A stretch of 46,254 nt of DNA from Alphaproteobacteria bacterium (GTDB lineage: Bacteria > Pseudomonadota > Alphaproteobacteria > Rhizobiales > Devosiaceae). The notes under the pieces were generated by a model. The model saw nothing but the letters and a program-made list of their open reading frames with translations, was not told the origin of the DNA and did not search any database. The stretch lies in assembly GCA_018820005.1 (NCBI GenBank), contig JAHJOS010000511.1, positions 1 through 46,254 of the forward strand. Reading direction: 5' to 3'. The position numbers and the translations under genes are program-made. This document shows positions 1 to 46,254 of the stretch, one piece after another; within the stretch, counting starts at the first letter, position 1; every line of letters starts with the position of its first letter.

Positions 1-1
1 C

Positions 2-34
2 AGCTACGACATCAACCCGCTGGGCTTCTTCTAA
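2..34 (+). CDS. 3' end of AldB/ExaC-type aldehyde dehydrogenase (truncated by window start)
   Basis: Frame reads SYDINPLGFF*, the characteristic C-terminus of Pseudomonas AldB/ExaC/PedI acetaldehyde dehydrogenases; lies directly upstream of the eut genes. Confidence 0.7.
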   Translation, partial: SYDINPLGFF

Positions 35-147
35 AGCAGAACACCGGGGCTGGCTTGCGTGCGTTCAGCCCCGGCGCATCAACTCCGTGATTCCTTCTCC
101 AGCGGTAGCAAGCTGCCGCTGAGGATGGGTCTCTGGCGCCTGGTAAA

Positions 148-155
148 AACAATAA
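148..155 (+). promoter_or_regulatory. AANAANAA (Hfq/Crc catabolite-activity) motif before eutH
   Basis: AACAATAA next to the RBS of eutH; similar A-rich motifs precede the ADH and TonB genes. Confidence 0.5.
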
Positions 156-167
156 AAGGGCAAAGCA

Positions 168-1451
168 ATGGATCAGATAGGCAATTACGTCCTCTACGTC
201 ATCATGTTCTGCGCGGTCCTTGGGGCCTTCGCAGCCATTCGAGACAGCGAAAAAGGCCTCGGCCGCGAGTTCATGGAGGGCATCCATGCCACGGGGCACA
301 TCTTCGTCCCGGCAGCCGGGATCATGGCCTCCATCCCTTACCTGACGGTACTGATCGAAAGCGTGTTCGGGCCGTTCTTCGATGCGCTGAACGCCGACCC
401 GGCGCTGGCAGCGACGATGATCATCGCCTCGGACATGGGCGGCTACCACCTTGCCGCCGCGCTCACTGAAAGCAAGGAAGCGCTGATCATGGCGCTGATC
501 ACCGGCTCCATGGGCGGCGCGACCATCGTCTTCTCGATCCCCATGGGTCTGGCCATGCTCGACAAGCGCGACCACAAGTACATGGCGCTGGGCATCATGT
601 CGGGCATCCTCAGTATCCCAGTCGGTGTGCTGATCGCCAGCGTCGTGCTGATGCTGAGCAACCCCGCGGTGCGAGAGGTGGTCGCCACCAACGGTGAGGC
701 CACCTATCAGCTGGCAATGAGCCTTGGCGGCATCTTCGCCAACCTGTTGCCGATCATCGTCTTCGTGGTGGCACTGGCAGCCGGTCTGCGTTTTCTGCCG
801 GACCTGATGATCAAGGGCTTTATCGCCTTCGGACGCGGCCTTGATGCGATGATCAAACTGGTGCTGGTGTTCTCCATCGTCGAGTACTTCACGGGCTTCT
901 TCACCGTGATCTTCGGCGGCTGGGGCTTCCACCCGATCATCGCGGACGCCGAGGATCAGACCCGCGCGCTGGAAACGGCCGGTTATATCGGGATCATGCT
1001 GGCCGGTGCCTTTCCAATGGTCTACCTGCTGCGCAAGTACCTCGGTGGGCCGCTAGAGGCGCTCGGCGGCAAGGTAGGCCTGAGCGCCGTTGGCAGCGCC
1101 GGGATGCTGGCGACCATCGCCAATATCCTCGCGATGTTTCGTCTGGTGCGCTTCATGCCGCCGAAGGACAAGGTGATCAACATCGCCTTCGGCGTGTGCG
1201 CGGCTTTCCTGTTGGGCGATCACCTGTCGTTCACCGCCAACTTCCAGCCGACCATCATCCTGCCGGTGCTGATCGGCAAGATCCTCGCCGGCTTCACTGC
1301 CGTGGGGCTTGCCTACTGGCTGTCGGTACCCAAGGCGCTGCAACTGGAACAGCAGGATCGCGCCGCCGGCATCATCGATGCGGATGAATATCCGGGCTCA
1401 TCGCTACACGACGGCTCTCTGCCGATCCCGAAAGCCGCCGCCCACGCCTGA
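168..1451 (+). CDS. eutH: Ethanolamine utilization permease EutH
   Basis: 427-aa polytopic membrane protein with EutH motifs (ASDMGGY, MGGATIVFSIP, FLLGDHLSFTANFQP); upstream of eutBC. Confidence 0.88.
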   Translation: MDQIGNYVLYVIMFCAVLGAFAAIRDSEKGLGREFMEGIHATGHIFVPAAGIMASIPYLTVLIESVFGPFFDALNADPALAATMIIASDMGGYHLAAALTESKEALIMALITGSMGGATIVFSIPMGLAMLDKRDHKYMALGIMSGILSIPVGVLIASVVLMLSNPAVREVVATNGEATYQLAMSLGGIFANLLPIIVFVVALAAGLRFLPDLMIKGFIAFGRGLDAMIKLVLVFSIVEYFTGFFTVIFGGWGFHPIIADAEDQTRALETAGYIGIMLAGAFPMVYLLRKYLGGPLEALGGKVGLSAVGSAGMLATIANILAMFRLVRFMPPKDKVINIAFGVCAAFLLGDHLSFTANFQPTIILPVLIGKILAGFTAVGLAYWLSVPKALQLEQQDRAAGIIDADEYPGSSLHDGSLPIPKAAAHA

Positions 1452-1558
1452 ACCCCGACGATCCCTAAAGCGGGCCACTGCTGCCGCAAGAGGCTTAACG
1501 CCCTCATCGGCAGCGTGCTCGCCGGGTCGCCGTTCACCCTGAAAACAGGAGCCCGACC

Positions 1559-2953
1559 ATGGCAACCTATTCCCACAGCATCGGTGGCCAGACCTGGCGT
1601 TTCGACAGCTTGCGCGAGGTGCTGGCCAAGGCCAGTCCGCTGCGTTCTGGCGACTGCCTGGCGGGCGTCGCTGCTACCAGCGACGCCGAACGAGCGGCAG
1701 CGCAGATGACCCTCGCCGATGTGCCGCTCAAGCAGTTTCTACTCGAAGCGGTGATTCCCTATGAGCGCGACGAAGTCACCCGACTGATCATCGACAGCCA
1801 TGACGCCAACGCCTTCGCCCCGGTCAGCCACCTGACCGTAGGCGGCCTGCGCGACTGGCTGCTGGGCGATCATGCCGACGAGGCCAGCCTGCGAGCCCTG
1901 GCTCCCGGCCTGACGCCAGAGATGGCGGCGGCGGTGTCGAAGATCATGCGTGTCCAGGACTTGATACTGGTTGCGCAGAAAATTCGCGTCGTCACCCGGT
2001 TCCGCAACACGATGGGCCTACGCGGCCATATGTCCACCCGCTTGCAACCCAACCATCCCACCGATGATCCCGCCGGCATCGCCGCCAGCACGCTCGATGG
2101 CCTGCTCTACGGCAACGGTGATGCGATGATAGGCATCAACCCGGCCACCGACAGCATGGGCTCGATCTGCACCCTGTTGGAGATGCTCGATGCCGTCATC
2201 CAGCGCTACGAAATACCCACCCAGTCATGCGTGCTGACCCACGTTACGAGCTCCATCGCGGCCATTGAACGCGGCGCGCCGCTGGACTTGGTGTTCCAGT
2301 CCATCGCAGGCACCGAGGCGGCCAACGCCAGCTTCGGTATCAGCCTCAAGGTACTCCAGGAAGGTTACGAGGCCGGCCTGAGCCTCAAGCGCGGCACGCT
2401 CGGCAACAACCTGATGTATTTCGAGACGGGGCAGGGGAGCGCGCTGTCGGCCAACGCCCATCACGATGTCGACCAGCAGACCTGCGAGGCCCGGGCCTAT
2501 GCGGTGGCCCGTCATTTCAATCCCTTCCTGGTCAACACCGTGGTCGGCTTCATCGGCCCGGAGTACCTCTACAACGGCAAGCAAATCATCCGCGCCGGTC
2601 TGGAGGACCACTTCTGCGGCAAGCTGCTCGGCGTGCCAATGGGCTGCGACATCTGCTACACCAACCACGCCGAAGCCGACCAGGACGACATGGACATGCT
2701 GCTGACGCTGCTCGGCACCGCCGGCATCAACTTCATCATGGGTATTCCTGGGTCGGACGACGTGATGCTCAACTACCAGACCACCTCCTTTCACGACGCG
2801 CTCTACGCGCGCAAGGTGCTCGGTCTGCGCGCGGCACCGGAGTTCGAGCAATGGCTGGCGCACATGGGCATCTTCCAGCAGCGCGACGGCCAACTGCGCC
2901 TGGGTAACGAGCTGCCATCCGCCTTCCGCCAGGCCCTGGCACAACTTTCCTGA
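1559..2953 (+). CDS. eutB: Ethanolamine ammonia-lyase large subunit
   Basis: [31 protein letters not shown] and NYQTTSFHD motifs; AGGAG RBS. Confidence 0.97.
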
Positions 2954-2979
2954 TTTCGCTCACTTATGCAGAGGTACGT

Positions 2980-3789
2980 ATGACCGATAACGCCCCTGCC
3001 ACAGAGAACCCGTGGCAACAGTTGCGCCAGCTGACCCCCGCGCGCATCGCGCTGGGCCGTGCCGGCACCAGCCTGCCGACCGGCGCCCAGCTCGATTTCC
3101 AGTTCGCCCATGCCCAGGCACGAGACGCTGTGCACCTGCCATTCGACCACGCAGCCCTGCGTGAAGAACTGCACGCCCGGGGGCATGGCACGCTGCTGCT
3201 GCACAGTGCTGCCAGTGATCGCCACACCTACCTGCAGCGTCCTGACCTGGGCCGGCGTTTGGACGACGCGTCCGCTGCGCTGCTGGATGATCACGTCAAG
3301 CAACACGGGGGCGGCCATGACCTGGCCATCGTCATCGCCGATGGTTTGTCTTCCCTTGCCGTCAGCCGCCACAGCCTGCCTTTTTTAACGCGCGTGCTCG
3401 AACAGGTGACCGCCGAAGGCTGGTCGCTGGCGCCGATCTCGCTCGTTGAGCAGGGCCGCGTGGCGGTGGCCGACGAAGTGGGCGAGCGGCTGGGGGCGAA
3501 GATGACGGTGATCCTGATCGGTGAACGGCCCGGGCTCAGCTCGCCGGACAGCCTCGGCTTGTACTTCACTTGGGCCCCACGCGTTGGCCTCAACGATGCC
3601 TACCGCAACTGCATCTCCAATGTCCGTCTGGAGGGTCTGAGCTACGGCATGGCCGCCTTCCGTCTGATGTACCTGATGCGCGAAGCCTGCCGACGGCAAC
3701 TGTCCGGTGTCGATCTCAAGGACGAGGCCCAGGTGCCTACGCTGGATAAGCAAGGTCCGGGTAATTTCCTGTTGCCAGACCTGGCCTGA
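2980..3789 (+). CDS. eutC: Ethanolamine ammonia-lyase small subunit
   Basis: [20 protein letters not shown] and [15 protein letters not shown] motifs; follows eutB. Confidence 0.97.
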
Positions 3790-4178
3790 AAGAGGATGCA
3801 CCAGTAGGTAGACAGAGAGGATGGAGCGGCGAAGGGCACCGTGAAACGCGGGTTCGCCTTTCGAGCCTCGGAGCCCTGCCGCGGTATAGGGCACCATTGA
3901 CGAGTTCGTGTTGCTCGGACGCACCAGTTTCGTGGCGCTCCAAGCATCGACAAGCCTCGGTTTCGCTCGATGTCCTCACCCCATCGAGACGTACCGTCCG
4001 GAACACGGGCTGCTCCATCCGTATGGAGCGTGATACCGATACATTTACCTCGCAGCGCCCGTGAGCAGATCGCCCGTCTTGGAGTAATGTGGCCGTGCTA
4101 GGCTTGGGCTTGGCTGCGTTGCCTGCCAATACGAACAATTACGCACGGCCCGACTCGGCGCCTGGTTTGGAGTCCCGC

Positions 4179-6092
4179 ATGATCGCGCGCCCACCATCTG
4201 AGCTTCCAAGCGACCTCTCAGCGTTCGTTGCTACGCACTTCTCTGGTCGAGGCTCCAATCCGGATCGGTTGATTGCCGAATCCTGGTACCGCAGCGTCTA
4301 CGAGCACGGGCTCGATCCCGCTAAACCTGCCTCTCATGTTCAGCTTGAGCACCACGAGATCCGCCTGCATCAAGAGGAGCACCATGACTTTCTCGCGATT
4401 GCGAGCCAGGGCGTGGAAGGCCTCGCGCGGCGCCTGAACCCGGCGGGTTTTGCGGTGCTGCTCAGCGATCGGCGCGGTATCACGCTCGACGCGAGACTGC
4501 CAGGGCAGCACAGCCCCTATTCGGACTCGGGGCTGGTGATTGGCAGTTGCTGGGACGAGTCGCTGGTGGGGACCAATGGCATCGGTACCGGGCTGGCCGC
4601 CAGCCAGCCGCTGATCATCCACCGGGACGAGCATTTTCTCTGCAGCAACGCCATGCTGAGTTGCTCGGTGGCACCGCTGTTCGATCCCCAGGGTGCATTG
4701 CTGGGCTGCCTCAATGCCTCGTGTCTCAACAGTGGCGGGCCGAAGCAGGCGCAGTACCTGACGCTGCAGTTGGTAAGCCTGTACGCGCGACTGATCGAGA
4801 ACGCCAGTTTCCGTCAACGCTATGCCAGTTGCGCCATGCTGACCTTGGGCGGCGATTCGGGTGATTTGGGCAACGAGCGTTTGCTGGCAATTGATGGCGC
4901 GGGCTGCATCCTCGGTGCCAATCGGGCGTCCTTTCTATCCGCCGCCCAGGGGATCCCTCTGCTGGGGGCAGCAGTCCAGGATGTCCTGTCCATGTCACTG
5001 GATGAGCTAATCACCCTGACCCAGGGCGGCCAGCGCAGTGCACCCTTGCGCTTAGCCGGGGGAGCGGCACTGGAGGTCACGCTGCGCATGCCGGCCACCG
5101 CCACGCGGCGCTCCAGAAATGAGCGCGGGCTGAGGGTGGTTCCGGCAGAGCCGACGCTCGAGCACCTGGCAGGGGAAGACCCTGACCTGCAACGCTCCGT
5201 CCAGAAGCTGCGCCGCGTGCTTGATCGCGACATCTCGCTGCTGCTGACCGGCGAGACGGGGACCGGCAAGGAAGCGTTTGCGCGGGCGATTCATCAGGCT
5301 AGCGTGCGTGCCAGCGGACCCTTCATCGCGCTCAATTGTGCCGCGATCCCCGAGTCGCTGATCGAGAGCGAGCTGTTCGGCTACCGTGCCGGCACCTTTA
5401 CCGGCGCCAGCCGGCAAGGGATGAAGGGCAAGCTCGAGCAGGCCAATGGCGGGACGCTGTTCCTAGACGAGATCGGTGACATGCCGGCGCACTTGCAGAC
5501 GCGGTTGCTGCGGGTGCTGGCCGAGCGGGAGCTGGTGCCGCTGGGCGCTGCGACTCCAGTCGCGTTGAACGTGCAGCTTGTGTGCGCAACGCACCGCGAC
5601 CTGCCAGTGATGGTCGCTGCGGGGGAGTTTCGTGAGGACCTGTACTATCGACTCAATGGCTTGACGGTGAGGCTACCCGCCTTGCGCGACCGTGCGGATC
5701 GTAGGAGCCTGATTCGTCGTGTCCTGGCACGTGAGGCCGGGGATGAGCATATCGAGCTGACCACCGACGCAATGGAACGCCTGGCCACTTATGGATGGCC
5801 TGGCAATGTGCGCCAACTGATCAACGTGCTGCGCTGTGCCGTCGCGCTCGCCGACGACGGGATGATCGGTCTCGACTGCCTGCCGCCGGAAGTCGTGTCG
5901 GTGCCCGTGGAACGGTCGTCATCGGCACAATCGCTGACGACGACCCGGGATGCAGCCGAGGCGGCCCATTTGCAAACGACACTTGAACAGCACGGTGGCA
6001 ACGTCGCGTCTGCGGCTCGTTCCCTAGGCATCAACCGCGCCACCCTATATCGCAAGCTGCACCGTTACGACCTGGCGGCGCTGCGCAAATGA
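4179..6092 (+). CDS. GAF-domain sigma54-dependent activator (AcoR-like, Fis HTH)
   Basis: GTNGIGT GAF motif, GETGTGKE Walker A, ESELFGY..GTFTGA loop, WPGNVRQL, C-terminal HTH; ATG 4179 chosen for its GGAG RBS. Confidence 0.92.
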   Translation: MIARPPSELPSDLSAFVATHFSGRGSNPDRLIAESWYRSVYEHGLDPAKPASHVQLEHHEIRLHQEEHHDFLAIASQGVEGLARRLNPAGFAVLLSDRRGITLDARLPGQHSPYSDSGLVIGSCWDESLVGTNGIGTGLAASQPLIIHRDEHFLCSNAMLSCSVAPLFDPQGALLGCLNASCLNSGGPKQAQYLTLQLVSLYARLIENASFRQRYASCAMLTLGGDSGDLGNERLLAIDGAGCILGANRASFLSAAQGIPLLGAAVQDVLSMSLDELITLTQGGQRSAPLRLAGGAALEVTLRMPATATRRSRNERGLRVVPAEPTLEHLAGEDPDLQRSVQKLRRVLDRDISLLLTGETGTGKEAFARAIHQASVRASGPFIALNCAAIPESLIESELFGYRAGTFTGASRQGMKGKLEQANGGTLFLDEIGDMPAHLQTRLLRVLAERELVPLGAATPVALNVQLVCATHRDLPVMVAAGEFREDLYYRLNGLTVRLPALRDRADRRSLIRRVLAREAGDEHIELTTDAMERLATYGWPGNVRQLINVLRCAVALADDGMIGLDCLPPEVVSVPVERSSSAQSLTTTRDAAEAAHLQTTLEQHGGNVASAARSLGINRATLYRKLHRYDLAALRK

Positions 6093-6188
6093 TGTCTTGA
6101 CTACGACTCAGTGCTTTCGGTGGCCCGGAGCGCATGGCCGCCCGGTCCACCTAGGATCTGGGGCTGGTCGTCGCTCGACCAAATAACA

Positions 6189-6212
6189 AGAACCCCGCCG
6201 GGGCGGGGTTCT
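6189..6212 (-). terminator. Intrinsic terminator after aldA
   Basis: AGAACCCCGCC/GGCGGGGTTCT stem with a T-rich tail on the minus strand, between convergent genes. Confidence 0.75.
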
Positions 6213-6229
6213 GGATTACCGCAACTCTC

Positions 6230-7666
6230 TCAGCTTTGTAGATACACCGCATGAGTATGGGTGTACTCATAAAGGCCGTGCTTTCCGTCCGCACCGCCGA
6301 TGCCGGACTTGCGCACCCCGGCGTGGTAGCCCTGCATCGCCTCGAAGTTCTCGCGGTTGATGTAGGTCTCGCCGAAATCTAGGCCGGCGGCTGCCTTCAT
6401 CGCGGTAGAGAGGTCGCGCGTGTAGATCGAGGAGGTCAGGCCATACTCGCAGTCGTTGGCCATGGCGATGGCTTCGTCGAGATCGTCGATGATCTGGATT
6501 GGGAGCACCGGGCCAAAGATCTCCTGGCGCATGATTTCCATGTCATGTGAGCAATTGGCAAGGATGGTTGGCTGATAGTGGAAGCCCTGGCCGAGATCGG
6601 CCACGGCACCGCCAGTGATCAGATGAGCGCCTTGGTTCTGGGCGGTCCGTACCATCTGCTCGACCTTGCGCAGGCCGGCTTCGTTGATCAACGGGCCCAT
6701 TTCCACATCCGCTTGGGCAACAGGGTCGCCATAGCGGGTTTCGGCCATGGCCCCGGCGATGCGTTCGATGAACTGATCGGCCACGCCGCGCTGAACATAG
6801 ACGCGCTCTGCGCAGTTGCAGACCTGGCCTGTGTTAATAATTCGGGAGGCGCGAATAGCCGTCACGGCCAGGTCGAGATCGGCGTCGTTCATCACGATGG
6901 CCGGGGCCTTGCCGCCTAGCTCCAGGTTGAGCTTGGTGACGTTGGGCGCTGCGGCGGCCATGATCCGTGAGCCGGTGCCGACGCTGCCGGTAAAGCTGAT
7001 CATGTCGATGCCGCTGCTGGTTGTCAGGGCGCTGCCCACGCCGGCGCCACTGCCGCAGACCACGTTGAACACGCCATTGGGCAGGTCGGTCTCGGCCACC
7101 AGCTTGGCGAATTCGAAGCAGTTGTTCGGCGTTTCCTCGCTGGGCTTGATGACGATGGTGTTGCCCGTGACCAGTGCCGGCGCCATCTTCCGGGCGATCA
7201 GGAAGAACGGGAAGTTCCACGGCAGAATGCCGGCGACCACGCCCAGCGGCTTGCGGAACAGGAAGATGTTCTCGCCAGGGCGGTCGCTGGTGATGATTTC
7301 CCCCTCGATGCGTCTCGCCCACTCGGCCATGTAATCCATGTAATCGGCCGTGAAATTCACCTCCACCAGCGCAAGACTTTGGATCTTGCCTTGCTCTTCG
7401 GTGATGACGCGGGCAAGGCGTTCGGCGTTCTGCCGAATCTTGCTGGCGATGGTGCGCAGATAGCCGGCGCGCTCGTTGGCTGGCTTGTTCGCCCAGTCTT
7501 TCTGCGCCGTGCGGGCGGCCGCGATGGCGCGCTCGACGGTGGCCGAATCGGACTCCGGGACGCGTGAGAGCAGGGCGCCAGTGGCCGGGTTGCGCACGTC
7601 GACGAGGTTGTCGCAGGCGACAAAGCTGCCGTCGATATAGTTCTGATAGGTGATTGCGTCAGTCAT
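6230..7666 (-). CDS. aldA: NAD-dependent aldehyde dehydrogenase, AldA (lactaldehyde/glycolaldehyde) type
   Basis: PWNFP, FTGS, LELGGKAP, GQVCNC and EIFGPV motifs; AldA-like GADGKHGL tail. Confidence 0.88.
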   Translation of the reverse strand: MTDAITYQNYIDGSFVACDNLVDVRNPATGALLSRVPESDSATVERAIAAARTAQKDWANKPANERAGYLRTIASKIRQNAERLARVITEEQGKIQSLALVEVNFTADYMDYMAEWARRIEGEIITSDRPGENIFLFRKPLGVVAGILPWNFPFFLIARKMAPALVTGNTIVIKPSEETPNNCFEFAKLVAETDLPNGVFNVVCGSGAGVGSALTTSSGIDMISFTGSVGTGSRIMAAAAPNVTKLNLELGGKAPAIVMNDADLDLAVTAIRASRIINTGQVCNCAERVYVQRGVADQFIERIAGAMAETRYGDPVAQADVEMGPLINEAGLRKVEQMVRTAQNQGAHLITGGAVADLGQGFHYQPTILANCSHDMEIMRQEIFGPVLPIQIIDDLDEAIAMANDCEYGLTSSIYTRDLSTAMKAAAGLDFGETYINRENFEAMQGYHAGVRKSGIGGADGKHGLYEYTHTHAVYLQS

Positions 7667-7682
7667 GTCGATCTCCTGGTGC

Positions 7683-9839
7683 TCAGTTGCTGGCCGTTTT
7701 TTGGGTGGGCTGCGGCAGGTCGTCCGGGCCGTGTTCGAGACGGTCGTGGGCGCGCTTGATCAGGTACTGGTGGATCTGCTCCATCTGTTCGCGATCGAAC
7801 GCCTCGGCGAAGGAGGGCATGCCATCGGGAATGCGCGCGCCATGGAGGATGCCGAGGAATTGCTTGTGCGTTTCCGGCGTCAGCATGCGCAGATCCGGCA
7901 GCACGCCGCCGCTGACCGCATGAATACCGTGGCACTGCGAGCAGTAGCCGTCATAGAGCTTGGCGCCGGCCTCCACGGTGGCAGCATCAGCCGTCAGGGG
8001 CGGAGGCTTCGGCGCATCCTCACGCGGCGCCGGTTCCTGCAGTTCGGCCGTCCCGCCGAGCTTGTAGGTCAGCACCTGGGCGTAGGGCTGCACCCCGGCG
8101 CGCAGCGAGAGGGCGCCGGCAAAGGTGGAGAACGCACCGCCCCAGCCCGCCATGAAGGTCACGTACTGCTCGCCGTCCACGCTGTAGGTGATGGGTGCGG
8201 CCATCACACCACTGGCAGCGGGTTGCTCCCAGAGCTTGTCGCCATTGTCGGCCGCGTAGGCGATGACCCGCCCGTCGGCGCTGCCTTCGAACACCAGGTT
8301 GCCGGCGGTGCTCAGGGTGCCCCCGTTGAAGATGGTGACGTAGGGCACTTCCCAAGCCTGCTCTTGCTTGACCGGGTCCCAGGCGATCAGCTTGCCGGAC
8401 CAGGTGTCAGCGTATTCGCCCAGGCCTTCAGGATCCTCGGGCATCATCCCGGTCTTCAGACCCAGCTGGTACATGCTCTTGAACTTGTTGCGCGCAGGCG
8501 CATCAGGTACGTGCTCATACCAGGCGGACATGATGTGCGCGGGGATGTAGACCAGCCCGGTGTTCGGGTTATAGGACATCGGGTGCCAGTCATGCGCCCC
8601 CCAGAAGCCCGGCTGGACCAGCTTGGCCTTCTTCTCACCCTTCCAGTAGGCCGCGGCTTCATCATCGACGATGGGGCGACCGGTCTTCAGATCGACGCCC
8701 TTGGCCCAGTTGATCGGCACGATGTTTTCGGCCGAGAGCAGCTCGCCAGTGGCGCGATCGATGACGTAGAAGAAGCCGTTCTTCGGTGCCTGCATCAGCA
8801 CCTTGCGCTGTTTGCCCTCGATTTCCAGATCAGCCAGGATCATGTGCTGGGTGGCGGTGTAATCCCAGGCATCGCCCGGCGTGGTCTGGTAGTGCCAGAC
8901 GTATTCGCCGGTGTCGGCGTTGACCGCGACGATGGAAGACAGGAACAGGTTGTCGCCCTTGCCCTCGCTGCGCCAGATCGGATCCCACAGCGAGCCGTTG
9001 CCGACACCGATGTAGAGCAGGTTCAGCTCCGGGTCGTAGGCGAAGGAGTCCCAGGCGGTACCGCCGCCGCCCTGCTCGACGAACGCGCGGCCATGCCAGG
9101 TCTTCTTGGCGATGTCCATGCCCTTGCCTTCGGCCGGCTTGTCCGGGTCGCCGGGTACGGTGAAGAAGCGCCAGGCCTGATCGCCGGTTTCGGCATCGTA
9201 GGCGGTGACGTAGCCGCGCACGCCGAACTCGGCGCCGCCGTTGCCGATCACCACCTTGCCATTGACCACTCGCGGCGCGCCGGTGATGGAATAGCTGCGC
9301 TCCTTGTCGTAGCGCGTATCCACCGACCAAACGCGCTCGCCGGTCTTGGCGTCGATGGCTTCCAGGCGGCCATCGAGCACTCCGACATAGACCTTGCCTT
9401 TCCACACTGCAACGCCGCGGTTGATTGCATCGCAGCAGGCTTCACCGGCGCGGGAGCGGTCGGATTTGGGGTCGTATTTCCAGATTTCCTTGCCGGTGCG
9501 CGCGTCGAGCGCATAGACGATGGAGAAGGGGCCGGTGGTGTACATCACGCCGTCGACCACGATGGGGGTGGCTTCCACGCCGCGGTCGATGTCGAGCTTG
9601 TAGCTCCAGGCCAGGCCGAGATCGTCGACGTTGGCGTCGGTGATCTTCTTCAGCGGGCTGTAGCGCTGCTCGCCGTAGTCGCGGCCGTGACTCATCCAGT
9701 TGCCGGGCTCGGCGTCGGCGTTGGCGATGCGCTTGCCGTCCACATCGGCGGCGTGCAGCGGCAGGGACAGCAGGGCGGCAAGGCTGGCGCCAAGCAGGGC
9801 GGTGGGCCGTCGGCTCAAACAGGGATCGAATTGATTCAT
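7683..9839 (-). CDS. Type II PQQ quinohemoprotein alcohol dehydrogenase (ADH IIG/QgdA-like)
   Basis: Signal peptide, vicinal CC (EACCD), PQQ propeller motifs, WDYTA metal site, C-terminal heme c motif CSQCH; start set at MNQFD downstream of the sigma54 promoter. Confidence 0.93.
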   Translation of the reverse strand: MNQFDPCLSRRPTALLGASLAALLSLPLHAADVDGKRIANADAEPGNWMSHGRDYGEQRYSPLKKITDANVDDLGLAWSYKLDIDRGVEATPIVVDGVMYTTGPFSIVYALDARTGKEIWKYDPKSDRSRAGEACCDAINRGVAVWKGKVYVGVLDGRLEAIDAKTGERVWSVDTRYDKERSYSITGAPRVVNGKVVIGNGGAEFGVRGYVTAYDAETGDQAWRFFTVPGDPDKPAEGKGMDIAKKTWHGRAFVEQGGGGTAWDSFAYDPELNLLYIGVGNGSLWDPIWRSEGKGDNLFLSSIVAVNADTGEYVWHYQTTPGDAWDYTATQHMILADLEIEGKQRKVLMQAPKNGFFYVIDRATGELLSAENIVPINWAKGVDLKTGRPIVDDEAAAYWKGEKKAKLVQPGFWGAHDWHPMSYNPNTGLVYIPAHIMSAWYEHVPDAPARNKFKSMYQLGLKTGMMPEDPEGLGEYADTWSGKLIAWDPVKQEQAWEVPYVTIFNGGTLSTAGNLVFEGSADGRVIAYAADNGDKLWEQPAASGVMAAPITYSVDGEQYVTFMAGWGGAFSTFAGALSLRAGVQPYAQVLTYKLGGTAELQEPAPREDAPKPPPLTADAATVEAGAKLYDGYCSQCHGIHAVSGGVLPDLRMLTPETHKQFLGILHGARIPDGMPSFAEAFDREQMEQIHQYLIKRAHDRLEHGPDDLPQPTQKTASN

Positions 9840-9896
9840 CGCAGGCTCTCTCTTGTTATTGGTCTGGCCGCCCCATGGGGCAGGCCTTTCAGAGAG

Positions 9897-9912
9897 AGCA
9901 ACCGCTGTGCCA
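9897..9912 (-). promoter_or_regulatory. sigma54 -24/-12 promoter of the ADH-aldA operon
   Basis: Minus strand TGGCAC-AGCGG-TTGCT matches the RpoN consensus. Confidence 0.85.
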
Positions 9913-9987
9913 GCCATACAAATATGGCCGCAAAGCCAGTCGTGGCGAGGCCTGGCGCAATCACAGTCCCCCACAGTTAAAGCGGTC

Positions 9988-10040
9988 TGTCGCAACCGAA
10001 GCGACGCACGGCTGCGACACCTGTCGCGTCGCTGCGACAG
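9988..10040. promoter_or_regulatory. Putative enhancer (UAS) for the sigma54 activator
   Basis: Repeated TGTCGC/GCGACA half-sites including the palindrome CTGTCGC-N6-GCGACAG (10021-10040), about 75-130 bp upstream of the -24 box. Confidence 0.6.
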
Positions 10041-10386
10041 AGACGCTGGGCCCGCAGCCCTGGCAATCGGGGGCTGGATCTAGAGGTAGCGATTCAGAAC
10101 GGCCTGCCAAGGCAGCAGGACTGGCGGCCGGCGGGCAGTTTGGGCGGTGCAAACGACAAAGGGTGATGTCTCAAGGCTCGCTTGGCATGTGCGTTGCCTG
10201 GATGACGCGGAGCCACATGCAGGGTTTTGCGCATCGGATTCGTTCTGTAGTTTAAAAACGCGTTCCGGTTCGCCTGGGCCTAAGAGTGCCCAATTGCTTC
10301 ATCTTGAGGGCGTCGGTAGCTCTCTAGCCGTTCGCCAGGCCACACAGGCCGGCGGCAACAAAGCCATACAACAATAAGGTTTAACC

Positions 10387-12387
10387 ATGTATCGATTGTT
10401 TCTTGCCGGATCGCTCTCGTTGGCAACCGGACCCGTGCTCGCGCAGACAAGTGAACCGCTTACGCTCGACCCCTTGGTGGTGAGTTCGCCGCGGGCAGAG
10501 TCCGACTGGTTTACCTTGCCGATGGCGGTGTCTTCCGTGACGGCACAGGACCACCCGGGCGAACAGTTGCTCACCCTCGATAGCCTGCTGGGGCCTGTCC
10601 CGGGCGTTTTCTCGCAGAGCCGCTACAACCTGGCCCAAGGCATGCGCTTGTCGATTCGCGGCTTCGGTTCCCGTTCCAGTTTTGGCGTTCGCGGCGTGCG
10701 GGTATTGGTCGATGGGGTTCCCCTGACCATGCCGGACGGGCAGACCGAAATGGATGGGCTGGACACCTCACTGGTCGAGCGCATCGAGGTGATTCGCGGC
10801 CCCTCATCGACCATCTACGGCAATGCCGCCGGCGGCGTCCTGGCGATCGAGACGCGACAGCCGGGCAACACGCCGCGCACTCAGGTTGAAGTGACAGGCG
10901 GCGAACTGGGCTATCGCCGCATGCGCGCGGAGACCAGCGGCAGCGCCGGGTCGCTGGGCGCATTGCTCGCGCTCAACGCCACACAGCTCGATGGCTACCG
11001 CACGCACGGGACTGCCGAAACCAACCACCTCACCGGCAAGCTGCGTTGGCTGGGGGAGGGCGGCACGCTTGGCCTGACCCTGCATGCGATCGACAACCGA
11101 GCCGAAGATCCCGGTGGGCTGAACCTGGATCAGGTCCGGGTCGACCGATCCCAGGCGCGGCCACAAAGCCTTCAGTTCGATTCAGACGAGACCGTCCAGC
11201 AGCAACGCCTTTCGCTGGTCTGGGATGGGCAGGCCGCAGGCGGTGATACCTACCAGTTGCGCAGTTACTACGGCCAGCGCGAGTTCAGCAACCGTCTCCC
11301 GCTGCGCGCCAATGGTCAGACGGCCTATGACCGCTGGTTCGCCGGGGTGGGTGCTCAGCGGACCTTTAACCGGGAGTTGGCGGGCCTGCCTCATCAACTC
11401 ACCGTCGGGCTGGACCTGGAGAGCCAGCGCGATGAGCGCTCGCGCAACGACAACCTGCCTGGCGGCATCACCGGCGCCCTCACTCAACGCCAGCGCGAAA
11501 CGGCGGACAGCCGGGGTGCGTTTATCGAGGATCAGGTAAACCTGGGCGATGCCTGGCTGCTCACCGCAGGCGTGCGCTATGACAGCGTGCGACTCGAGGC
11601 GAAGGACCGCTATCTGAGCGACGGCGATGCCTCGGGCGAGCGCAATCTCGAAGACTGGAACTACAGCCTGGGGCTGAGCCGGCAACTGGACAGCCATCAT
11701 GTCGCGTACGTGCGTTACGCGACATCGTTCGAGACACCTACGATCAACGAAGTGGCGAACCCAAGCGGGGGCGGCTTCAATCCATCGCTGGGCCCGGCGC
11801 GGGCGGTCAACCGCGAAATAGGCTTCAAGGGCGAGCATCCCGGATTGCGCTACGAAGCGGTGTTCTACAGCATGCGCATCGAAGACGAGTTGGTCCCGGA
11901 AGTCGACGGACGCACCTTCTACACCAACGCGGGCCGCTCCAGCCGCGACGGCGTCGAGCTCAGCGGGGACTGGTTGGTGGGGCGCCATTGGCGTTTGACC
12001 GGTGCCTGGAGTTACAACCGCTATCGTTTCGACCAGTTCCAGGGCTACGACGGCAACCGCATCCCGGGCATTCCCGAGCAGAGCCTGTTCGCCGAGGTCA
12101 GCTATGACCGCGACGACTGGTATGCACGGGTCAACGTCAATGCCTACGGCCATCAGTACGCGGACAATGCCAACCTCGACCGCGTGCCCGGCTATGCGGT
12201 AACCAACGCCCGCCTGGGCTGGCGACTGGCGTGGGGCGATCAGCGGTGGGAGCCCTATATCGGCGTCGATAACCTGCTGGACCGGGACTACTACGACAAC
12301 CTGCGTATCAACGACAACTTCGGTCGCTACTACGAGCCTGCTCCAGGCCGCACGATCTATGCAGGAGCCAAACTGACTTTCGAGTGA
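10387..12387 (+). CDS. TonB-dependent receptor, PqqU/YncD-like (probable PQQ uptake)
   Basis: Signal peptide; plug FGVRGVRVLVDGVPLTMPDGQ..IEVIRGP..YGNAAGG and C-terminal YYEPAPGR resemble YncD/PqqU; divergent from a PQQ enzyme. Confidence 0.8.
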   Translation: MYRLFLAGSLSLATGPVLAQTSEPLTLDPLVVSSPRAESDWFTLPMAVSSVTAQDHPGEQLLTLDSLLGPVPGVFSQSRYNLAQGMRLSIRGFGSRSSFGVRGVRVLVDGVPLTMPDGQTEMDGLDTSLVERIEVIRGPSSTIYGNAAGGVLAIETRQPGNTPRTQVEVTGGELGYRRMRAETSGSAGSLGALLALNATQLDGYRTHGTAETNHLTGKLRWLGEGGTLGLTLHAIDNRAEDPGGLNLDQVRVDRSQARPQSLQFDSDETVQQQRLSLVWDGQAAGGDTYQLRSYYGQREFSNRLPLRANGQTAYDRWFAGVGAQRTFNRELAGLPHQLTVGLDLESQRDERSRNDNLPGGITGALTQRQRETADSRGAFIEDQVNLGDAWLLTAGVRYDSVRLEAKDRYLSDGDASGERNLEDWNYSLGLSRQLDSHHVAYVRYATSFETPTINEVANPSGGGFNPSLGPARAVNREIGFKGEHPGLRYEAVFYSMRIEDELVPEVDGRTFYTNAGRSSRDGVELSGDWLVGRHWRLTGAWSYNRYRFDQFQGYDGNRIPGIPEQSLFAEVSYDRDDWYARVNVNAYGHQYADNANLDRVPGYAVTNARLGWRLAWGDQRWEPYIGVDNLLDRDYYDNLRINDNFGRYYEPAPGRTIYAGAKLTFE

Positions 12388-12542
12388 CGACGTTCACCGA
12401 TGCGCTGTTGGGGCCCGACGCTGCGGTTTTGCGAGGATGGATGTGCGCTACCTGGCATATCTGCCAGCTAGTTTTCCGAGCCAAACCCCTTAGGCTGGTG
12501 ATGAGGCATCGCGCCTCATCAACGTGAAAGAGGGGTATCGCT

Positions 12543-12683
12543 ATGTTCAAGCTTCTTCAAAAGCGCATTTCCAAACGAAACGTGGCCGATCGGGCCGTCG
12601 TCATCAAGAATGCCAAAGAGAAAATCAACGGCGTGCCGGGCGGCGCGATCGTCGAGGGCAGCTATGGCGTCTGGTCCCGTTGA
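12543..12683 (+). CDS. Lasso peptide precursor A (46 aa; leader MFKLLQKRISKRNVADRAVVIKNAKEKIN, core GVPGGAIVEGSYGVWSR)
   Basis: Hand-translated ORF with GAGGGG RBS; Gly1 and Glu9 ring partners; stop overlaps the cyclase start (TGATG). Confidence 0.85.
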   Translation: MFKLLQKRISKRNVADRAVVIKNAKEKINGVPGGAIVEGSYGVWSR

Positions 12684-14134
12684 TGGACCTTGGGTGGCGG
12701 CTCCGCCGTCACCCAGCGCTTACCGCCTTAATGACTCAGATTTTCAACACAGAGCATGGATCCGCCGCGGCCCCGACGCCGCTGGAGATCGTCCCGGGTC
12801 TTCAAGTACGGTTTCAACGCGGTACGACCGTTCTGACGAACGCGGGCCCCGAGGTCTTCTACATTCGAGCCGTATCATCAGGTTTCAGCATCTGGACCTC
12901 CCTGAAGCAGCTGTTGAAGTCGACACGACCGGCTCTCAACCTCAGCTACCTGCGCCATCATTTGCGATTCGGTGAGACGGTAACCCATGCCACTGCATGG
13001 GGCGACGTATATCAGCTGATCCCAAACGCGGCCCTAACGCTCAGTGCAGATGGCTGCTCATGGCACTTCGAACCTTGGAGTGGAGAAGGGTGCCAGAACG
13101 CATCGCTTGATCATCCCGCGATACTGTTGAAGCAGGCCATCCCCGGCTCGACGGCGCCAGTTGTACTCGAACTGTCCGGCGGTACCGATTCCACCGCCAT
13201 CGCCTACGCGCTTGCTGGCCGAAACGATGTGTTGGCCATCACCTGGGCTGATCCGCTAGCCCCGGACGGCAGCGACGTCGGACATGCCAAGCGTATCGCC
13301 AGCAAGCTTGGTTTCGAACACCGAATTGCAATCCTGTCCCCTGACGCTCTGTTCGCGCTTCCGTCGCAGTTCGAGCCAGACAGGCCCAGCGTATCGCTGT
13401 TCATGATGGCGGAGCGGGACAGGTTCGTTCGTGGCGCGACCGGAGGACACACCAACGGCGTCGTGGTCAACGGCCACGGCGGCGATCACATCTTCCTCGA
13501 TCCGCCAAGCCCGGTCCCCATTGTAGATCTCCTGTCCTGTGGTCGTTTTCGAGAAGCCCTGCGGTACTACCGGACCCTCGTCCAATTCCATGGCGGGGGA
13601 GTGCTTGCCCCTTTGCGCTATTGCCACGTGGGACGAGGCATCGGTCGCAGCGCATTGACCCTCAGACCGGGAAAGCGCCTGCATCACCGACTGGTCCGGC
13701 AGGCCTGCTACGAAAACGCGATCTGGAGCAGGCTCGGTGTGCCGTACAAAGTCATCCATCCGTTCACCTGTCCCGCGATGCTTAGCTACGCGCTGTCGAT
13801 CGCCCCGCACGAGCATGTCGGTCAGGCGCAATCCAGACAGCCGTTCCGAAAGGCCATGAACGACTACCACCAGACCGAGGATTTCGGCCGGGTTAGCAAG
13901 GGCCACCTTACCGGCATATTTCAGCGAGCCATCCAGCTGAAGCAGGACTCATTGGCGGCGCTGTTGGAGCAGGGCATCGGTGCGAGCTACGGCATGTACA
14001 GCGTCGACGATATGCGCAGGGCACTGGAAGCGGCCGCGCTTGGCGCTACTGACATCCATCCACGGCTTATGAACGCGCTGTCGCTGGAGCTTTTCATGCA
14101 GCACTGGTCTCGCCTTTCGGGAGTGGCTCGATGA
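12683..14134 (+). CDS. Lasso peptide cyclase C (asparagine synthetase-like)
   Basis: PP-loop ELSGGTDS, NGHGGDHIF, HPF and R.SKG motifs; no N-terminal catalytic Cys; ATG 12683 coupled to the precursor stop. Confidence 0.88.
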   Translation: MDLGWRLRRHPALTALMTQIFNTEHGSAAAPTPLEIVPGLQVRFQRGTTVLTNAGPEVFYIRAVSSGFSIWTSLKQLLKSTRPALNLSYLRHHLRFGETVTHATAWGDVYQLIPNAALTLSADGCSWHFEPWSGEGCQNASLDHPAILLKQAIPGSTAPVVLELSGGTDSTAIAYALAGRNDVLAITWADPLAPDGSDVGHAKRIASKLGFEHRIAILSPDALFALPSQFEPDRPSVSLFMMAERDRFVRGATGGHTNGVVVNGHGGDHIFLDPPSPVPIVDLLSCGRFREALRYYRTLVQFHGGGVLAPLRYCHVGRGIGRSALTLRPGKRLHHRLVRQACYENAIWSRLGVPYKVIHPFTCPAMLSYALSIAPHEHVGQAQSRQPFRKAMNDYHQTEDFGRVSKGHLTGIFQRAIQLKQDSLAALLEQGIGASYGMYSVDDMRRALEAAALGATDIHPRLMNALSLELFMQHWSRLSGVAR

Positions 14135-14808
14135 CACACAGATGCCTAAGGTTCGCGCCATGGATCTTCCACGCATTGGCCGATGGTGAGCTGGTGCTGC
14201 TTGATGCCCGCTCGAACGAATTCGTCCTGTTCGACCGCGATGCATCGCGGGAACTCGTCGACGCCGTCGAGGGGCGAGCCATGAGCCCGCTTGTCGAGCG
14301 GCTGCTTGTCGAAGGAAGGCTGCAGCACGCCTCGTCGACGCCCAAGCTCAATCGGAGCCACGTGCCCGGAATTGATGATTTCACCTGGAGCGAGTCGGTC
14401 CGCTACAAGGCACGTCATCATGCCTCTTGTCCCTCTGGCCGCGAGGTGCTTGCGGCTGGCCTGACCCTTGCGAAGATGTGCGTTCTGCTCAAATGCGTGT
14501 CGCTTTTCCGTCTGCTAAAAAGCGGCCGGAACAGGCCCGTCAGCCAGGGCCCGGCAAAGGCAACGCTCGACCGAGAAATCTGCGCCCTGGTCCGTGCCGC
14601 ACGGTGGCTCCCATGCAAAGTCGCCTGCCTTGAATTCTCTCTCGCTCTACGCGAACGCCTGGCACGACACGGCGTCAATGCAACCGTCGAGATTGGCGTG
14701 CAGAAGTACAGCTTCATGGCACATGCCTGGGTGGAGGTAGATGGCCAGCCGTTAGGTGAGCCGGACCATGTCGCCCGATCTCTCCACCGCCTGCGGGGTA
14801 CCGAATGA
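14131..14808 (+). CDS. Lasso peptide B protein (fused RRE + leader peptidase)
   Basis: N-terminal PqqD-like ELVLLDARSNEF; C-terminal transglutaminase-like CLEFSLAL...AHAWVE; ATGA overlap with C. Confidence 0.9.
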   Translation: MTHRCLRFAPWIFHALADGELVLLDARSNEFVLFDRDASRELVDAVEGRAMSPLVERLLVEGRLQHASSTPKLNRSHVPGIDDFTWSESVRYKARHHASCPSGREVLAAGLTLAKMCVLLKCVSLFRLLKSGRNRPVSQGPAKATLDREICALVRAARWLPCKVACLEFSLALRERLARHGVNATVEIGVQKYSFMAHAWVEVDGQPLGEPDHVARSLHRLRGTE

Positions 14809-16484
14809 CGCAAGCGCTGCAGCAATACCGCCGAGCCCTGACCTTGGCCCGAACCTACTACCCCAAGGCCTTTACCTACTTCGCGATTGCCTCTGTACTC
14901 CTGCTGGCATTGGCGCTACTCAATGCCACCGTTCCGGTGCTGCTGCGCGAAGCAACCAACCGGCTTGCATCAGGTGATGCCATGAGCATCATCCTGGTCA
15001 CCGCAGCGGCCTACGCACTGTGCTGGACCGGTGCGCAGGTGCTGGAGTGGACCAAGAACATCCTCTCGGCCGCGGTGCTGGTGCGCTGCGACGCGGCCTT
15101 CTACCGCGCGTTCTTCGACCACCTGCTCAAGGTGCCACAGGCCGAGCTGCGCAAGCTCGACCAGGGTGTCCTGGTTGCCGATGCGCAACGTTCCAAGGGT
15201 GCCTTCAGTGCGCTGACCAGCACGCTGTTCTGGATTGTGCTGCCGACACTGATCGAGCTTCTGTTTGTCTTCGCGGTACTGGCAACGTTGATCAACGTTG
15301 CCTTCGCGGCGTCCTTCATCATGGCGATCGTCGGGCTGGTTGGGCTTTCGGTGCTGCTGTCACGCAAGGCCAAGGGCATCCACCAGCGGATCATGGAATC
15401 GAACAACCAGGTGATGTCGCATTTCACCGAGCGGATGCGCCTGGTCGAAGAGATCAAACTCAACAATGCCCAGCCCCTGGAGCAACAGCGCTTCGGCACC
15501 AAGGTCGGCGGCTTCATCGACAGCGTGTCCGTCGGCAATCTGCGCATCGGCCTGCTCATGCTGCTTCAGGTCACCCTGGTCGGTGCGCTGCTACTGGCCT
15601 CGACGCTCTACGTTGTCAGCGAAGTTGCGAAGGGCACCTACACGGTGGGTGACTTCGTCATGATCAACGGCTACGTCATGCAACTGACGATGCGCCTGGC
15701 CCTGCTGGCGAGCGTACTGATCGAGCTTCGTAACCATCTGGTCCTGCTGGACAGGGGCTTTCATTACCTGGACATGGCGCCGGAGCCACAGGGCAGACAG
15801 GCGCCCAACATGAATCAAGAGGTTCTGTTCGAGCTGAAGAGCGTGTCCTACCACGCCGAGGGACGGTCGATACTAAACAACATCGACCTGCAGATCCGTG
15901 AGGGGCATACCTACGCAATCACCGGTCCGTCGGGCGCCGGCAAGACAACACTGCTGCGCCTGCTGGTTGGACTGATCCAGCCGGAGGAGGGCACGGTTAG
16001 GGTGTTCGGCGCGGATACCAGGGAGCTGGACCGCACCGCTTTGCTCGACGTCGTTTCGGTCGTCACCCAGCACCCGCTGCTGATCGCCGGCAGCGTGGCT
16101 GACAACGTCCGCTACGGCGCAAAGCGAAATCTGAACGACGACCAACTCGACAGCCTCCTCGGCCAGCTCGGACTCGACGCCCACGCCATCGACAATTCAA
16201 CACTGAACAAGCACGTCGGCTTCGATGCGGCTGCCGTGTCGGGTGGCGAGAAACAGCGCATCGCTATCGCCCGGGCATTGGCGCGTGGCACACCGACGAT
16301 ACTGCTGGATGAGCCTACCTCGGCCCTGGATGTCGCGAGCGAAGAGCGCACCATCGATGTGCTCAAGGCCAACGCGCGGACGCTAGTGCTGATCACGCAT
16401 CGCCCGTCGGTTATCGTCAAGGCCGACTATGTCATCCACCTCGACGGCGACGGGACGGTGCGCATTAATTCGTCGCAATCCTAG
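14805..16484 (+). CDS. ABC exporter (TMD+NBD), lasso peptide export/self-immunity protein D
   Basis: N-terminal TM domain, GPSGAGKT, VSGGEKQR, LLDEPTSALD; ATGA overlap with B. Confidence 0.9.
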   Translation: MTQALQQYRRALTLARTYYPKAFTYFAIASVLLLALALLNATVPVLLREATNRLASGDAMSIILVTAAAYALCWTGAQVLEWTKNILSAAVLVRCDAAFYRAFFDHLLKVPQAELRKLDQGVLVADAQRSKGAFSALTSTLFWIVLPTLIELLFVFAVLATLINVAFAASFIMAIVGLVGLSVLLSRKAKGIHQRIMESNNQVMSHFTERMRLVEEIKLNNAQPLEQQRFGTKVGGFIDSVSVGNLRIGLLMLLQVTLVGALLLASTLYVVSEVAKGTYTVGDFVMINGYVMQLTMRLALLASVLIELRNHLVLLDRGFHYLDMAPEPQGRQAPNMNQEVLFELKSVSYHAEGRSILNNIDLQIREGHTYAITGPSGAGKTTLLRLLVGLIQPEEGTVRVFGADTRELDRTALLDVVSVVTQHPLLIAGSVADNVRYGAKRNLNDDQLDSLLGQLGLDAHAIDNSTLNKHVGFDAAAVSGGEKQRIAIARALARGTPTILLDEPTSALDVASEERTIDVLKANARTLVLITHRPSVIVKADYVIHLDGDGTVRINSSQS

Positions 16485-16660
16485 GCGAGGGCCCGGCTAC
16501 AGCAGGCAGCAAATTTTTCCAAACCTGAACAATCTGAGCGAGGTGTCGATTTTCGCAGGCGTCCGTACGACTATTTGAGGTAATCGCCCGGTCGGCGCGC
16601 AAACGCCATTCACGCGGCCATATTCAGGGGACGCCAAGGTTGCCGAGCGCTTCACCGAAA

Positions 16661-16708
16661 ATGGCCAGCAAGAACACCATCTGCCTTCGCTACGACGGTA
16701 CCGCGCTC
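16661..16708 (+). pseudogene. 5' remnant of a VOC/3-demethylubiquinone-9 methyltransferase-like gene
   Basis: MASKNTICLRYDGTAL resembles the family N-terminus (KNTICLWYD); similarity then stops. Confidence 0.4.
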
Positions 16709-16798
16709 TGCCCGCGTCGCGTGTCCCAGGCCAGCTCATAAAGGGGAGGCAGGCACGTGCAAGCGCTCCTTCTCAACATTACGATCCTGGCAGGCGAG

Positions 16799-17383
16799 CT
16801 ATCCCAGGGCTCGCTCAACCCACTCCAGTCTGTCCTGACCAAAGAACATTTCCGCTCCGACAAAAAAGGTTGGCGCACCGAACACTCCGCGGTTCACCGC
16901 CTCGGTGGTTAGGCTTTTCAATCGATCCTTCACCACCGGGTCGCTGCATCGGCTCAGAACTTCCCGGGGTTCAAAGCCGTCCGCCGCTAATACCTCGGCG
17001 ATCACGTCAGGCTGGTGCATGTCGCGTTGCTCGACCCACATAGCATTGAAAACGGCGTGCAGATAATCATGGAAACGCGGCGTGCCTAGATATGCCGCAG
17101 CGCCGCGCATCAGCGTCAAGGTGTTGATGGGGAAGTGCGGATTATGATTGAGCGGCACACCATAGCGCCTGGCGAAACGCTGTAGGTCCAGTTGGCTGTA
17201 GCGGCCCTTGGCTTCAACGGTGGCCGGTGAACTGTTGCCGGTCGCCTGAAACACGCCGCCGAGCAGCATCGGCTTCCACACCACGTCGGCGTCATGTCGC
17301 TCGGCTAAAGAGGGGAGTTGAGTCCAGGCCAGGTAACTGGCCGGGCTGCCTACATCAAAGAAGAACTCGATCTGCTTGCTCAT
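16799..17383 (-). CDS. 2-hydroxychromene-2-carboxylate isomerase family (DsbA/GST-kappa)
   Basis: FFFDVGSPASY, GVFGAPTF and FFGQDRL motifs. Confidence 0.9.
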   Translation of the reverse strand: MSKQIEFFFDVGSPASYLAWTQLPSLAERHDADVVWKPMLLGGVFQATGNSSPATVEAKGRYSQLDLQRFARRYGVPLNHNPHFPINTLTLMRGAAAYLGTPRFHDYLHAVFNAMWVEQRDMHQPDVIAEVLAADGFEPREVLSRCSDPVVKDRLKSLTTEAVNRGVFGAPTFFVGAEMFFGQDRLEWVERALG

Positions 17384-17402
17384 GGTTCGCTACTCCTATC
17401 AT

Positions 17403-18131
17403 TCAGAACGTTTCCAGCCAGGGGCGCAGATCCAGTTCGTGCGTCCATGCAGAGCGAGCCTGACAGTGTATTTGCCAGTACTGTTCAGCAATATGTTCCG
17501 GGTCGAGGATCCCGTCCTGCGCTTTCAGCGCATAGCGTTCCGGGAAATTGTCGCGGATGAACGCTGTGTCGATGGCGCCATCGATAATCGGGTGAGCCAC
17601 ATGGATACCTTGCGGGCCCAGTTCGCGCGCCATGCTTTGAGCGAGGGCGCGTAGCGCGAATTTCGCACTGGCGAAGGCTGCGAAACCGATGCCGCCGCGC
17701 AGCGATGCTGTCGCTCCGGTGAAGATTATGGTTCCACGCCCTCGTTGGAGCATTACCCTGGCGGCTTCGCGACCGGCAAGGAAGCCCGCCAAAGCGGCCA
17801 TCTCCCACACCTTGCGGTACACGCGCTCGGTGGTTTCAGTAATCGAGAAGCGTACGTTAGCGCCGATATTGAAGACCATCACCTCGATCGGACCGACATC
17901 GCGTTCAATCCGCGTGAACAGCTCGAGGGTCTGTTCCTCGCTGCGTGCGTCACAGGCGAAGGGGTGAGCAATGCCGCCCGTGGATCGAATCTGTTCAACC
18001 AGCGGTTGCAGTTGATCCAGATGACGACGAGTAATGCAGACGGCAAAACCTTCACGGGCGAAACGGCGCGCGATGGCGCTGCCGGTTGCGTCGCCTGCGC
18101 CGATTATTAACGCGACGGGCTGAGAAGACAT
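17403..18131 (-). CDS. SDR family oxidoreductase
   Basis: IIGAGDATG Rossmann motif, FTGATAS, FASAKF, ARELGP. Confidence 0.9.
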   Translation of the reverse strand: MSSQPVALIIGAGDATGSAIARRFAREGFAVCITRRHLDQLQPLVEQIRSTGGIAHPFACDARSEEQTLELFTRIERDVGPIEVMVFNIGANVRFSITETTERVYRKVWEMAALAGFLAGREAARVMLQRGRGTIIFTGATASLRGGIGFAAFASAKFALRALAQSMARELGPQGIHVAHPIIDGAIDTAFIRDNFPERYALKAQDGILDPEHIAEQYWQIHCQARSAWTHELDLRPWLETF

Positions 18132-18205
18132 TATGCGCTCCTGGGTAAGTTCCTTTTTAGAACCTGTCAAGCTAAGGTGAGCAAAACCTTTATTCAGGAG
18201 TGTTT

Positions 18206-18694
18206 ATGCGCTGGGAGGATCTCGATCAGCAGCCCTGTTCCATGTCTCGCGCGCTGTCAGTGGTTGGGGATCGCTGGACGCTGCTTATCCTGCGCGATTG
18301 CTTTCTCGGTATTCGCCGTTTCGACGTATTTGAAAAGCGTCTCGGCATCACCCGCCACCTGCTGGCGGATCGATTAAAGAAGCTGGTCGAGGCGGATGTG
18401 CTGGTTCGCGTGGCGTATCAACATAAGCCACTGCGAGAGGAATATAGGCTGACCGAACGTGGGCGGGATCTGCACCCTGTCATGTTGGCGCTGGTGCACT
18501 GGGGCGACAAGCACATGCTAGGTGGCCGGAGCGCGCCGGTGCTGCATCGTCACATTGGCTGCGGACAGCTCATGCGTCCGGTAGTGGTTTGCTCCGAATG
18601 CGGGGATCAGGTGCATGCGCGCGATGTGATTGTCGAGCCTGGTCAAGGCTGGCAGGGCGATGGCGTTGTACCGGACGGCCCAATCGCGGGTTGA
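18206..18694 (+). CDS. HxlR-family winged-helix regulator
   Basis: CSMSRALSVVGDRWTLLILR, EYRLTERG; divergent from the SDR operon; AGGAG RBS. Confidence 0.9.
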   Translation: MRWEDLDQQPCSMSRALSVVGDRWTLLILRDCFLGIRRFDVFEKRLGITRHLLADRLKKLVEADVLVRVAYQHKPLREEYRLTERGRDLHPVMLALVHWGDKHMLGGRSAPVLHRHIGCGQLMRPVVVCSECGDQVHARDVIVEPGQGWQGDGVVPDGPIAG

Positions 18695-18910
18695 GACCGA
18701 GGTAGGTGTTGCTCTGGTCATCCCCGCCTTGGATATTCCAGGCAAGTTCGTTGACGCAGGTGATAGCCAAATCCACGCCAGCCTGATGCAGACGGGAGCG
18801 GCTGCCGTGCTAGTTGCCGAGGATTAACTGATCGGGGGAAATAGCTGGCTCCTGGGCGCCAGCGTGTTGGGGGTGTGCTGGGTGCGCCCGGTTGCGGCTC
18901 CATGCGCCGT

Positions 18911-19062
18911 TCAGGCGCTGATCACCGTCTTCAGCCCTGCGACCAACCTGTCCTCCGCATCGTCCAAGCGTCGGTTGGTGGAACCACTGGACGTTCGGTG
19001 TCATCGAGATGGCCGGCGTCAGGGCGACGCCGTAGTAGGGTTCGGCGGGGTATTCCACTGAA
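18911..19062 (-). pseudogene. Frameshifted 3' remnant of an OprB-like carbohydrate porin
   Basis: EYPAEPYYGVALTPAISMTPNVQWFHQP, then in a shifted frame DDAEDRLVAGLKTVISA*, resembling the terminal OprB strands. Confidence 0.5.
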
Positions 19063-19108
19063 TGTATGCGTATGGCAAACGCGCCCTGAGTTGCGCCAGT
19101 GCTTGCTC

Positions 19109-19441
19109 CTACCGGCCCGGCACCCGGAAAACGGTTACCAGCACTATCGCATCGGTCACCGCATGCAATGCGTGGTCGGCGCCCCCTTCGAGAAACATCA
19201 GATCGTCCTGTTTCATCGTTTGCATGGAATCGCCTGCCCGTACCTCGATCGAACCCTGACGGCAAAAGAGCGTGATCGGACCGGCCACAGCGTGAGGCGG
19301 GACCGTTTTGCCAGCTTTCATGACCAGGCGCATCAGCTCGATTTCAGGTGTGCTAACCAGGGCTTGGGAGATTGGGGTTGGCGACTCACGGGAGGCGAGC
19401 AGATTCACTACCTCGGATGATTTTGCGTGTTGTAAAGCCAC
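19109..19441 (-). CDS. Cupin-domain protein
   Basis: GTG start with AGGA RBS; PPHAVAGPITLFC..G and HALHA cupin motifs. Confidence 0.8.
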   Translation of the reverse strand: MALQHAKSSEVVNLLASRESPTPISQALVSTPEIELMRLVMKAGKTVPPHAVAGPITLFCRQGSIEVRAGDSMQTMKQDDLMFLEGGADHALHAVTDAIVLVTVFRVPGR

Positions 19442-19680
19442 GTCTATTCCTGTTGAGCTGTAGTTGTCGCAAGCGTAGTGCATGAGCGACGGGATACAAA
19501 ATCGGACCAGGGCGATGATCCTCCATGGTCCGAGGCAGGCTCGCTGTCGCACGTTGTTGGGCACGGCGACATGAGTGGGCCCATACCAGCAATTGGCGCC
19601 GCCCGGCTTTCTGATGGGATTGCCACTCACCATCGTCGGCCGGACCGCATCACATGCGCTGGTTGTCGTCAGGCCTGCCG

Positions 19681-19896
19681 TTAAGCTAGCCAGACGGGGG
19701 CTTGTTCTGGCTGGTCCTCAGGCCGTACGACGCGATTACATACCAACCCTGTCTCGGCCGTCATTCGCCTGGCGGCTTCCGGATCGTCGGCGAACGGCAG
19801 CAGTGCGGCCTGTTGCGCGTCGTCTCCGGACGCACTGGTTAACCACGCTATCGTGCAGACTAGAGCGAGCACCAAAACAATCGAGAGCGTTTCCAT
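19681..19896 (-). CDS. ccoQ: CcoQ-like small subunit of cbb3 oxidase
   Basis: One N-terminal TM helix followed by AALLPFADD; directly downstream of ccoN. Confidence 0.7.
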   Translation of the reverse strand: METLSIVLVLALVCTIAWLTSASGDDAQQAALLPFADDPEAARRMTAETGLVCNRVVRPEDQPEQAPVWLA

Positions 19897-19899
19897 GGA

Positions 19900-21348
19900 T
19901 CACCTCGCCATTGCCAGCCCGGGGATCGAAGCGTCCACGGCCCCACTGCCGGCACGCACGGTGCGCCAAGTGTTGTAGGCCATGAGCAACATGCCAGAGG
20001 CAAATAAGCCTCCCCCGATCAACCGCACCACATAACCTGGGTGGCTGGCCTGAAGCGCCTCCACGAAGGAATAGGTCAGCGTGCCGTCTTCATTTATGGC
20101 GCGCCACATCAGGCCCTGTGTAATGCCGTTGACCCACATCGAGGCGATGTAGAGCACGGTTCCGATCGTGCTTAGCCAGAAGTGGGCGTTGATTAGCGCA
20201 ACGCTATTCATCTGTTCACGTCCCCATAGCTTCGGAATCATATGGTAGAGCGTGCCGATACTGATCATTGCGACCCAGCCGAGGGCGCCGGCGTGTACGT
20301 GCCCGATGGTCCAGTCGGTGTAATGGGAGAGGGCGTTGACGGTCTTGATGGCCATCATCGGACCTTCGAAGGTCGACATGCCGTAGAACGCGAGAGAAAC
20401 CACCAGAAATCGAAGGACCGGGTCGGTGCGCAACTTATGCCAGGCGCCGGACAGGGTCATCATGCCGTTGATCATGCCGCCCCAGCTCGGTGCGAGGAGA
20501 ATCACTGACATCACCATGCCCAGGCTCTGCACCCAATCAGGCAGCGCCGTGTAGTGCAGGTGATGCGGCCCCGCCCAGATATACAGGCTGATGATGGCCC
20601 AGAAATGGACAATCGACAGGCGATAGGAATAGATCGGGCGCTCCGCCTGCTTGGGGATGAAGTAGTACATCATTCCGAGGAACCCCACCGAGAGAATGAA
20701 CCCGACCACGCTGTGCCCATACCACCACTGCACCATCGCATCGGTTGCGCCCGAGTAGATCGGGTACGACTTCAGCAGCGTGACCGGGACGAGCATGTGG
20801 TTGACGATGTGGACCATCGCCGTGACGATGATGAACGCGCCATAAAACCAGTTGCCGACATAAATATGGCTGACGCGGCGTTTGGCGATCGTGCCGAAGA
20901 ACACCCATGCGTAAGCGATCCATACGATGGTGGCTAGCAGCGCGATCGGCCACTCCATCTCCGCGTACTCCTTGGAGGTGGTGTAGCCCAGCGGATAGCT
21001 CACCACCATCGCAGCGATAACGGCCTGCCACCCCCAAAAAACGAAACCGGCGATACTATCGGATATCAGCCGTACTCGGCTGGTCCGCTGGACCACGTAC
21101 AGGGACGTCGCAAGCAGCGCGTTGCCGCCAAACGCGAAGATGACAAGGTTGGTATGCAGCGGGCGGATGCGGCCAAAGCTGGTCCAGGGTAGGTCAAAAT
21201 TCAGGTGCGGCCAGACCAGTTGCGCTGCAATGAAAACGCCCAGCGCCATACCCACAATCCCCCATATGAGGGTCATGAGCGTGAAGTGGCGAACGACACT
21301 GTAGTTATAGGTTTCGCCGGGTGAACCGGCAGATATCGCGTGGGACAT
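19900..21348 (-). CDS. ccoN: cbb3-type cytochrome c oxidase subunit I (orphan isoform)
   Basis: [21 protein letters not shown] and [13 protein letters not shown] heme/Cu ligand motifs; no ccoO/ccoP alongside. Confidence 0.95.
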
Positions 21349-21935
21349 GAGGGCACCAGGTTGCGCGGAAGGGGATTGATTGGCCACCCAGCCCCTGTAG
21401 TCCTTTCTTCGAAGGCTATTGTTTGTCAGACGAGGCGAGTGCACCAAAACAAAGCATGGCAAGTCTGCTCGCCTCACTCGATTAAGACAAAAGAATCTTA
21501 TTGCCGTTTAAGTGCATCATTATTGATATAAGAGAAATCGGTGGGGTGACCGAGCCAGCTAGGTCACGTGGTGGCGCCGACACGCTTGAGCCGCGGAAAG
21601 CGGGACATCGTTGCGATGTGATCACGCACCTCGAGCCGGAGGCCGAACCACAACGTGCACTTGAGATGGCATCGTCACCTGGAACGACATGGTGCAGTGT
21701 GGCGCGAATGCGAAGCGGCCTTCACGATCAGGCGGTTCAGCAAGCCCGCTCAGGGCATCGTGCGCGCCCTGAATAATGACGTAGCGCCGCGGCGATCATC
21801 GTTGCGCTCTGTCGAACGGGTTTGGATTCGGCGTCGTCAATGCCGGCGTGCTGTTCGCTGGGGGCCGGTCCGTGGCATGTGCCCATCAGTGAGCGGAAGA
21901 GGCCGCCTCAGTAGCGAGGCGGCCCTAAGTGGCGC

Positions 21936-22832
21936 TCAGAACCTGACTACAGCCCCGTCTTCCGGGACGTCGACACGGTCTCGCACGCCCTTCTCGGCAA
22001 CATAGGCTTTGAGCTCTTCACGGGTCTGGCTCATATGGTTGATCGAGTCCATATGAGTGGCCACGATCCTGGCGTCAGGCACAGTTTGGGCGGCCCGGAC
22101 GACATCTTCCTTGCCCATGAGAATGGCGCCGTCGAAGCCGGTTACCAATGCGTAGCCCGCATTGACCACGATGACGTTCGGGCTGTACTGAGTCAGCGCC
22201 TGATCCACCTCGTCACGCCAGATCGTGTCGCCAACCAGGTACGTGGTCTTCCGTCCCGGTGCCTGAAACACGACCCCCATCGCCTGACCGAGCATTTCAG
22301 CGAGTTGTGCATTGGCGTACATCTTGTCGGTGCCATGCTGGCCGCCGGTCTTGCTCAGGGTAACTCCGCCAAATTCAGTTCCGTCCTCCAGGACACGAAC
22401 ATCCTCAAAGCCCTGGCTGCGAATGAGCTTCGCATCGGATTCGTTCTGCACAAACAGGGGGAGGCGCTTGGGTATCAGTTGCTGGGCCGCGTCATCCCAA
22501 TGGTCGAGGTGGGTGTGCGTCACGATGATTGCATCCACGTCAGCCAGTACCTGCTGCGTGGACATGGGCAACTCGACCATCGGATTGCGCAGCTCGCTGC
22601 GATACGTGCCTTCGAAACCGGGATAGGCATCTTTTTTGGCAAGCATCGGATCGATGAGGAACGTGGTATCGGCGTAGGTGACTTTCACGGTGGCGTTGCG
22701 GATCTGCTGCAGCTGCACCGACGTGCTGGCCGAGGCGGTTGAGCTGGTGTTTGTGTCGTTGGCCCGGCTGGCACCGGCGGTGAGGCTGAGCGCAAGTACC
22801 AGAGAACCTGTGAGGGTACGTTGAAACAGCAT
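21936..22832 (-). CDS. Exported MBL-fold metallo-hydrolase
   Basis: Signal peptide, QQIRNAT, LIDPML, THTHLDHWD, GDT and THMD motifs. Confidence 0.88.
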   Translation of the reverse strand: MLFQRTLTGSLVLALSLTAGASRANDTNTSSTASASTSVQLQQIRNATVKVTYADTTFLIDPMLAKKDAYPGFEGTYRSELRNPMVELPMSTQQVLADVDAIIVTHTHLDHWDDAAQQLIPKRLPLFVQNESDAKLIRSQGFEDVRVLEDGTEFGGVTLSKTGGQHGTDKMYANAQLAEMLGQAMGVVFQAPGRKTTYLVGDTIWRDEVDQALTQYSPNVIVVNAGYALVTGFDGAILMGKEDVVRAAQTVPDARIVATHMDSINHMSQTREELKAYVAEKGVRDRVDVPEDGAVVRF

Positions 22833-23157
22833 GGGATGACTCCTGAGGACTGTGCCGTTAAAGGAACGCACATCTTGCGGGGCGGGCCGAAGAGGCGACA
22901 TCGGCCTGAATGACAATCATGGATATATTCGGGCCAAGCTGTCATCGAAGCGGCCGTATATCGTCGGCCCAGCCCACGGCGTAAAGGAGCGCCAGTCGAC
23001 GCGCTCGATCTGGCCCCAGCACCAACTGATCAATGGTGAAAGCCGGGAACCGGGTAACTGAACGGTTGGCCCAACTAAGGCCGATAGATAGATATGGGCC
23101 AGGTTTAGAGGATCGTGGGATACTGGCAGCCCCCCACATCACCGCTGCGGAACTCCC

Positions 23158-24126
23158 ATGTCGTCGCTGAACGTCTGCGTTGTCGCCTTCGAAGGCGTGA
23201 GCCTTTTCCACCTCTCTGTACCCGCGATGGTGCTGGGTGCTGGGGATGGAGCGTCGACCACCGCCCGTTATGAGGTGTCCTACTGTGCGGCGCGGCCGGG
23301 CAAGGTGCGCTGTGATCAGGGACTGACCATCGACGTGCCGGACGGGATGGCGGCCATGGTGTGCGCCGACATCGTCATCGTTCCGGCCTGGAACGATCCA
23401 GAGATGCCGGCGCCTGTCGAGCTGATAGAGGGTTTGCGCCAGGCGCATGCGCGCGGAGCCCTGATCGTGGGCCTATGTCTGGGCGCCTTCGTGCTGGGCG
23501 ACGCCGGGTTGCTCGATGGGCGGGAAGCAACCACTCACTGGGTGGCTCGCGAGGTGTTTGCGCGGCGCTTTCCGCGCAGCCATTTTCGACCCGATGTGCT
23601 CTATGTGGCGGATGACAACGCCATCACCTCCGCCGGAACGGTGGCGGCCATCGACTGCTGCCTACATCTGCTGCGTCAGCGCCGCGGTGCGGACGTGGCC
23701 AATCGGGTCGCGCGGCTGCTGGTCACACCCCCGCATCGCCAGGGAGGACAGGCCCAGTACATTGAACAGCCGGTACCCCAGCTGCCGAGCGAGAGCCGTC
23801 TACCGGAAGTGCTGGCCTGGGCGCGGCAGCATCTGGAGCAAAGCCTGTCTCTCGATGCCCTTGCCGAGGCGGCCCATATGAGCCGTCGTACGTTTACGCG
23901 GCGATTCCGGGAGGCGACGGGCACCACCTTCGTCAAATGGCTAAATGCAGAGCGGGTTGCAAGGGCCCAGCAGCTGCTGGAAACCACGGACATGCCCATC
24001 GACTGCGTGGCCTCGCAGGCCGGTTTCGGCACCACGCTATCGCTGCGTCAGCAGTTCGCGGCCCAGCTGGGCACCACGCCGTCAGGCTATCGGCGTACCT
24101 TTCAAGCGGTGGTGAAAACCGGCTGA
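23158..24126 (+). CDS. GlxA-family AraC regulator (DJ-1/PfpI domain + HTH)
   Basis: GLCLGAF, ATTHW, GGQAQY, C-terminal AraC HTH; divergent from the MBL gene. Confidence 0.92.
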   Translation: MSSLNVCVVAFEGVSLFHLSVPAMVLGAGDGASTTARYEVSYCAARPGKVRCDQGLTIDVPDGMAAMVCADIVIVPAWNDPEMPAPVELIEGLRQAHARGALIVGLCLGAFVLGDAGLLDGREATTHWVAREVFARRFPRSHFRPDVLYVADDNAITSAGTVAAIDCCLHLLRQRRGADVANRVARLLVTPPHRQGGQAQYIEQPVPQLPSESRLPEVLAWARQHLEQSLSLDALAEAAHMSRRTFTRRFREATGTTFVKWLNAERVARAQQLLETTDMPIDCVASQAGFGTTLSLRQQFAAQLGTTPSGYRRTFQAVVKTG

Positions 24127-24221
24127 TAAACGCCTTGGCGTGCTTTGAGTCGTCTACGCACACCTACCAATGGCACCGGCAACAGGGCCAGCGTCGCCTG
24201 CGTGATCATGCGTACCGATCG

Positions 24222-24940
24222 CTAGATCTGACCCAAGGCTGCTGCCGAAGCCACAGCCGCCGCGATGTTTATTGCATCGAGCTTGCGCATGGCGTTCTCG
24301 TGATGAAAGCGCACCGTCCGCGCACTCACACCCAGGATCAGCGCCACGTCGGCCTGGCTCTTGCCGCGCGAGGCCCAGAGCAGGCATTGGCGTTCACGGC
24401 AGGTCAGGGGCAAGACACCACACGCGCCTGACAGCTCTCCGACTCGCAGGTGCAGCGTCGTCGCCAGCCCTGACAGCAGGTAGGCGTCGCGTATGCCGAT
24501 TTCTCGCGCACCGACGTTATCGGTGCGTTGGCTCACATTAAGTGCAGCCAGCTGCTCGCCCCGCACGTGCGCGGGGACGGTCGCGCCCCGGCAGGTGTCA
24601 ATCCGGTGAAGACGCGCGCATGACAAAAAGGCCAGCTCATCAGATCCGAGCGATACCGGACTCAGTTCTGACCACAGGAAGGGAAGGGGGCAGCCACGCA
24701 ACCGCTGCATGAACGGATCAATGCACCCATAGCCGTTGGACCGATACAGCACCTGCCAGCGCTCGTCGCAATTGGAGACAAGCACCGGCGAGCCCTTGAG
24801 CACGCAACCCGTCACGCTGATAAGGCGTACTGATCGATACCCAGCCGGGCGAACAGCGCACCCAACACCCGATGCACCTCATCAAACCCATCCGCCTCGC
24901 ACAGAGCATGCGTGGCACGCCTGATCAGATCGAGCTCCAC
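24222..24940 (-). pseudogene. LuxR solo (autoinducer-binding domain + HTH) with a 1-nt frameshift
   Basis: GGAGG RBS and GTG at 24940; N-terminal frame stops near 24812; span is 719 nt, one short of 240 codons; W..Y..DP..W ligand residues and LT.RE HTH lie in the second frame. Confidence 0.75.
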
Positions 24941-25130
24941 GACGACCTCCAACCGGCACCGAACGAAAACACAAACGCACTCAGGCCATGCTCAGCCAGG
25001 CACAAGACATGACCAAGGCACGCAGGCGTGCCCAGGCGCACACGCCCGAACAAAACAGCCAGAGACAGAAACCAGCCAGCAGACCAAATGAGAAAAAGGA
25101 ACGGGCCAAAAGAGACCCGCTCCCCGGCAG

Positions 25131-25409
25131 CTAGCCTGCAGCCGCGCCGGATACGGCGCGCCGATACAGCACGACCATCTCGTCGAGCAGCGATTCAGCG
25201 GCATACAGCGTAATCTTCAGCCGCAGGTCCTGGGGATAGAACCCATCAGGCCCGCCAATCTGCTGCAGCAGATCCTTGACCATGTCGGCACGCAGCTCGG
25301 CCTCAGCCAGCACAGGCTGTCGTGCAGGAACGGCCGCAGACAACGAGGGCGACGATGGTGATCTTGAACGGTAAGGGAAGGGTAGAAGCCTGGATTCGCA
25401 ATCAGCCAT
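25131..25409 (-). CDS. Small hypothetical protein downstream of the C4-like module
   Basis: GGAGG RBS before ATG (MADCESRL...); 92 aa, predicted helical. Confidence 0.55.
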   Translation of the reverse strand: MADCESRLLPFPYRSRSPSSPSLSAAVPARQPVLAEAELRADMVKDLLQQIGGPDGFYPQDLRLKITLYAAESLLDEMVVLYRRAVSGAAAG

Positions 25410-25544
25410 GGCACACCTCCGAAGAGGCGACACAAAACGAAGCTGATGAATCATGGTGGGGCGCGGGCGTAAAAAGGAAGTATCGCATGTTGCTGGTGCT
25501 CCTTGGTTCGATTAAGGAGCCGCCTCTGCCGTTGCTACGCGGTA

Positions 25545-25627
25545 ATGGAGGCGGACCGCACGGGGGTAGCAAACCGGGAACCAAGGGAACCGGCCAGGCC
25601 GAAGCCTGCCCCGCACGGCCCGCCATA
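25545..25627 (-). ncRNA. C4-type antisense RNA
   Basis: Closing stem ATGGCGGGCCGTGCGGG/CCCGTGCGGTCCGCC..CAT, CAGGC-TTCG-GCCTG hairpin, loop CCTTGGTT and linker TTGCTAC; complementary targets on both flanks. Confidence 0.75.
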
Positions 25628-25680
25628 GCAAAGCAGTAGCTTGGTGCTAAGCACCAACTACCAGCTATGACGCTGCCGCG

Positions 25681-25731
25681 CCTTGGTTTGCCAAGTTGCT
25701 ACACCCGGTCGTGGGATTTACCACGACCGGG
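25681..25731 (-). promoter_or_regulatory. Upstream C4 target (a1/b1-like) with hairpin
   Basis: Minus-strand GTAGCAAC and AACCAAGG are complementary to the C4 loops; hairpin CCCGGTCGTGG/CCACGACCGGG at 25704-25731. Confidence 0.65.
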
Positions 25732-25890
25732 ACAGTCTAGCGCGGGGGGTATGGGTAGGGCAAACAGACTGCGGCGTAGTTGCGAGGGCGACTTTCGACC
25801 CGTAGCAGCCGTTCACGAGGGGCGGATTTTCCAAAAAAACCCAGTGAGCACCAGCTAGCAGTTATGAACTGATAATCGAGATGTCGTTAC

Positions 25891-26118
25891 TTACGAGAAT
25901 GCCTTAGCAACCGAGTAATGAAGGTTAACGTATCCCTTATCCACATGCCTCCTATTTCCTCGGTGAAATTGATGAAGTATCACTTCTCCACGGTCATCCG
26001 TGTAGGTTACATAAAAAATTCCGATTATATATAGGAGCCGGAATAGCTCTCCGATATCATATTTAACGCCTTCTTCCTGCATTTTTCTATGAGCGGGCTC
26101 AAGCTCTTTTAGCGCCAT
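25891..26118 (-). pseudogene. AT-rich C-terminal fragment of an unidentified gene
   Basis: Frame stays open upstream into the end of the adjacent immunity gene without a convincing RBS; probably a truncation junction. Confidence 0.35.
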
Positions 26119-26143
26119 AGCAAGATCATACTTATGCCCCTGC

Positions 26144-26653
26144 TCAAAGGCTCGCCGACACCTGCCCGCAAATACACGAAAGAACGGGGGTTACACTTTG
26201 AGCTTTTCCGGACTCCAAAAGATCTTTTAGTTTGGATATAACAATACTTACAGAATCACCTTTATTTATCGGTGCTTCGCTGCTTTTGGCTGTATCTATC
26301 TCTGCGACTTGCGCATCCGCCATGGTTATAATGGCAATTTTTTCCTGATTCTTTCCCTTAACCAATATTTCGGTGGAGCCTATAATTTTTTCAAGCTCTT
26401 CTGGACATTCGTCAGTAGCATAAAAGTCGTTTGCAGGTACGAATTCGACCTTTTCGACTCCCTGGTCACTGAGGTGTTGACGCAGCTGGGTACTTGTCCA
26501 TCCTATTTGGACACCCTCTATTTCGCCGCTTTGCAAATCTTCTTGCTTGTAAAACAATTTCTTCGAAAATTTTCCCACCCCAGTTTCAGGGCAAGCTGCG
26601 GAGATGCTCGGCACTAATAGGGCGAGCAGGATTGCAATTTTATTTATCGCCAT
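26144..26653 (-). CDS. Putative immunity protein (exported) of orphan cassette 3
   Basis: Overlaps the end of the toxin tip; N-terminal signal peptide; AT-rich; 3' end possibly truncated. Confidence 0.65.
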
Positions 26654-27200
26654 GATTTTGGCCCCAGGCTCCAGGAATATTTGGTGCAGTCCCACCGGCA
26701 TTCTCGATTATGTTATCAGCCGCTGTATTGGAATTGTTGCCTGTTGGAGGAATTCGATAGGGCCCCTGAGAGTAGTTATTTCCCGAACCAGTTACTGCCT
26801 TATCAAAATCACTCTGAGTGGTTCCAGCAGGTGGCCAAATAATTCTGTTTGTATCATTAGCCCCGGGATTTTCAAATGCATTTCTGTCGTTATTGTAAGT
26901 ATCACTTTCGTTCTGGGTCATTGGCCCATTAGGTTTCACAGGGCCGGTGCCTCCGCCAGCTAGTGAGTACTGGCTATCAATCACTTTCTTCGAATTCCCG
27001 CACTTATCGAACTCCCAATGCCAAACGATAACGGCGCAATGAACTGGTTTAGCCATACCAGGAGGTAGCAATGAAAGCGGCCGACAAGTCATGGTGACTT
27101 CGAGTCCGTATTGGTCAATATATTTGAGTGGGTTCCCCATCGCATACCCGTAGGTATTCAGTCCCCCCTTAAGTCCAATCGGATCGCTTTCGACGTATCG
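26640..27200 (-). pseudogene. Orphan Rhs toxin tip, cassette 3
   Basis: [33 protein letters not shown], then a unique C-terminal domain with HC, Y..P..GNNSNT motifs; no proper start. Confidence 0.85.
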
Positions 27201-27312
27201 TCCGCCTACCTGGCGTCAAAGCTACAAACCCACACAGCCAAAGCCCCGCCCGCCTGCCTTTCAAGCCAGCACAAATCCACAAAGCAGCACGCTAACCAGC
27301 CACACCCCCCAA
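27175..27312 (-). repeat. Cassette leader repeat, copy A
   Basis: About 80% identical by eye alignment to 29202-29335; fused to the RYVESDPIG codons. Confidence 0.85.
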
Positions 27313-27334
27313 GGAAGGTGGACGAGCACCTTCC

Positions 27335-27616
27335 TCATGCAACCGCAAGCACAATGACGAAGCAAGACAGTGAAATGATGGAAGTTACTGCCGCTCGAAT
27401 GTAGGCCCTGACAATTTGACCCGCTTCAAGCGACATGCCTTTTGATTCCGGGTTCTTATACAGAATAAATTGCAAAACAACTGACGAGTAAAATTCATAC
27501 CCCTTTATGTTTGCAGAGCCGAGTGCGTCCTCTAATTCAGGCTTGATGCTTAAGCACTTAATCAGTCCGTATATCCCTGCACATAGCGCAGCGGTTAAAA
27601 TGGCACCTAAAATCAT
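27335..27616 (-). CDS. Putative membrane immunity protein of orphan cassette 2
   Basis: 93 aa with hydrophobic N- and C-terminal segments; starts 2 nt after the toxin stop. Confidence 0.65.
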   Translation of the reverse strand: MILGAILTAALCAGIYGLIKCLSIKPELEDALGSANIKGYEFYSSVVLQFILYKNPESKGMSLEAGQIVRAYIRAAVTSIISLSCFVIVLAVA

Positions 27617-27618
27617 GA

Positions 27619-28227
27619 TTACTCCAGTGGTATATTCAAGCCTACGCCAGATCCGGTGACTTTAGCACCGATAGCTGGTCCGACTCCTACACGGCCGGAA
27701 ACGCCATTTGTCCCTTGAGTGGAAGATACATCAACGCTGATTGGTCCATATATCGGCACAGATAATCCAGCAGACGTCCCTACTGTAGTCATTTTTGAAT
27801 TTACTGAGCCTGCCGATCCGGACACTCCAGCCGTTACGGAAACGCCTATGCCTATGCCCGGAGCAATCGAGAAACTCAGATTATTCTGGCTTGGTGAGAC
27901 ACTCAAATCGCCTGAAATAACTACCGGGACTGGCCCGAGTTGCCCCCAAACTCCAAGTTTAACGTCCACGTTAGATAAGCCTCGCGTCGAGCCTGGAAGC
28001 GCAGAAGCCAAGCCCGATGGGCAGTATCCTTCAGGATATGGGATGCCTCCGTTGCAGATCGTTTGCCCATACTCATCCTTCCAACATTTGCTTAAGCCAT
28101 AGGGATCTACAAAGATCAAAGGGTTTCCCCCAACATATCCATATGTGTTCAAGCCACCCGCCAGCCCGATCGGATCACTTTCGACATAGCGCCCCGTCTC
28201 GGGGTCGTAATCGCGGAAGTAGTTGTA
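27619..28227 (-). pseudogene. Orphan Rhs toxin tip, cassette 2
   Basis: [45 protein letters not shown], then a Gly/Val/Ser-rich beta-like domain. Confidence 0.85.
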
Positions 28228-28288
28228 AACTAATTCACATCAGCACCTCTGACTCCCGAGCTACCTGGTCGCATCGGCAGCACATTAC

Positions 28289-28312
28289 ACGCTGCGCTCA
28301 ACCCATCCTACG
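28289..28312 (-). repeat. Partial REP-like element
   Basis: Minus strand CGTAGGATGGGTTGAGCGCAGCG resembles GTAG-type pseudomonad REPs but lacks the second arm. Confidence 0.35.
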
Positions 28313-28314
28313 AG

Positions 28315-28731
28315 CTAATCAGCTAACTCAAACTCTAGGGAGTCAATTTGCTCTAATATAAATCCGTCGTCGTAATACAATTCCACATAAGGCTCTCCAC
28401 TCATCATTGTGCCCGCTGTGTCTATTGACTTGATTTTAAGCTTAGCTTCCCTTGAAATGGATATGCTGCGTGCGTGACAGTATATGTTTCCAGCACGCTG
28501 TGTTTTGCAGAACTGCTTTTGAGAATTGTCTGGGAGGATGTAATAGGCAGTTACCTCATCCCAGAACTCCTTCTCCCCAATCTTGAGCTCATCCAAAACC
28601 ATGACTTCAAACAGAGTTTTCTCTACGCAAGAAAACTCCGAGGGATCATCTGAGTTTTTCGAAAAGCACTCCACCCATAGTCTGTTGCTGTATGTGGCCC
28701 AGAGATTTATTTTTTTGGTTAGGACTAACAT
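28315..28731 (-). CDS. Putative cytoplasmic immunity protein of orphan cassette 1
   Basis: Acidic 138-aa protein starting 1 nt after the toxin stop. Confidence 0.7.
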   Translation of the reverse strand: MLVLTKKINLWATYSNRLWVECFSKNSDDPSEFSCVEKTLFEVMVLDELKIGEKEFWDEVTAYYILPDNSQKQFCKTQRAGNIYCHARSISISREAKLKIKSIDTAGTMMSGEPYVELYYDDGFILEQIDSLEFELAD

Positions 28732-28732
28732 A

Positions 28733-29227
28733 TTACTGCCCTCCGGTTCGCTGGGCGCCAGGGCGCGTTGCGTCAATTACATCCTGCCTTCTTACTCGCT
28801 CCGCATGGTTTGAAACGCCTGTTCTAACACTTCCATCAGGGAGAACATTGCGGAAGTTTGGGTGTGTGTGCTCTGCCATCCCAGCGTGAGGCTTTGAGGG
28901 GGGAGTATGGACCTCTTTGAATACGTCACCTTTCGCGTTGCGAACTTTAGTGATTCCTTGAGGCAGTGTCCCGCTAATAGTGCGAGGGACAGGACAGTAA
29001 GCACGTTCTCCTTGTGGGTTTAGACCGCCCCTGAGCCCCCCAATTGGCCCCACGCCTCCAGTTGGGTTACAGATCAACCCCTCAAAACCAGGCGTACAAA
29101 CATTGCCACCCAACCCATCATCAATCATCAATCCAAATGGATCGATAAAGTTAACGGGATTGCCTTCTACGTACCCGTAAGTGTTAAGCCCACCATTGAG
29201 CCCAATCGGATCACTTTCGACGTATCG
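28733..29227 (-). pseudogene. Orphan Rhs toxin tip, cassette 1 (His-rich, Ntox24-like putative nuclease)
   Basis: [33 protein letters not shown], then EVH..KPHAG..HTH..N..PDG. Confidence 0.8.
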
Positions 29228-29335
29228 TTCGCCTACGCGGCGTCGTAGCTACAATCCCACACAGCCCAAGCCCTACCTGCCTTCCACGCCCTCACAATCC
29301 AGCAAAGTGGCACTCTAACCAGCTACAACCCCCAA
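29202..29335 (-). repeat. Cassette leader repeat, copy B (element end downstream of the recombinase)
   Basis: Homologous to 27175-27312; contains GCTACAA twice. Confidence 0.85.
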
Positions 29336-29487
29336 TGCACTTTTTCGCTTAATTCCCGTGAACCGGACGTGCTTTTCAGCAAGCCGCGCGGGCGTGCAGG
29401 TGTGCGCGTGAGCGCACGGCAGTGCGAACGGGTGGCCATCAGCGGGCACCCAGGCAGCGGGAATGGTTGGGGGTGTGGCGAGGGCCG

Positions 29488-30516
29488 CTAGAGGTCTTCT
29501 TCGCTCTCTGCGCGCAGGGCGGCGAGCAAGGCGGCTTTATCCTGCAGCTTCGCCGGGTGGGTGGCGGTGTGGATTTCCTGCAGCTTGCGGATCGATACGT
29601 GGGTGTAGATCTGCGTGCTGTTCAGGTCGGCGTGGCCGAGCATGGCCTGGATGTACCGAATGTCCGCGCCATTCTCCAGCATGTGGGTGGCCATGGCGTG
29701 CCTGAGCAAGTGGCAGGAACCGGGCACGTTGATGCCGGCATGGCGCAGGAAGCGCTTCACCTTGTCGCCCACCTTGTTGTCGCGGAAGGGTTCGCCGTAA
29801 TCGTTGAGGAACAGGCACTGCTCGTTGATGTTGAGCAGCAGCTGCGGGCGCACATTATCCAGGTACGCCTGCAACCAGTGCCCTGCTCGCGCACCGAGCG
29901 GCAACAGACGGTCTTTGCCGCCCTTGCCATAGCGGACGAACAGGGTCATCTGGGCCAGCGAAATATCCGACAGCTGCAGAGCGCACAGCTCAGAGCGACG
30001 CAGGCCGGCGCTGTAGAACACTTCCAGAATGGCCCGATCACGCACACCGTAGGGCGTGCTCACGTCCGGCTGCAGCATCAGCTGCTCGATCTCGTCCAGC
30101 GTCAGTACCAATGGCAGGGAAGCCGTGTGCCGGGGCACAAACAGCTCCGAGGCGGGGTTGTAGAGCAGGTGATTTTCTTGCGTCAGCCATTTGAAGAACT
30201 GCCTAACGCTGGTGATGTAGTGGTTGCGGGTGCTGGGTGACAGCGCTTCGCCATTGGCCTGGCGGTAGTAGTACAGGTGCCTCTGGTAGCTCTCCAGAAT
30301 CGGCTTGGTCACGCTCTGCGGCCGGTCGATACCGAGCCCATCGCACCACCCAACAAAGCGCCGAATGTCGCTCTCGCGTCGGTGCAGGGTGCTGGGAGAG
30401 TAATTACGCACCTGCATGGTTTCGTTGTAGCGCAGCAGGTAGCCATAAAACCCGGTGTGCTCGATGGCCACCGGCAGGCGTTTGACCTTGATCGTACGTT
30501 TACGTTTGAGCGCCAT
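29488..30516 (-). CDS. XerC/XerD-like tyrosine recombinase
   Basis: Catalytic R (GLRRSE), K (GKGGK), HLLRH, LGH and Y (TQIYT) intact; N-terminal core-binding domain. Confidence 0.95.
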   Translation of the reverse strand: MALKRKRTIKVKRLPVAIEHTGFYGYLLRYNETMQVRNYSPSTLHRRESDIRRFVGWCDGLGIDRPQSVTKPILESYQRHLYYYRQANGEALSPSTRNHYITSVRQFFKWLTQENHLLYNPASELFVPRHTASLPLVLTLDEIEQLMLQPDVSTPYGVRDRAILEVFYSAGLRRSELCALQLSDISLAQMTLFVRYGKGGKDRLLPLGARAGHWLQAYLDNVRPQLLLNINEQCLFLNDYGEPFRDNKVGDKVKRFLRHAGINVPGSCHLLRHAMATHMLENGADIRYIQAMLGHADLNSTQIYTHVSIRKLQEIHTATHPAKLQDKAALLAALRAESEEDL

Positions 30517-30518
30517 GA

Positions 30519-33500
30519 TCACAACGCCTGATAGGTACTTTTCGGCGCACTCGCCGGCCATTCGTGGAAAGCCCCGGCGTGGCTGGCATCGGCCCTATTT
30601 GCAGGTGCCGCGATGACCCCGTTATGGCCCCGCGTTGGCCCCGCGAAGTGGGCCACCAGCCCCCGCGAAGTGCTCGTCATAGGCATGGGTTCGGACGCCT
30701 GGGCGTCGTGTGCGGGGTGGCTGATCAACTGCTCGACCGCCAGCAAACCCATCAAAAAGCTCCCACCGTCTTCGCCTTCGCCGCCGTACAACAGCTCGTA
30801 CTCGAACGATTGGCCACGCCCGCCGCGATGGGTCAGCAAGTACTCCATGTTGACCAAGCGCTGCACATGCACGCGCACCTGGGTTTCACTCCAGCCGCAG
30901 AGTTGGCGCACTTGCCGGCGGCTAAAGCGGAAGTCACGCTGCTCAATGCCCTGCGCTTTGGCCTCGGCGGTGACACGTTGCTTGATCAGGGTGAGCAACT
31001 GCCGGGTTTGCGGCGGCAGCTCGTCCAGGGTCTTGCCCAGCACCTCATGGGCCAGCCGATTGGCCAGGGCAATGTCCTCGCGCGTGGCCTCGATGTATTC
31101 CACCGGCTGACCGTGATGGTTCAGGGTTTTCACCGGGCGCTGGTACTGGTGCAGCAAGGCGATGCTGTCGATCAGCGTCAGGTACTTTTCATGGTCGCGG
31201 CGGGTGCGGGTCTTGTCGGCGAGAAAGGTCAGCTGATCGGCGAAGGGGTTGATCACGATCAGCGGTTTCAGCAGGCGCTGGGCGTTGCGGTGCAGCTGCA
31301 GAATGCGTTGTTTCTCCAGCTTGGTCTCCAGCCCCTGCAGGGTGCGTTTCACCCGCTGGATTTGATGGATGGCCTCGGTCTGCTCGCGCGATTCGTTCAC
31401 TGTGAGCACCAGGCAGCGGTTCATCAATTCTTCGTCGATGTCGATGGCGGTGGTGGTGAGGAACAACATCACTGGGCCTTCCACGCAGTAATCGCGGGTT
31501 ACCAGCTGGCCGCTGTTGTCGTCTTTGCCGGTGGAGGCAATCCGTACTTCGCCCTCGCTCTGCAGCAGCTTTAGCGCGTAGCTGGCGGTGTGTGCGCCTT
31601 CCTCTTCGGTGATGGCGAGGATCTTGTGTTTCAGCCGCGTCTCGCCCATGTAGAACAGGCTCTGCCCGGTCATGGCCGAATACTGCACGCGCTCGTCTTC
31701 GGGCATAAAGGCCAGCACCGCGTCCATCAACGATGACTTGCCGGCCGCGCTGGAACTCTGAATCACCACCGCTAGCGGTCGCTCCAGTTTGCGGCTGACG
31801 CCGGCGAGATAACCCACCAGCTTGTTGGTTTCCTCACCCACCACGCCGGCTGCTGTGAAGTCCGCCAGGATGCGTTCGGGCAAGACTGGATCGCGCAGCA
31901 GGGCCAGGGCAGCGGCGCGGGCCTCGCCGTCCATGCTGTCGACCGGGGATGACTCCACCGGACGCTGCTGGCGGAGCTGTTCCTGCTCCAGGGCCAGCAA
32001 CAGCTTGCCCAGGTCTTTCTTGATCACCTCGCCACTGACGCCCAGCTCGACACTGGCCTGGTTGGTAAACACCTGGCGCTGCTTGCTGCTGTACAGGTCA
32101 AGTTTGTCCATGTGGTAGTGCTCGTCGTTTTGCGCCAGCAGCTGGATTTTCAGTTGGTCGGCGCTGGCGTTCTTGTCCAGCCCGCGCACGCGGTACAGCC
32201 TGTCGCCAAACTGGGTGTACAGGCCATCGTCGCGGGCCTCTAGGGCAGCACCGGGTGCGGGCAAGGTCGGCATCGGCGTCGCCTGCGGGTCGATGGGGTT
32301 GTCCGGCATGGCCACGTCCGGCTCAGGCTGCGCAGTGACGGCGGCGACTTTAGCGGCTAAAGAAAAATCATCCGCCGCGGTGCTGATAACCGGGGCCGGC
32401 CCGCTGCCGTTGCCCATCCACTCAGCCTGGCGAAGCAACGCCGCCAGCGCCTTCTGCGCCGGCTGCATCTGGCAGGCGTACTGGTTGGCGTCCATGCCCT
32501 GGGGGAACAACACCCGGAACGCTTCGATGCCGTGCTGATTGAGCTGCTGCGCTACATCCTGAGCGGCCCGGTCGCCGGCCTCGTCGCGGTCGTAGGCAAT
32601 CAGCACCCGCTTTACGCCGATGCTGACCAAAGCCTGCAGCAGCTCGGCGGTGAAGCCGTTCACACCAAAACTCGCGGTCACCTGGCGAAAGCCTGCGCGC
32701 CAGAAGCTCAGCGCATCGATCAGCGACTCGCACAGAATCACCTCGCGGGCCGAAGCCAGCGCCGCCAGGTTGAACACCCCGACATGCGGCCCCGGCAGGT
32801 AGCTGTGTTTCGGCGTGCCTTCGCGCAGGTTATCCAGCAGCTTGCGGCCGTACACCTCGCCAATCACCCCGCTGGCGTCCATGCACGGAATCACCAGCGA
32901 GCCGTTGAAGTGTTCGTGCCCGGACTCGCGGTAGATGCCGATCTGTTGCAGGCGTGCACGCAACTCGGCACCGGTTTTACGGTTCTTCTGCGGCAGGCGC
33001 AGGCCCAGCGTGCGGTTGGCGTAGCCCAGTTTGAAGTGGCTGATCAGCTCGGCATCGTCCAGCCCGCGTTTCTGCAGATAGGCCAGGGCCTCGGGCGACT
33101 GCAGCAGGGTCTGGTGATAAAACTCGATTACCTCCTGCAGCAGTTGCTGTTCGTCACCCTGGACGGACACGGGCAGCGGCAGGCTCGGCACCGTGGATTT
33201 GCGCTGCGGCTCGGCAGCATCAGCGGCTAAAGAAAAAACCTGTCCGGTGTCGTTGGCCAGCCATTCCACTGCCGGGCGAAAGGCCAGGCTGCGGGTCTTC
33301 ATCACCCAATCGATTACCGAGCCGGCAGCACCACAACCGAAGCAGTGAAACAGGTTCGACTGCGGGCTGATCACGCACGACGGGGTTTTGTCGGCATGGA
33401 ACGGGCAGCACAGCGCAAAATCCTTGCCCTGCTTGGTCAGCACATGGCCCTGGCTCTCCACCAGCCGCAGCAGGGACACCTCGGCCTTGATCCGCTCGAT

Positions 33501-33524
33501 CACGTCATCAGCGATACGCGCCAT
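30519..33524 (-). CDS. CHC2 zinc finger-TOPRIM primase fused to a P-loop ATPase/helicase
   Basis: CPFH..CFGC zinc finger, CESLIDA and YDRD TOPRIM motifs, SSAAGKS Walker A; start MARIADD. Confidence 0.9.
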   Translation of the reverse strand: MARIADDVIERIKAEVSLLRLVESQGHVLTKQGKDFALCCPFHADKTPSCVISPQSNLFHCFGCGAAGSVIDWVMKTRSLAFRPAVEWLANDTGQVFSLAADAAEPQRKSTVPSLPLPVSVQGDEQQLLQEVIEFYHQTLLQSPEALAYLQKRGLDDAELISHFKLGYANRTLGLRLPQKNRKTGAELRARLQQIGIYRESGHEHFNGSLVIPCMDASGVIGEVYGRKLLDNLREGTPKHSYLPGPHVGVFNLAALASAREVILCESLIDALSFWRAGFRQVTASFGVNGFTAELLQALVSIGVKRVLIAYDRDEAGDRAAQDVAQQLNQHGIEAFRVLFPQGMDANQYACQMQPAQKALAALLRQAEWMGNGSGPAPVISTAADDFSLAAKVAAVTAQPEPDVAMPDNPIDPQATPMPTLPAPGAALEARDDGLYTQFGDRLYRVRGLDKNASADQLKIQLLAQNDEHYHMDKLDLYSSKQRQVFTNQASVELGVSGEVIKKDLGKLLLALEQEQLRQQRPVESSPVDSMDGEARAAALALLRDPVLPERILADFTAAGVVGEETNKLVGYLAGVSRKLERPLAVVIQSSSAAGKSSLMDAVLAFMPEDERVQYSAMTGQSLFYMGETRLKHKILAITEEEGAHTASYALKLLQSEGEVRIASTGKDDNSGQLVTRDYCVEGPVMLFLTTTAIDIDEELMNRCLVLTVNESREQTEAIHQIQRVKRTLQGLETKLEKQRILQLHRNAQRLLKPLIVINPFADQLTFLADKTRTRRDHEKYLTLIDSIALLHQYQRPVKTLNHHGQPVEYIEATREDIALANRLAHEVLGKTLDELPPQTRQLLTLIKQRVTAEAKAQGIEQRDFRFSRRQVRQLCGWSETQVRVHVQRLVNMEYLLTHRGGRGQSFEYELLYGGEGEDGGSFLMGLLAVEQLISHPAHDAQASEPMPMTSTSRGLVAHFAGPTRGHNGVIAAPANRADASHAGAFHEWPASAPKSTYQAL

Positions 33525-33581
33525 AAAACCCCCGGCTGGCAAAAACCTGTCAATAGCTTTGGAGTTAAAATAACCCCGTTG

Positions 33582-33610
33582 CAGAGTACTCTGTATCAGA
33601 GTACTGTCAA
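33582..33610 (-). promoter_or_regulatory. sigma70 promoter of the primase operon, overlapped by tandem palindromic operators
   Basis: TTGACA-16 bp-TACTCT on the minus strand; CAGAGTACTCTG (33582-33593) and CAGAGTACTGT (33597-33607). Confidence 0.7.
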
Positions 33611-33639
33611 CCGCTCGATCAAATCCAGGGGGTAGGGTT

Positions 33640-34029
33640 ATGCCATCAGCACTGCAGCGGATGAGCGCCATGACACCCGAAGACAAAGACTTCTATACAG
33701 ACTTGGGCCTGCGTATCGCCCAGGCCCGCAAAGCCCAAAACATCACTCAGCAGCAGATGGCCACGCTGCTCGGCATTTCCCAGCAAACCGTGGCGCATTA
33801 CGAAGTGGGTCGCTTGCGGATTTCCGTGGCCACGCTGCGGCAACTGGCCGAGGTGCTTAATTTCTCGGTCGATGAACTGGTGTACGGCATGGCGACTAAA
33901 GAAAAAGGCCGGCGCGGCCCCGACTCCAGGCTGCAACAGCAAATCGAGAAAGTTCGCCTGCTGCCCCGCACTAAGCAGCAGTTTGTGATGGACATGCTCG
34001 ATACGGTTATTCAGCAAACGGCGACATAA
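33640..34029 (+). CDS. XRE-family HTH repressor
   Basis: RIAQARKAQNITQQQMA..LGISQQTVAHYEVG HTH, KRGP-like tail; divergent from the primase; true start may be 33661 or 33670. Confidence 0.9.
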   Translation: MPSALQRMSAMTPEDKDFYTDLGLRIAQARKAQNITQQQMATLLGISQQTVAHYEVGRLRISVATLRQLAEVLNFSVDELVYGMATKEKGRRGPDSRLQQQIEKVRLLPRTKQQFVMDMLDTVIQQTAT

Positions 34030-34052
34030 AAACAGCCGCTGAAAGAAACAAC

Positions 34053-34078
34053 AAAAAGCCCAGCTATCAGCTGGGCTT
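34053..34078. terminator. Hairpin terminator after the XRE gene
   Basis: AAGCCCAGCT/AGCTGGGCTT stem; the T-tract is on the minus strand. Confidence 0.65.
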
Positions 34079-34324
34079 AGGGCGTTTATTTTTTAATTAA
34101 AAAGAACAGGCCCGCCGAAAATAACCAGATAAAGCCCTGCCAGATTCGCCCCCACCACCAAGATCGATCCAGGGTTAAGCCACGGCCTGGCGTTGCTTTT
34201 CTCTCTCCCCCGCAGCTCTGCTGCTGCCTGCCGACGACCTGCCAACCATCCTCAACAGCACCCCAAAAGCGTGGCTGATTGACGTCACCCTGAGCGCCAA
34301 TCGAAGCCGCCTGGTCAAAAAGTG

Positions 34325-34405
34325 GGCTGTAGCCTCGTGTGACTACAATCACCCCAGCATTTACGGGGCCTCCAGAGCATGTTGTAGCCGCGTGAGGCTA
34401 CAGCC
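34325..34405. repeat. Inverted pair of TGTAG-N10-CTACA palindromic boxes
   Basis: 34328-34347 and 34383-34402 are each palindromic and are inverted copies of one another. Confidence 0.75.
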
Positions 34406-34427
34406 GTTTTTTCACAAATAGACAATA

Positions 34428-34457
34428 AGCCAACATAATCAATGACTTATGCGCACC
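34428..34457 (-). other. dif/cer-like Xer recombination site
   Basis: Minus strand GGTGCGCATAA-GTCATTGA-TTATGTTGGCT versus E. coli dif GGTGCGCATAA-TGTATA-TTATGTTAAAT. Confidence 0.75.
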
Positions 34458-34590
34458 GGATAGGTGCGTATGGTGTATAGCAAAATCGCCGGGGCTTAAG
34501 GGCCAGCAGAAACCGCGAAAACACCCGGAGTTAAGGGGCAAACACCGGCCAGAGGGTCAACTTCTCCCCCAGCGGCTTGCCCGCTGGGAA

Positions 34591-34737
34591 AAGTAGCCAG
34601 GAAATAGCGCAAAAGTAGCCGTTAGATAGCAGCCCGGTAGCAATCAGAGAGCAACCAGATAGCCCAAAAGAAGCAATCCACTAAACCATGATGCCGAAAT
34701 GATGCGCCGATAACGCAGGGTGATGCACGGATAATGC
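34591..34737. repeat. Helically phased (11-bp) short repeat array
   Basis: TAGC at 34594, 34605, 34616, 34627, 34638 and 34660 (NAGC at 34649, 34671); RTRAYGC at 34688, 34699, 34710, 34720 and 34731. Confidence 0.8.
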
Positions 34738-34801
34738 AAAACGATTATCAGCCCCGTGTGAGCCGGATCGTGGAACTATTGAGCAATAGGCCGGCCGATA
34801 T

Positions 34802-34827
34802 AAAAACACCGGCGCGGAGCCGGTGTT
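34802..34827 (-). terminator. Intrinsic terminator after the Rhs immunity gene
   Basis: AACACCGGC/GCCGGTGTT stem ending in TTTTT on the minus strand. Confidence 0.75.
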
Positions 34828-34861
34828 GATGGGGGACACAAGACGTGGCTTGCCTTCAGAT

Positions 34862-35089
34862 TTAGTTGCCTTTTGCCAACGTATACGGCCGCATGGACTC
34901 ATGATCTTTATAAACAAACTGTTCGCAAATATCGACAAGTCCACCCATTGACTGCGCGACGCAAAGCTTCACCTCTAAAAACTCCTCTTCGCTTGTGTTC
35001 TCCTTAATATCTCTAAGAAGTTTTCCAAGAATGCTTATGCACTCTTGGGAGGCATTAAAAATAATTTCTGCTGATTTTTTATCCATCAC
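34862..35089 (-). CDS. Putative cognate immunity protein of the full-length Rhs
   Basis: 75-aa AT-rich helical ORF overlapping the Rhs stop codon. Confidence 0.75.
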   Translation of the reverse strand: MMDKKSAEIIFNASQECISILGKLLRDIKENTSEEEFLEVKLCVAQSMGGLVDICEQFVYKDHESMRPYTLAKGN

Positions 35090-37767
35090 TTAACTCCCAA
35101 GCAACCGCGAGAATCTAAACAATCTGAGTAGCACTTCTGAAAATTCATAGACTGTAGGTCTGTATCGGGAAGACCAGCGCTACATAGCGCCGCACACTCG
35201 GTTCTTGCGCGCTTGCAGCGGTCTGGATCGTCCTCATCTGGGGTGCAAGCCTCAACTGCTTTAGTAATTAGCGGCTGCAACCAAGGGTTGATATACCTGT
35301 CAGTTAAAATGAAGCTACCAACACCGACAGCCCCCACCGCCGCTGCCGCACAGGCACTACCACCAGTTGCAGCGCAGATAGAGCCAGCGCTTGGCAATGT
35401 TACCTTTAATACCTCGCCCACCGTGGCTACCTGCAGCCCCATCGGATCGGTGTAGCGCACCGGGTTGCCATGGACATACCCGTAGGTATTCAGACCACCA
35501 GCCAACCCAATCGGATCGCTTTCGACGTAGCGCCCCGTCTCGGGGTCATAATCGCGGAAGTAGTTGTAATGCAGCCCGCTTTCGTCGTCGTAGTACTGAC
35601 CGGGGAACCGGAGGTTGATGGTGGCAGTTCCATCAGCCGCACCGACGCCGAAGGCATCGGATTTCCATCGCCAGACTTCATCACCGGACTGGTTGGTGGC
35701 TAGCCTTGGGGTGTTGAGGTGGTCGGCATGCAGATAGAACGCGTTGCTGCTGGCGATGCCACCCTCAGCATCGTAGGTCAGGGTGATGCCACCTAAAGGC
35801 AGGCTGTCCAGCCACAGAAAGAACTGGCTGCTAAGCTTGGCGCCAGTGGGGCTGTACCGGGTTTCGCCAAGGAGCTGGCCGTTCGGGCCGTAAAGAAAGG
35901 TTGTTGTCGCTGTGCCGGTGATCTTGTTGGTTCGCTGGCCCAATGCGTTGTAGCGGTATTGCGCGATCACATTGCTGCCGATGTTCACCTGAGCCAATCG
36001 GCCCTGAGCATCGTACTCAAAGTTTCGGTTATTGCTGTATTGCGTCAGGCTGCCAGTGGCATCGGTGGTTACGGCCAGTCCGTCGATGCTTACAAGCCGA
36101 TTGCTGTCGCTCGCATAGCTGAGGTCGGTGACCACGCTGCCCATGGGCTGGCCTTCGCTCAGGCCGATGAGCGCTTTGCTGGTCCGGTTGCCCACCGCGT
36201 CGTAGCCATACTGTAAGCGCTGGTTGCCTTCATCTTCACGGATCAGCCGATCGAGCGCGTCATAACCGTAGAGCAGATCACCGAACAGGCCGCTCTCCAG
36301 GCTCTGGATATTGCTGTTGGCGTCGTAGCCATAATTGGCCTGCCAAGGTCCGACGCTTTGCTGGGTGAGTCGATAGTCCTGATCATAGGTGCGTGAAAGA
36401 TTGATGCCGTTGGCCCAGGTAAGACTCTTCAGCGGCCCGAACGGCAGATAGCTCAGGTCGCTGGCAAAGGCAGCAGGCTGTTCATCGATAACGATGTCGA
36501 CCTCTCCAACCTGCCCGGCAGCATTGCGTTGGTATTGCACGGCAAAGCCTGCCGGGTAATCGATGCGCGTGAGCTGACCAGCGCCATCGTAGCTGTACTG
36601 CAGCGTGTCATAGATATCGCTACCCACCACCTCGAGTGAGCGAAGCTGCTGCACCAGGTTGCCGCGTGCGTCGTAGCGATAGCCAAGCACTCCACTGGCA
36701 TCTTGCACGGTGGTCAGCCGGCCAACCCCGTGATTGCCGTCGGCGGTCATGTCGTAGTGGTACTGAACGTTGAGCGCCGGGTTGGCGGGGTACGTTTTAC
36801 TGGTCAGACGATTCAGGGCGTCGTAGCTGTAGCTCGTGACCACGCCGCGGGCGTCGGTCTTGCGGATCACGTTGCCGGCCGCGTCATGTATAAATGTGGC
36901 CGTGCCGCTGTCTGGACTGACTAGTTGAGTAAGATTACCTACCCCATCGTACCGGTACTGGGTGGTAACGCCTCTCGGGTCGCTTACCTGGGTGAGGTTA
37001 TCCTGAGCATCATAACCAAGGGCAGTAACGCCATTGAGCGGGTCGGTGCTGGTGACCAAGCGATCCAGTGCATCGTAGCTGTTGGTGGTGCTGTGTTGCT
37101 TGGGGGTGGTACCAACCGCGAGATTATCGTTCAGGTCGTAGCCGTACTGCCTGGTCTGGCCTTGTGCACCGACGGCGCGCAGCAGGCGTCCGAGCTCGTC
37201 ATATACCCAGGTCTGCTGCTGGGTCAGTGCACCGGTGGCATCATTGAGACGCTGAGCGGTGCGGTTGCCCATGAGGTCGTAGTCATATTCAACCTTCTCG
37301 CCCAAACTGTTGGTAACCGCTTTCAGACGACGGGCACCGTCCCAGGTGTACTGCAGCCAGCTCCCGTCACCGCGGGTCACCTTAGCGATCTGCCCAATGG
37401 CGTCGTGCTCGAAGCTCGTGCTGCTGCCGGCAGTGCTTGTGGAACTCAGCCAGCCCTGGGGCGTGTAGGTCAGGGTGGTCGTCACACCGTTGGCATCTAT
37501 CAGGCTCTGCGGGTTGCCGTAGGTGTCGAAGTTCGAGAGCTGTGTGACATGGCCAAGGGCATTGGCTACCTGTGTCAGGTGGCCTTGGGCGTCATAGGTG
37601 TAGGTGGTGACATCTGACACGTCGCTGCGAGGGCCGTCGGCCGTCTCGATCAGTCCGAGGCTGTTGTAGGTGTAGCTCCAGCTGCGCTCAAGCGCTTGGA
37701 CGCTTGGCACACCCAGTGCCGTCGCGAGCGTTAGCGCAAGTAGACTTATGCGATGCGATGATTTCAT
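35086..37767 (-). CDS. Rhs protein, C-terminal half (own signal peptide, YD repeats, Rhs core, Cys-rich toxin tip)
   Basis: MKSSHRISLLALTLATALGVPSVQA signal peptide; YD repeats; [35 protein letters not shown]. Confidence 0.93.
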   Translation of the reverse strand: MKSSHRISLLALTLATALGVPSVQALERSWSYTYNSLGLIETADGPRSDVSDVTTYTYDAQGHLTQVANALGHVTQLSNFDTYGNPQSLIDANGVTTTLTYTPQGWLSSTSTAGSSTSFEHDAIGQIAKVTRGDGSWLQYTWDGARRLKAVTNSLGEKVEYDYDLMGNRTAQRLNDATGALTQQQTWVYDELGRLLRAVGAQGQTRQYGYDLNDNLAVGTTPKQHSTTNSYDALDRLVTSTDPLNGVTALGYDAQDNLTQVSDPRGVTTQYRYDGVGNLTQLVSPDSGTATFIHDAAGNVIRKTDARGVVTSYSYDALNRLTSKTYPANPALNVQYHYDMTADGNHGVGRLTTVQDASGVLGYRYDARGNLVQQLRSLEVVGSDIYDTLQYSYDGAGQLTRIDYPAGFAVQYQRNAAGQVGEVDIVIDEQPAAFASDLSYLPFGPLKSLTWANGINLSRTYDQDYRLTQQSVGPWQANYGYDANSNIQSLESGLFGDLLYGYDALDRLIREDEGNQRLQYGYDAVGNRTSKALIGLSEGQPMGSVVTDLSYASDSNRLVSIDGLAVTTDATGSLTQYSNNRNFEYDAQGRLAQVNIGSNVIAQYRYNALGQRTNKITGTATTTFLYGPNGQLLGETRYSPTGAKLSSQFFLWLDSLPLGGITLTYDAEGGIASSNAFYLHADHLNTPRLATNQSGDEVWRWKSDAFGVGAADGTATINLRFPGQYYDDESGLHYNYFRDYDPETGRYVESDPIGLAGGLNTYGYVHGNPVRYTDPMGLQVATVGEVLKVTLPSAGSICAATGGSACAAAAVGAVGVGSFILTDRYINPWLQPLITKAVEACTPDEDDPDRCKRARTECAALCSAGLPDTDLQSMNFQKCYSDCLDSRGCLGVK

Positions 37768-37784
37768 TGGTCAGTTCCTTCTGA

Positions 37785-39419
37785 TCAGCGTTCGGTAAGG
37801 GTCTGGCTAAGCGGATTTCCGTGTGCGTCGTAATTGAACTGCACGATGCGCTCGGGCTCGGTGATGGTGACGGGTCTGAAGAGCGTTGGGTGCCACTCGG
37901 TGATGATCGTCCGGGCCTGTGGCGTACCGGCTGCTTCGGTCCGACTGATCTCTAGGCCGCGATCGTTGTAGATGAATGTCGTCTGATTACCCTTGTTGTC
38001 GGTGCGGGTCTTGATTAAACCGCGGCTGTCATAGGTGAACGTGGAATTGCTGCTAGGACAGTTGGCCGATGCTGCTCCTGAGAGCGAGGTGATGCGCTTG
38101 GCGCCCGCGATGGTTTGGAAGCTATAGGTGGCTTTCTTGCCGAGTGGATTGGTCAGTGTTGTCGAGTTGCTACCGTAGGCGAACTGGTAGCGGTCGGCAC
38201 CACCGGCATGCTCGCTCTTGGTAGCACGTCCCTGTGCATCGTAAGTCCAGGTGGCGTAACGCACACCGCGCTCGTCGGTAATGCCGGTCAGCCAGCCGCC
38301 TTCACGTGCGTCTTCGTAATGGTAGGTGCGAGAAAGGGCCTGCCCATTCTGGGTTCGCGTCGCCTTGGTCAGACGGCCGGCCGTACTGTAGGTGTAGCTC
38401 ACCTGCAGGTCGTCAACCATCAGCGTGGCCAACCGTTGAGCTGCGTTGAACGTCAGCGTCATCGCATGGCCGAGTGAGTCAGTGACCACGATGGCGTTGG
38501 CGCTGTACGAAAGAATCTCGTATGTGCCGTTCGCACGGTCGATACGGGTCAGTTGTCCTGCGCTGTCGAAATGCAGGTGCTCGTTTCGCGGGGAGTCGTA
38601 GCGCCAACCTTGAGTCGTCTTTTCAAGACGCCCTAGCTCTTTGGGTGATGCGGCCACGGTAGTACCGCTTACGCTGAACAGGCTTTGGCGTCCATCGGCG
38701 TCAATGAGTAGCGCCTTGGTGGGAGAAAGCTTGAGTCGCGCGGCGTAAGTATGCGTCCAACTGGTCGTTCTGCTGTTGTAGTAGCGTATGAAGCGCATTT
38801 CGCTACCGGAACGACCGGAATAGTCTATTTCAGTCTGGAATTTGTTTCCGTAAGCCACGTCGACCGGGTTACCAGCGCTCAGGCTTGGGGAACCCTGTCC
38901 AGCAAGTAAGGGTGGCGCTGACGGTACAGGACAGGCACCAGGCAGGTCCGGTGCACCAACCCCCGGAACGTCGGGGCAGAGCAGCTCCGCGGGTCGGTTG
39001 TAAAAGACCGGGCCGGCAAAGACTCCATAATGCGTTTGCTTGGCAACGGCGAAGTTTCTCGCGGAGACGCCATCGACCGAGCCGGTGAAGTTGTCGTGGA
39101 GCAGGATTGCGTGTGTCTTGCAGTCGTTGGTGAACACCCGCTTCATGTTTGCATTGCTCGATTTCAGCGTTTCGAGCATCTGGTCCGGTGTGTACCACGC
39201 GCTACTATCAAGCCACTTGATCACCTTGCCTCCGGAACATTGCAAGTTCGCGATCTGGTACAGGTACTGACCCGAGCCATCTGGTGGCTGAGATGCGAAG
39301 ACTTCTGTTCCGAAATAGCTAACGCCACCTGTCGTGCAGCTAGCGGCGGCGAGGGCGGATTGGTTTAGAAATGCGGTGCTAACAAGGGCGAGAGCAAGCG
39401 TGCTGGAGAAACGATCCAT
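37785..39419 (-). CDS. Rhs protein, N-terminal half (signal peptide, DUF6531-like domain, YD repeats)
   Basis: Signal peptide ending ALA; GNPVDVAYGNK..FIRYYNS..WTHTY; YD repeats; no Rhs core. Confidence 0.88.
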   Translation of the reverse strand: MDRFSSTLALALVSTAFLNQSALAAASCTTGGVSYFGTEVFASQPPDGSGQYLYQIANLQCSGGKVIKWLDSSAWYTPDQMLETLKSSNANMKRVFTNDCKTHAILLHDNFTGSVDGVSARNFAVAKQTHYGVFAGPVFYNRPAELLCPDVPGVGAPDLPGACPVPSAPPLLAGQGSPSLSAGNPVDVAYGNKFQTEIDYSGRSGSEMRFIRYYNSRTTSWTHTYAARLKLSPTKALLIDADGRQSLFSVSGTTVAASPKELGRLEKTTQGWRYDSPRNEHLHFDSAGQLTRIDRANGTYEILSYSANAIVVTDSLGHAMTLTFNAAQRLATLMVDDLQVSYTYSTAGRLTKATRTQNGQALSRTYHYEDAREGGWLTGITDERGVRYATWTYDAQGRATKSEHAGGADRYQFAYGSNSTTLTNPLGKKATYSFQTIAGAKRITSLSGAASANCPSSNSTFTYDSRGLIKTRTDNKGNQTTFIYNDRGLEISRTEAAGTPQARTIITEWHPTLFRPVTITEPERIVQFNYDAHGNPLSQTLTER

Positions 39420-39534
39420 GTTCCAAAATCCTGCGTCAGGGATGATGCAGGTAGGCTAGATTCGGGTTCGCAAAGTGTCAGCCGCTGCTTTGTGGCCGAG
39501 TCCGCAAAACTGACGACCGCTTGTCGGGTTTGTT

Positions 39535-40131
39535 CTAAAGCGGGTTTTTGTTAATGCGAACTAGAGGCTCTAAACGTAGCTCCGTTGCACTTTCGGAGCT
39601 CGTAGGGCGGAGTTTCTTCAGATAAAAATCCGTAAGGTAGGCATACCGTACGACCTGTCCTACTGGCTTAGTTGGAGCTTTCATTGCGTCGGGAAAATAA
39701 AGTGGATCAAGCGATCCGTCGCGCGACAGGACGACATAGCTGGGTTGCACCTCTTCCAGAATCGCACCAGACACGATCTGGTCACCTAGTTTGAAGAGGC
39801 GAGGGGGACGGCCCGAAACCATAATGATGGCCGAAGATCGTTCGCTCATCGGGTGCACGAAGCTACCCACTAATGTCATCGGAAGCGGAGATCGTTCGTG
39901 AACAGGCTGTGTCTGCTGTCGATGTTCGCCGAACAGATTTTCCCGATACTTGACAGGCGCTTTCGTGGGCTCAAGCACTGCCTGTTCGCGGGCAGGCTCT
40001 TTGAGCAGAACCTCGCTAAGTTGCTGCCATTGTCTGTAAATATTCACGCTCACTCCCATCGCTACGACAAGCGACACCGCCCACGGCAGGGCGCGATGTC
40101 TGAGGATCGTGAGAATCAAGCGAGCTTTCAT
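39535..40131 (-). CDS. Type II secretion GspC/XcpP-like protein
   Basis: N-terminal TM helix, then LPMTLVG..SSAII..FKLGDQI..ILEEVQPSYVVLSRDG..LYF (HR domain); start could be 40164. Confidence 0.75.
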   Translation of the reverse strand: MKARLILTILRHRALPWAVSLVVAMGVSVNIYRQWQQLSEVLLKEPAREQAVLEPTKAPVKYRENLFGEHRQQTQPVHERSPLPMTLVGSFVHPMSERSSAIIMVSGRPPRLFKLGDQIVSGAILEEVQPSYVVLSRDGSLDPLYFPDAMKAPTKPVGQVVRYAYLTDFYLKKLRPTSSESATELRLEPLVRINKNPL

Positions 40132-40513
40132 GTGGGGCTGCAATCCAAATACTGCACAGCTCATTTTTCACGATTCTGAGAAAAGGTCGAACAGTTTGCG
40201 GCCCAGACTTGATGTGGTGCGCAAAGCAGTGGCGGCATAGAGCCGTGCTGCCCTTTCTGCTTTCCTACCAGAAAAAATTTGCGAACACGTCGTGGAGCGA
40301 CCAGGCGCGGATGGTACCGGCGCGGCAGGGCGTCGCTGACCAAGCGTAGGGCAAGAGGGCTGTATCGCTTTGGAACAGCCCGACTCGCGTCCAGACGAAT
40401 ACCCCGCATTACGGTCGCCGAGCCAACTGCGTCAGCCGACCTCAGGGAGGGCATGATGGACGCCCGAGGGGACGAGACGGCCGTCGGGAGACGCCCTTGC
40501 GCTTCACGCGCAT

Positions 40514-42379
40514 TCAACTAGGCCCAGCCACCAACCCAGCCCTGAAATGCTCAGCCGTCTCCGCATCCGTGCAGTACAGGTAGCATCCCTTCATCCCGCG
40601 CGTCATGAGCGTACGGTAGGTATTCTTGATGATCAGATCCGTCTCTTGTCTAGCCAGATCCGGATGCGTCTTCATGAGCTTCTTATAGCCGCGGATCGAC
40701 CGGTCCTGTTTGTCACGCCGATCTGGAGAGGTAATGACCTCGCCGTTGCGCACGATCAGGTCGGGCCCGATGATCACGCCGATGTAATCGACCTCAAGCC
40801 CCTGGCAGGTATGGATGCACCCGACCTGCTCGATGGATTCCTCGGCGATGATCCACAGGCTTCCGTCCTGGCTCAGGTTCCACTGCCGGCGGTAGTCACC
40901 AATGACGATGTCGTCGGCCAGCGGATCCTTCTTGCTGCGCCACGGCCAGCAGTAGCCCGCCACCACCCGTGCCTTGTTCTCCCCGTTACGCGCTTCGATC
41001 GCTTCATGCAGCGCCTCAGGCGTATCGAACACCCGAAAGTCGTACTCGCTTGCATCGAGCCGCTCGTTGGCCGTCAGCCTGATGTCGAGCACTTGATCGA
41101 GCCAAGCGAGATACCCATCCGAGCCGCTGCAACGAAACTGTGAAGCCAGGTTGTACTCCTCAACCACCGCACCCTTGGCCTCGGCAAACGCCCGGATCGC
41201 CTGCTTGCTACCAATGTCGCTCAGGGTGACGCGCTGGTCTTCATCGATGAAGAAGACCGTGCACTTGGCGGCACCAATGAGCTCCTTGATTTGGTTGTCA
41301 CCGAGGTTGGCGTACAGGCCGCTCTTCTCGTTAAGGCGGTGGGCCTCGTCGACGATGAGCATGTCGAAGATATTCGGGTCGGCATCCACAAACGCACCGG
41401 AGCCGGTGAACATGTGCGAGAAGCGGGTGCGCGTCATCGAGCCGACCAGCTTCGTCTCATAGACCTTGCGGGGCGCGGCGTTCTTGGACACGTATTTGCC
41501 CACCAGTCCCAAGGAGGTGAGATGCACCAGCAGGTTGATGGCCAGCACCGTCTTGCCGGTCCCAGGCCCGCCTTCGACGATGACCACCCGCGACTGGGCG
41601 GAGGAGGCTGCCTTGGCTGCGGCAATGGCCGCCTCGTAGACCTCTTTCTGATCATCGATCAGCACGAACTCAGGCTTCTCGGCCAGCAACCCTTTAAGTG
41701 AATCCGCCAGTGCCTTGGACGGCCTGATCTTGCCGTTGGCAAGCTCGTACAGCACCGCCTTGTCATCACCGTACTTGATGTACTTCTTGATGAAGGCGCG
41801 CAGCTGCTCGAGCTCATCCTTGCCCTTGAAAAAGAGCGGCGCCTTGTCGATGTAAGGCTGGTAATGGGCCGCGTCGATGACGCCGTCACGCACGTAGTTG
41901 TGCAGGTACGCGCATGGCCTGACCGAGATGCTCTGGTCGTATACCGCCTCGTTGAAACCCTCCGGCAAAGAGGCGTAGGACCAGGCCTGATAGGACGGAT
42001 GAACTGTCTCCCTCAAACCCTTGCCCAGGGCGGTGACAACGATCGCATCCTTGGCCGTGACCTTGGCTGTACTCCATTGCTTGAGCTCGACCAGCACGGC
42101 GTTCTTGCCGCCGGCATCGTCCCGGCCGGTCAAGGTAAAGTCGATGCGCTTGGACGACTGCGGGATGTGGAGCTCGATGGCAAGCCCGGTGTCGCCGGGC
42201 AACCCCTCGTCTCGCAGCACCTTGGCCATGTAGCCGAGCGATCCCTTCCAGGAGTCGATCTCCGAACGCCCGACCCGCTTGCCGGTGCGAGCGGTGAAGT
42301 GGGCGAGGATCACGTCCTCGATGTCGTCATTGTCGGTGTCGTGCAGGAACTGCTGCTTGGTTGCTTCGTAAACGATCAC
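40514..42379 (-). CDS. DUF2075-like nuclease-helicase
   Basis: N-terminal E..RID..VELKQW (PD-(D/E)xK-like), GGPGTGKT, IVDEAH, QFRC, CIHTCQGLE and YRTLMTRG motifs. Confidence 0.85.
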   Translation of the reverse strand: MIVYEATKQQFLHDTDNDDIEDVILAHFTARTGKRVGRSEIDSWKGSLGYMAKVLRDEGLPGDTGLAIELHIPQSSKRIDFTLTGRDDAGGKNAVLVELKQWSTAKVTAKDAIVVTALGKGLRETVHPSYQAWSYASLPEGFNEAVYDQSISVRPCAYLHNYVRDGVIDAAHYQPYIDKAPLFFKGKDELEQLRAFIKKYIKYGDDKAVLYELANGKIRPSKALADSLKGLLAEKPEFVLIDDQKEVYEAAIAAAKAASSAQSRVVIVEGGPGTGKTVLAINLLVHLTSLGLVGKYVSKNAAPRKVYETKLVGSMTRTRFSHMFTGSGAFVDADPNIFDMLIVDEAHRLNEKSGLYANLGDNQIKELIGAAKCTVFFIDEDQRVTLSDIGSKQAIRAFAEAKGAVVEEYNLASQFRCSGSDGYLAWLDQVLDIRLTANERLDASEYDFRVFDTPEALHEAIEARNGENKARVVAGYCWPWRSKKDPLADDIVIGDYRRQWNLSQDGSLWIIAEESIEQVGCIHTCQGLEVDYIGVIIGPDLIVRNGEVITSPDRRDKQDRSIRGYKKLMKTHPDLARQETDLIIKNTYRTLMTRGMKGCYLYCTDAETAEHFRAGLVAGPS

Positions 42380-42399
42380 GCGGTCTTCCTTGGCCGAGT

Positions 42400-42783
42400 C
42401 TAGAGCTGGTCGTATTTCTTGCTCGTGTTGCGCGCTTTGTCCACCGGGTACTTCTCGCCATTGCGCTTGAGCTTGTCCTGCACGGCCTCATCCAGATCGA
42501 CACCCAGCACATCAGCCAGACGAACCAGGTACATCAGGACATCGGCCAACTCGTCTCGCACCGCCTGGGCGGTTTCAGATGTCTGCGCCGCCGTGATCGA
42601 CTGCTCTTCAGTCATCCACTGGAAGATCTCGGAGAGCTCACCGGTTTCCCCGGTCAGGGCCATGGTCAGGTTCTTGGGCGAATGAAACTGCGCCCAGTTG
42701 CGCGCATCGGCAAAGGCCTCGAGGGCTTCGGCAAGTCGCGTCGTGTCAACGAGCGCAGGGGAGAGCGGGGCATCAGTGGACAC
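42400..42783 (-). CDS. MazG-like nucleotide pyrophosphohydrolase
   Basis: RNWAQFHSPKNL..ETGELSEIFQW..DELADV..KYP; GTG start with AAGGA RBS. Confidence 0.9.
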   Translation of the reverse strand: MSTDAPLSPALVDTTRLAEALEAFADARNWAQFHSPKNLTMALTGETGELSEIFQWMTEEQSITAAQTSETAQAVRDELADVLMYLVRLADVLGVDLDEAVQDKLKRNGEKYPVDKARNTSKKYDQL

Positions 42784-43442
42784 GAGAGGATCCTTGAAGA
42801 GAAAACGCCGGAAGATCATACGTGAGCGCTGTGCGATTGTGATGCTGCGCCAAGCCTGCCCAGTGGCAAGCCAGGCCCCCCATCGGCATCTGCCCGATGC
42901 CAGTAAGCTGAGTTCAATAAATGGGTCGTGAATCGGCCGGCACCGTCGGTTCAGAATCGCAGGCTAAGCCCCGCATCATTGATCCCGCCTACGTGCTTGC
43001 CCAAACAAGCCACAACGGAGCGTCGATACTGCGGTCGTTTGAGGATGCCGACGAGCGCTTTCTGGACCATTGCTGACGGTCCAGCTAGGTCAAGGGCCGC
43101 GCCCCAAGCTCGTCGGACAAGCGCTTCACCTGTCCGGCGAACGGAGGTACGGGCGCAGCGCACCCTTGAACCCACTCCGACACCAGCACTCTTCGCCAGG
43201 GATGAGAGGGTGCTCCACCCCCTATCATCCCTGGCCTCGCCGAGAGTACCCGAAGGGCCGCCGGAGGCGCTGTTTGCGCTGATCAGTCGATGACTAGGGC
43301 GTTGGGCTTTGTTCACTCAGTTGTCTGTAGAGGCGGCTGCAGCTTTGAAGGCTTTGTCCTCGCAAGTGCTAAGGCTTGTTGCTGCTTAAGCTATCCGCGC
43401 GTAACTGTCATATCGGACGAAAGCGTACGTCTGGCGTACTGC

Positions 43443-43910
43443 CTAAACGGAACCAACATCTATCAGGCGTCGCTCCATCACGATCGTTCGCTCCTCGCCG
43501 TGATAGGTCTCTCGTACAGCCGAGTAGCCGAGTTTCTGATAGAACCGCTCCGCGGTTATGGATGAGGGAACCACCAACGTCATGATTCCTAGAGCTTTCG
43601 CTCTTTGCTCGACGGTGCTCATGAGCTGGCGTCCAATACCTTGGCGGTGCGTCTGAGGATCCACGAATACAGACCTGACTACTTGGCCATCGAGACTTGC
43701 GGTTCCAACAACCTTCTCGTTGTCCAGCGCGACAAAAACGATTCGCTTACCAATGAGATCTGCGACGGCACTAGGCGAAAAGCTTTTCTCGACCCGCTCG
43801 ATTACATCTTCGGGATAGTCATTGGTGTTGGTGGTTCTCAACGCTGCGATGATGACGTGGCTTATCGCCCGAGAATCAAGTTGAACAGCCTCTCTGATCT
43901 CAATTGCCAT
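43443..43910 (-). CDS. GNAT acetyltransferase
   Basis: VFVDP..RQGIG and FYQKLGY motifs. Confidence 0.9.
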   Translation of the reverse strand: MAIEIREAVQLDSRAISHVIIAALRTTNTNDYPEDVIERVEKSFSPSAVADLIGKRIVFVALDNEKVVGTASLDGQVVRSVFVDPQTHRQGIGRQLMSTVEQRAKALGIMTLVVPSSITAERFYQKLGYSAVRETYHGEERTIVMERRLIDVGSV

Positions 43911-44108
43911 CCGATCCTCGGTTCATAAGCGCAGTAGTTTTCCAGCGTGATATCCCAGCGAGGTGATGTCCGCCTCTCGCCGATACGGAAGACGGGGGGA
44001 AGCAATCTTAATTAGTCGGTAGGATCCCAGCCGTATATATCGTATTGCCAATGTGTGTTGCGCTCTAGCCAAATAGGGTGCCTGGCCAGTTAGCAAATAG
44101 GTTTTGTC

Positions 44109-44627
44109 ATGCTTGAGGTACGTTCGGTTGCCGTCAACGATTGGCAGGAGTATCGAGACATAAGGCTGCGCGCGCTTCTCGATTCGCCGGATGCTTTTGG
44201 GAGTACCTACGAGGCGGAAGTGGTGAGGACGGATGAGCAGTGGCAGGCCCGTATCGCTGCTGCCAGCATTTCCGGCAACGACCGAGTTTTGTTTGCGATG
44301 TATCACGAGAGGGTGTGTGGGCTGACATGGTGCAAGTTGTCCACATCAGTACCCGAAGAAGCCGATCTGTTTCAAATGTGGGTAGACCCTGCCTCGCGTG
44401 GAGCAGGCGCAGGCCGTGCATTGCTGGCGGAATCGCTTGCCTGGGCCAGGAACATTGGCGCACGTCGTGTTCGGTTGGGCGTCACGGCTGCTGACAGTCC
44501 AGCGATGCGTCTTTATACCGCTCACGGGTTTCGCCCGGTTGGCTCCTTGGAGCCTTTACGCGACGGGTCCTGTCTCCTTATGCAGGAGATGGTATTCGAG
44601 CTTGATCCCTTGGGCCTAGGGCTGTGA
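44109..44627 (+). CDS. GNAT acetyltransferase
   Basis: RLRALLDSPDAFGS, MWVDPASRGAGAG and LY..HGF motifs. Confidence 0.9.
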   Translation: MLEVRSVAVNDWQEYRDIRLRALLDSPDAFGSTYEAEVVRTDEQWQARIAAASISGNDRVLFAMYHERVCGLTWCKLSTSVPEEADLFQMWVDPASRGAGAGRALLAESLAWARNIGARRVRLGVTAADSPAMRLYTAHGFRPVGSLEPLRDGSCLLMQEMVFELDPLGLGL

Positions 44628-44731
44628 CTTCGTCAACGTAATTGTGCCTTGGTCGTCACCGCTCAATGAGTCGCCGCGCAGCAGTCATATCCTTGAGCGC
44701 CCGCAAAGGAACAGTCCTGTACGTGTCTCTC

Positions 44732-44914
44732 TTACCCAGAGGCAGAGCCACAGCTCACATGCTCCAGCAAGAAGTCTACGAAAACCCGCACCCGCGCCGG
44801 CATTGCCGCACCATCAATGAACACTGCGTGGATTGGCTCCCGGTCATCCGGGTTCCAGATCTCCAGCAGCGGCACCAGATCGCCGCGTTGCAGATCTTCG
44901 GCCACGCTGAACTC
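44732..44914 (-). pseudogene. 3' remnant of a LysR-type regulator
   Basis: EFSVAEDLQRGDLVPLLEIWNPDDREPIHAVF..MPARVRVFVDFL matches the end of a LysR substrate-binding domain; no HTH upstream. Confidence 0.65.
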
Positions 44915-45092
44915 AGTCAGTCAATGATCGCGTTCGGTCGTTGGTCAGTATCGGGAGTCACGAACAAAGCTGGCGCGCAACGCTGCTGGACCTGTGCAGT
45001 CTGGCGGTGCAGCTGGGAAAAGCCTGCATATGAATAAAAGCTGACCAGTTACTTAGAAGACTTGAGTCCTGGAGGGCCACCGTATTAGCCGC

Positions 45093-45488
45093 TCAGGGCG
45101 ACGATTGCCTTGCCAAGTCATGGGTTGTCATTTCCAGCGCAACGGCGAGCTTTGCCTGCAGGGCGCTTTGAGAAAATGGCTTATGAAGCACTGGAAGCGA
45201 GGCGAACCCGCCCTGCGGCCCGCTGACGCCATAGCCTGTACTGAAGAGAATGGGGATCTGGCGGTCGCGCAGAATCTCTGCGACAGGGAGAACTAGCTCG
45301 CCGGCTAGATTCACATCCAGCATCGCCAGGTCCACGTCTATGGTCCGAGCGACGTCGCGCGCTTTGGCGAGCCGTGCCATGGACTGGACAACAAGGCATC
45401 CGAGATCTTCGAGCATTTCCTCGATCAACATAGCGACCGTACTCTCGTCCCCGACAACGAGCACCCTGAGTCCATTTAAATGGGACAC
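45093..45488 (-). CDS. Stand-alone response regulator receiver
   Basis: LRVLVVGDE, MLDVNL (phospho-Asp), STGY and KPF motifs. Confidence 0.85.
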   Translation of the reverse strand: MSHLNGLRVLVVGDESTVAMLIEEMLEDLGCLVVQSMARLAKARDVARTIDVDLAMLDVNLAGELVLPVAEILRDRQIPILFSTGYGVSGPQGGFASLPVLHKPFSQSALQAKLAVALEMTTHDLARQSSP

Positions 45489-45779
45489 TGCTATTGGGCT
45501 CCGATAACAAACGAGAGCATTTCCGGCGACATGTCTGATGAGATATCCCCTAGCATGAGCTAGAGTGCGGCTTCGTGCGGTGGGTATGGAGAAAGGAGCA
45601 CGTCAGTTCGACAGAGCAGCAAAATCATAGCGCCGACCTCGTCATCAGTCGCCATTCGGGAGAGGGGCATTCACCCTCATCTCGACGTGCCGGACCTGCC
45701 GTGATAGGAAAGTTGATTGTGCGAGACCAAGGTTTTTTCGATGAAACTCTATAGGTTTGTTGGTAGGAGCGATTTTTGA

Positions 45780-46254
45780 ATGCGAGCATCAGAACTTGAG
45801 CTCCCGCTTGAACGGGATGTGTTCTCACGTACGCTTATCCGCGAGCTCGCAGGCACGCTTCAACATGTCATCGGACTTGATGATGCATCCGGCTTTATCA
45901 GCGTTGTTGGTGCGTCCGTGGGTGAGAAGATAGATCAGGACTATCGCCGCGCGTTCGCGGTTGACCGGTTGACGCGCGAGCAGGTGACCGACGTGCTCGT
46001 GGACTTGAAACGGCGTATTCAGGGCGACTTTTTCGTTCTAGAAGAAACCGAGGACCGAATTGTTCTCGGTAACCGAGCGTGCCCATTCGGCGAGCTGGTT
46101 CGCGACCGGCCGTCGCTCTGCATGATGACCTCCAACGTCTTTGGCCATATTGCCGCGCAGAACCTGGGCTACGCTGCAGTCGACCTGGAACGCACAATAG
46201 CCGAAGGCCATTTGGGTTGTCGCGTCACGATTTACCTCCGCACAAGCGACGCGG
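45780..46254 (+). CDS. MetOD1/V4R-like sensor protein (truncated by window end)
   Basis: AGGAG RBS; hand translation [39 protein letters not shown]; missing from the ORF track because it has no stop in the window. Confidence 0.75.

Follow-up and report, generated by a model that had tools for sequence, protein, structure and literature searches.

A lasso peptide gene cluster of Stutzerimonas bacteria with a putative LuxR switch and a rare Ile(-2) leader

The DNA studied here, the window, is a contig of 46,254 nt placed in a Devosia assembly. It raises the question of what the four adjacent genes at 12543..16484 produce, in which organism, and what switches them on. The earlier note had described a complete lasso peptide cluster, and this was borne out: an Asn_synthase-type cyclase (C), a lasso_biosyn_B2 peptidase with an N-terminal RRE (B) and an ABC exporter (D) accompany the precursor (A) in the order A-C-B-D (Table 1). 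The four-gene cluster of precursor, cyclase, fused RRE-peptidase and ABC exporter is real and belongs to Stutzerimonas bacteria. The predicted product is a new class II lasso peptide of 17 residues, for which an antibacterial role is likely. The reading of the whole locus as a LuxR/AHL-switched operon which would make and secrete this peptide is modestly favoured. The earlier note had overlooked the Ile(-2) leader, the promoter with its lux-box-like element and a linked LuxR gene, which is frameshifted in the contig.

Table 1. Positions of the cluster genes and of the associated elements in the window.
Feature	Position	Strand	Details
lux-box-like 20-bp palindrome	12450..12469	.	left edge of the DNA common to relatives
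-10-like hexamer TAGGCT	12491..12496	+	21 nt after the box; putative promoter
Hairpin in the presumed mRNA 5' leader	12500..12520	+	z -2.35; similar inverted repeats in relatives
Ribosome-binding site GAGGGG of the precursor	12530..12535	+	from sequence; GAGGG conserved in relatives
Precursor A, 46 aa	12543..12683	+	leader 12543-12629 (29 aa, Ile at -2), core 12630-12680 (GVPGGAIVEGSYGVWSR)
Stem-loop between precursor and cyclase	12691..12715	+	z -2.9
Lasso cyclase C, 467 aa	12731..14134	+	SGGxDS PP-loop 149-154; NGHGGDHIF 247-255
Fused RRE-peptidase B, 225 aa	14131..14808	+	RRE about 6-71 with Phe31; Cys166, His198, Glu210
ABC exporter D, 559 aa	14805..16484	+	Walker A 374, signature 479, Walker B 500, H-loop 530
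AHL-type LuxR (Autoind_bind + GerE)	24222..24940	-	frameshifted near 24821-24842; beyond 12543..16484

The contig is Stutzerimonas DNA mis-binned into the Devosia assembly. Core DNA including a TonB receptor was 94% identical in two Stutzerimonas genomes (G710 and G740) and ended at 12391. The receptor (10387-12387), which is PqqU-like, is part of this core DNA and was rejected as a cluster member. Since the bin is Devosia-like, the negative searches of its own genome and its own genus/family (0/108, 0/242) are uninformative on the host. An order-wide search for the host via the TonB receptor resulted in 0/301, and the tetranucleotide distance by itself did not set the contig clearly apart. 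A weak luxI-like match in the bin was a FeeM-type protein. In viral contigs no cyclase was detected and the LuxR matches were at the HTH level only; a single box match, without the cluster, was seen there. Three facts came from the RNA and DNA runs: four short RNA-library contigs lay on A, C and B, with DNA carry-over possible; most of the window was uncovered in the RNA run; and that study's DNA run yielded nothing on the cluster. Expression ranking is therefore impossible.

The precursor had been reported as a missed 46-aa ORF, and the ORF was confirmed. It was indeed absent from the earlier annotation track, whereas NCBI/nr already holds the 46-aa protein from this contig; its relatives in the databases are labelled 'hypothetical protein'. 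Of 26 distinct precursors, 24 share the identical core. In six non-independent pairwise comparisons, 23 synonymous and 6 non-synonymous changes were counted in the core codons, and 30 and 48, respectively, in the leader codons. As synonymous changes prevail in the core and not in the leader, the ORF is not a chance one, and the counts indicate purifying selection on the core. G1, E9 and V14 were invariant in the alignment of 13 precursors, which supports the proposed core, its Gly1-Glu9 ring and the class II assignment. The precursor thus combines Gly1 with an Asp/Glu at position 7-9, and the core has no Cys, so a disulfide is absent, as in class II. The cyclised monoisotopic mass was computed to be 1671.837 Da, in agreement with the hand-calculated value of about 1671.84 Da. 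Among the suggested plugs, position 15 is conserved as Trp/Tyr, making Trp15 a likely conserved plug candidate, while Tyr12 was not conserved. The core had been said to match no recognised lasso peptide; full-text searches did not find it in print. The precursor profile gave no lasso match against PDB chains of at least 20 aa.

The leader deviates from the usual lasso pattern: Ile replaces Thr at position -2 in all 26 distinct precursors, and the YxxPxL motif is lacking as well. Ile(-2) is a known rare exception which was validated in BsfA (PMC10368454). The Thr(-2) of plasmid-borne relatives from E. coli, Pantoea and Rhizobium aligns on the Ile(-2) of the Stutzerimonas lineage, and this fixes the cleavage site and the Gly1-Glu9 ring. 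In the corresponding RRE column, Phe was found in 8/8 Ile/Val(-2) rows and Tyr in 7/8 Thr(-2) rows; the rare Ile(-2) of the Stutzerimonas-type lineage is paired with Phe in place of the RRE Tyr. The trees require three Ile/Val changes, and their well-supported branches are still compatible with one origin. With these paired alleles, Ile(-2)/Phe on one side and Thr(-2)/Tyr on the other, nature offers a test of whether the RRE tyrosine acts in the S2 pocket, as has been proposed.

The cyclase scored above the PF00733 cut-off, matched the asparagine-synthetase fold with an E-value of 4e-10 and has an invariant SGGxDS, corresponding to an ATP-dependent Asn-synthetase-like cyclase with a PP-loop. 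The peptidase reached 72.7 bits with NF033537 (cut-off 33), its C166 and H198 were invariant, and its RRE matched TfuB1 (E 0.004); the best fold match, TbiB1, was weak (E 0.055). These features are those of a transglutaminase-like leader peptidase with Cys/His and an RRE. Of the translational coupling claimed for the operon, the ATGA overlaps of C/B (14131-14134) and B/D (14805-14808) were present, whereas precursor-cyclase coupling was rejected, the TGATG at 12681-12685 being in frame with the cyclase at 3 of 12 loci only. The most likely cyclase start is the conserved ATG at 12731, and the database protein from the contig has 467 aa. As this start sits behind a hairpin, the cyclase is not coupled to the precursor. 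A stem-loop after the precursor was also found in four relatives with different sequences (z -1.9 to -5.6). No isopeptidase family was detected among the flanking ORFs scanned. Split cyclases occur in several strains (L002; 243+223 aa and 342 aa forms), and D is frameshifted in G339. The dN/dS values of orphan D (0.14-0.18) did not differ from those of cluster D (0.12-0.17) and could not reveal selection on orphan D.

The palindrome upstream of A bounds the mobile unit on its left side in 12/12 close loci. The box was found in 12/12 loci of the luxR-linked clade and in 0/7 distant members, counts for which the pattern was first derived from the same loci and which are not independent because the loci are related. 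TAGGCT with an identical gap occurs in 11/11 Stutzerimonas-type loci; in Marinomonas the hexamer is TAATTT and the gap unchanged. A sigma-70 scan did not pick up TAGGCT. The centre of a lux box is expected near -42.5, and the centre of the palindrome would lie at about -43.5 if TAGGCT is the -10 element, with a predicted transcription start near 12503. A sigma-54 site was rejected, the spacing being off by one as judged by eye. The remaining 3.65 Mb of the bin contain six occurrences of the loose box pattern, and two further box matches, in G251 and G252, stand in unrelated places. An independent test was provided by three genomes found by LuxR alone: two of them (G710, G339) have a single copy of the box, immediately before a D which is an exporter-only remnant, and G740 has LuxR without box or D.

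AHL-type LuxR proteins are recognised by an autoinducer-binding domain and an HTH with nine invariant residues (PMC4338825). The intact relatives of the linked LuxR have this composition, with W62, Y66, D75, P76, W90, G119, E183, L187 and G193 invariant in seven intact proteins; the best solved relative is QscR (E 4e-28). Because the copy in the window is frameshifted, the cluster may be silent there, and its expression in the contig is likely low or off unless the true host genome has a second luxR copy. Run X1 carries the identical frameshifted allele and may be the source sample. Judged by accession or locus tag, LuxR lies close to A or C in 10 assemblies that can be named. Among 67 Stutzerimonas genomes, three (G339, G710, G740) have LuxR and none has the cyclase; the link between LuxR and the cluster is not an obligate one. 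LuxI was found in 1/67 of these genomes and in 0/3 of the LuxR carriers, in which LuxR is a solo (no cognate luxI in the genome); Marinomonas is different, luxI and luxR flanking D in Marinomonas rhizomae. No luxR was detected within 2.6 kb downstream of D in L004 and L006, and the distant family members (5 records tested) were without LuxR of the linked clade.

It is unlikely, in our estimation, that the lasso peptide is LuxR-controlled and made as a signal or receptor ligand instead of an antibiotic, with D serving only as exporter. A signal would be in accordance with the almost invariant core across hosts and with its lack of net charge once cyclised. MccJ25-like RNA polymerase inhibitors generally have an aromatic residue directly after the ring acid and a C-terminal Tyr-Gly; in this core Gly10 follows Glu9 and the end is Trp-Ser-Arg, which is also compatible with a signal. 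However, the box-driven exporter-only remnants in G710 and G339 are easier to explain by self-protection, and D homologues give resistance in MccJ25 and capistruin according to a review (PMC6963729). Moreover, sbmA beside the Marinomonas cluster, rejected as a cluster gene, is a core gene (64/64 genomes) and not a cluster-borne importer.

The locus could also be decaying island cargo, luxR a mere neighbour, and the palindrome bound by another factor, terminator-like or a recombination site. Frameshifts and deletions are frequent, LuxR occurs without the cluster, and the palindrome stands at the homology edge and was also listed as terminator-like; nevertheless, box, 21-nt spacing and LuxR are retained from Stutzerimonas (61% GC) to Marinomonas (39% GC), between which the cluster proteins are 39-61% identical. 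They stay together although the flanking cargo varies among loci, and with the apparent purifying selection on the core this makes decay quite unlikely. Highly improbable is a product in another register or a branched-cyclic, unthreaded one made by active enzymes, an idea arising from the leader without Thr(-2) and from the small neighbours of Trp15 in a peptide with a 9-residue ring. The absence of YxxPxL and the short cyclase, whose structure model is only moderate (pLDDT 64), would suit it, whereas G1 and E9 are fixed by the family alignment, Ile(-2) functions in BsfA (PMC10368454), and cyclases of 449-496 aa are frequent in the A-C-B-D lasso family.

For the favoured LuxR-switched operon, the following course is proposed. 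AHL-bound LuxR would quite probably switch the operon on as a class II activator, as suggested by the fixed distance of the palindrome from the -10-like hexamer and the co-travelling LuxR with its canonical residues. The hairpin after A may ensure that mRNA of the precursor exceeds that of the enzyme genes. Very probably, B would bind the leader and cut after ...KIN, with RRE Phe31 taking Ile(-2), and C with ATP would join Gly1 to Glu9 around the tail, Trp15 being the likely plug, to give 1671.84 Da. D would then, somewhat more likely than not, export the peptide and shield the producer; the peptide probably has a target other than the RNA-polymerase site of MccJ25-type peptides. The AHLs would come from other bacteria, on which Stutzerimonas would eavesdrop, while in Marinomonas rhizomae a luxI of its own follows D. 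A broader scenario is offered tentatively: in AHL-less Stutzerimonas, a mobile cassette with a LuxR solo might listen to the quorum signals of neighbours and fire a lasso antibiotic whose family is uncharacterised and whose target is new. The cassette would have come from a self-inducing luxI-luxR-lasso operon and be eroding to exporter-only, immune non-producers, and the family would display a natural Thr-to-Ile(-2) and Tyr-to-Phe switch in the recognition of the leader.

In comparison with known systems, the cluster resembles those of microcin J25 (mcjABCD) and capistruin (capABCD), which, in the 2019 review (PMC6963729), likewise consist of precursor, fused RRE-peptidase, Asn-synthetase-like cyclase and ABC exporter without isopeptidase; capistruin also has a 9-residue ring. 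The order A-C-B-D, the short cyclase, Ile(-2), the unrelated core and the dedicated LuxR with its box distinguish it from both. The review terms lasso peptide gene regulation poorly understood, lists the local regulator of capistruin as unknown and names ScmR as its repressor. The bsf cluster of Bradymonas sediminis shares the natural Ile at leader -2, but its B is split into B1/B2, it includes a kinase, its leader has YxxPxL and the RRE Tyr is kept (PMC10368454); in contrast, the Stutzerimonas B is fused, kinase and YxxPxL are absent, and the Tyr column is Phe. An AHL-type LuxR beside a biosynthetic cluster and a 20-bp palindromic box are known from bactobolin BtaR2, malleilactone MalR and QscR, and such LuxR-linked clusters and LuxR solos also exist with and without luxI (PMC5872303, PMC4338825). 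Their cargo differs from the lasso RiPP found here, and the word 'lasso' is absent from the main text and readable supplements of PMC5872303 and from PMC10134790. AHL, LuxR and box would form a specific, testable switch for lasso peptides and predict how the cluster could be activated in strains under cultivation. Another relative is the uncharacterised A-C-B-D family carried by plasmids of E. coli, Salmonella, Pantoea, Rhizobium and Acinetobacter (NCBI 'lasso peptide biosynthesis B2'), which shares the core G1-x7-E9...V14-[WY]15 and the short cyclase with NGHGGDH. Its cyclases and peptidases are only about 25-30% identical to the Stutzerimonas ones, several members combine Thr(-2) with a long tail containing two Cys, and the box and a linked LuxR of the Stutzerimonas clade are absent. 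The lasso core family is new and extends to plasmids of E. coli, Salmonella and Acinetobacter.

The cluster proposed in the earlier note was recovered by ORF reading together with Pfam and NCBIfam searches, with a precursor (A), a cyclase (C), a fused RRE-peptidase (B) and an ABC exporter (D) present in this order. The computed mass of the cyclised core, 1671.837 Da, agreed with the previous estimate of about 1671.84 Da. The C/B and B/D overlaps were real. The translational coupling of A to C did not hold up, as the TGATG after A shares the reading frame of C at only 3 of the 12 loci. The offsets are 47, 48, 49 or 72 nt, the start ATG of all close cyclase homologues is the counterpart of 12731, and a strong hairpin was found between A and C in all five loci folded. 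The database cyclase from this contig has 467 aa; split cyclases are present in other strains. The precursor had been called unannotated, yet its ORF is already listed by NCBI as a hypothetical protein.

Coordinates of the features in the window and in related loci (L, relative loci; G, genomes)
Feature	Location	Remarks
Precursor A, 46-aa ORF	12543-12683	
Cyclase C	frame end 14134; start most likely 12731	Pfam Asn_synthase
Peptidase B	14131-14808	NCBIfam lasso_biosyn_B2, 72.7 bits vs cut-off 33
Exporter D	14805-16484	ABC exporter by Pfam/NCBIfam
luxR	24222-24940	7.7 kb downstream of cluster; frameshift near 24821-24842
Core block	168-12387	eutH/B/C, sigma-54 activator, aldehyde dehydrogenase, PQQ alcohol dehydrogenase, PqqU-like TonB receptor
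C4 antisense RNA	25544-25630 (-)	RF01695, 77.7 bits; adjoining luxR
Low-GC ORFs	26144-28776	no Pfam match
Tyrosine integrase, DnaG/Toprim primase (1055 aa), two RHS-repeat ORFs	29488-39419 (-)	
Schlafen group 3 helicase-domain protein	40514-42379 (-)	GNAT acetyltransferases close by
Exporter-only remnants directly under the box	L062:7801-9803 (G710); L059 (G339)	
Two-Cys-tail lasso clusters	L022:2298-6409; L025:3052-7151; L023:3764-7894; L024:3988-8405	
Acinetobacter indicus plasmid precursor	L036:4405-4530	Val(-2); core close to the window's; exporter upstream
Second, distant Marinomonas lasso cluster	L035:267-2716 (G279)	Ile(-2) and RRE Phe
Paludibacterium lasso cluster with a GT2 glycosyltransferase behind it	L015:5623-6627; L019:9488-10492	

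Positions 6-71 of B matched the RRE of the lasso protein TfuB1 (E 0.004, profile built from 12 B proteins). The model of B (pLDDT 89) consisted of N-terminal strands followed by helices, and its best fold match, a weak one, was TbiB1. The cyclase model (pLDDT 64) matched folds of the asparagine synthetase family (E 4e-10). Judged from its sequence, this is a genuine class II lasso peptide cluster, and its family is apparently uncharacterised.

Close clusters were detected in ten metagenome loci, and a sister cluster in Marinomonas rhizomae (clade support 100/99). The core was identical in 24 of 26 distinct 46-aa precursors, all of which carry Ile(-2). The codon changes were 23 synonymous vs 6 non-synonymous in the core and 30 vs 48 in the leader. 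The proposed Gly1-Glu9 ring is consistent with the alignment of 13 precursors, where G1, E9 and also V14 are invariant. Among the suggested plugs, Tyr12 was abandoned and Trp15 would be the best candidate, since position 15 is always Trp or Tyr in these precursors while position 12 varies. Distant relatives were found among 32 matched plasmid records (23 Escherichia, 4 Pantoea, 2 Acinetobacter, 1 Salmonella, 1 Rhizobium). Plasmids of E. coli (23 records), Salmonella, Pantoea and Rhizobium carry related lasso clusters that have long two-Cys tails. The product of the Paludibacterium cluster is possibly a glycosylated lasso peptide.

The cut site was fixed by the E. coli, Pantoea and Rhizobium leaders, whose Thr(-2) aligns on the Ile of the window. 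The leader of the window family is read as the rare Ile(-2) type, for which the one validated precedent found was BsfA (available part of PMC10368454). In the same part of that paper, an RRE tyrosine is suspected of engaging Thr(-2). In the 16 rows with an assigned precursor (locus L014, where no precursor was found, was left out), the corresponding column had Phe in 8/8 Ile/Val(-2) rows and Tyr in 7/8 Thr(-2) rows, the exception being L013, whose precursor is uncertain. The tree requires three changes of Ile/Val but is still compatible with one origin. The Ile(-2)/Phe vs Thr(-2)/Tyr pairing may have been described previously.

The DNA common to the relatives starts at 12443-12450, at the lux-box-like palindrome ACCTGGCATATCTGCCAGCT. 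This pattern, derived from the same loci, matched once in the window and gave any match in 1 of 100 shuffles. The box lies 71-81 nt upstream of A in all 12 loci of the Stutzerimonas-Marinomonas clade and was found in none of seven distant family members. TAGGCT follows exactly 21 nt downstream in 11/11 Stutzerimonas-type loci, and this fixed spacing would place the box centre near -43. The class II lux-box position is -42.5, to which the putative centre is close. Behind D, four loci (L005, L008, L009, L016) carry a convergent gene for a LuxR that has an autoinducer-binding and an HTH domain; this gene was not found within 2.6 kb downstream of D in L004 and L006. A or C was linked with this LuxR, as accession or locus-tag neighbours, in at least ten named assemblies. 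The best solved relative of this LuxR was QscR, and all nine residues listed in the accessible part of PMC4338825 are kept. In Marinomonas, a luxI follows D on the same strand after 57 nt. The frameshifted luxR allele of the window was also present in sequencing run X1, which may be the source sample; intact alleles (239 aa, 89-91% identity) exist. Four short contigs of one RNA library fell on A, C and B, with DNA carry-over possible. A LuxR/lux-box switch of the lasso cluster is a well-supported prediction.

Among 67 Stutzerimonas species genomes, this LuxR was detected in three, the cyclase in none and luxI in one, a genome other than the LuxR carriers. This LuxR is therefore not tied to the whole cluster, and in the three carriers, which lack luxI, it is a solo LuxR. 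When these three genomes were searched for the box, G710 and G339 were each found to have a single copy immediately upstream of D; in both, A, C and most or all of B are deleted. In G710 the 21-nt gap is kept with the hexamer TAAGCT and D is intact; in G339 D is frameshifted; G740 has lost both box and D. The exporter-only carriers are possibly immune non-producers, and their alleles are compatible with self-protection, which dN/dS is unable to separate from decay.

The contig, the longest of 731 in a Devosia-like assembly, is probably a mis-binned Stutzerimonas contig, i.e. a binning contaminant, by sequence comparison. The window region 1500-12391 had 94% identity to the Stutzerimonas genomes G710 and G740, and the window proteins group with Stutzerimonas proteins. 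A protein from another contig of the assembly groups with Devosia, and the RecA from the rest of the assembly appears alphaproteobacterial. The region 6300-12300 was absent at high identity from 12/12 same-genus genomes; as the contig is most likely mis-binned, own-genome and own-genus searches are uninformative. Near-identical DNA was present in 11 runs of groundwater, sediment, freshwater or terrestrial origin, each with at least half of the sampled words. The stretch around the C4 antisense RNA, common to L005, L008, L009, G339, G710 and G740, marks an integrative element. Compared with the window, small insertions are present in runs X2 and X3 at 16724, 18147 (29 nt) and 22965; the ORFs close to them are therefore possibly not the same in all strains. 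The Schlafen group 3 protein is a possible anti-phage gene.

The nine-residue starts of the core and of the relatives' cores gave no match in the full-text literature search or the accessible LassoESM supplements, a prior bioinformatic listing being possible, and no two-Cys-tail cores were found in paper searches. Literature searches that combined lasso peptides with P. stutzeri, Stutzerimonas or LuxR turned up no such cluster, including in the accessible part of PMC13742089; neither PMC5872303 nor PMC10134790 contains the word 'lasso'. The local regulator of capistruin is given as unknown in the available text of PMC6963729, and PMC8498205 contributed general background on MccJ25 only. The window cluster is predicted to function in the manner of the mcj and cap clusters, but its sequence places the peptide outside the MccJ25-type RNA polymerase inhibitors.

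What the first reader, a model, noticed from the sequence alone, without database searches (positions are those of the whole stretch)
26144..35532. Integrative element that appears to swap Rhs toxin tips and archive old ones
Seen: full-length rhs with tip and immunity gene, then a replication/recombination module, then three tip/immunity cassettes. The module's distal end is fused exactly at the RYVESDPIG codons, so element plus current tip is flanked by Rhs-core direct repeats. Inference: a circular form carrying a tip/immunity pair recombines into the Rhs core, installs a new warhead and pushes the previous tip downstream, like an integron for toxins. Similar primase-XerC modules are known near polymorphic toxin loci, but I know of no demonstrated mechanism.
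Basis: partly seen in the sequence, partly recalled or inferred. Interest (0 to 1): 0.85.

Follow-up and report, generated by a model that had tools for sequence, protein, structure and literature searches.

The report
Mobile element swapping Rhs toxin tips
A 6.3-kb mobile element carrying one predicted toxin tip and its antidote gene is joined into the conserved core of an Rhs toxin gene, here and in dozens of other bacteria, and it likely inserts with its own recombinase at a short fixed site, installing a new toxin and pushing the old one downstream.

Summary
The 6,305-bp unit (tip, immunity, repressor, primase–MCM-like helicase, PRK01287 tyrosine recombinase, right end) lies between two copies of one 11-bp Rhs-core sequence; the cores are otherwise only 66–73% alike. 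In relatives, an Rhs core remnant follows the recombinase in 46 of 56 GTDB copies and 21 of 41 metagenome copies (8 more by eye). Near-identical modules carry unrelated tips. The join position tracks the recombinase tree. A single-contig chromosome holds a tandem dimer of the predicted circle. One metagenome contig has the whole unit, tips included, inside a cytochrome c gene with only 5 shared bases at the joins. That points to short-site integration rather than RecA. A dif/cer-like host Xer site and a polar motif suggest a replicating circle. Not shown: excision, replication, transfer route, toxicity of these tips. Related modules also sit in CdiA loci. The gene module and the circle idea are in print separately; ten searches found no account of this mechanism, and one relevant 2026 paper was unreadable. 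The scan noted a probably related element's polar motif before, on other DNA.

The parts
37785..39419 (-). Upstream Rhs-associated gene (DUF6531 + YD repeats); chromosomal, outside the mobile unit
   Evidence: Pfam
35086..37767 (-). rhs gene, 893 aa; target of the element; its last about 147 codons (from the join) belong to the mobile unit
   Evidence: join
35519..35529 (-). Left join (inferred attL): 11 bases identical to the right join, in the Y-V-E-S codons
35086..35436 (-). Active tip, 116 aa after the DPxG motif (predicted toxin)
   Evidence: no family hit
34862..35089 (-). Predicted immunity gene of the active tip, 75 aa
   Evidence: position and low GC
34428..34457 (-). dif/cer-like host XerCD site (XerC-type arm, 8-bp centre, XerD-type arm)
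   Evidence: same kind of site in 31 of 74 and 18 of 57 related copies
34318..34412 (.). Inverted repeat, 31-nt arms, beside the Xer-like site; role unknown
33640..34029 (+). Cro/cI-type HTH repressor, divergent from the primase
30519..33524 (-). Primase-helicase: CHC2 zinc finger, DnaG/Toprim, C-terminal MCM-like AAA+ fold; holds three copies of a strand-specific 8-bp motif (33230, 32360, 30925)
   Evidence: fold shown on an orthologue
29488..30519 (-). Tyrosine recombinase of subfamily PRK01287/NF002331, catalytic motifs present
   Evidence: 405.8 bits against cut-off 371; motifs
29225..29487 (-). Non-coding right end of the element, with the conserved end motif at 29231-29247
   Evidence: 81% over 285 nt to independent contig L097; motif
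29214..29224 (-). Right join (inferred attR)
28315..29224 (-). Cassette 1: clipped core, 132-aa tip (28733-29131), predicted immunity gene (28315-28731); likely the previous active tip
27335..28228 (-). Cassette 2: core remnant starting at the Y-N-Y codons, 158-aa tip, predicted immunity gene (27335-27616)
27198..27312 (-). Decayed right end of an earlier element copy
   Evidence: 80% over 169 bp to 29172-29335
26144..27197 (-). Cassette 3: core clipped at the same 11 bases, 154-aa tip, predicted immunity gene (26144-26653)

Best explanation
The 6.3-kb unit is a mobile element joined into the Rhs core at a fixed short site, and it likely moves as a circle that its own tyrosine recombinase integrates by one crossover, so that its tip becomes the active toxin and the old tip and immunity gene are pushed downstream. 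Shown by sequence: the unit's boundaries; that it moves as a block with its tips; that the joins need only about 5-11 shared bases; that the join position is fixed within a recombinase lineage. Inferred: the circle's join is right end + clipped core + tip; the element's recombinase makes the crossover; the primase-MCM-like helicase replicates the circle; host XerCD resolves multimers at the dif/cer-like site; later deletion of the module, fixed on the core side and loose on the other, leaves compact immunity-to-clipped-core arrays. Unknown: how the circle passes between cells and how new tips are first loaded.
For: (1) Off-target insertion L166: the whole unit, two tips included (7,448 bp), splits a cytochrome c gene whose halves are contiguous in 8HDD_B (left ends at residue 128, right covers 125-425); the two joins share 5 bases. 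(2) G901: rhs::tipA-module-end|tipA-module-end|tipB, 99.83% over 5,889 bp starting inside the core; also L015 and, in a TpsA locus, L087. (3) Nine pairs of sister modules: 7 identical over the 300 bases before the join (2 offset in this ungapped test), cores 67-91% alike after it, tips 15-23% alike. (4) Core remnant within 2.1 kb after the recombinase in 46 of 56 GTDB copies, window included, and 21 of 41 metagenome copies, 8 more by eye; all 105 and 61 cores co-oriented with the recombinase. (5) G900: 12 of 13 non-full-length cores are clipped at profile position 42-43 and lie in the module arrays, whereas module-free arrays of G902 keep whole cores in 245-558-aa frames. (6) Join position follows the recombinase tree: 9 changes, minimum 7, shuffled mean 37.6 (labels set by eye, quick tree, kin share labels). 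(7) End motif in 13 of 33 held-out joins against 34 of 4,519 background windows. (8) Xer-like site in 18 of 57 held-out copies; 7 hits in the 3.69-Mb own genome. (9) MCM-like fold. (10) 4 of 5 loop contigs hold one module with one tip.
Against: No excision, circle or recombinase activity was observed, and no read evidence exists for this copy. Sister cores stay identical for 11-53 bases past the profile start, and L049 shares 91 identical bases between active core and remnant, longer than 75% identity predicts; short homology or branch migration may help. The sharpest proof of a short site is one metagenome contig; L155 shows only the right join. Loops cannot tell a free circle from a tandem repeat, and L033 is a loop with no tip. 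All 24 plasmid records with the recombinase are 92 kb or larger, with no phage record for the primase, so no free small replicon is on record. No clean inverted-repeat binding site was found at the join. 6 of 56 GTDB copies and 6 of 41 metagenome copies show no core downstream. No transfer genes lie in the unit. Only about 9 of 82 tips of relatives hit known toxin families.
Confidence: 0.75

Rival explanations
1. RecA recombination between Rhs cores (the Jackson 2009 model) does the swap; the module only replicates the circle and its recombinase resolves multimers.
For: Identical runs of 11-53 bases after sister joins; 91 identical bases in L049; module-free arrays with long cores exist (G902).
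Against: 5 shared bases at the L166 joins; window cores 66-73% alike; remnants clipped at one position rather than of variable length; clip position tracks the recombinase tree.
Confidence: 0.1
2. The module alone is a selfish element that lands at Rhs cores; tips are bystanders and are not carried.
For: L033 is a loop of module without tip; the element is rare and patchy (0 of 108 genus relatives; 2 of 400 in the order).
Against: Tips travelled with the module into a cytochrome gene; the repeated unit in G901 and L015 includes the tip; landing alone would cut the tip off the rhs gene, yet the upstream gene is intact with a tip.
Confidence: 0.07
3. Host XerCD acting at the dif/cer-like site does excision and integration, as for IMEX elements; the element's recombinase is accessory.
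For: The site is strongly enriched (31 of 74; 18 of 57) and directly repeated in tandem arrays, where XerCD could release one unit.
Against: The site lies inside the unit, not at its joins (about 1 kb from the left join here); it was not found in over half of the copies; the joins carry no Xer arms.
Confidence: 0.06

Closest known systems
Rhs C-terminal displacement via episomal circles (Jackson et al. 2009, PMC2935791; passages read)
   Same: Same outcome and same predicted intermediate: a circle with core piece and tip, one crossover, old tip shunted downstream.
   Different: [quoted passage not shown] Here the circle has its own recombinase and replication gene, and cores are clipped at fixed points.
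SymE-cHTH-Prim-Hel neighbourhoods (Kawano et al. 2007, PMC1891008; passages and section 13 read, figure not seen)
   Same: DnaG primase fused to an MCM-like AAA+ helicase, Cro/cI HTH, near RHS and haemagglutinin genes.
   Different: Noted there as context for SymE; no recombinase, join or tip exchange in the passages read. No SymE ORF was found in this window.
Recombinases beside toxin/immunity arrays: Zhang 2012 (PMC3482391, one passage), Steele 2017 (PMC5727410, passages), Ruhe 2016 (PMC4927057, passages), rAID (described in PMC12247911, passages)
   Same: XerC/D-like or integrase genes next to orphan toxin/immunity arrays, suggested to build them.
   Different: Proximity and conjecture only; rAID arrays hold immunity genes in Bacteroidales; none of the passages defines a replicating unit joined into the toxin gene.
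Integrons (recalled)
   Same: Tyrosine recombinase next to an array built by successive insertions of circles.
   Different: Recombinase is below the IntI cut-off; it travels on the circle; the insertion site is inside a coding gene and makes a protein fusion.
P4/PICI-type satellites and integrative elements that restore the 3' end of their target gene (recalled)
   Same: Small integrase + repressor + primase unit that supplies a replacement 3' end for its target.
   Different: The supplied end is a different toxin domain each time, and no packaging or conjugation genes are present.

Membership tests
PRK01287/NF002331 recombinase subfamily | Score above curated cut-off | tested here: met
   405.8 against 371 bits
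Housekeeping XerC/XerD | Score above equivalog cut-off | tested here: not met
   TIGR02224 247 against 335; TIGR02225 258 against 330
Integron | IntI-family integrase | tested here: not met
   TIGR02249 128 against 265
Integron | attC hairpin sites between cassettes | not tested
   Cassette borders are clipped Rhs cores; no attC model was run
rAID | Tyrosine recombinase upstream of co-oriented short low-GC genes | tested here: met
   (GC 0.46-0.49; the published 41% threshold is not reached in this 62% GC genome)
rAID | Array of orphan immunity genes, Bacteroidales | tested here: not met
   Cassettes are tip plus immunity pairs; named relatives are mostly Pseudomonadota
Jackson-type homologous C-terminal displacement | Displaced tips with core remnants downstream of an intact rhs | tested here: met
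Jackson-type homologous C-terminal displacement | Core remnants of variable length and near-identical to the active core | tested here: not met
   66-73% identity; fixed clip in 12 of 13 G900 remnants
SymE-cHTH-Prim-Hel module (Kawano 2007) | DnaG primase fused to MCM-like helicase, beside a Cro/cI HTH | tested here: met
   fold of an orthologue matches MCM, E 4e-9
SymE-cHTH-Prim-Hel module (Kawano 2007) | SymE gene | tested here: inconclusive
   No SymE hit for the two ORFs scanned in 34030-34944; shorter frames were not scanned; a SymE-like frame was recognised only by eye in L033
IMEX (XerCD-dependent integration at dif) | Element bounded by dif-like sites | tested here: not met
   One internal site; joins are in the Rhs core
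P4/PICI-type phage satellite | Integrase, repressor and primase in a small unit | tested here: met
P4/PICI-type phage satellite | Packaging or interference genes; induction by a helper phage | not testable with these tools
   No such ORF in the 6.3-kb unit; helper dependence needs experiment

The most novel reading that the evidence does not exclude
This is a member of an undescribed, widespread family of self-replicating integrative elements that act as dedicated vectors for polymorphic toxin tips: each lineage's recombinase targets a short DNA site in a conserved part of Rhs, CdiA or other toxin genes, swaps the warhead by in-frame fusion and archives old immunity genes. They would be the episomal tip reservoir predicted in 2009.
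Probability: 0.6. Interest if true: 0.92.

Novelty: new variant of a known kind. Interest (0 to 1): 0.86.

Why it matters
How polymorphic toxins exchange their C-terminal domains between strains has been an open question since the circle model of 2009, which lacked an enzyme and a carrier. This family supplies both and makes the question testable with one gene and two short sites. It also explains a class of orphan arrays clipped at fixed codons. A recombinase that makes in-frame gene fusions at short, lineage-specific sites may be useful as a tool. The right-end motif gives a way to mine new antibacterial toxin/immunity pairs: 86 tips fell into 67 clusters, most without a known family.

Tried and rejected
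No RNA holder was listed for the stretch; no read-level evidence was obtained, so circles and expression of this copy stay open. Empty-site comparison failed: no genus relative holds this rhs beyond matches of 68 bp or less (8 of 108) or the primase (0 of 108). A class-wide family search found 0 of 400, but scored at most 4 candidates per genome, so it is not used for prevalence. Viral contigs gave nothing relevant (3 weak or partial hits). Sequence searches of the helicase domain against PDB found nothing; only the fold search did. My first Xer-site scan looked upstream of the primase and found 5 of 61, because relatives carry the site downstream of the recombinase; the relaxed pattern was then set on that set, so only 18 of 57 is a held-out test. 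The first end-motif count (22 of 44) included hits inside the core and is not used as evidence. The idea that the element's left end is a fixed site at the immunity stop codon rests on two arrays (L034, L048) and was not established. Reading the end motif as the two arms of the crossover site was rejected because sister modules stay identical beyond it. Papers checked without a relevant passage: PMC10210955, PMC5131962, PMC4428218, PMC3150448.
Full report
Observation. The layout is as described. An 893-aa rhs gene is followed by a 75-aa gene, a divergent HTH repressor, a 1,001-aa CHC2-Toprim primase and a tyrosine recombinase, then about 260 bp of non-coding DNA that runs straight into the R-Y-V-E-S-D-P-I-G codons of a clipped Rhs core, and three tip/small-gene cassettes. 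The recombinase passes the cut-off of subfamily PRK01287 but not those of housekeeping XerC, XerD or integron integrase; its catalytic motifs are present. The helicase half of an orthologous primase folds like MCM (mean pLDDT 78, best Foldseek E 4e-9). The two joins share 11 bases and are 6,305 bp apart; the four cores are only 66-73% alike over their last 96 bases. Cassette 3 carries a decayed second right end joined at the same bases, so an element of this lineage was here before. The module is single copy in this 79%-complete genome. Window tips have no family hit, so their toxicity is inferred; about 9 of 82 tips of relatives match toxin families such as Tox-GHH, WHH, ribonuclease, ART, Tlde1, TseH and Tox-WTIP.

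The family. The recombinase found 294 relative-encoding stretches in GTDB, of which 70 loci were kept; an alignment of relatives found at least 549 in metagenomes, 77 loci kept. It is patchy: the primase was found in 0 of 108 genus relatives and 2 of 400 genomes of the order. Among copies with at least 1.5 kb downstream, an Rhs core remnant lies within 2.1 kb in 46 of 56 (window included; 4 farther, 6 none) and in 21 of 41. Of the other 20, by eye 8 have short remnants, 3 a core farther on, 2 are off-target joins, 1 ends at the contig edge and 6 show nothing. All 105 and 61 cores found are on the recombinase's strand. Plasmid-borne relatives sit between a full-length toxin gene and small downstream genes in CdiA/TpsA, FG-GAP and invasin-domain loci; in L088 and L087 the DNA after the module joins a conserved part of the upstream toxin gene.

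The join is fixed and short. A conserved motif ends the element just before the core: 13 of 33 held-out joins against 34 of 4,519 background windows. Of 32 distinct motif copies, 18 were followed by an Rhs end motif automatically and 10 more by Rhs core on inspection; 1 led into another toxin-like tip, 2 were off target, 1 was chance; the opposite strand gave 2. The position in the core differs among lineages (about seven positions) and follows the recombinase tree: 9 changes, minimum 7, shuffled mean 37.6, on 63 rows (quick tree, labels by eye, L018 missing, kin share labels). The nearest relative, L097 (92% identical recombinase), has the same right end (81% over 285 nt) and the same join with another tip. 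In G900, 12 of 13 non-full-length cores start at profile position 42-43 and all 12 lie in the module arrays; module-free arrays in G902 keep whole cores in frames of 245-558 aa, which is the classical pattern and serves as a control.

The unit moves with its tips. In L166 the complete unit, with two tip/immunity pairs, a toxin-antitoxin-like pair, repressor, primase, recombinase and right end (7,448 bp), interrupts a cytochrome c gene. The left half ends at residue 128 of 8HDD_B and is fused in frame to a clipped Rhs core; the right half resumes after the element end and covers 125-425; the joins share 5 bases. This is one metagenome contig and was not checked with reads. L155 shows a right end joined to a similar-reading site inside an Rhs body. 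In G901 the active tip recurs behind the first module, 99.83% over 5,889 bp from inside the core, followed by a second module and another tip: the join predicted for the circle, held in a chromosome. Five of 35 whole contigs have exact terminal repeats of 77-131 bases; four hold one module with one tip, one (L033) has no tip; 1 of 77 metagenome loci is also a loop. Loops do not separate circles from tandem copies. Sister modules carry unrelated tips: in 7 of 9 pairs the 300 bases before the join are identical, cores are 67-91% alike after it, and tips 15-23%.

Signs of an episome. A dif/cer-like site (recognised from memory of the E. coli sites) lies at 34428-34457. Such a site lies within 1.3 kb after the recombinase in 31 of 74 copies (pattern set on these) and 18 of 57 held-out copies, against 7 hits in the 3.69-Mb genome. 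An 8-bp motif is strand-biased in the module: 3 copies in the window's primase gene, 161 against 21 in 66 related modules, agreeing with an earlier scan note. Against a common free form: all 24 plasmid records are 92 kb or larger, there is no phage record, and the unit has no transfer genes.

Mechanism. Most likely (0.75) a circle made of right end, clipped core, tip, immunity gene and module is integrated by the element's recombinase at a short site in the toxin gene. The new tip is fused in frame and the old pair is kept downstream. Repeats of this build tandem arrays. Compact arrays in which a clipped core follows an immunity stop within about 30 bases (L007/L008, L041, L048, L067), including a module-free locus in G901, are best read as later loss of the module with the core side fixed; this step is inferred. 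Counter-evidence: identity runs of 11-53 bases past sister joins and 91 bases in L049 leave room for homology-assisted exchange; no binding-site symmetry was found; nothing was shown experimentally.

What is known. Jackson 2009 (passages) predicted episomal tip circles moved by homologous recombination and wrote that no integrase was known with Rhs. Kawano 2007 (passages and one section) shows the primase-helicase/HTH/SymE neighbourhood near RHS and haemagglutinin genes. Zhang 2012 (one passage; last 58,000 characters and Additional File 1 not seen), Steele 2017 and Ruhe 2016 note recombinases near orphan arrays and only suggest a role. rAID is taken from PMC12247911 (passages); Ross 2019 was not held. 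Martinkus 2026 was seen only as a citation saying that Xer-dependent systems lie next to poly-immunity arrays in Xenorhabdus and Photorhabdus and could overlap with this. Ten full-text searches found no description of the join, the unit or the mechanism; most subscription journals are not covered. Integron, IMEX and satellite features are recalled.

Verdict. Real, and supported by independent genomes. The kind (an integrative element that supplies a new 3' end to its target gene) is known; a family that uses this to swap toxin domains appears undescribed. Interest 0.86.

Noticed in passing
window 35086-40164: Both Rhs genes begin with hydrophobic, signal-peptide-like stretches (by eye) and lie next to a T2SS protein C gene (Pfam), suggesting export by Sec/type II secretion rather than type VI.
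   Followed up: no
window 40514-42819: Schlafen group 3 helicase gene beside a MazG-like gene; looks like a defence pair next to the toxin locus.
   Followed up: no
window 12524-16484: Three overlapping ORFs (536, 225, 559 aa) that by their first residues recall a lasso-peptide-type cluster with an exporter; recalled, not scanned.
   Followed up: no
window 27335-28228: Cassette 2's core starts at the Y-N-Y codons, the join position of a different element lineage, so it may have come with another element; a REP-like remnant (recalled) precedes it.
   Followed up: partly
window 25131-26143: DNA after the last cassette has no match in fetched loci and holds two unexplained ORFs (75 and 107 aa).
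   Followed up: partly
window 34452-34675: The element's left region is 76% identical over 225 bp to the same region of TpsA-linked modules in L087, linking Rhs and CdiA versions.
   Followed up: partly
L070:7350-11000, L071:2800-6450, L147: An AAA ATPase gene, with a large partner gene in L070 and L071, follows the recombinase as extra cargo; L053 and L161 have other large cargo genes there.
   Followed up: no
L182-L183 (G902:C1:4561000-4576000): More distant modules are followed by tip-like frames sharing a short motif but no Rhs core remnant, suggesting a join downstream of the DPxG motif.
   Followed up: partly
L033: A 6.4-kb loop of module with toxin-antitoxin genes and a SymE-like frame but no right-end motif or tip.
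   Followed up: partly
L046:4380-9072: One of two sister primase genes is interrupted by a 4.7-kb insertion.
   Followed up: no

What the first reader, a model, noticed from the sequence alone, without database searches (positions are those of the whole stretch)
27175..29335. Duplicated non-coding leader marks two successive insertion events
About 110 bp of non-coding DNA plus the start of the Rhs core occurs at 29202-29335 (right after the recombinase) and again, diverged, at 27175-27312. Both join the core at the same codon. Cassette 2 lacks this leader and keeps a longer core. Copy A looks like the relic end of an earlier element and a candidate att site.
Basis: partly seen in the sequence, partly recalled or inferred. 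Interest (0 to 1): 0.7.

Follow-up and report, generated by a model that had tools for sequence, protein, structure and literature searches.

The report
Mobile element that swaps toxin tips
The repeated 115-base stretch is the conserved end of a small mobile DNA element that sits, at an exact codon, inside a bacterial Rhs toxin gene, and the element likely uses its own recombinase to insert there, giving the toxin a new tip and pushing the old tips downstream.

Summary
The repeat is real: two ~115-nt non-coding copies, 79% identical, each abutting the Tyr codon of R|YVESDPIG (29224 and 27197), and found nowhere else in the (79% complete) genome. Copy B is the right end of a 6,305-bp unit (tip 1, immunity, XRE, primase, PRK01287 tyrosine recombinase, leader) lying inside the Rhs core. 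Relatives across many taxa share layout and leader. Two E. coli filled/empty pairs show that the tip behind the leader is the host's displaced tip and that the break is base-precise, with no homology to its left. One genome has the same leader joined to two non-homologous Tyr-x-x-x-Asp-Pro sites. So the leader is most likely the attachment-site arm of an integrative element that swaps Rhs (and CdiA) tips in frame; copy A is likely the end of an earlier unit that lost its body. Two corrections: other lineages join at other core codons or at CdiA VENN, and units can carry several tips, so 'two successive events here' is likely, not shown. Recombinase activity and free circles are untested. Ten literature searches found no description; one unread 2026 paper may overlap.

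The parts
35086..37767 (-). Full-length Rhs gene (893 aa), target of the element; host part 37767-35530, current tip from 35529
   Evidence: RHS repeats and Rhs-associated core domain; junction coordinate
35086..35529 (-). Tip 1: core end YVESDPIG plus variable C-terminal domain, now in frame with Rhs; inferred cargo of the element (its first base is the inferred left junction)
   Evidence: GC 49.6% with its immunity gene against 59% for the core; cargo status inferred from E. coli pairs
34862..35089 (-). Small gene overlapping the Rhs stop; predicted immunity protein 1
   Evidence: position only; no family hit above cut-off
34428..34457 (-). dif/cer-like site (XerC-type arm, 8-bp spacer, XerD-type arm; arm consensus recalled)
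   Evidence: 1 match in the window, 0 in 100 shuffles; such sites in 38 of 85 recombinase loci, 77 sites against 3-5 in shuffles
33640..34029 (+). XRE-family repressor, divergent from the primase
   Evidence: HTH_3 E 1e-16; RstR-like model 68 bits, below its cut-off of 80
30519..33524 (-). CHC2 zinc finger-Toprim primase with a C-terminal P-loop-like region (1001 aa); predicted replication protein
   Evidence: P-loop hit weak (E 0.017)
29488..30519 (-). Tyrosine recombinase of the PRK01287 subfamily, catalytic residues R174 K199 H270 R273 H296 Y305 intact
   Evidence: NF002331 405.8 bits, cut-off 371; residues
29225..29345 (-). Leader copy B: non-coding right end of the element, inferred attR arm; first box at 29338-29331
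28733..29224 (-). Tip 2, orphan beginning at the Tyr of RYVESDPIG; inferred displaced tip
   Evidence: the same domain ends Rhs proteins of 935-947 aa elsewhere
28315..28776 (-). Predicted immunity protein 2
   Evidence: position only
27619..28230 (-). Cassette 2 / tip 3: leaderless orphan keeping 13 extra core codons that match the resident Rhs in 38 of 39 bases
27335..27616 (-). Predicted immunity protein 3
   Evidence: position only
27198..27312 (-). Leader copy A: decayed leader with no recombinase, primase or XRE upstream; inferred relic attR
26640..27197 (-). Tip 4, orphan beginning at the same Tyr codon; inferred oldest tip
   Evidence: 44-60% identical tips on long Rhs proteins elsewhere
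26144..26701 (-). Predicted immunity protein 4
   Evidence: position only

Best explanation
The repeat is the conserved end of a 6.3-kb element (toxin tip, immunity gene, repressor, primase, tyrosine recombinase, leader) that lies inside the Rhs core, and it likely serves as the attachment-site arm through which the element's recombinase inserts a presumed circular form at one codon, fusing the element's tip to the Rhs and leaving the old tip behind the leader. Steps: (1) shown in relatives: the DNA between the two junctions is present or absent as a block with a base-precise right break; (2) shown: the tip behind the leader is the tip that the empty allele carries on its full-length Rhs; (3) inferred: the circle joins leader to its own tip, and the recombinase exchanges strands just 5' of a Tyr codon, in this lineage one with GAYCC 12 bases further on; (4) inferred: the left junction rebuilds a target, so insertion can repeat, giving tandem arrays; (5) inferred: bodies are later deleted, leaving leader-plus-tip relics such as copy A. 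History of this locus, inferred: tip 4 first, displaced by an earlier unit ending in copy A, then tip 2 displaced by the present element; cassette 2 is either a passenger of the earlier unit or a third event at the YNY codon.
For: E. coli filled/empty pairs: 7,928 bp and 16,714 bp (two units) inserted; the empty allele matches the sequence behind the leader for 2,026 and 1,354 identical bases starting exactly at the Asp codon of DPIG, with 0 matching bases to the left, and matches the left flank for 399 and 1,269 bases. L015: one leader sequence is joined to YLTSDPIG and to the host's YKYIDPDG, and the host gene reads NNNP|YLTSDPIG, so no extended homology was used. L088: a 94% identical sibling has the same leader at the same codon before a fifth, different core end. 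64 leader copies in 45 of 97 sequences, 0 on the opposite strand, 56 within 2.6 kb behind a recombinase. 27 of 41 loci with at least 2 kb after the recombinase have an Rhs-core piece there by tblastn, 5 more by eye, none on the opposite strand. Tandem units of 5.8-8.7 kb. Primase in 69 of 75 genome loci. Leader boxes at about -115, -83, -50, -15. Junction class clusters on the recombinase tree, 12 changes against 19.4 shuffled. CdiA case joins at VENN. Patchy distribution: 0 of 108 other genus genomes, 3 of 401 in the order, 56 of 5,426 E. coli.
Against: No recombination or binding assay. No empty allele or circle seen for this very element; read-level evidence was not obtained. Circular records (L004, L005) and contigs with terminal overlap (L039) could be collapsed tandem repeats; L005 closes inside the primase region, not at a junction. 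Filled/empty pairs do not tell insertion from precise excision, and come from a recombinase only 39% identical to the window's. Leader and recombinase do not strictly co-evolve: L048 and L063 leaders fit the L021-type profile although their recombinases fall in another clade. The junction codon varies widely (at least eight core positions) and I found no single attB consensus or classical inverted-repeat core. 9 of the 41 loci showed no Rhs-core piece after the recombinase. No transfer genes are present, so the route between cells is unexplained.
Confidence: 0.8

Rival explanations
1. Same element and mechanism, different history: copy A and tips 2-4 arrived together, or were shuffled inside a multi-tip unit, rather than marking successive insertions into this chromosome.
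For: Single units carry two or three tips in L015, L018 and L082; L039 is one unit with two leaders and one body.
Against: Tip 4 lies outside the right end of the present element, where the host's own DNA lies in the E. coli pairs; cassette 2 carries 38 of 39 bases of the resident core; A has decayed while B is 95% identical to the sibling's leader.
Confidence: 0.25
2. The leader is mainly an expression device (promoter, RNA, or decayed coding linker that gives the orphan tip a signal peptide), and its place beside the junction is incidental to recombination.
For: 10 of 42 leaders have no in-frame stop; in L003 and L027 a reading frame with a hydrophobic, signal-peptide-like start runs through the leader into the tip.
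Against: 32 of 42, including A and B, have in-frame stops; spacing and boxes are conserved while the encoded peptide is not; no Rfam match over the leader; no fold better than shuffles.
Confidence: 0.1
3. Host XerCD acting on the dif-like sites moves the unit, and the element's own recombinase is secondary.
For: dif-like sites in 38 of 85 loci, often as an inverted pair between recombinase and leader; one in the window. The body-less repeat in L039 begins at such a site. A 2026 preprint cites 'Xer-dependent recombination systems' beside Xenorhabdus/Photorhabdus poly-immunity arrays.
Against: The mapped breaks lie at the leader/core junction, which has no dif-like sequence; the window's only site is 5.2 kb from junction B and 1.1 kb from the left junction; 47 of 85 loci show no site with my pattern. 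More likely these sites resolve multimers or drop and gain cargo.
Confidence: 0.07
4. Tips were displaced by RecA-type homologous recombination between Rhs cores (Jackson et al. 2009 model); the leader and mobile genes only hitch-hike.
For: Synonymous identity is raised in the 8 codons right of the junction (4-7 of 8, against 2-7 of 16-18 further on); long-core orphans exist (159 codons in L082) and probably arise this way.
Against: Zero homology left of the break in two filled/empty pairs; non-homologous target in L015; only about 33 core codons follow the junction and they are largely saturated at silent sites; the model predicts variable core lengths, not a fixed codon.
Confidence: 0.05

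Closest known systems
Rhs C-terminal displacement through episomal circles (Jackson et al. 2009, PMC2935791; passages read)
   Same: Same outcome: new tip on the full gene, old tips shunted downstream; circles predicted.
   Different: [quoted passage not shown]
Integrative elements and prophages that insert into a gene and rebuild it with a carried 3' fragment (recalled, e.g. tRNA-targeting integrases)
   Same: Tyrosine recombinase, insertion inside a gene, gene kept in frame, displaced 3' piece left at the other end, tandem accretion.
   Different: The carried fragment is a different functional domain with its immunity gene, so insertion changes the product; shared core is at most a few bases.
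Rhs-associated integrases of Snodgrassella and Gilliamella (Steele et al. 2017, PMC5727410; passages read)
   Same: Integrase genes beside Rhs arrays, suggested to help toxin transfer.
   Different: No element boundaries, primase, att site or junction rule in the passages I saw; whether those integrases are PRK01287 was not tested.
rAID arrays of Bacteroidales (described in PMC12247911, passages read) and XerC/D beside polyimmunity loci (Zhang et al. 2012, PMC3482391, passage read)
   Same: Tyrosine recombinase beside arrays of immunity genes; conserved intergenic motifs.
   Different: Those arrays hold orphan immunity genes; here whole tip-immunity pairs are exchanged on a toxin gene by a unit with its own primase.
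Xer-dependent systems beside Rhs poly-immunity arrays (Martinkus et al. 2026, Curr Biol 36:176; not seen, only cited in bioRxiv 10.64898/2026.07.13.738213)
   Same: Rhs arrays with Xer-related features; the dif-like sites and the 'XerC' label of this recombinase may be what that paper means.
   Different: Cannot be judged without the text; it may anticipate part of this finding.

Membership tests
PRK01287 / NF002331 tyrosine recombinase subfamily | Score above the curated cut-off and intact R-K-H-R-H-Y catalytic set | tested here: met
   405.8 bits against 371; residues
Chromosomal XerC / XerD | Score above the XerC or XerD equivalog cut-off | tested here: not met
   247 against 335 and 258 against 330; the genome has other recombinases at about 31% identity
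Elements integrating through Xer at dif (IMEX type) | dif-like sequence at the element's junctions | tested here: not met
   the only dif-like site in the window is internal, 34457-34428
Integron | IntI-family integrase | tested here: not met
   128 against cut-off 265
Integron | attC-like single-strand hairpin at the cassette end | tested here: not met
   11 folds (5 leaders on both strands and the Rhs target), z from +0.41 to -1.30; no Rfam match over the leader
rAID | Recombinase followed by an array of orphan immunity genes without toxins | tested here: not met
   each small gene follows an Rhs tip; tips 2 and 4 occur on full Rhs proteins
Integrative element that rebuilds its target gene | Block present or absent at one site, target gene in frame at the left junction | tested here: met
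   in E. coli relatives and L015; for the window's own element only the in-frame left junction is shown
Integrative element that rebuilds its target gene | Free circular intermediate with a joined attP | tested here: inconclusive
   circular records and overlapping contigs exist but may be collapsed tandem repeats
Integrative element that rebuilds its target gene | Recombinase-dependent strand exchange at the site | not testable with these tools
   needs an assay
Prophage or phage satellite | Presence among phage records; capsid, packaging or helper-exploiting genes | tested here: not met
   no primase match at 1e-30 in 50,697 phage records; best IMG/VR recombinase 31% identical; no such genes between the junctions. 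An unrecognised satellite lifestyle is not excluded.
Homologous-recombination C-terminal displacement | Extended core homology on both sides of a variable break | tested here: not met

The most novel reading that the evidence does not exclude
A widespread, undescribed family of self-replicating integrative elements is the episomal pool of toxin tips predicted in 2009: each inserts in frame into Rhs or CdiA genes, retargets readily between codons of the core, and leaves every displaced tip behind a reusable site, so that its recombinase can also load old tips (here tip 2 or, through copy A, tip 4) back onto the toxin.
Probability: 0.45. Interest if true: 0.92.

Novelty: new variant of a known kind. 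Interest (0 to 1): 0.8.

Why it matters
How polymorphic toxins acquire new tips without losing the old immunity genes has been explained by hypothetical circles and homologous recombination. This locus and its relatives point to a dedicated enzyme, a defined ~115-bp site and an exact junction, which makes the question testable with a two-plasmid reporter assay. The recombinase family is large (6,873 of 8,000 scored candidates at E 1e-40, though that count may include ordinary Xer proteins), is routinely labelled XerC, and occurs in E. coli. A recombinase that fuses domains in frame with almost no homology would also be of interest as a tool.

Tried and rejected
Genome-wide repeat: rejected. 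attC-like hairpin or known RNA family: rejected. Phage origin: no support. Empty allele in close kin: this Rhs was not found at 1e-100 in 108 genus genomes, and only two distant matches (35-36%) among 242 family genomes. Naming the tips' activities: no Pfam hit for the four tips; the protein atlas could not take the sequences. A single codon rule ('always RYxxSDPIG'): rejected. A single attB consensus across lineages: not found; TAY-N9-GAYCC fits 15 of 42 junctions only. The tree has one wrong label (L064 entered as YNY, shown to join at FTGEQ) and gives L015 one label though it has two junctions; it was not rebuilt. Papers opened that added nothing (passages only): PMC13183296, PMC10210955, PMC11606950, bioRxiv 10.1101/2021.01.28.428661; PMC3150448 proposes recombination between conserved VENN sequences without a dedicated enzyme.

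Full report
1. Observation. The two copies are real. Against the whole assembly, copy B matches copy A at 80.5% over 169 nt (E 1.5e-36); the only other strong hits are the Rhs core itself and cassette 2, through the coding part. The non-coding parts alone match in 92 of 116 columns, score 109 against at most 27 in 1000 shuffles. Read on the minus strand, both end at the Tyr codon of RYVESDPIG (29224, 27197); cassette 2 starts 13 codons earlier at YNY (28227) with no leader. The assembly holds one Rhs locus, one such recombinase and one such primase and is 78.8% complete.

2. Anatomy. On the minus strand: Rhs N-part (37785-39419), Rhs (35086-37767) with tip 1, a small gene, an 830-bp gap, a divergent XRE gene, a CHC2-Toprim primase, a tyrosine recombinase, leader B, tip 2, small gene, cassette 2 (tip 3), small gene, leader A, tip 4, small gene. 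The recombinase passes the PRK01287 cut-off and fails the XerC, XerD and integron-integrase cut-offs; its six catalytic residues are intact. From the Tyr codon in the full Rhs (35529) to that behind leader B (29224) is 6,305 bp. Tips and small genes are 48-50% GC against 59-63% for core and body. Tips 2 and 4 end long Rhs proteins elsewhere; no tip has a Pfam family. Immunity function of the small genes is inferred from position.

3. Relatives. The recombinase is missing from 108 other genomes of the genus and present in 3 of 401 genomes of the order, own included, yet 582 of 604 pattern matches in the genome collection encode relatives; 75 loci were kept. 69 of the 75 have the primase. Of 41 loci with at least 2 kb after the recombinase, 27 have an Rhs-core piece there on the same strand by tblastn and none on the other; five more have short core pieces seen by eye (L014, L029, L031, L076, L081), two have a box followed by a frame with no core (L027, L042), and seven showed nothing I could place. 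Many loci are tandem units of 5.8-8.7 kb. Plasmid records show the same trio behind cdiA and an FG-GAP-repeat protein.

4. The leader is a family feature. A profile seeded with six leaders and never given copy A found 21 hits in 15 of 81 sequences, all on the recombinase strand, copy A among them. With 37 hand-picked leaders as queries, 64 copies turned up in 45 of 97 sequences, none on the opposite strand: 56 lie within 2.6 kb behind a recombinase, 5 have no recombinase upstream in the fetched DNA, and 3 are body-less like copy A (the window, L039, L064; one L039 site is counted at both contig ends). In 30 leaders a GCGTCGGG-like box lies at -111 to -118 in 25, at -82/-83 in 6, at -48 to -51 in 11 and at -14 to -16 in 13; the first and last positions are partly circular, because the matrix came from first boxes and I set junctions by the last box. 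Copy A begins inside the first box, which is degraded and shifted by a 4-nt insertion. There is no hairpin and no Rfam family.

5. Filled and empty sites. 56 of 5,426 E. coli genomes carry a related element (recombinase 39% identical to the window's). I searched with the tips that follow the leader and fetched four hits chosen by annotation: three were empty alleles, one was filled. NZ_AP045173.1 against NZ_AP027254.1 differs by a 7,928-bp block; NZ_CM192141.1 against NZ_AP024521.1 by 16,714 bp (two units). In both, the tip behind the last leader is the tip on the full Rhs of the empty strain; identity starts exactly at the Asp codon of DPIG, with zero matching bases to the left, and the left flank is the host's. 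The direction (insertion or precise excision) cannot be read from a pair.

6. What defines the target. In L015, two identical units sit in an Rhs of another family: the host gene reads NNNP|YLTSDPIG and the last leader is followed by the host's YKYIDPDG, while the first leader is followed by YLTSDPIG. The two targets share only TAY-N9-GATCCG. Class clusters on the recombinase tree (12 changes, shuffled mean 19.4, 0 of 200 as low, minimum 8) but switches among enzymes 65-70% identical (one label was wrong, see Tried and rejected). A 94% identical sibling, L088, has the same leader at the same codon before a core end unlike the window's four. Among the window's four tips, silent identity is 4-7 of 8 in the first eight codons after the junction and 2-7 of 16-18 beyond, which fits a right-arm binding site or short homology. 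13 of 14 short leaderless orphans that I listed begin at the same codon as their locus's leader junction (hand-picked, long-core orphans left out, two rows from one genome share their upstream DNA); the fourteenth, like cassette 2, begins at the YNY codon. How leaderless orphans arise is unexplained.

7. dif-like sites. The gap after immunity gene 1 holds a dif/cer-like site (34457-34428; 0 in 100 shuffles). Such sites occur in 38 of 85 recombinase loci, 77 against 3-5 by chance, usually as an inverted pair between recombinase and leader. In L039 the body-less repeat begins at one. They are not at the junctions. I infer host XerCD resolves multimers or removes and adds cargo; none is left before copy A, so its body was lost some other way.

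8. Mechanism. Best reading (0.8): a small integrative element whose circle joins leader to its own tip; the recombinase inserts it just 5' of a Tyr codon in the Rhs core, so the gene gains the new tip and the old tip-immunity pair stays downstream. The left junction rebuilds a target and the right junction looks like the circle's own site, which would allow tandem build-up and, if copy A still works, return of tip 4. Shown: block structure, precise break, displaced tip (in relatives), fixed codon, linkage. Inferred: enzyme, circle, replication, order of events here. Against: no assay, ambiguous circles (L005 closes in the primase region), imperfect leader-enzyme co-evolution, no universal attB, no transfer genes.

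9. Literature. Ten full-text searches returned no description of this element. [quoted passage not shown] Poole 2011 (passages) proposes recombination between VENN sequences. Zhang 2012 (passage) notes XerC/D beside polyimmunity loci; Steele 2017 (passages) notes Rhs-associated integrases; rAID is described in PMC12247911 (passages). A 2026 preprint (passages and reference list) cites Martinkus 2026 for Xer-dependent systems beside Rhs poly-immunity arrays; I could not see that paper. No supplements were read, and most subscription journals are not searched, so prior description cannot be excluded.

10. Verdict. Observation confirmed; interpretation partly supported and extended. New variant of a known kind (integrative element that rebuilds its target gene, here swapping a toxin domain). 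Interest 0.8.

Noticed in passing
window 25544-25740 (-): C4 antisense RNA (77.7 bits, gathering 45) and its a1/b1 target just below threshold, at the far end of the tip array; looks like a remnant of a P4-type immunity region (recalled).
   Followed up: no
window 35086-40164 (-): The Rhs is split into two genes (544 and 893 aa), both with signal-peptide-like starts by eye, behind a GspC-like gene: export is probably Sec/type II rather than type VI.
   Followed up: no
L003 21741-22604; L027 about 4600-5100: A reading frame with a hydrophobic signal-like start runs through the leader in frame with the tip, so in some lineages the displaced or circular tip may be exported on its own.
   Followed up: partly
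L015 3199 and 18262: Chimeric Rhs core made by insertion at a non-homologous Tyr codon; the same tip also sits downstream behind a 14-codon core piece like cassette 2.
   Followed up: yes
window 33231, 32361, 34043 (-): Repeated short polar word (TTTAGCCGCT-like) in the primase gene and behind the XRE gene, resembling the signal of earlier finding e1-5250645.
   Followed up: partly
window 34318-34412: 31-bp inverted repeat (77% complementary) next to the dif-like site; function unknown.
   Followed up: no
window 40514-42819 (-): Schlafen-group-3 helicase gene beside a MazG-like gene, upstream of the Rhs island; possibly a defence pair.
   Followed up: no
L003, L004, L026, L027, L082 (between or beside XRE, recombinase and leader): Related elements carry variable toxin-antitoxin genes (SymE, DinJ/RelE-ParE and others); the window's element has none recognised.
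   Followed up: no

Follow-up and report, generated by a model that had tools for sequence, protein, structure and literature searches.

Canonical Rhs proteins are single chains. Those delivered by type VI secretion (T6SS), such as RhsP (8h8a), RhsA (7q97), Rhs1 (7pq5), the S. bongori protein (8qjb) and Tse15, fold in the cytoplasm, are composed of a plug, a β-cocoon, a DPxG autoprotease and a variable tip, and are loaded via PAAR, VgrG and Eag proteins. An Rhs protein that acts without a T6SS in a Gram-negative bacterium has been described in Xanthomonas perforans, where the activity of Bcn-A was found in the supernatant and was lost in an xpsD mutant defective in type II secretion (T2SS) (PMC7259588). 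The available text of that report gives dependence on the T2SS and no route of entry into the target cell.

The locus described here lies in a window (the whole stretch of DNA analysed) of 46,254 nucleotides from contig JAHJOS010000511.1. It encodes the plug, cocoon, autoprotease and variable tip of the T6SS Rhs effectors but differs from them in having two signal-peptide chains, no PAAR and a Cys-rich head and tip. The coordinates of the two genes, A and B, and of associated features are given in Table 1. Pfam and NCBIfam profiles located DUF6531 (residues 183–248) and RHS repeats in A, and RHS repeats and the Rhs-associated core (Rhs_assc_core, TIGR03696, 85 bits, residues 704–778) in B. The YD-repeat cage with its DUF6531 plug is complete only when A and B are taken together. 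A ends in YDAHGNPLSQTLTER followed by the stop codon, and B begins with MKSSHRISLLALTLATALGVPSVQA, continues with LERSWSYTY and ends in DGPRSDV. Both N-termini include a short n-region, a hydrophobic core and an A-x-A-type site, as called by our own heuristic (hydrophobicity, charge and A-x-A site) rather than by SignalP, and neither contains a twin-arginine motif. The first-pass annotation had proposed an Rhs cage divided between two genes with a signal peptide on each, separated by 17 bp with a ribosome-binding site; the two open reading frames, their signal-like starts and the spacer, which holds AGAAGGA, were all confirmed.

Table 1. Features of the A/B locus and its surroundings, with positions in the 46,254-nt window.
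Feature	Position	Strand	Description
Gene A	37785..39419	-	544 aa; signal peptide and variable head, then DUF6531 plug and initial third of the Rhs cage
Gene B	35086..37767	-	893 aa; signal peptide and remaining cage, with the Rhs protease core and the toxin tip
Spacer A/B (split point)	37768..37784	-	17 bp, holds ribosome-binding site AGAAGGA
Predicted Sec signal peptide of A	39348..39419	-	residues 1–24; sequence and heuristic
Predicted Sec signal peptide of B	37693..37767	-	residues 1–25; sequence and heuristic
Head domain and linker of A	38880..39347	-	residues 25–180; Cys 28, 61, 100, 148, 163
DUF6531 plug	38676..38873	-	residues 183–248; Pfam; candidate N-terminal cleavage site GN↓PVDVAYGN
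Cys454 of A	38058..38060	-	sole invariant Cys of the A cage part (alignment)
Aspartyl autoprotease motif of B	35437..35520	-	DPxG...DPxG (DPIG...DPMG); TIGR03696 and sequence
Toxin tip of B	35086..35436	-	116 aa, 9 Cys, Gly/Ala-rich hydrophobic start
Candidate immunity gene	34862..35089	-	67–75 aa, no signal peptide, overlaps the B stop
Orphan GspC/XcpP-like gene	39535..40164	-	209 aa with a TM-like stretch at its N-terminus; lies 115 bp upstream of A
Three orphan Rhs core-end/toxin modules	28733-29227, 27619-28233, 26640-27203 (span 26144..29227)	-	3 Cys per tip
Small genes downstream of orphan modules	28315-28776, 26144-26701	-	

The candidate cleavage site of A was compared with the motifs in the available texts of PMC11461821 and PMC12704120. 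In the A protein of the window, the catalytic Glu of the N-terminal cleavage motif PVxxxxGE is replaced by Asn. WapA of S. suis is cut at a GN-type motif, according to the text available (PMC12704120), and cleavage of A at GN↓PVDVAYGN is uncertain.

Among the best 120 homologues of B, 104 begin at the split, 10 are fused and six were left unclassified by the regular expression used. A signal-peptide-like start was found by the heuristic in 97 of the 104 split forms. From the other side, 115 of the best 120 A homologues, in a search limited to proteins of 299–952 aa, end within three residues of the same point. The two genes form an adjacent pair at 23 of the 29 loci examined, with a gap of 15–19 nt in 19 of these 23. 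In distant fused relatives, the break corresponds to a β-hairpin turn (K/R-T-L-T-D, turn, R-T-W-T-Y-T-Y), and the break falls at the same turn in pseudomonads and in other Gammaproteobacteria. Within one Pseudomonas genus, 23 of the 401 genomes sampled have gene A, which was also present on plasmids of the P. syringae group and of Spartinivicinus and, at ~31% identity, in two distant gammaproteobacterial MAGs. A metagenome scan with one distant query returned two uninformative loci. Another signal-peptide Rhs family (L076 and L077), in which DUF6531 of A had no match, was excluded from the member counts.

The existence of fused relatives, and the origin of the contig from a fragmented bin, could be taken to mean that A and B are one gene broken by a nonsense mutation, an assembly error or read-through. 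However, the 17-nt spacer shifts the reading frame, and the break point, the second signal peptide and its ribosome-binding site are conserved across genera. A broken gene was therefore rejected as having a negligible probability, and the earlier view of an evolved split stands. The split A/B pair is a real, conserved variant of Rhs polymorphic toxins that consists of two chains and is variable at both ends.

Fused close relatives, which the first-pass annotation had expected to speak against an evolved split, do exist among the best 120 B homologues, but three of the 10 nest in the split clade. In a quick, unrooted tree of 41 B-part sequences, from which two rows without the anchor motif were dropped, the split forms of pseudomonads and Spartinivicinus made up one group (SH-aLRT 97) with the three fused proteins inside. 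AU tests, with the long-branch sequence L005 left out, rejected monophyly of the fused forms (p-AU 3e-76), and a single origin of all splits was neither shown nor rejected (p-AU 0.30). As canonical Rhs proteins are single chains, this tree is read as fission followed by occasional re-fusion. Re-fusion supports rather than refutes the complementation of the two halves.

Association of the halves was examined by modelling A181–544 with B27–660. The complex scored 0.83 and the best of three controls 0.00; 116 of 157 solved complexes, and 2 of 215 mismatched pairs, attained this mark. Contacts agreed between runs to at least 97%, with a pLDDT of at least 88 for the partners. In the model, B27–34 pairs with A535–544, and contacts continue all along the following turns of the spiral. 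Residues 184–541 of the A model could be superimposed on residues 360–722 of S. bongori Rhs (Z 19.0, rmsd 4.7, 334 aligned) and residues 153–518 of RhsP (Z 18.1, rmsd 3.7, 321 aligned). Since the modelled complex is similar to solved Rhs cages, its score may reflect this likeness. The model agrees with the heterodimeric shell proposed from the first reading, and the prediction is that A and B make up a single cage in the periplasm through pairing of their strands.

The signal peptide of A is followed by 100–160 variable residues, and 37 A genes gave 22 head clusters. Sixteen of 22 heads of relatives matched the N-terminus (first ~110 positions) of PHROG 815/4352 at E<0.01, and one head found both a 7.3-kb Pseudomonas phage (E 3e-8) and Pf PA0724 (E 0.5). 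A profile of the relatives' heads aligned with residues 30–125 of PA0724/CoaA (probability 97%, E 7e-11). In the best 120 A homologues, 57 heads are CoaA-like, 38 are of the window's type and 25 are neither, these being truncated, Ig-like by eye, or others. The commonest A head is, as judged by sequence comparison, homologous to the N-terminal domain of Pf-phage CoaA; the profile of such heads gave no match in the PDB. CoaA is reported to bind type IV pili and then TolA (PMC7047154, available text). Its first part is the most variable, and N1 binds TolA in coliphages and CTX, although Pf may use another co-receptor, as stated in the available text of PMC7549136. From the homology, entry with a CoaA-like head would borrow the pilus/TolA route.

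The window's own A has a head from a family confined to A proteins, which made up 36 of 36 matches in a search of longer proteins. This head showed no match to CoaA or CoaA-like heads in PHROGs, in profile–profile comparison or in a tblastn search of phages. Its place is taken in other A genes by a CoaA-like domain, and it is this position that points to a role as an aiming domain. Within the full-length A model, residues 31–120 mostly have a pLDDT of 84–92; modelled alone, the head reached a pLDDT of 36, too low for fold comparison. Fold searches with the whole A model were filled by matches to the cage and did not place the head, and an Atlas search gave no usable match for a homologue. That the head could not be placed does not argue for a new fold.

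Two to four A genes are present at seven loci, with paralogue heads 2–37% and cores 41–89% alike; at one of these (L021), four tandem A genes are 84–89% alike in the core and 26–37% in the head. The split would let one B pair with several such heads. Alternatively, a single A may serve each B at a time, the extra copies being silent cassettes swapped by recombination between cores, with no combinatorial assembly. This would suit the high likeness of tandem cores (up to 89%), the placement of some A genes downstream of B among orphan modules (L028, L032) and the single A of the window. However, the extra A genes mostly have their full length and a signal-like start of their own, unlike the truncated orphan tips, and the paralogue cores at L028 (41–61% alike) would be poor substrates for recombination. 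We therefore regard silent cassettes as improbable and retain pairing of one B with several heads as the preferred reading.

The other end of the pair is also diverse, as 108 tips gave 69 clusters, and some tips of relatives carry HNH, Ntox33/37/44 domains. The tip of the window's B matched no Pfam family. At L135, a B gene whose Cys-rich tail resembles that of the window's B is followed by a weak homologue of the candidate immunity gene (30%, E 0.005). Among two further records (P0232 and P0216), a split B that is 73% alike in the N-terminal region is labelled Cystobacter fuscus, as a result of either transfer or contamination, and one tip matched Pfam serum amyloid A (E 2e-29). As the window's tip has no toxin family and YD shells also serve adhesion (teneurin matches were obtained), the A–B complex might be an adhesin, or might act on eukaryotes or phages, for example by blocking pili with a CoaA-like head. 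Hypervariable tips in which nuclease-type domains occur, an intact protease motif, small downstream genes and orphan modules make up instead the pattern of polymorphic toxins, and a role outside bacterial killing is considered very unlikely.

Cysteine counts show a parity pattern in the two proteins. Toxin tips have an odd number in 116 of 116 cases, after 4 of 120 rows under 50 aa or with no core match were dropped. Heads are odd in 82 of 86, after 34 of 120 rows with no signal-like start or a short N-terminus were dropped, and the other four have, by eye, an extra Cys in the signal peptide. The cage part of A has exactly one Cys in 86 of 86, and the B cage has none in 96 of 99. Two control sets gave odd counts less often, in 28 of 53 for large YD proteins and in 20 of 30 for Rhs proteins from elsewhere in Pseudomonas. 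A search of representatives, dominated by long repeat proteins, served only as a parity control. Kin are not independent in these counts, and the Pseudomonas control is itself skewed to odd (20/30, all with one Cys). In that control set (L101–L130), all 30 tips have at least one Cys and 20 exactly one. An odd head, one cage Cys and an odd tip are found also in the fused forms of IncC plasmids, a Vibrio plasmid and locus L131, the last with its only mature head Cys directly before DUF6531. At locus L003, the heads and the tip are even and the cage lacks Cys, and several fused relatives have even heads with odd tips.

Taken at the level of sequence, this parity suggests an inter-domain disulfide, or tether, whose formation would need the periplasm. 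A bond between the tip and Cys163 of the linker is favoured because the segment preceding DUF6531 aligns with the N-terminal segments of solved Rhs proteins and because there is a precedent in Tse15, whose N-domain has been proposed to pull unfolded toxin from the cage (PMC11461821, available text). A bond between the head and Cys454 fits equally in many cases. An odd head, Cys454 and an odd tip leave one thiol unpaired, and together with the even heads of fused relatives this means that the partner of the tip cysteine is not fixed.

With regard to export, a search of 12 ORFs in the 27.6–42.4 kb region gave no PAAR, VgrG or EagR; to the left of 26 kb, the ORFs were viewed by eye. As a PAAR/VgrG-type N-terminus and an adjacent VgrG or EagR are absent from the ORFs searched and both chains have signal-like starts, nothing points to delivery by a T6SS, in agreement with the first-pass annotation. 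No T6SS sheath gene turned up in 8 of the 27 carrier genomes, of which several are incomplete.

The orphan GspC-like protein encoded upstream of A matched Pfam T2SSC (PF11356) with 51 bits (cut-off 27) and a profile of 29 canonical XcpP proteins with E 4e-31, in keeping with the N-terminal membrane anchor and HR domain of the GspC/XcpP family, and is a candidate substrate-specific T2SS adaptor. Canonical GspC/XcpP copies adjoin xcpQ. A close relative (G892) has gspC, A and B in the same order (82, 88 and 92% identity) and a second, canonical xcpP-xcpQ pair 1.5 Mb away. Using the XcpP profile, a GspC-like gene, truncated in one case, was found at 7 of 34 split loci and none nearby at the other 27. 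The seven Rhs-linked GspC sequences fall on one side of a branch (SH-aLRT 93, with a long-branch warning). The orphan gene beside A, with its recurrence at 7 of 34 loci, points to type II secretion. At locus L131 (1197-15590, G410:C213), a fused signal-peptide Rhs relative is the first gene, followed by a small gene and a complete-looking T2SS cluster (gspK-like, E, F, C, D). Other traits of T2SS substrates are the Sec-type signal peptides (by the heuristic) and the Cys-rich heads and tips; in our judgement, a cage of ~150 kDa is large for a secretin.

A gspD gene was detected in 25 of 27 carriers and not found in G339 and G541, the latter a 5.7-Mb contig. No clear enrichment was seen, with gspD in 21 of 23 carriers and in 82 of 101 genomes genus-wide. 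These findings, the 27 loci lacking a nearby GspC-like gene and the carriage of fused relatives by broad-host IncC plasmids are in keeping with a two-chain periplasmic Rhs toxin released by vesicles or lysis, or held at the surface for contact-dependent delivery, with the GspC-like gene as an optional part or passenger. On the other hand, the Rhs-linked GspC sequences form a group of their own, a T2SS cluster is headed by a fused relative, and Bcn-A provides a precedent for T2SS dependence (PMC7259588, available text). Release by such other means is thus thought unlikely, and export by the T2SS remains the preferred reading.

Orphan gspC genes occur in other settings as well, either beside a secretin paralogue and an apparent secreted protease or beside another signal-peptide Rhs. 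A mini-cluster of a gspD paralogue, a gene for a small protein, a secreted protease-like gene and an orphan gspC recurs at nine loci (L071–L075, L083, L084, L086 and L087) and is a candidate substrate-dedicated T2SS add-on. At L076 (1747-10191) and L077, a signal-peptide Rhs lies by an orphan gspC-gspD pair, and the tips are also odd in Cys.

The contig was binned with an alphaproteobacterium, in which gene A was absent from 108 genomes of the same genus; the one family match was a long fused ORF. The named proteins that cluster with A and with the adjoining helicase belong to Stutzerimonas and Pseudomonas. The tetranucleotide distance of the contig from the bin is only mildly high (rank 27 of 243). 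The only secretin match of the bin, which is 79% complete and probably not the true host, is of Tad type as we read it, and we take the bin's RecA and Tad genes to be alphaproteobacterial. The contig is probably a mis-binned, Stutzerimonas-like pseudomonad contig, and G892 was used as a stand-in for the host genome. Another contig of the bin (G000:C254; that of the window is G000:C484) has a match to PHROG 815, which is Pf CoaA-like (E 1.5e-29).

Between the immunity gene and the orphan tip modules (29488-34352) there are genes for an XerC-like recombinase, a CHC2/Toprim primase-helicase (1055 aa) and an XRE regulator, which make up an integrative element inside the Rhs locus. Upstream of gspC (40514-42819) lie genes for a Schlafen-group-3 helicase and, by eye, a MazG-like pyrophosphatase. 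At L069, the same Rhs locus is flanked by apparent CBASS-type and other defence genes. These surroundings suggest a defence island. An asparagine-synthetase-like gene, a transglutaminase-like B2 gene and an ABC transporter (12524-16484, by eye) represent a probable lasso-peptide cluster.

We lean towards interpreting A/B as an Rhs bacteriocin that is assembled in the periplasm, exported by the T2SS and doubly polymorphic, with aim and payload on separate genes. Both chains would cross the inner membrane by Sec and join there into one cage, and the folded complex would leave by the T2SS, probably helped by the adjacent orphan GspC. By analogy with known Rhs proteins, the DPxG protease would cleave off the tip of B, which would stay enclosed in the cage. 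A would supply the plug together with a variable head, the likely means of binding to the target cell. A spare Cys of the tip probably bonds to a spare Cys of A, either Cys163 or Cys454, so that the disulfide-tethered head could draw the toxin out and reduction would free it. A broader proposal can be made only tentatively, namely that of a contact-independent class of doubly polymorphic bacteriocins with separately exported half-cages, one toxin-loaded and the other bearing any of several heads, joined in the periplasm, a head–toxin disulfide, a T2SS retuned by a dedicated GspC, and entry into targets through receptor-binding domains shared with filamentous phages, of which the IncC rhs product would be the single-chain form.

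For Rhs action without a T6SS, the A–B family offers testable answers: the orphan GspC bears on export, the variable phage-like heads on targeting and the cysteine parity on release. It would also provide a direct handle on whether GspC paralogues set the choice of T2SS substrate. The natural split at a hairpin, with re-fusion, indicates that two chains can make up an Rhs cocoon, the aiming part and the payload then lying on different genes.

Bcn-A is similar to the A–B pair, by its description, in being an Rhs protein of about the summed size of A and B (1,398 aa) with an immunity gene, but is one chain and needs ORF2/ORF4; the available text reports no split, head arrays or phage-like head (PMC7259588). 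WapA-CT1 of Streptococcus suis is also a Sec-exported Rhs whose shell ends as two chains (Rhs1 and Rhs2), is cut before PINLNTGN, which resembles PVDVAYGN of A, and has a dedicated export helper encoded nearby. It differs in being Gram-positive, the product of one gene (3,158 aa), split by autoproteolysis and sortase-anchored (PMC12704120, available text). In P. aeruginosa, XphA/XqhA is an orphan GspC/GspD pair whose GspC paralogue is encoded away from the xcp cluster and functions as part of a hybrid Xcp machine; there GspC comes with a secretin, whereas the window's GspC stands alone beside the Rhs pair (PMC6567927, available text).

A weak structural and core match was obtained between A–B and the B–C cocoon of Tc/ABC toxins (YenB-YenC2, 4igl; TcdB2-TccC3), though the break point differs. 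That cocoon is likewise a YD shell made from two gene products with the toxin on the second chain. Tc/ABC toxins are much larger, dock on a TcA injector, act on insects and are not known to carry Sec signals. Membership in this family was rejected, as the SpvB/propeller domains are absent from A, B and the scanned neighbours (Pfam) and the core matches are weak. Pf CoaA/G3P (PA0724; AY324828) shares its N-terminal ~100 residues with the commonest A head by homology, but is a virion protein, and the window's own head is not detectably related to it. Each ingredient of the system has a precedent in Bcn-A, WapA, Tc B–C, XphA or CoaA. In a search of open full text, no account of their combination was found, nor one of the split, of the phage-like head or of the parity.

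Single-chain counterparts are the rhs gene of IncC plasmids and other fused forms (L095, L097, L098 and L131), which have a signal peptide, a head, DUF6531 and the same hairpin junction, but consist of one chain and are 33–39% identical. The IncC gene (L098:4075-8328, also L097) encodes a fused signal-peptide relative with the same cysteine pattern. No functional study of it was found in the literature. The core of A is matched by 880 plasmid records, 779 of them conjugative. The A–B family would also provide a hypothesis for an unstudied rhs gene carried by hundreds of IncC plasmids.

What the first reader, a model, noticed from the sequence alone, without database searches (positions are those of the whole stretch)
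35086..40131. Dedicated GspC-like gene heading the Rhs locus: possible type II secretion of a polymorphic toxin
A lone GspC/XcpP-like gene lies co-oriented directly upstream of two Sec-exported Rhs halves. Established: GspC contributes to T2SS substrate selection, and T2SS exports folded periplasmic complexes. Inference: a substrate-specific adaptor routes the Rhs toxin through a T2SS encoded elsewhere.
Basis: inference. Interest (0 to 1): 0.72.

Follow-up and report, generated by a model that had tools for sequence, protein, structure and literature searches.

The report
Two-gene Rhs with its own GspC
A Stutzerimonas gene cassette pairs a predicted antibacterial Rhs toxin, split over two genes that each start with a predicted export signal, with its own copy of the type II secretion clamp protein GspC, which likely helps the host's type II machine export the toxin, although most related cassettes lack such a copy.

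Summary
Observation confirmed. Window 39535-40131 encodes a GspC-family protein (transmembrane helix, HR domain, short basic tail) directly upstream of an Rhs split into two genes, each with a signal-peptide-like start, then a variable C-terminal domain and a putative immunity gene. It is not a plain gsp-operon leftover: dN/dS is 0.24-0.43, it travels with the Rhs core as one 4.8-kb block, and six co-oriented Rhs-linked copies (down to 30% identity) form their own clade apart from gspD-linked GspC. But it is optional: intact in 5 of 49 Pseudomonadaceae genomes whose Rhs flanks I saw, broken in two loci, and 15 of 53 genomes with this Rhs family have no GspD above cut-off. The contig is mis-binned, so its host's T2SS cannot be checked; the nearest held genome has one. 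Best reading (0.5): an accessory, Rhs-dedicated GspC that couples the periplasmic two-chain toxin to the host Xcp system. No binding or secretion evidence exists. Precedents: a gspD-dependent Rhs bacteriocin in Xanthomonas, and orphan XphA/XqhA. The combination was not found in ten literature searches, nor earlier in this scan. New variant of known kinds.

The parts
39535..40131 (-). GspC/XcpP paralogue, 198 aa: one predicted transmembrane helix (residues 14-32), linker, HR domain (about 82-147), 50-aa basic tail without PDZ or acidic coiled coil; an in-frame ATG at 40164 would add 11 residues
   Evidence: PF11356 51.4 bits; model and fold search; hydropathy and dN/dS; tail charge
37785..39419 (-). 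Rhs first half, 544 aa: signal-peptide-like start, Cys-containing N-terminal domain of no known family (about 25-148), Pro-rich linker, DUF6531, YD repeats forming the first part of the shell
   Evidence: VIA Z 28.9, rmsd 3.0 over 344 residues to Rhs core 8qja; no Pfam family for the N-terminal domain at E 5
35086..37767 (-). Rhs second half, 893 aa: signal-peptide-like start, YD repeats, Rhs-associated core, DPMG autocleavage-type motif at residue 774
35086..35433 (-). variable C-terminal extension (115 aa; Gly/Ala-rich hydrophobic stretch, then a Cys-rich part), the predicted toxin; activity unknown
   Evidence: unrelated extensions on a 92%-identical core in G305 and others; no Pfam family at E 5
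34862..35089 (-). 75-aa ORF overlapping the Rhs stop by 4 nt; putative immunity gene
   Evidence: position; no family above cut-off; terminator-like hairpin at 34805-34827
29488..34029 (.). XRE regulator (33640-34029 +), DnaG-like primase-helicase (30519-33686 -) and XerC-like recombinase (29488-30561 -) between the main rhs and the orphan cassettes
26144..29335 (-). three orphan Rhs core-tail/C-terminal modules with small downstream ORFs (cores at 29033-29227, 28081-28233, 27063-27203)

Best explanation
The first gene encodes a GspC paralogue that belongs to an Rhs-linked clade and travels with a two-gene Rhs cassette, and it likely acts as an optional, substrate-dedicated clamp subunit that helps the host's Xcp type II secretion system export the toxin. 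Shown: domain anatomy, the conserved split, the polymorphic C-terminus, co-transfer, purifying selection, the separate clade. Inferred, in order: both halves cross the inner membrane by Sec; they assemble in the periplasm into one Rhs shell around the C-terminal domain; the paralogue, anchored in the inner membrane, docks by its HR domain on the host secretin in place of, or beside, the housekeeping GspC; its different (basic rather than acidic) tail or its HR surface favours the Rhs complex as cargo; the released particle binds a competitor through the variable N-terminal domain of the first half and delivers the cleaved C-terminal domain; the 75-aa protein protects the producer. Cassettes without the paralogue would use the housekeeping GspC or another route.
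For: Co-transfer: the window and G305 share one DNA block, 35462-40236 at 87%, that covers gspC-like and both Rhs cores, with different flanks and toxin, while their chromosomes are 94% alike elsewhere. Linkage at depth: co-oriented directly upstream of a first-half gene in G305, L015, L016, G041, G733 and G732, at 83% down to 30% identity, in unrelated surroundings. Clade: Rhs-linked copies group at 95/100 with the tail and 95/97 without it (six co-oriented rows); grouping with G305's own GspC is rejected, p-AU 0.0015. Specificity: in 401 genomes the three matches over 200 bits to a clade profile all precede a first-half gene, and the next 22 are all followed by gspD; G041 and G733 were in the profile, G732 was not (a relative placed by the tree was). 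Selection: dN/dS 0.24-0.43 in five Stutzerimonas-type pairs and 0.15-0.24 in three deeper pairs, against 0.28 and 0.42 for two gspD-linked pairs. Tail: net charge +2 to +5 in six Rhs-linked proteins, -6 to -16 in 20 gspD-linked ones; the GspC C-terminal region selects a subset of substrates in Vibrio and Dickeya (PMC12369372, abstract and Introduction). Partner machine: G305 has gspC-gspD and gspE-L above cut-off; 6 of 6 genomes with a linked copy have GspD; two of them (G733, G732) show no T6SS sheath match. Precedent: the Rhs bacteriocin Bcn-A loses activity in an xpsD mutant (PMC7259588, passages).
Against: The gene is missing from most loci: intact in 5 of 49 genomes, a remnant in G687 and a second copy with an internal stop in G732; close relatives G700, G590, G042, G310 and G648 have a T2SS and the Rhs but no linked copy. 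GspD is below cut-off in 15 of 53 genomes with this family; G052, G125, G210 and G230 hold both Rhs halves intact with no PF11356 match, only a PilQ-like secretin and no GspK-sized match, and belong to one supported second-half clade of six (G265 in it has a full-length secretin below cut-off). The 6-of-6 association with GspD is not significant (p 0.12; kin not independent). By BLAST the window protein scores about the same to G041's linked copy (72 bits) as to gspD-linked GspC (68 bits), so the clade rests on long branches. The window's own host genome is not available.
Confidence: 0.5

Rival explanations
1. The two-chain Rhs leaves the periplasm by a T2SS-independent route in all hosts (outer-membrane vesicles, lysis or the type IV pilus secretin), and the GspC paralogue does something else to the T2SS, such as tuning or plugging it.
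For: 15 of 53 genomes lack GspD above cut-off, including a six-member clade with intact halves; all 34 genomes tested keep a PilQ-like secretin; GspC-HR shares its fold with PilP.
Against: No candidate exporter was seen among 42 flanking proteins scanned (of 99 listed) from those loci; a GspC-derived gene kept under selection beside the Rhs in T2SS-positive hosts is most simply a T2SS link.
Confidence: 0.2
2. The protein is a membrane-anchored periplasmic chaperone or assembly factor for the two Rhs halves, working like LipB or CpaB, and no longer docks on the secretin.
For: N-terminal membrane anchor and position next to the substrate match T2SS chaperones (PMC4713064, abstract); it lacks the acidic coiled-coil tail.
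Against: The HR domain, which binds GspD N0 (PMC3169554, passages), is the best-conserved part (dN/dS 0.07-0.42); most loci fold or persist without it; no chaperone family is hit.
Confidence: 0.15
3. The gene is a passenger or leftover of an old gspC-gspD pair next to which the cassette once sat, with no role in Rhs biology.
For: Frequent absence and two broken copies; in G244 a first-half gene lies 1.7 kb from a divergent gspC-gspD pair; extra gspC copies are common in this family.
Against: Purifying selection like housekeeping GspC, linkage kept down to 30% identity and across unrelated insertion sites, own clade, no gspD remnant beside it.
Confidence: 0.15

Closest known systems
Bcn-A of Xanthomonas perforans (PMC7259588; passages read)
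   Same: Rhs/YD-repeat bacteriocin of about 1,400 residues found in the supernatant; activity lost in an xpsD (gspD) mutant; accessory and immunity genes in the locus.
   Different: One polypeptide; the passages read describe no GspC homologue among its accessory ORFs.
XphA/XqhA of Pseudomonas aeruginosa (review passage PMC6567927; primary paper not held)
   Same: GspC paralogue outside the xcp locus that forms a hybrid system with the other Xcp parts.
   Different: Comes with its own secretin XqhA and is not tied to one substrate gene; here GspC is alone and tied to an Rhs.
GspC/EpsC/XcpP/OutC/LspC (PMC3169554 passages; PMC12369372 abstract and Introduction)
   Same: Membrane helix, linker, HR fold.
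   Different: No PDZ or acidic coiled coil; not next to gspD; separate clade.
Membrane-bound T2SS chaperones LipB and CpaB (PMC4713064, abstract)
   Same: N-terminal membrane anchor, encoded beside the cognate secreted protein.
   Different: Unrelated domain; here the accessory protein derives from a core machine subunit.
EssC8 variant with Rhs toxin LrhA in Listeria (PMC10327511, abstract)
   Same: A variant of the substrate-recognition subunit of a secretion system encoded next to an Rhs toxin.
   Different: Type VII system, Gram-positive, variant replaces the core gene in its operon.
T6SS Rhs effectors (RhsA, Tse5, RhsP) and Tc toxin B-C pairs
   Same: YD shell fold, core motif, variable C-terminus, orphan modules; Tc B-C also builds one shell from two chains (recalled).
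   Different: No PAAR or VgrG-type domain or chaperone gene in the locus; signal-peptide-like starts on both halves; no Tc A subunit.
Signal-peptide ('T2SS/Sec-dependent') polymorphic toxins of Zhang et al. 2012 (PMC3482391, passages)
   Same: Signal peptide plus RHS repeats plus variable toxin.
   Different: That table lists no signature neighbouring gene for this class and uses 'T2SS' for default Sec export; the passages shown did not describe a two-gene form.

Membership tests
GspC/XcpP family | HR domain | tested here: met
   PF11356 51.4 bits over cut-off 27; top fold matches LspC, ETEC GspC, PulC; PDB sequence match to LspC E 4.4e-6
GspC/XcpP family | single N-terminal membrane helix before the HR domain | tested here: met
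   19-residue window from residue 14, mean hydropathy 1.64; helix 3-43 in the model; simple hydropathy only
GspC/XcpP family | C-terminal PDZ or coiled-coil domain (usual, absent in LspC) | tested here: not met
   50-aa basic, low-confidence tail; no PDZ hit
GspC/XcpP family | binds the N0 domain of GspD and supports secretion | not tested
housekeeping gspC of a gsp operon | encoded directly before gspD | tested here: not met
   followed by an Rhs gene in the window and six other loci
XphA/XqhA-type orphan GspCD pair | paired orphan secretin gene | tested here: not met
   no secretin in the window or beside the linked copies
Rhs polymorphic toxin | YD-repeat shell | tested here: met
Rhs polymorphic toxin | Rhs core ending in PxxxxDPxG | tested here: met
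   TIGR03696 85 bits; DPMG at residue 774
Rhs polymorphic toxin | variable C-terminal domain, adjacent immunity gene, orphan modules | tested here: met
   unrelated extensions in five loci compared; 75-aa overlapping ORF; three orphan cores; immunity by position only
Rhs polymorphic toxin | toxicity neutralised by the immunity protein | not testable with these tools
   no family for either protein
T6SS-delivered Rhs | PAAR/VgrG-binding N-terminus or linked vgrG/eagR, no signal peptide | tested here: not met
   no such Pfam or NCBIfam hit in the locus; signal-peptide-like starts in 40 of 40 second halves and 49 of 57 first halves by a lenient rule that also fires on 154 of 355 control frames
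T2SS-secreted Rhs (Bcn-A-like) | host encodes a complete T2SS | tested here: inconclusive
   the window's bin is another organism; nearest held genome G305 has gspC-D and gspE-L; 15 of 53 family genomes lack GspD over cut-off
T2SS-secreted Rhs (Bcn-A-like) | secretion depends on gspD/gspE | not testable with these tools
   needs mutants
membrane-bound T2SS chaperone (LipB/CpaB class) | N-terminal anchor and gene beside the cognate substrate | tested here: met
membrane-bound T2SS chaperone (LipB/CpaB class) | loss abolishes secretion of the cognate substrate only | not testable with these tools
   needs mutants

The most novel reading that the evidence does not exclude
A mobile toxin cassette brings its own substrate-selecting GspC subunit, which reprograms whichever host Xcp machine it meets to export a two-chain Rhs particle assembled in the periplasm, with a swappable targeting domain on one chain and a swappable toxin on the other: a plug-in specificity module for type II secretion and a contact-independent Rhs weapon that is polymorphic at both ends.
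Probability: 0.35. Interest if true: 0.8.

Novelty: new variant of a known kind. Interest (0 to 1): 0.6.

Why it matters
How the T2SS picks its folded substrates is a long-open question. A natural pair of one substrate and one dedicated GspC paralogue, beside a housekeeping GspC in the same cell, makes it testable by gene and tail swaps. It would also add type II secretion, with a cassette-borne adaptor, to the routes of Rhs toxins in Pseudomonadaceae. Independently, the conserved two-gene Rhs family with tandem alternative first halves, and its persistence in genomes with no detectable T2SS, raises an unanswered export question.

Tried and rejected
Own-genome search for T2SS and T6SS: G000 holds only this PF11356 match, one Tad-type secretin and no T6SS sheath, but the contig is a compositional outlier (7th of 243) and matches Stutzerimonas, not the bin's genus, so this absence was discarded. 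Complex prediction of the first-half N-terminal domain with the GspC-like periplasmic part: no answer, score 0.01. Search for longer or fused forms of the GspC-like clade: none among 7,989 candidates, weak evidence. Single-protein scan of genome contigs with the GspC-like protein: nothing; plasmids: nothing. Atlas search of the N-terminal domain through a stored homologue: no usable hit; that domain was not folded alone, so its fold is untested. No family for the C-terminal extension, the 75-aa ORF or the orphan modules. No RNA holder listed. Promoter scan: 1 site against 3.2 expected. The idea that the paralogue goes with one N-terminal-domain type was rejected: G732 links it to other types, and 4 of 9 genomes or windows with the window's type lack it. 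The idea that the inverted copy in G464 belongs to the clade is unsettled: inside with the tail, outside without it. The GspD query was in the wrong frame and was redone. Ten paper searches (listings only unless a paper is cited) showed no description of a GspC paralogue linked to an Rhs or of this two-gene family; subscription journals are largely missing and no supplements were read.
Full report
Observation. The three ORFs are present and co-oriented on the minus strand. The first carries a GspC HR domain above the Pfam cut-off, predicted as a membrane helix, linker and beta domain that matches LspC, ETEC GspC and PulC first in the PDB, with E-values just above 0.001. The second and third are the two parts of one Rhs: a fused 1425-aa homologue aligns to them end to end, the second folds like the first part of solved Rhs shells, and the third ends in the core motif and a 115-aa extension, followed by an overlapping 75-aa ORF. 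Contigs from another study bridge both gene junctions, so neither the split nor the linkage is an assembly error.

Host. The contig is Stutzerimonas-like: its proteins cluster with Stutzerimonas-named records and its first 12 kb are 94% identical to genome G305 but barely match two genomes of the bin's own genus; it is a tetranucleotide outlier in the bin, whose one secretin is of the Tad type by its neighbours and sequence (my reading). The bin therefore says nothing on the host's T2SS. G305 has gspC-gspD at one site and gspE-L at another.

The Rhs family. The first half has relatives in 34 of 401 Pseudomonadaceae genomes, 23 of 401 in a genus draw and 1 of 67 in G305's genus. In the 51 fetched regions analysed together, 49 hold separate first-half genes and 2 hold a fused form; 13 of the 49 carry two to four first-half genes, most in tandem, with dissimilar N-terminal parts. 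The break point is the same throughout, and 40 of 40 complete second halves and 49 of 57 first halves pass a lenient signal-peptide rule that also passes 154 of 355 control frames. C-terminal extensions are unrelated among five loci compared, including G305 with a 92%-identical core. This is a polymorphic toxin family with variation at both ends; that the N-terminal domain picks the target is an inference.

Linkage of the GspC-like gene. It lies directly upstream of a first-half gene in G305, two metagenome loci, G041, G733 and G732, and inverted inside an array of first halves in G464. Adjacent accession numbers show the same pair in further named records. Window and G305 share exactly the block from 100 bp above the gene to the end of the Rhs core. 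Over the union of both draws, 53 genomes, flanks were seen in 49 (some only 1.5 kb or cut by a contig end, and not every locus of each genome; G086, G097, G102, G333 not seen): 5 have an intact linked copy and G687 a remnant. G732 has a second copy with an internal stop. Conversely, a clade profile run over 401 genomes matched 67; the three matches over 200 bits precede a first-half gene and the next 22 precede gspD; about half of the 74 matches were seen in context, and two of the three top hits were in the profile.

Evolution. Rhs-linked copies form one clade apart from 27 gspD-linked or accessory GspC rows (95/100). Without the tail and without rows of unknown context, the six co-oriented copies stay together (95/97) and the inverted G464 copy does not. 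A tree that joins the window's group to G305's own GspC is rejected (p-AU 0.0015). Branches are long, and pairwise BLAST alone does not separate the groups. dN/dS is 0.24-0.43 for five Stutzerimonas-type pairs and 0.15-0.24 for three deeper, partly saturated pairs; two gspD-linked pairs give 0.28 and 0.42, and the Rhs halves 0.09-0.11. The tail after the HR domain is basic in six linked proteins and strongly acidic in all 20 gspD-linked ones. In a second-half tree, five of the seven members of the window's supported clade carry the gene, which suggests old presence with losses.

T2SS co-occurrence. GspD is over cut-off in 20 of 34, 14 of 15 and 5 of 5 genomes tested; in the union 38 of 53. All six genomes with a linked copy have it, which chance allows (p 0.12). 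Four GspD-negative genomes checked further (G052, G125, G210, G230) have intact halves, no PF11356 match, only weak PF03934 matches unlike G305's GspK, and ATPases I read by size as PilB and relatives (not confirmed by an equivalog scan); G052's contig spans about its whole genome size. They fall in one supported clade, and no exporter was seen among 42 of 99 flanking proteins scanned. So the family can persist without a detectable T2SS.

Mechanism. The most economical reading is an accessory GspC dedicated to this cargo: HR domains dock on GspD N0 (PMC3169554, passages), GspC C-terminal regions select subsets of substrates (PMC12369372, abstract and Introduction), orphan GspC-D pairs form hybrids with Xcp (PMC6567927, passage), and one Rhs bacteriocin needs XpsD (PMC7259588, passages). 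Each step from periplasmic assembly to secretion is inferred. Rivals are T2SS-independent release with another role for the paralogue (0.2), a chaperone role (0.15) and a passenger (0.15).

Novelty. Each ingredient has a precedent; the combination was not seen in ten searches of the held library, and earlier findings of this scan show no look-alike. Verdict: real, conserved but optional; new variant of known kinds; interest 0.6.

Noticed in passing
window 1-46254 (G000:C484): The contig is Stutzerimonas-like but sits in a bin of another lineage; contigs C165, C344 and C665 share its composition.
   Followed up: partly
L060, L061, L064, L066, L069, L075, L131, L136, L139, L141, L144, L146, L153: Two to four first-half Rhs genes with dissimilar N-terminal domains, mostly in tandem before one second-half gene: possible combinatorial targeting.
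   Followed up: partly
L064, L066, L067, L069, L075, L096 (G125, G052, G230, G265, G210, G293): A supported clade of two-gene, signal-peptide Rhs in genomes without GspD above cut-off; export route unexplained.
   Followed up: partly
L133:1716-7506, L135:3422-9235, L134:11-2482: Cassettes of gspD, a membrane-anchored ORF of no family, an M12 protease with CBM4/9 and a short gspC: a second case of T2SS subunits packaged with one likely substrate (gspD not seen in L134, which starts within the protease).
   Followed up: partly
L118:793-2094, L128:2-2115: Two or three tandem gspC-like frames before gspD in G301 and G369.
   Followed up: no
window 26144-34029; L091:7576-11067: XRE, DnaG-like primase and XerC-like recombinase between the main rhs and three orphan toxin modules; a similar primase-recombinase-orphan set lies near the G305 locus.
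   Followed up: no
L062:12859-19165, L096:13703-17507: Two-gene Rhs loci next to filamentous-prophage genes (Zot; a secretin in L062).
   Followed up: no
window 40514-42819; L057, L131 flanks: The cassette sits among defence-type genes: Schlafen-group-3 helicase with MazG-like gene here; SMODS, HORMA and AAA genes in G305; patatin in G732.
   Followed up: no
window 10387-16484: TonB receptor, asparagine-synthase-like gene, transglutaminase-like core3 gene and ABC transporter in a row, resembling a lasso-peptide cluster (label recalled).
   Followed up: no
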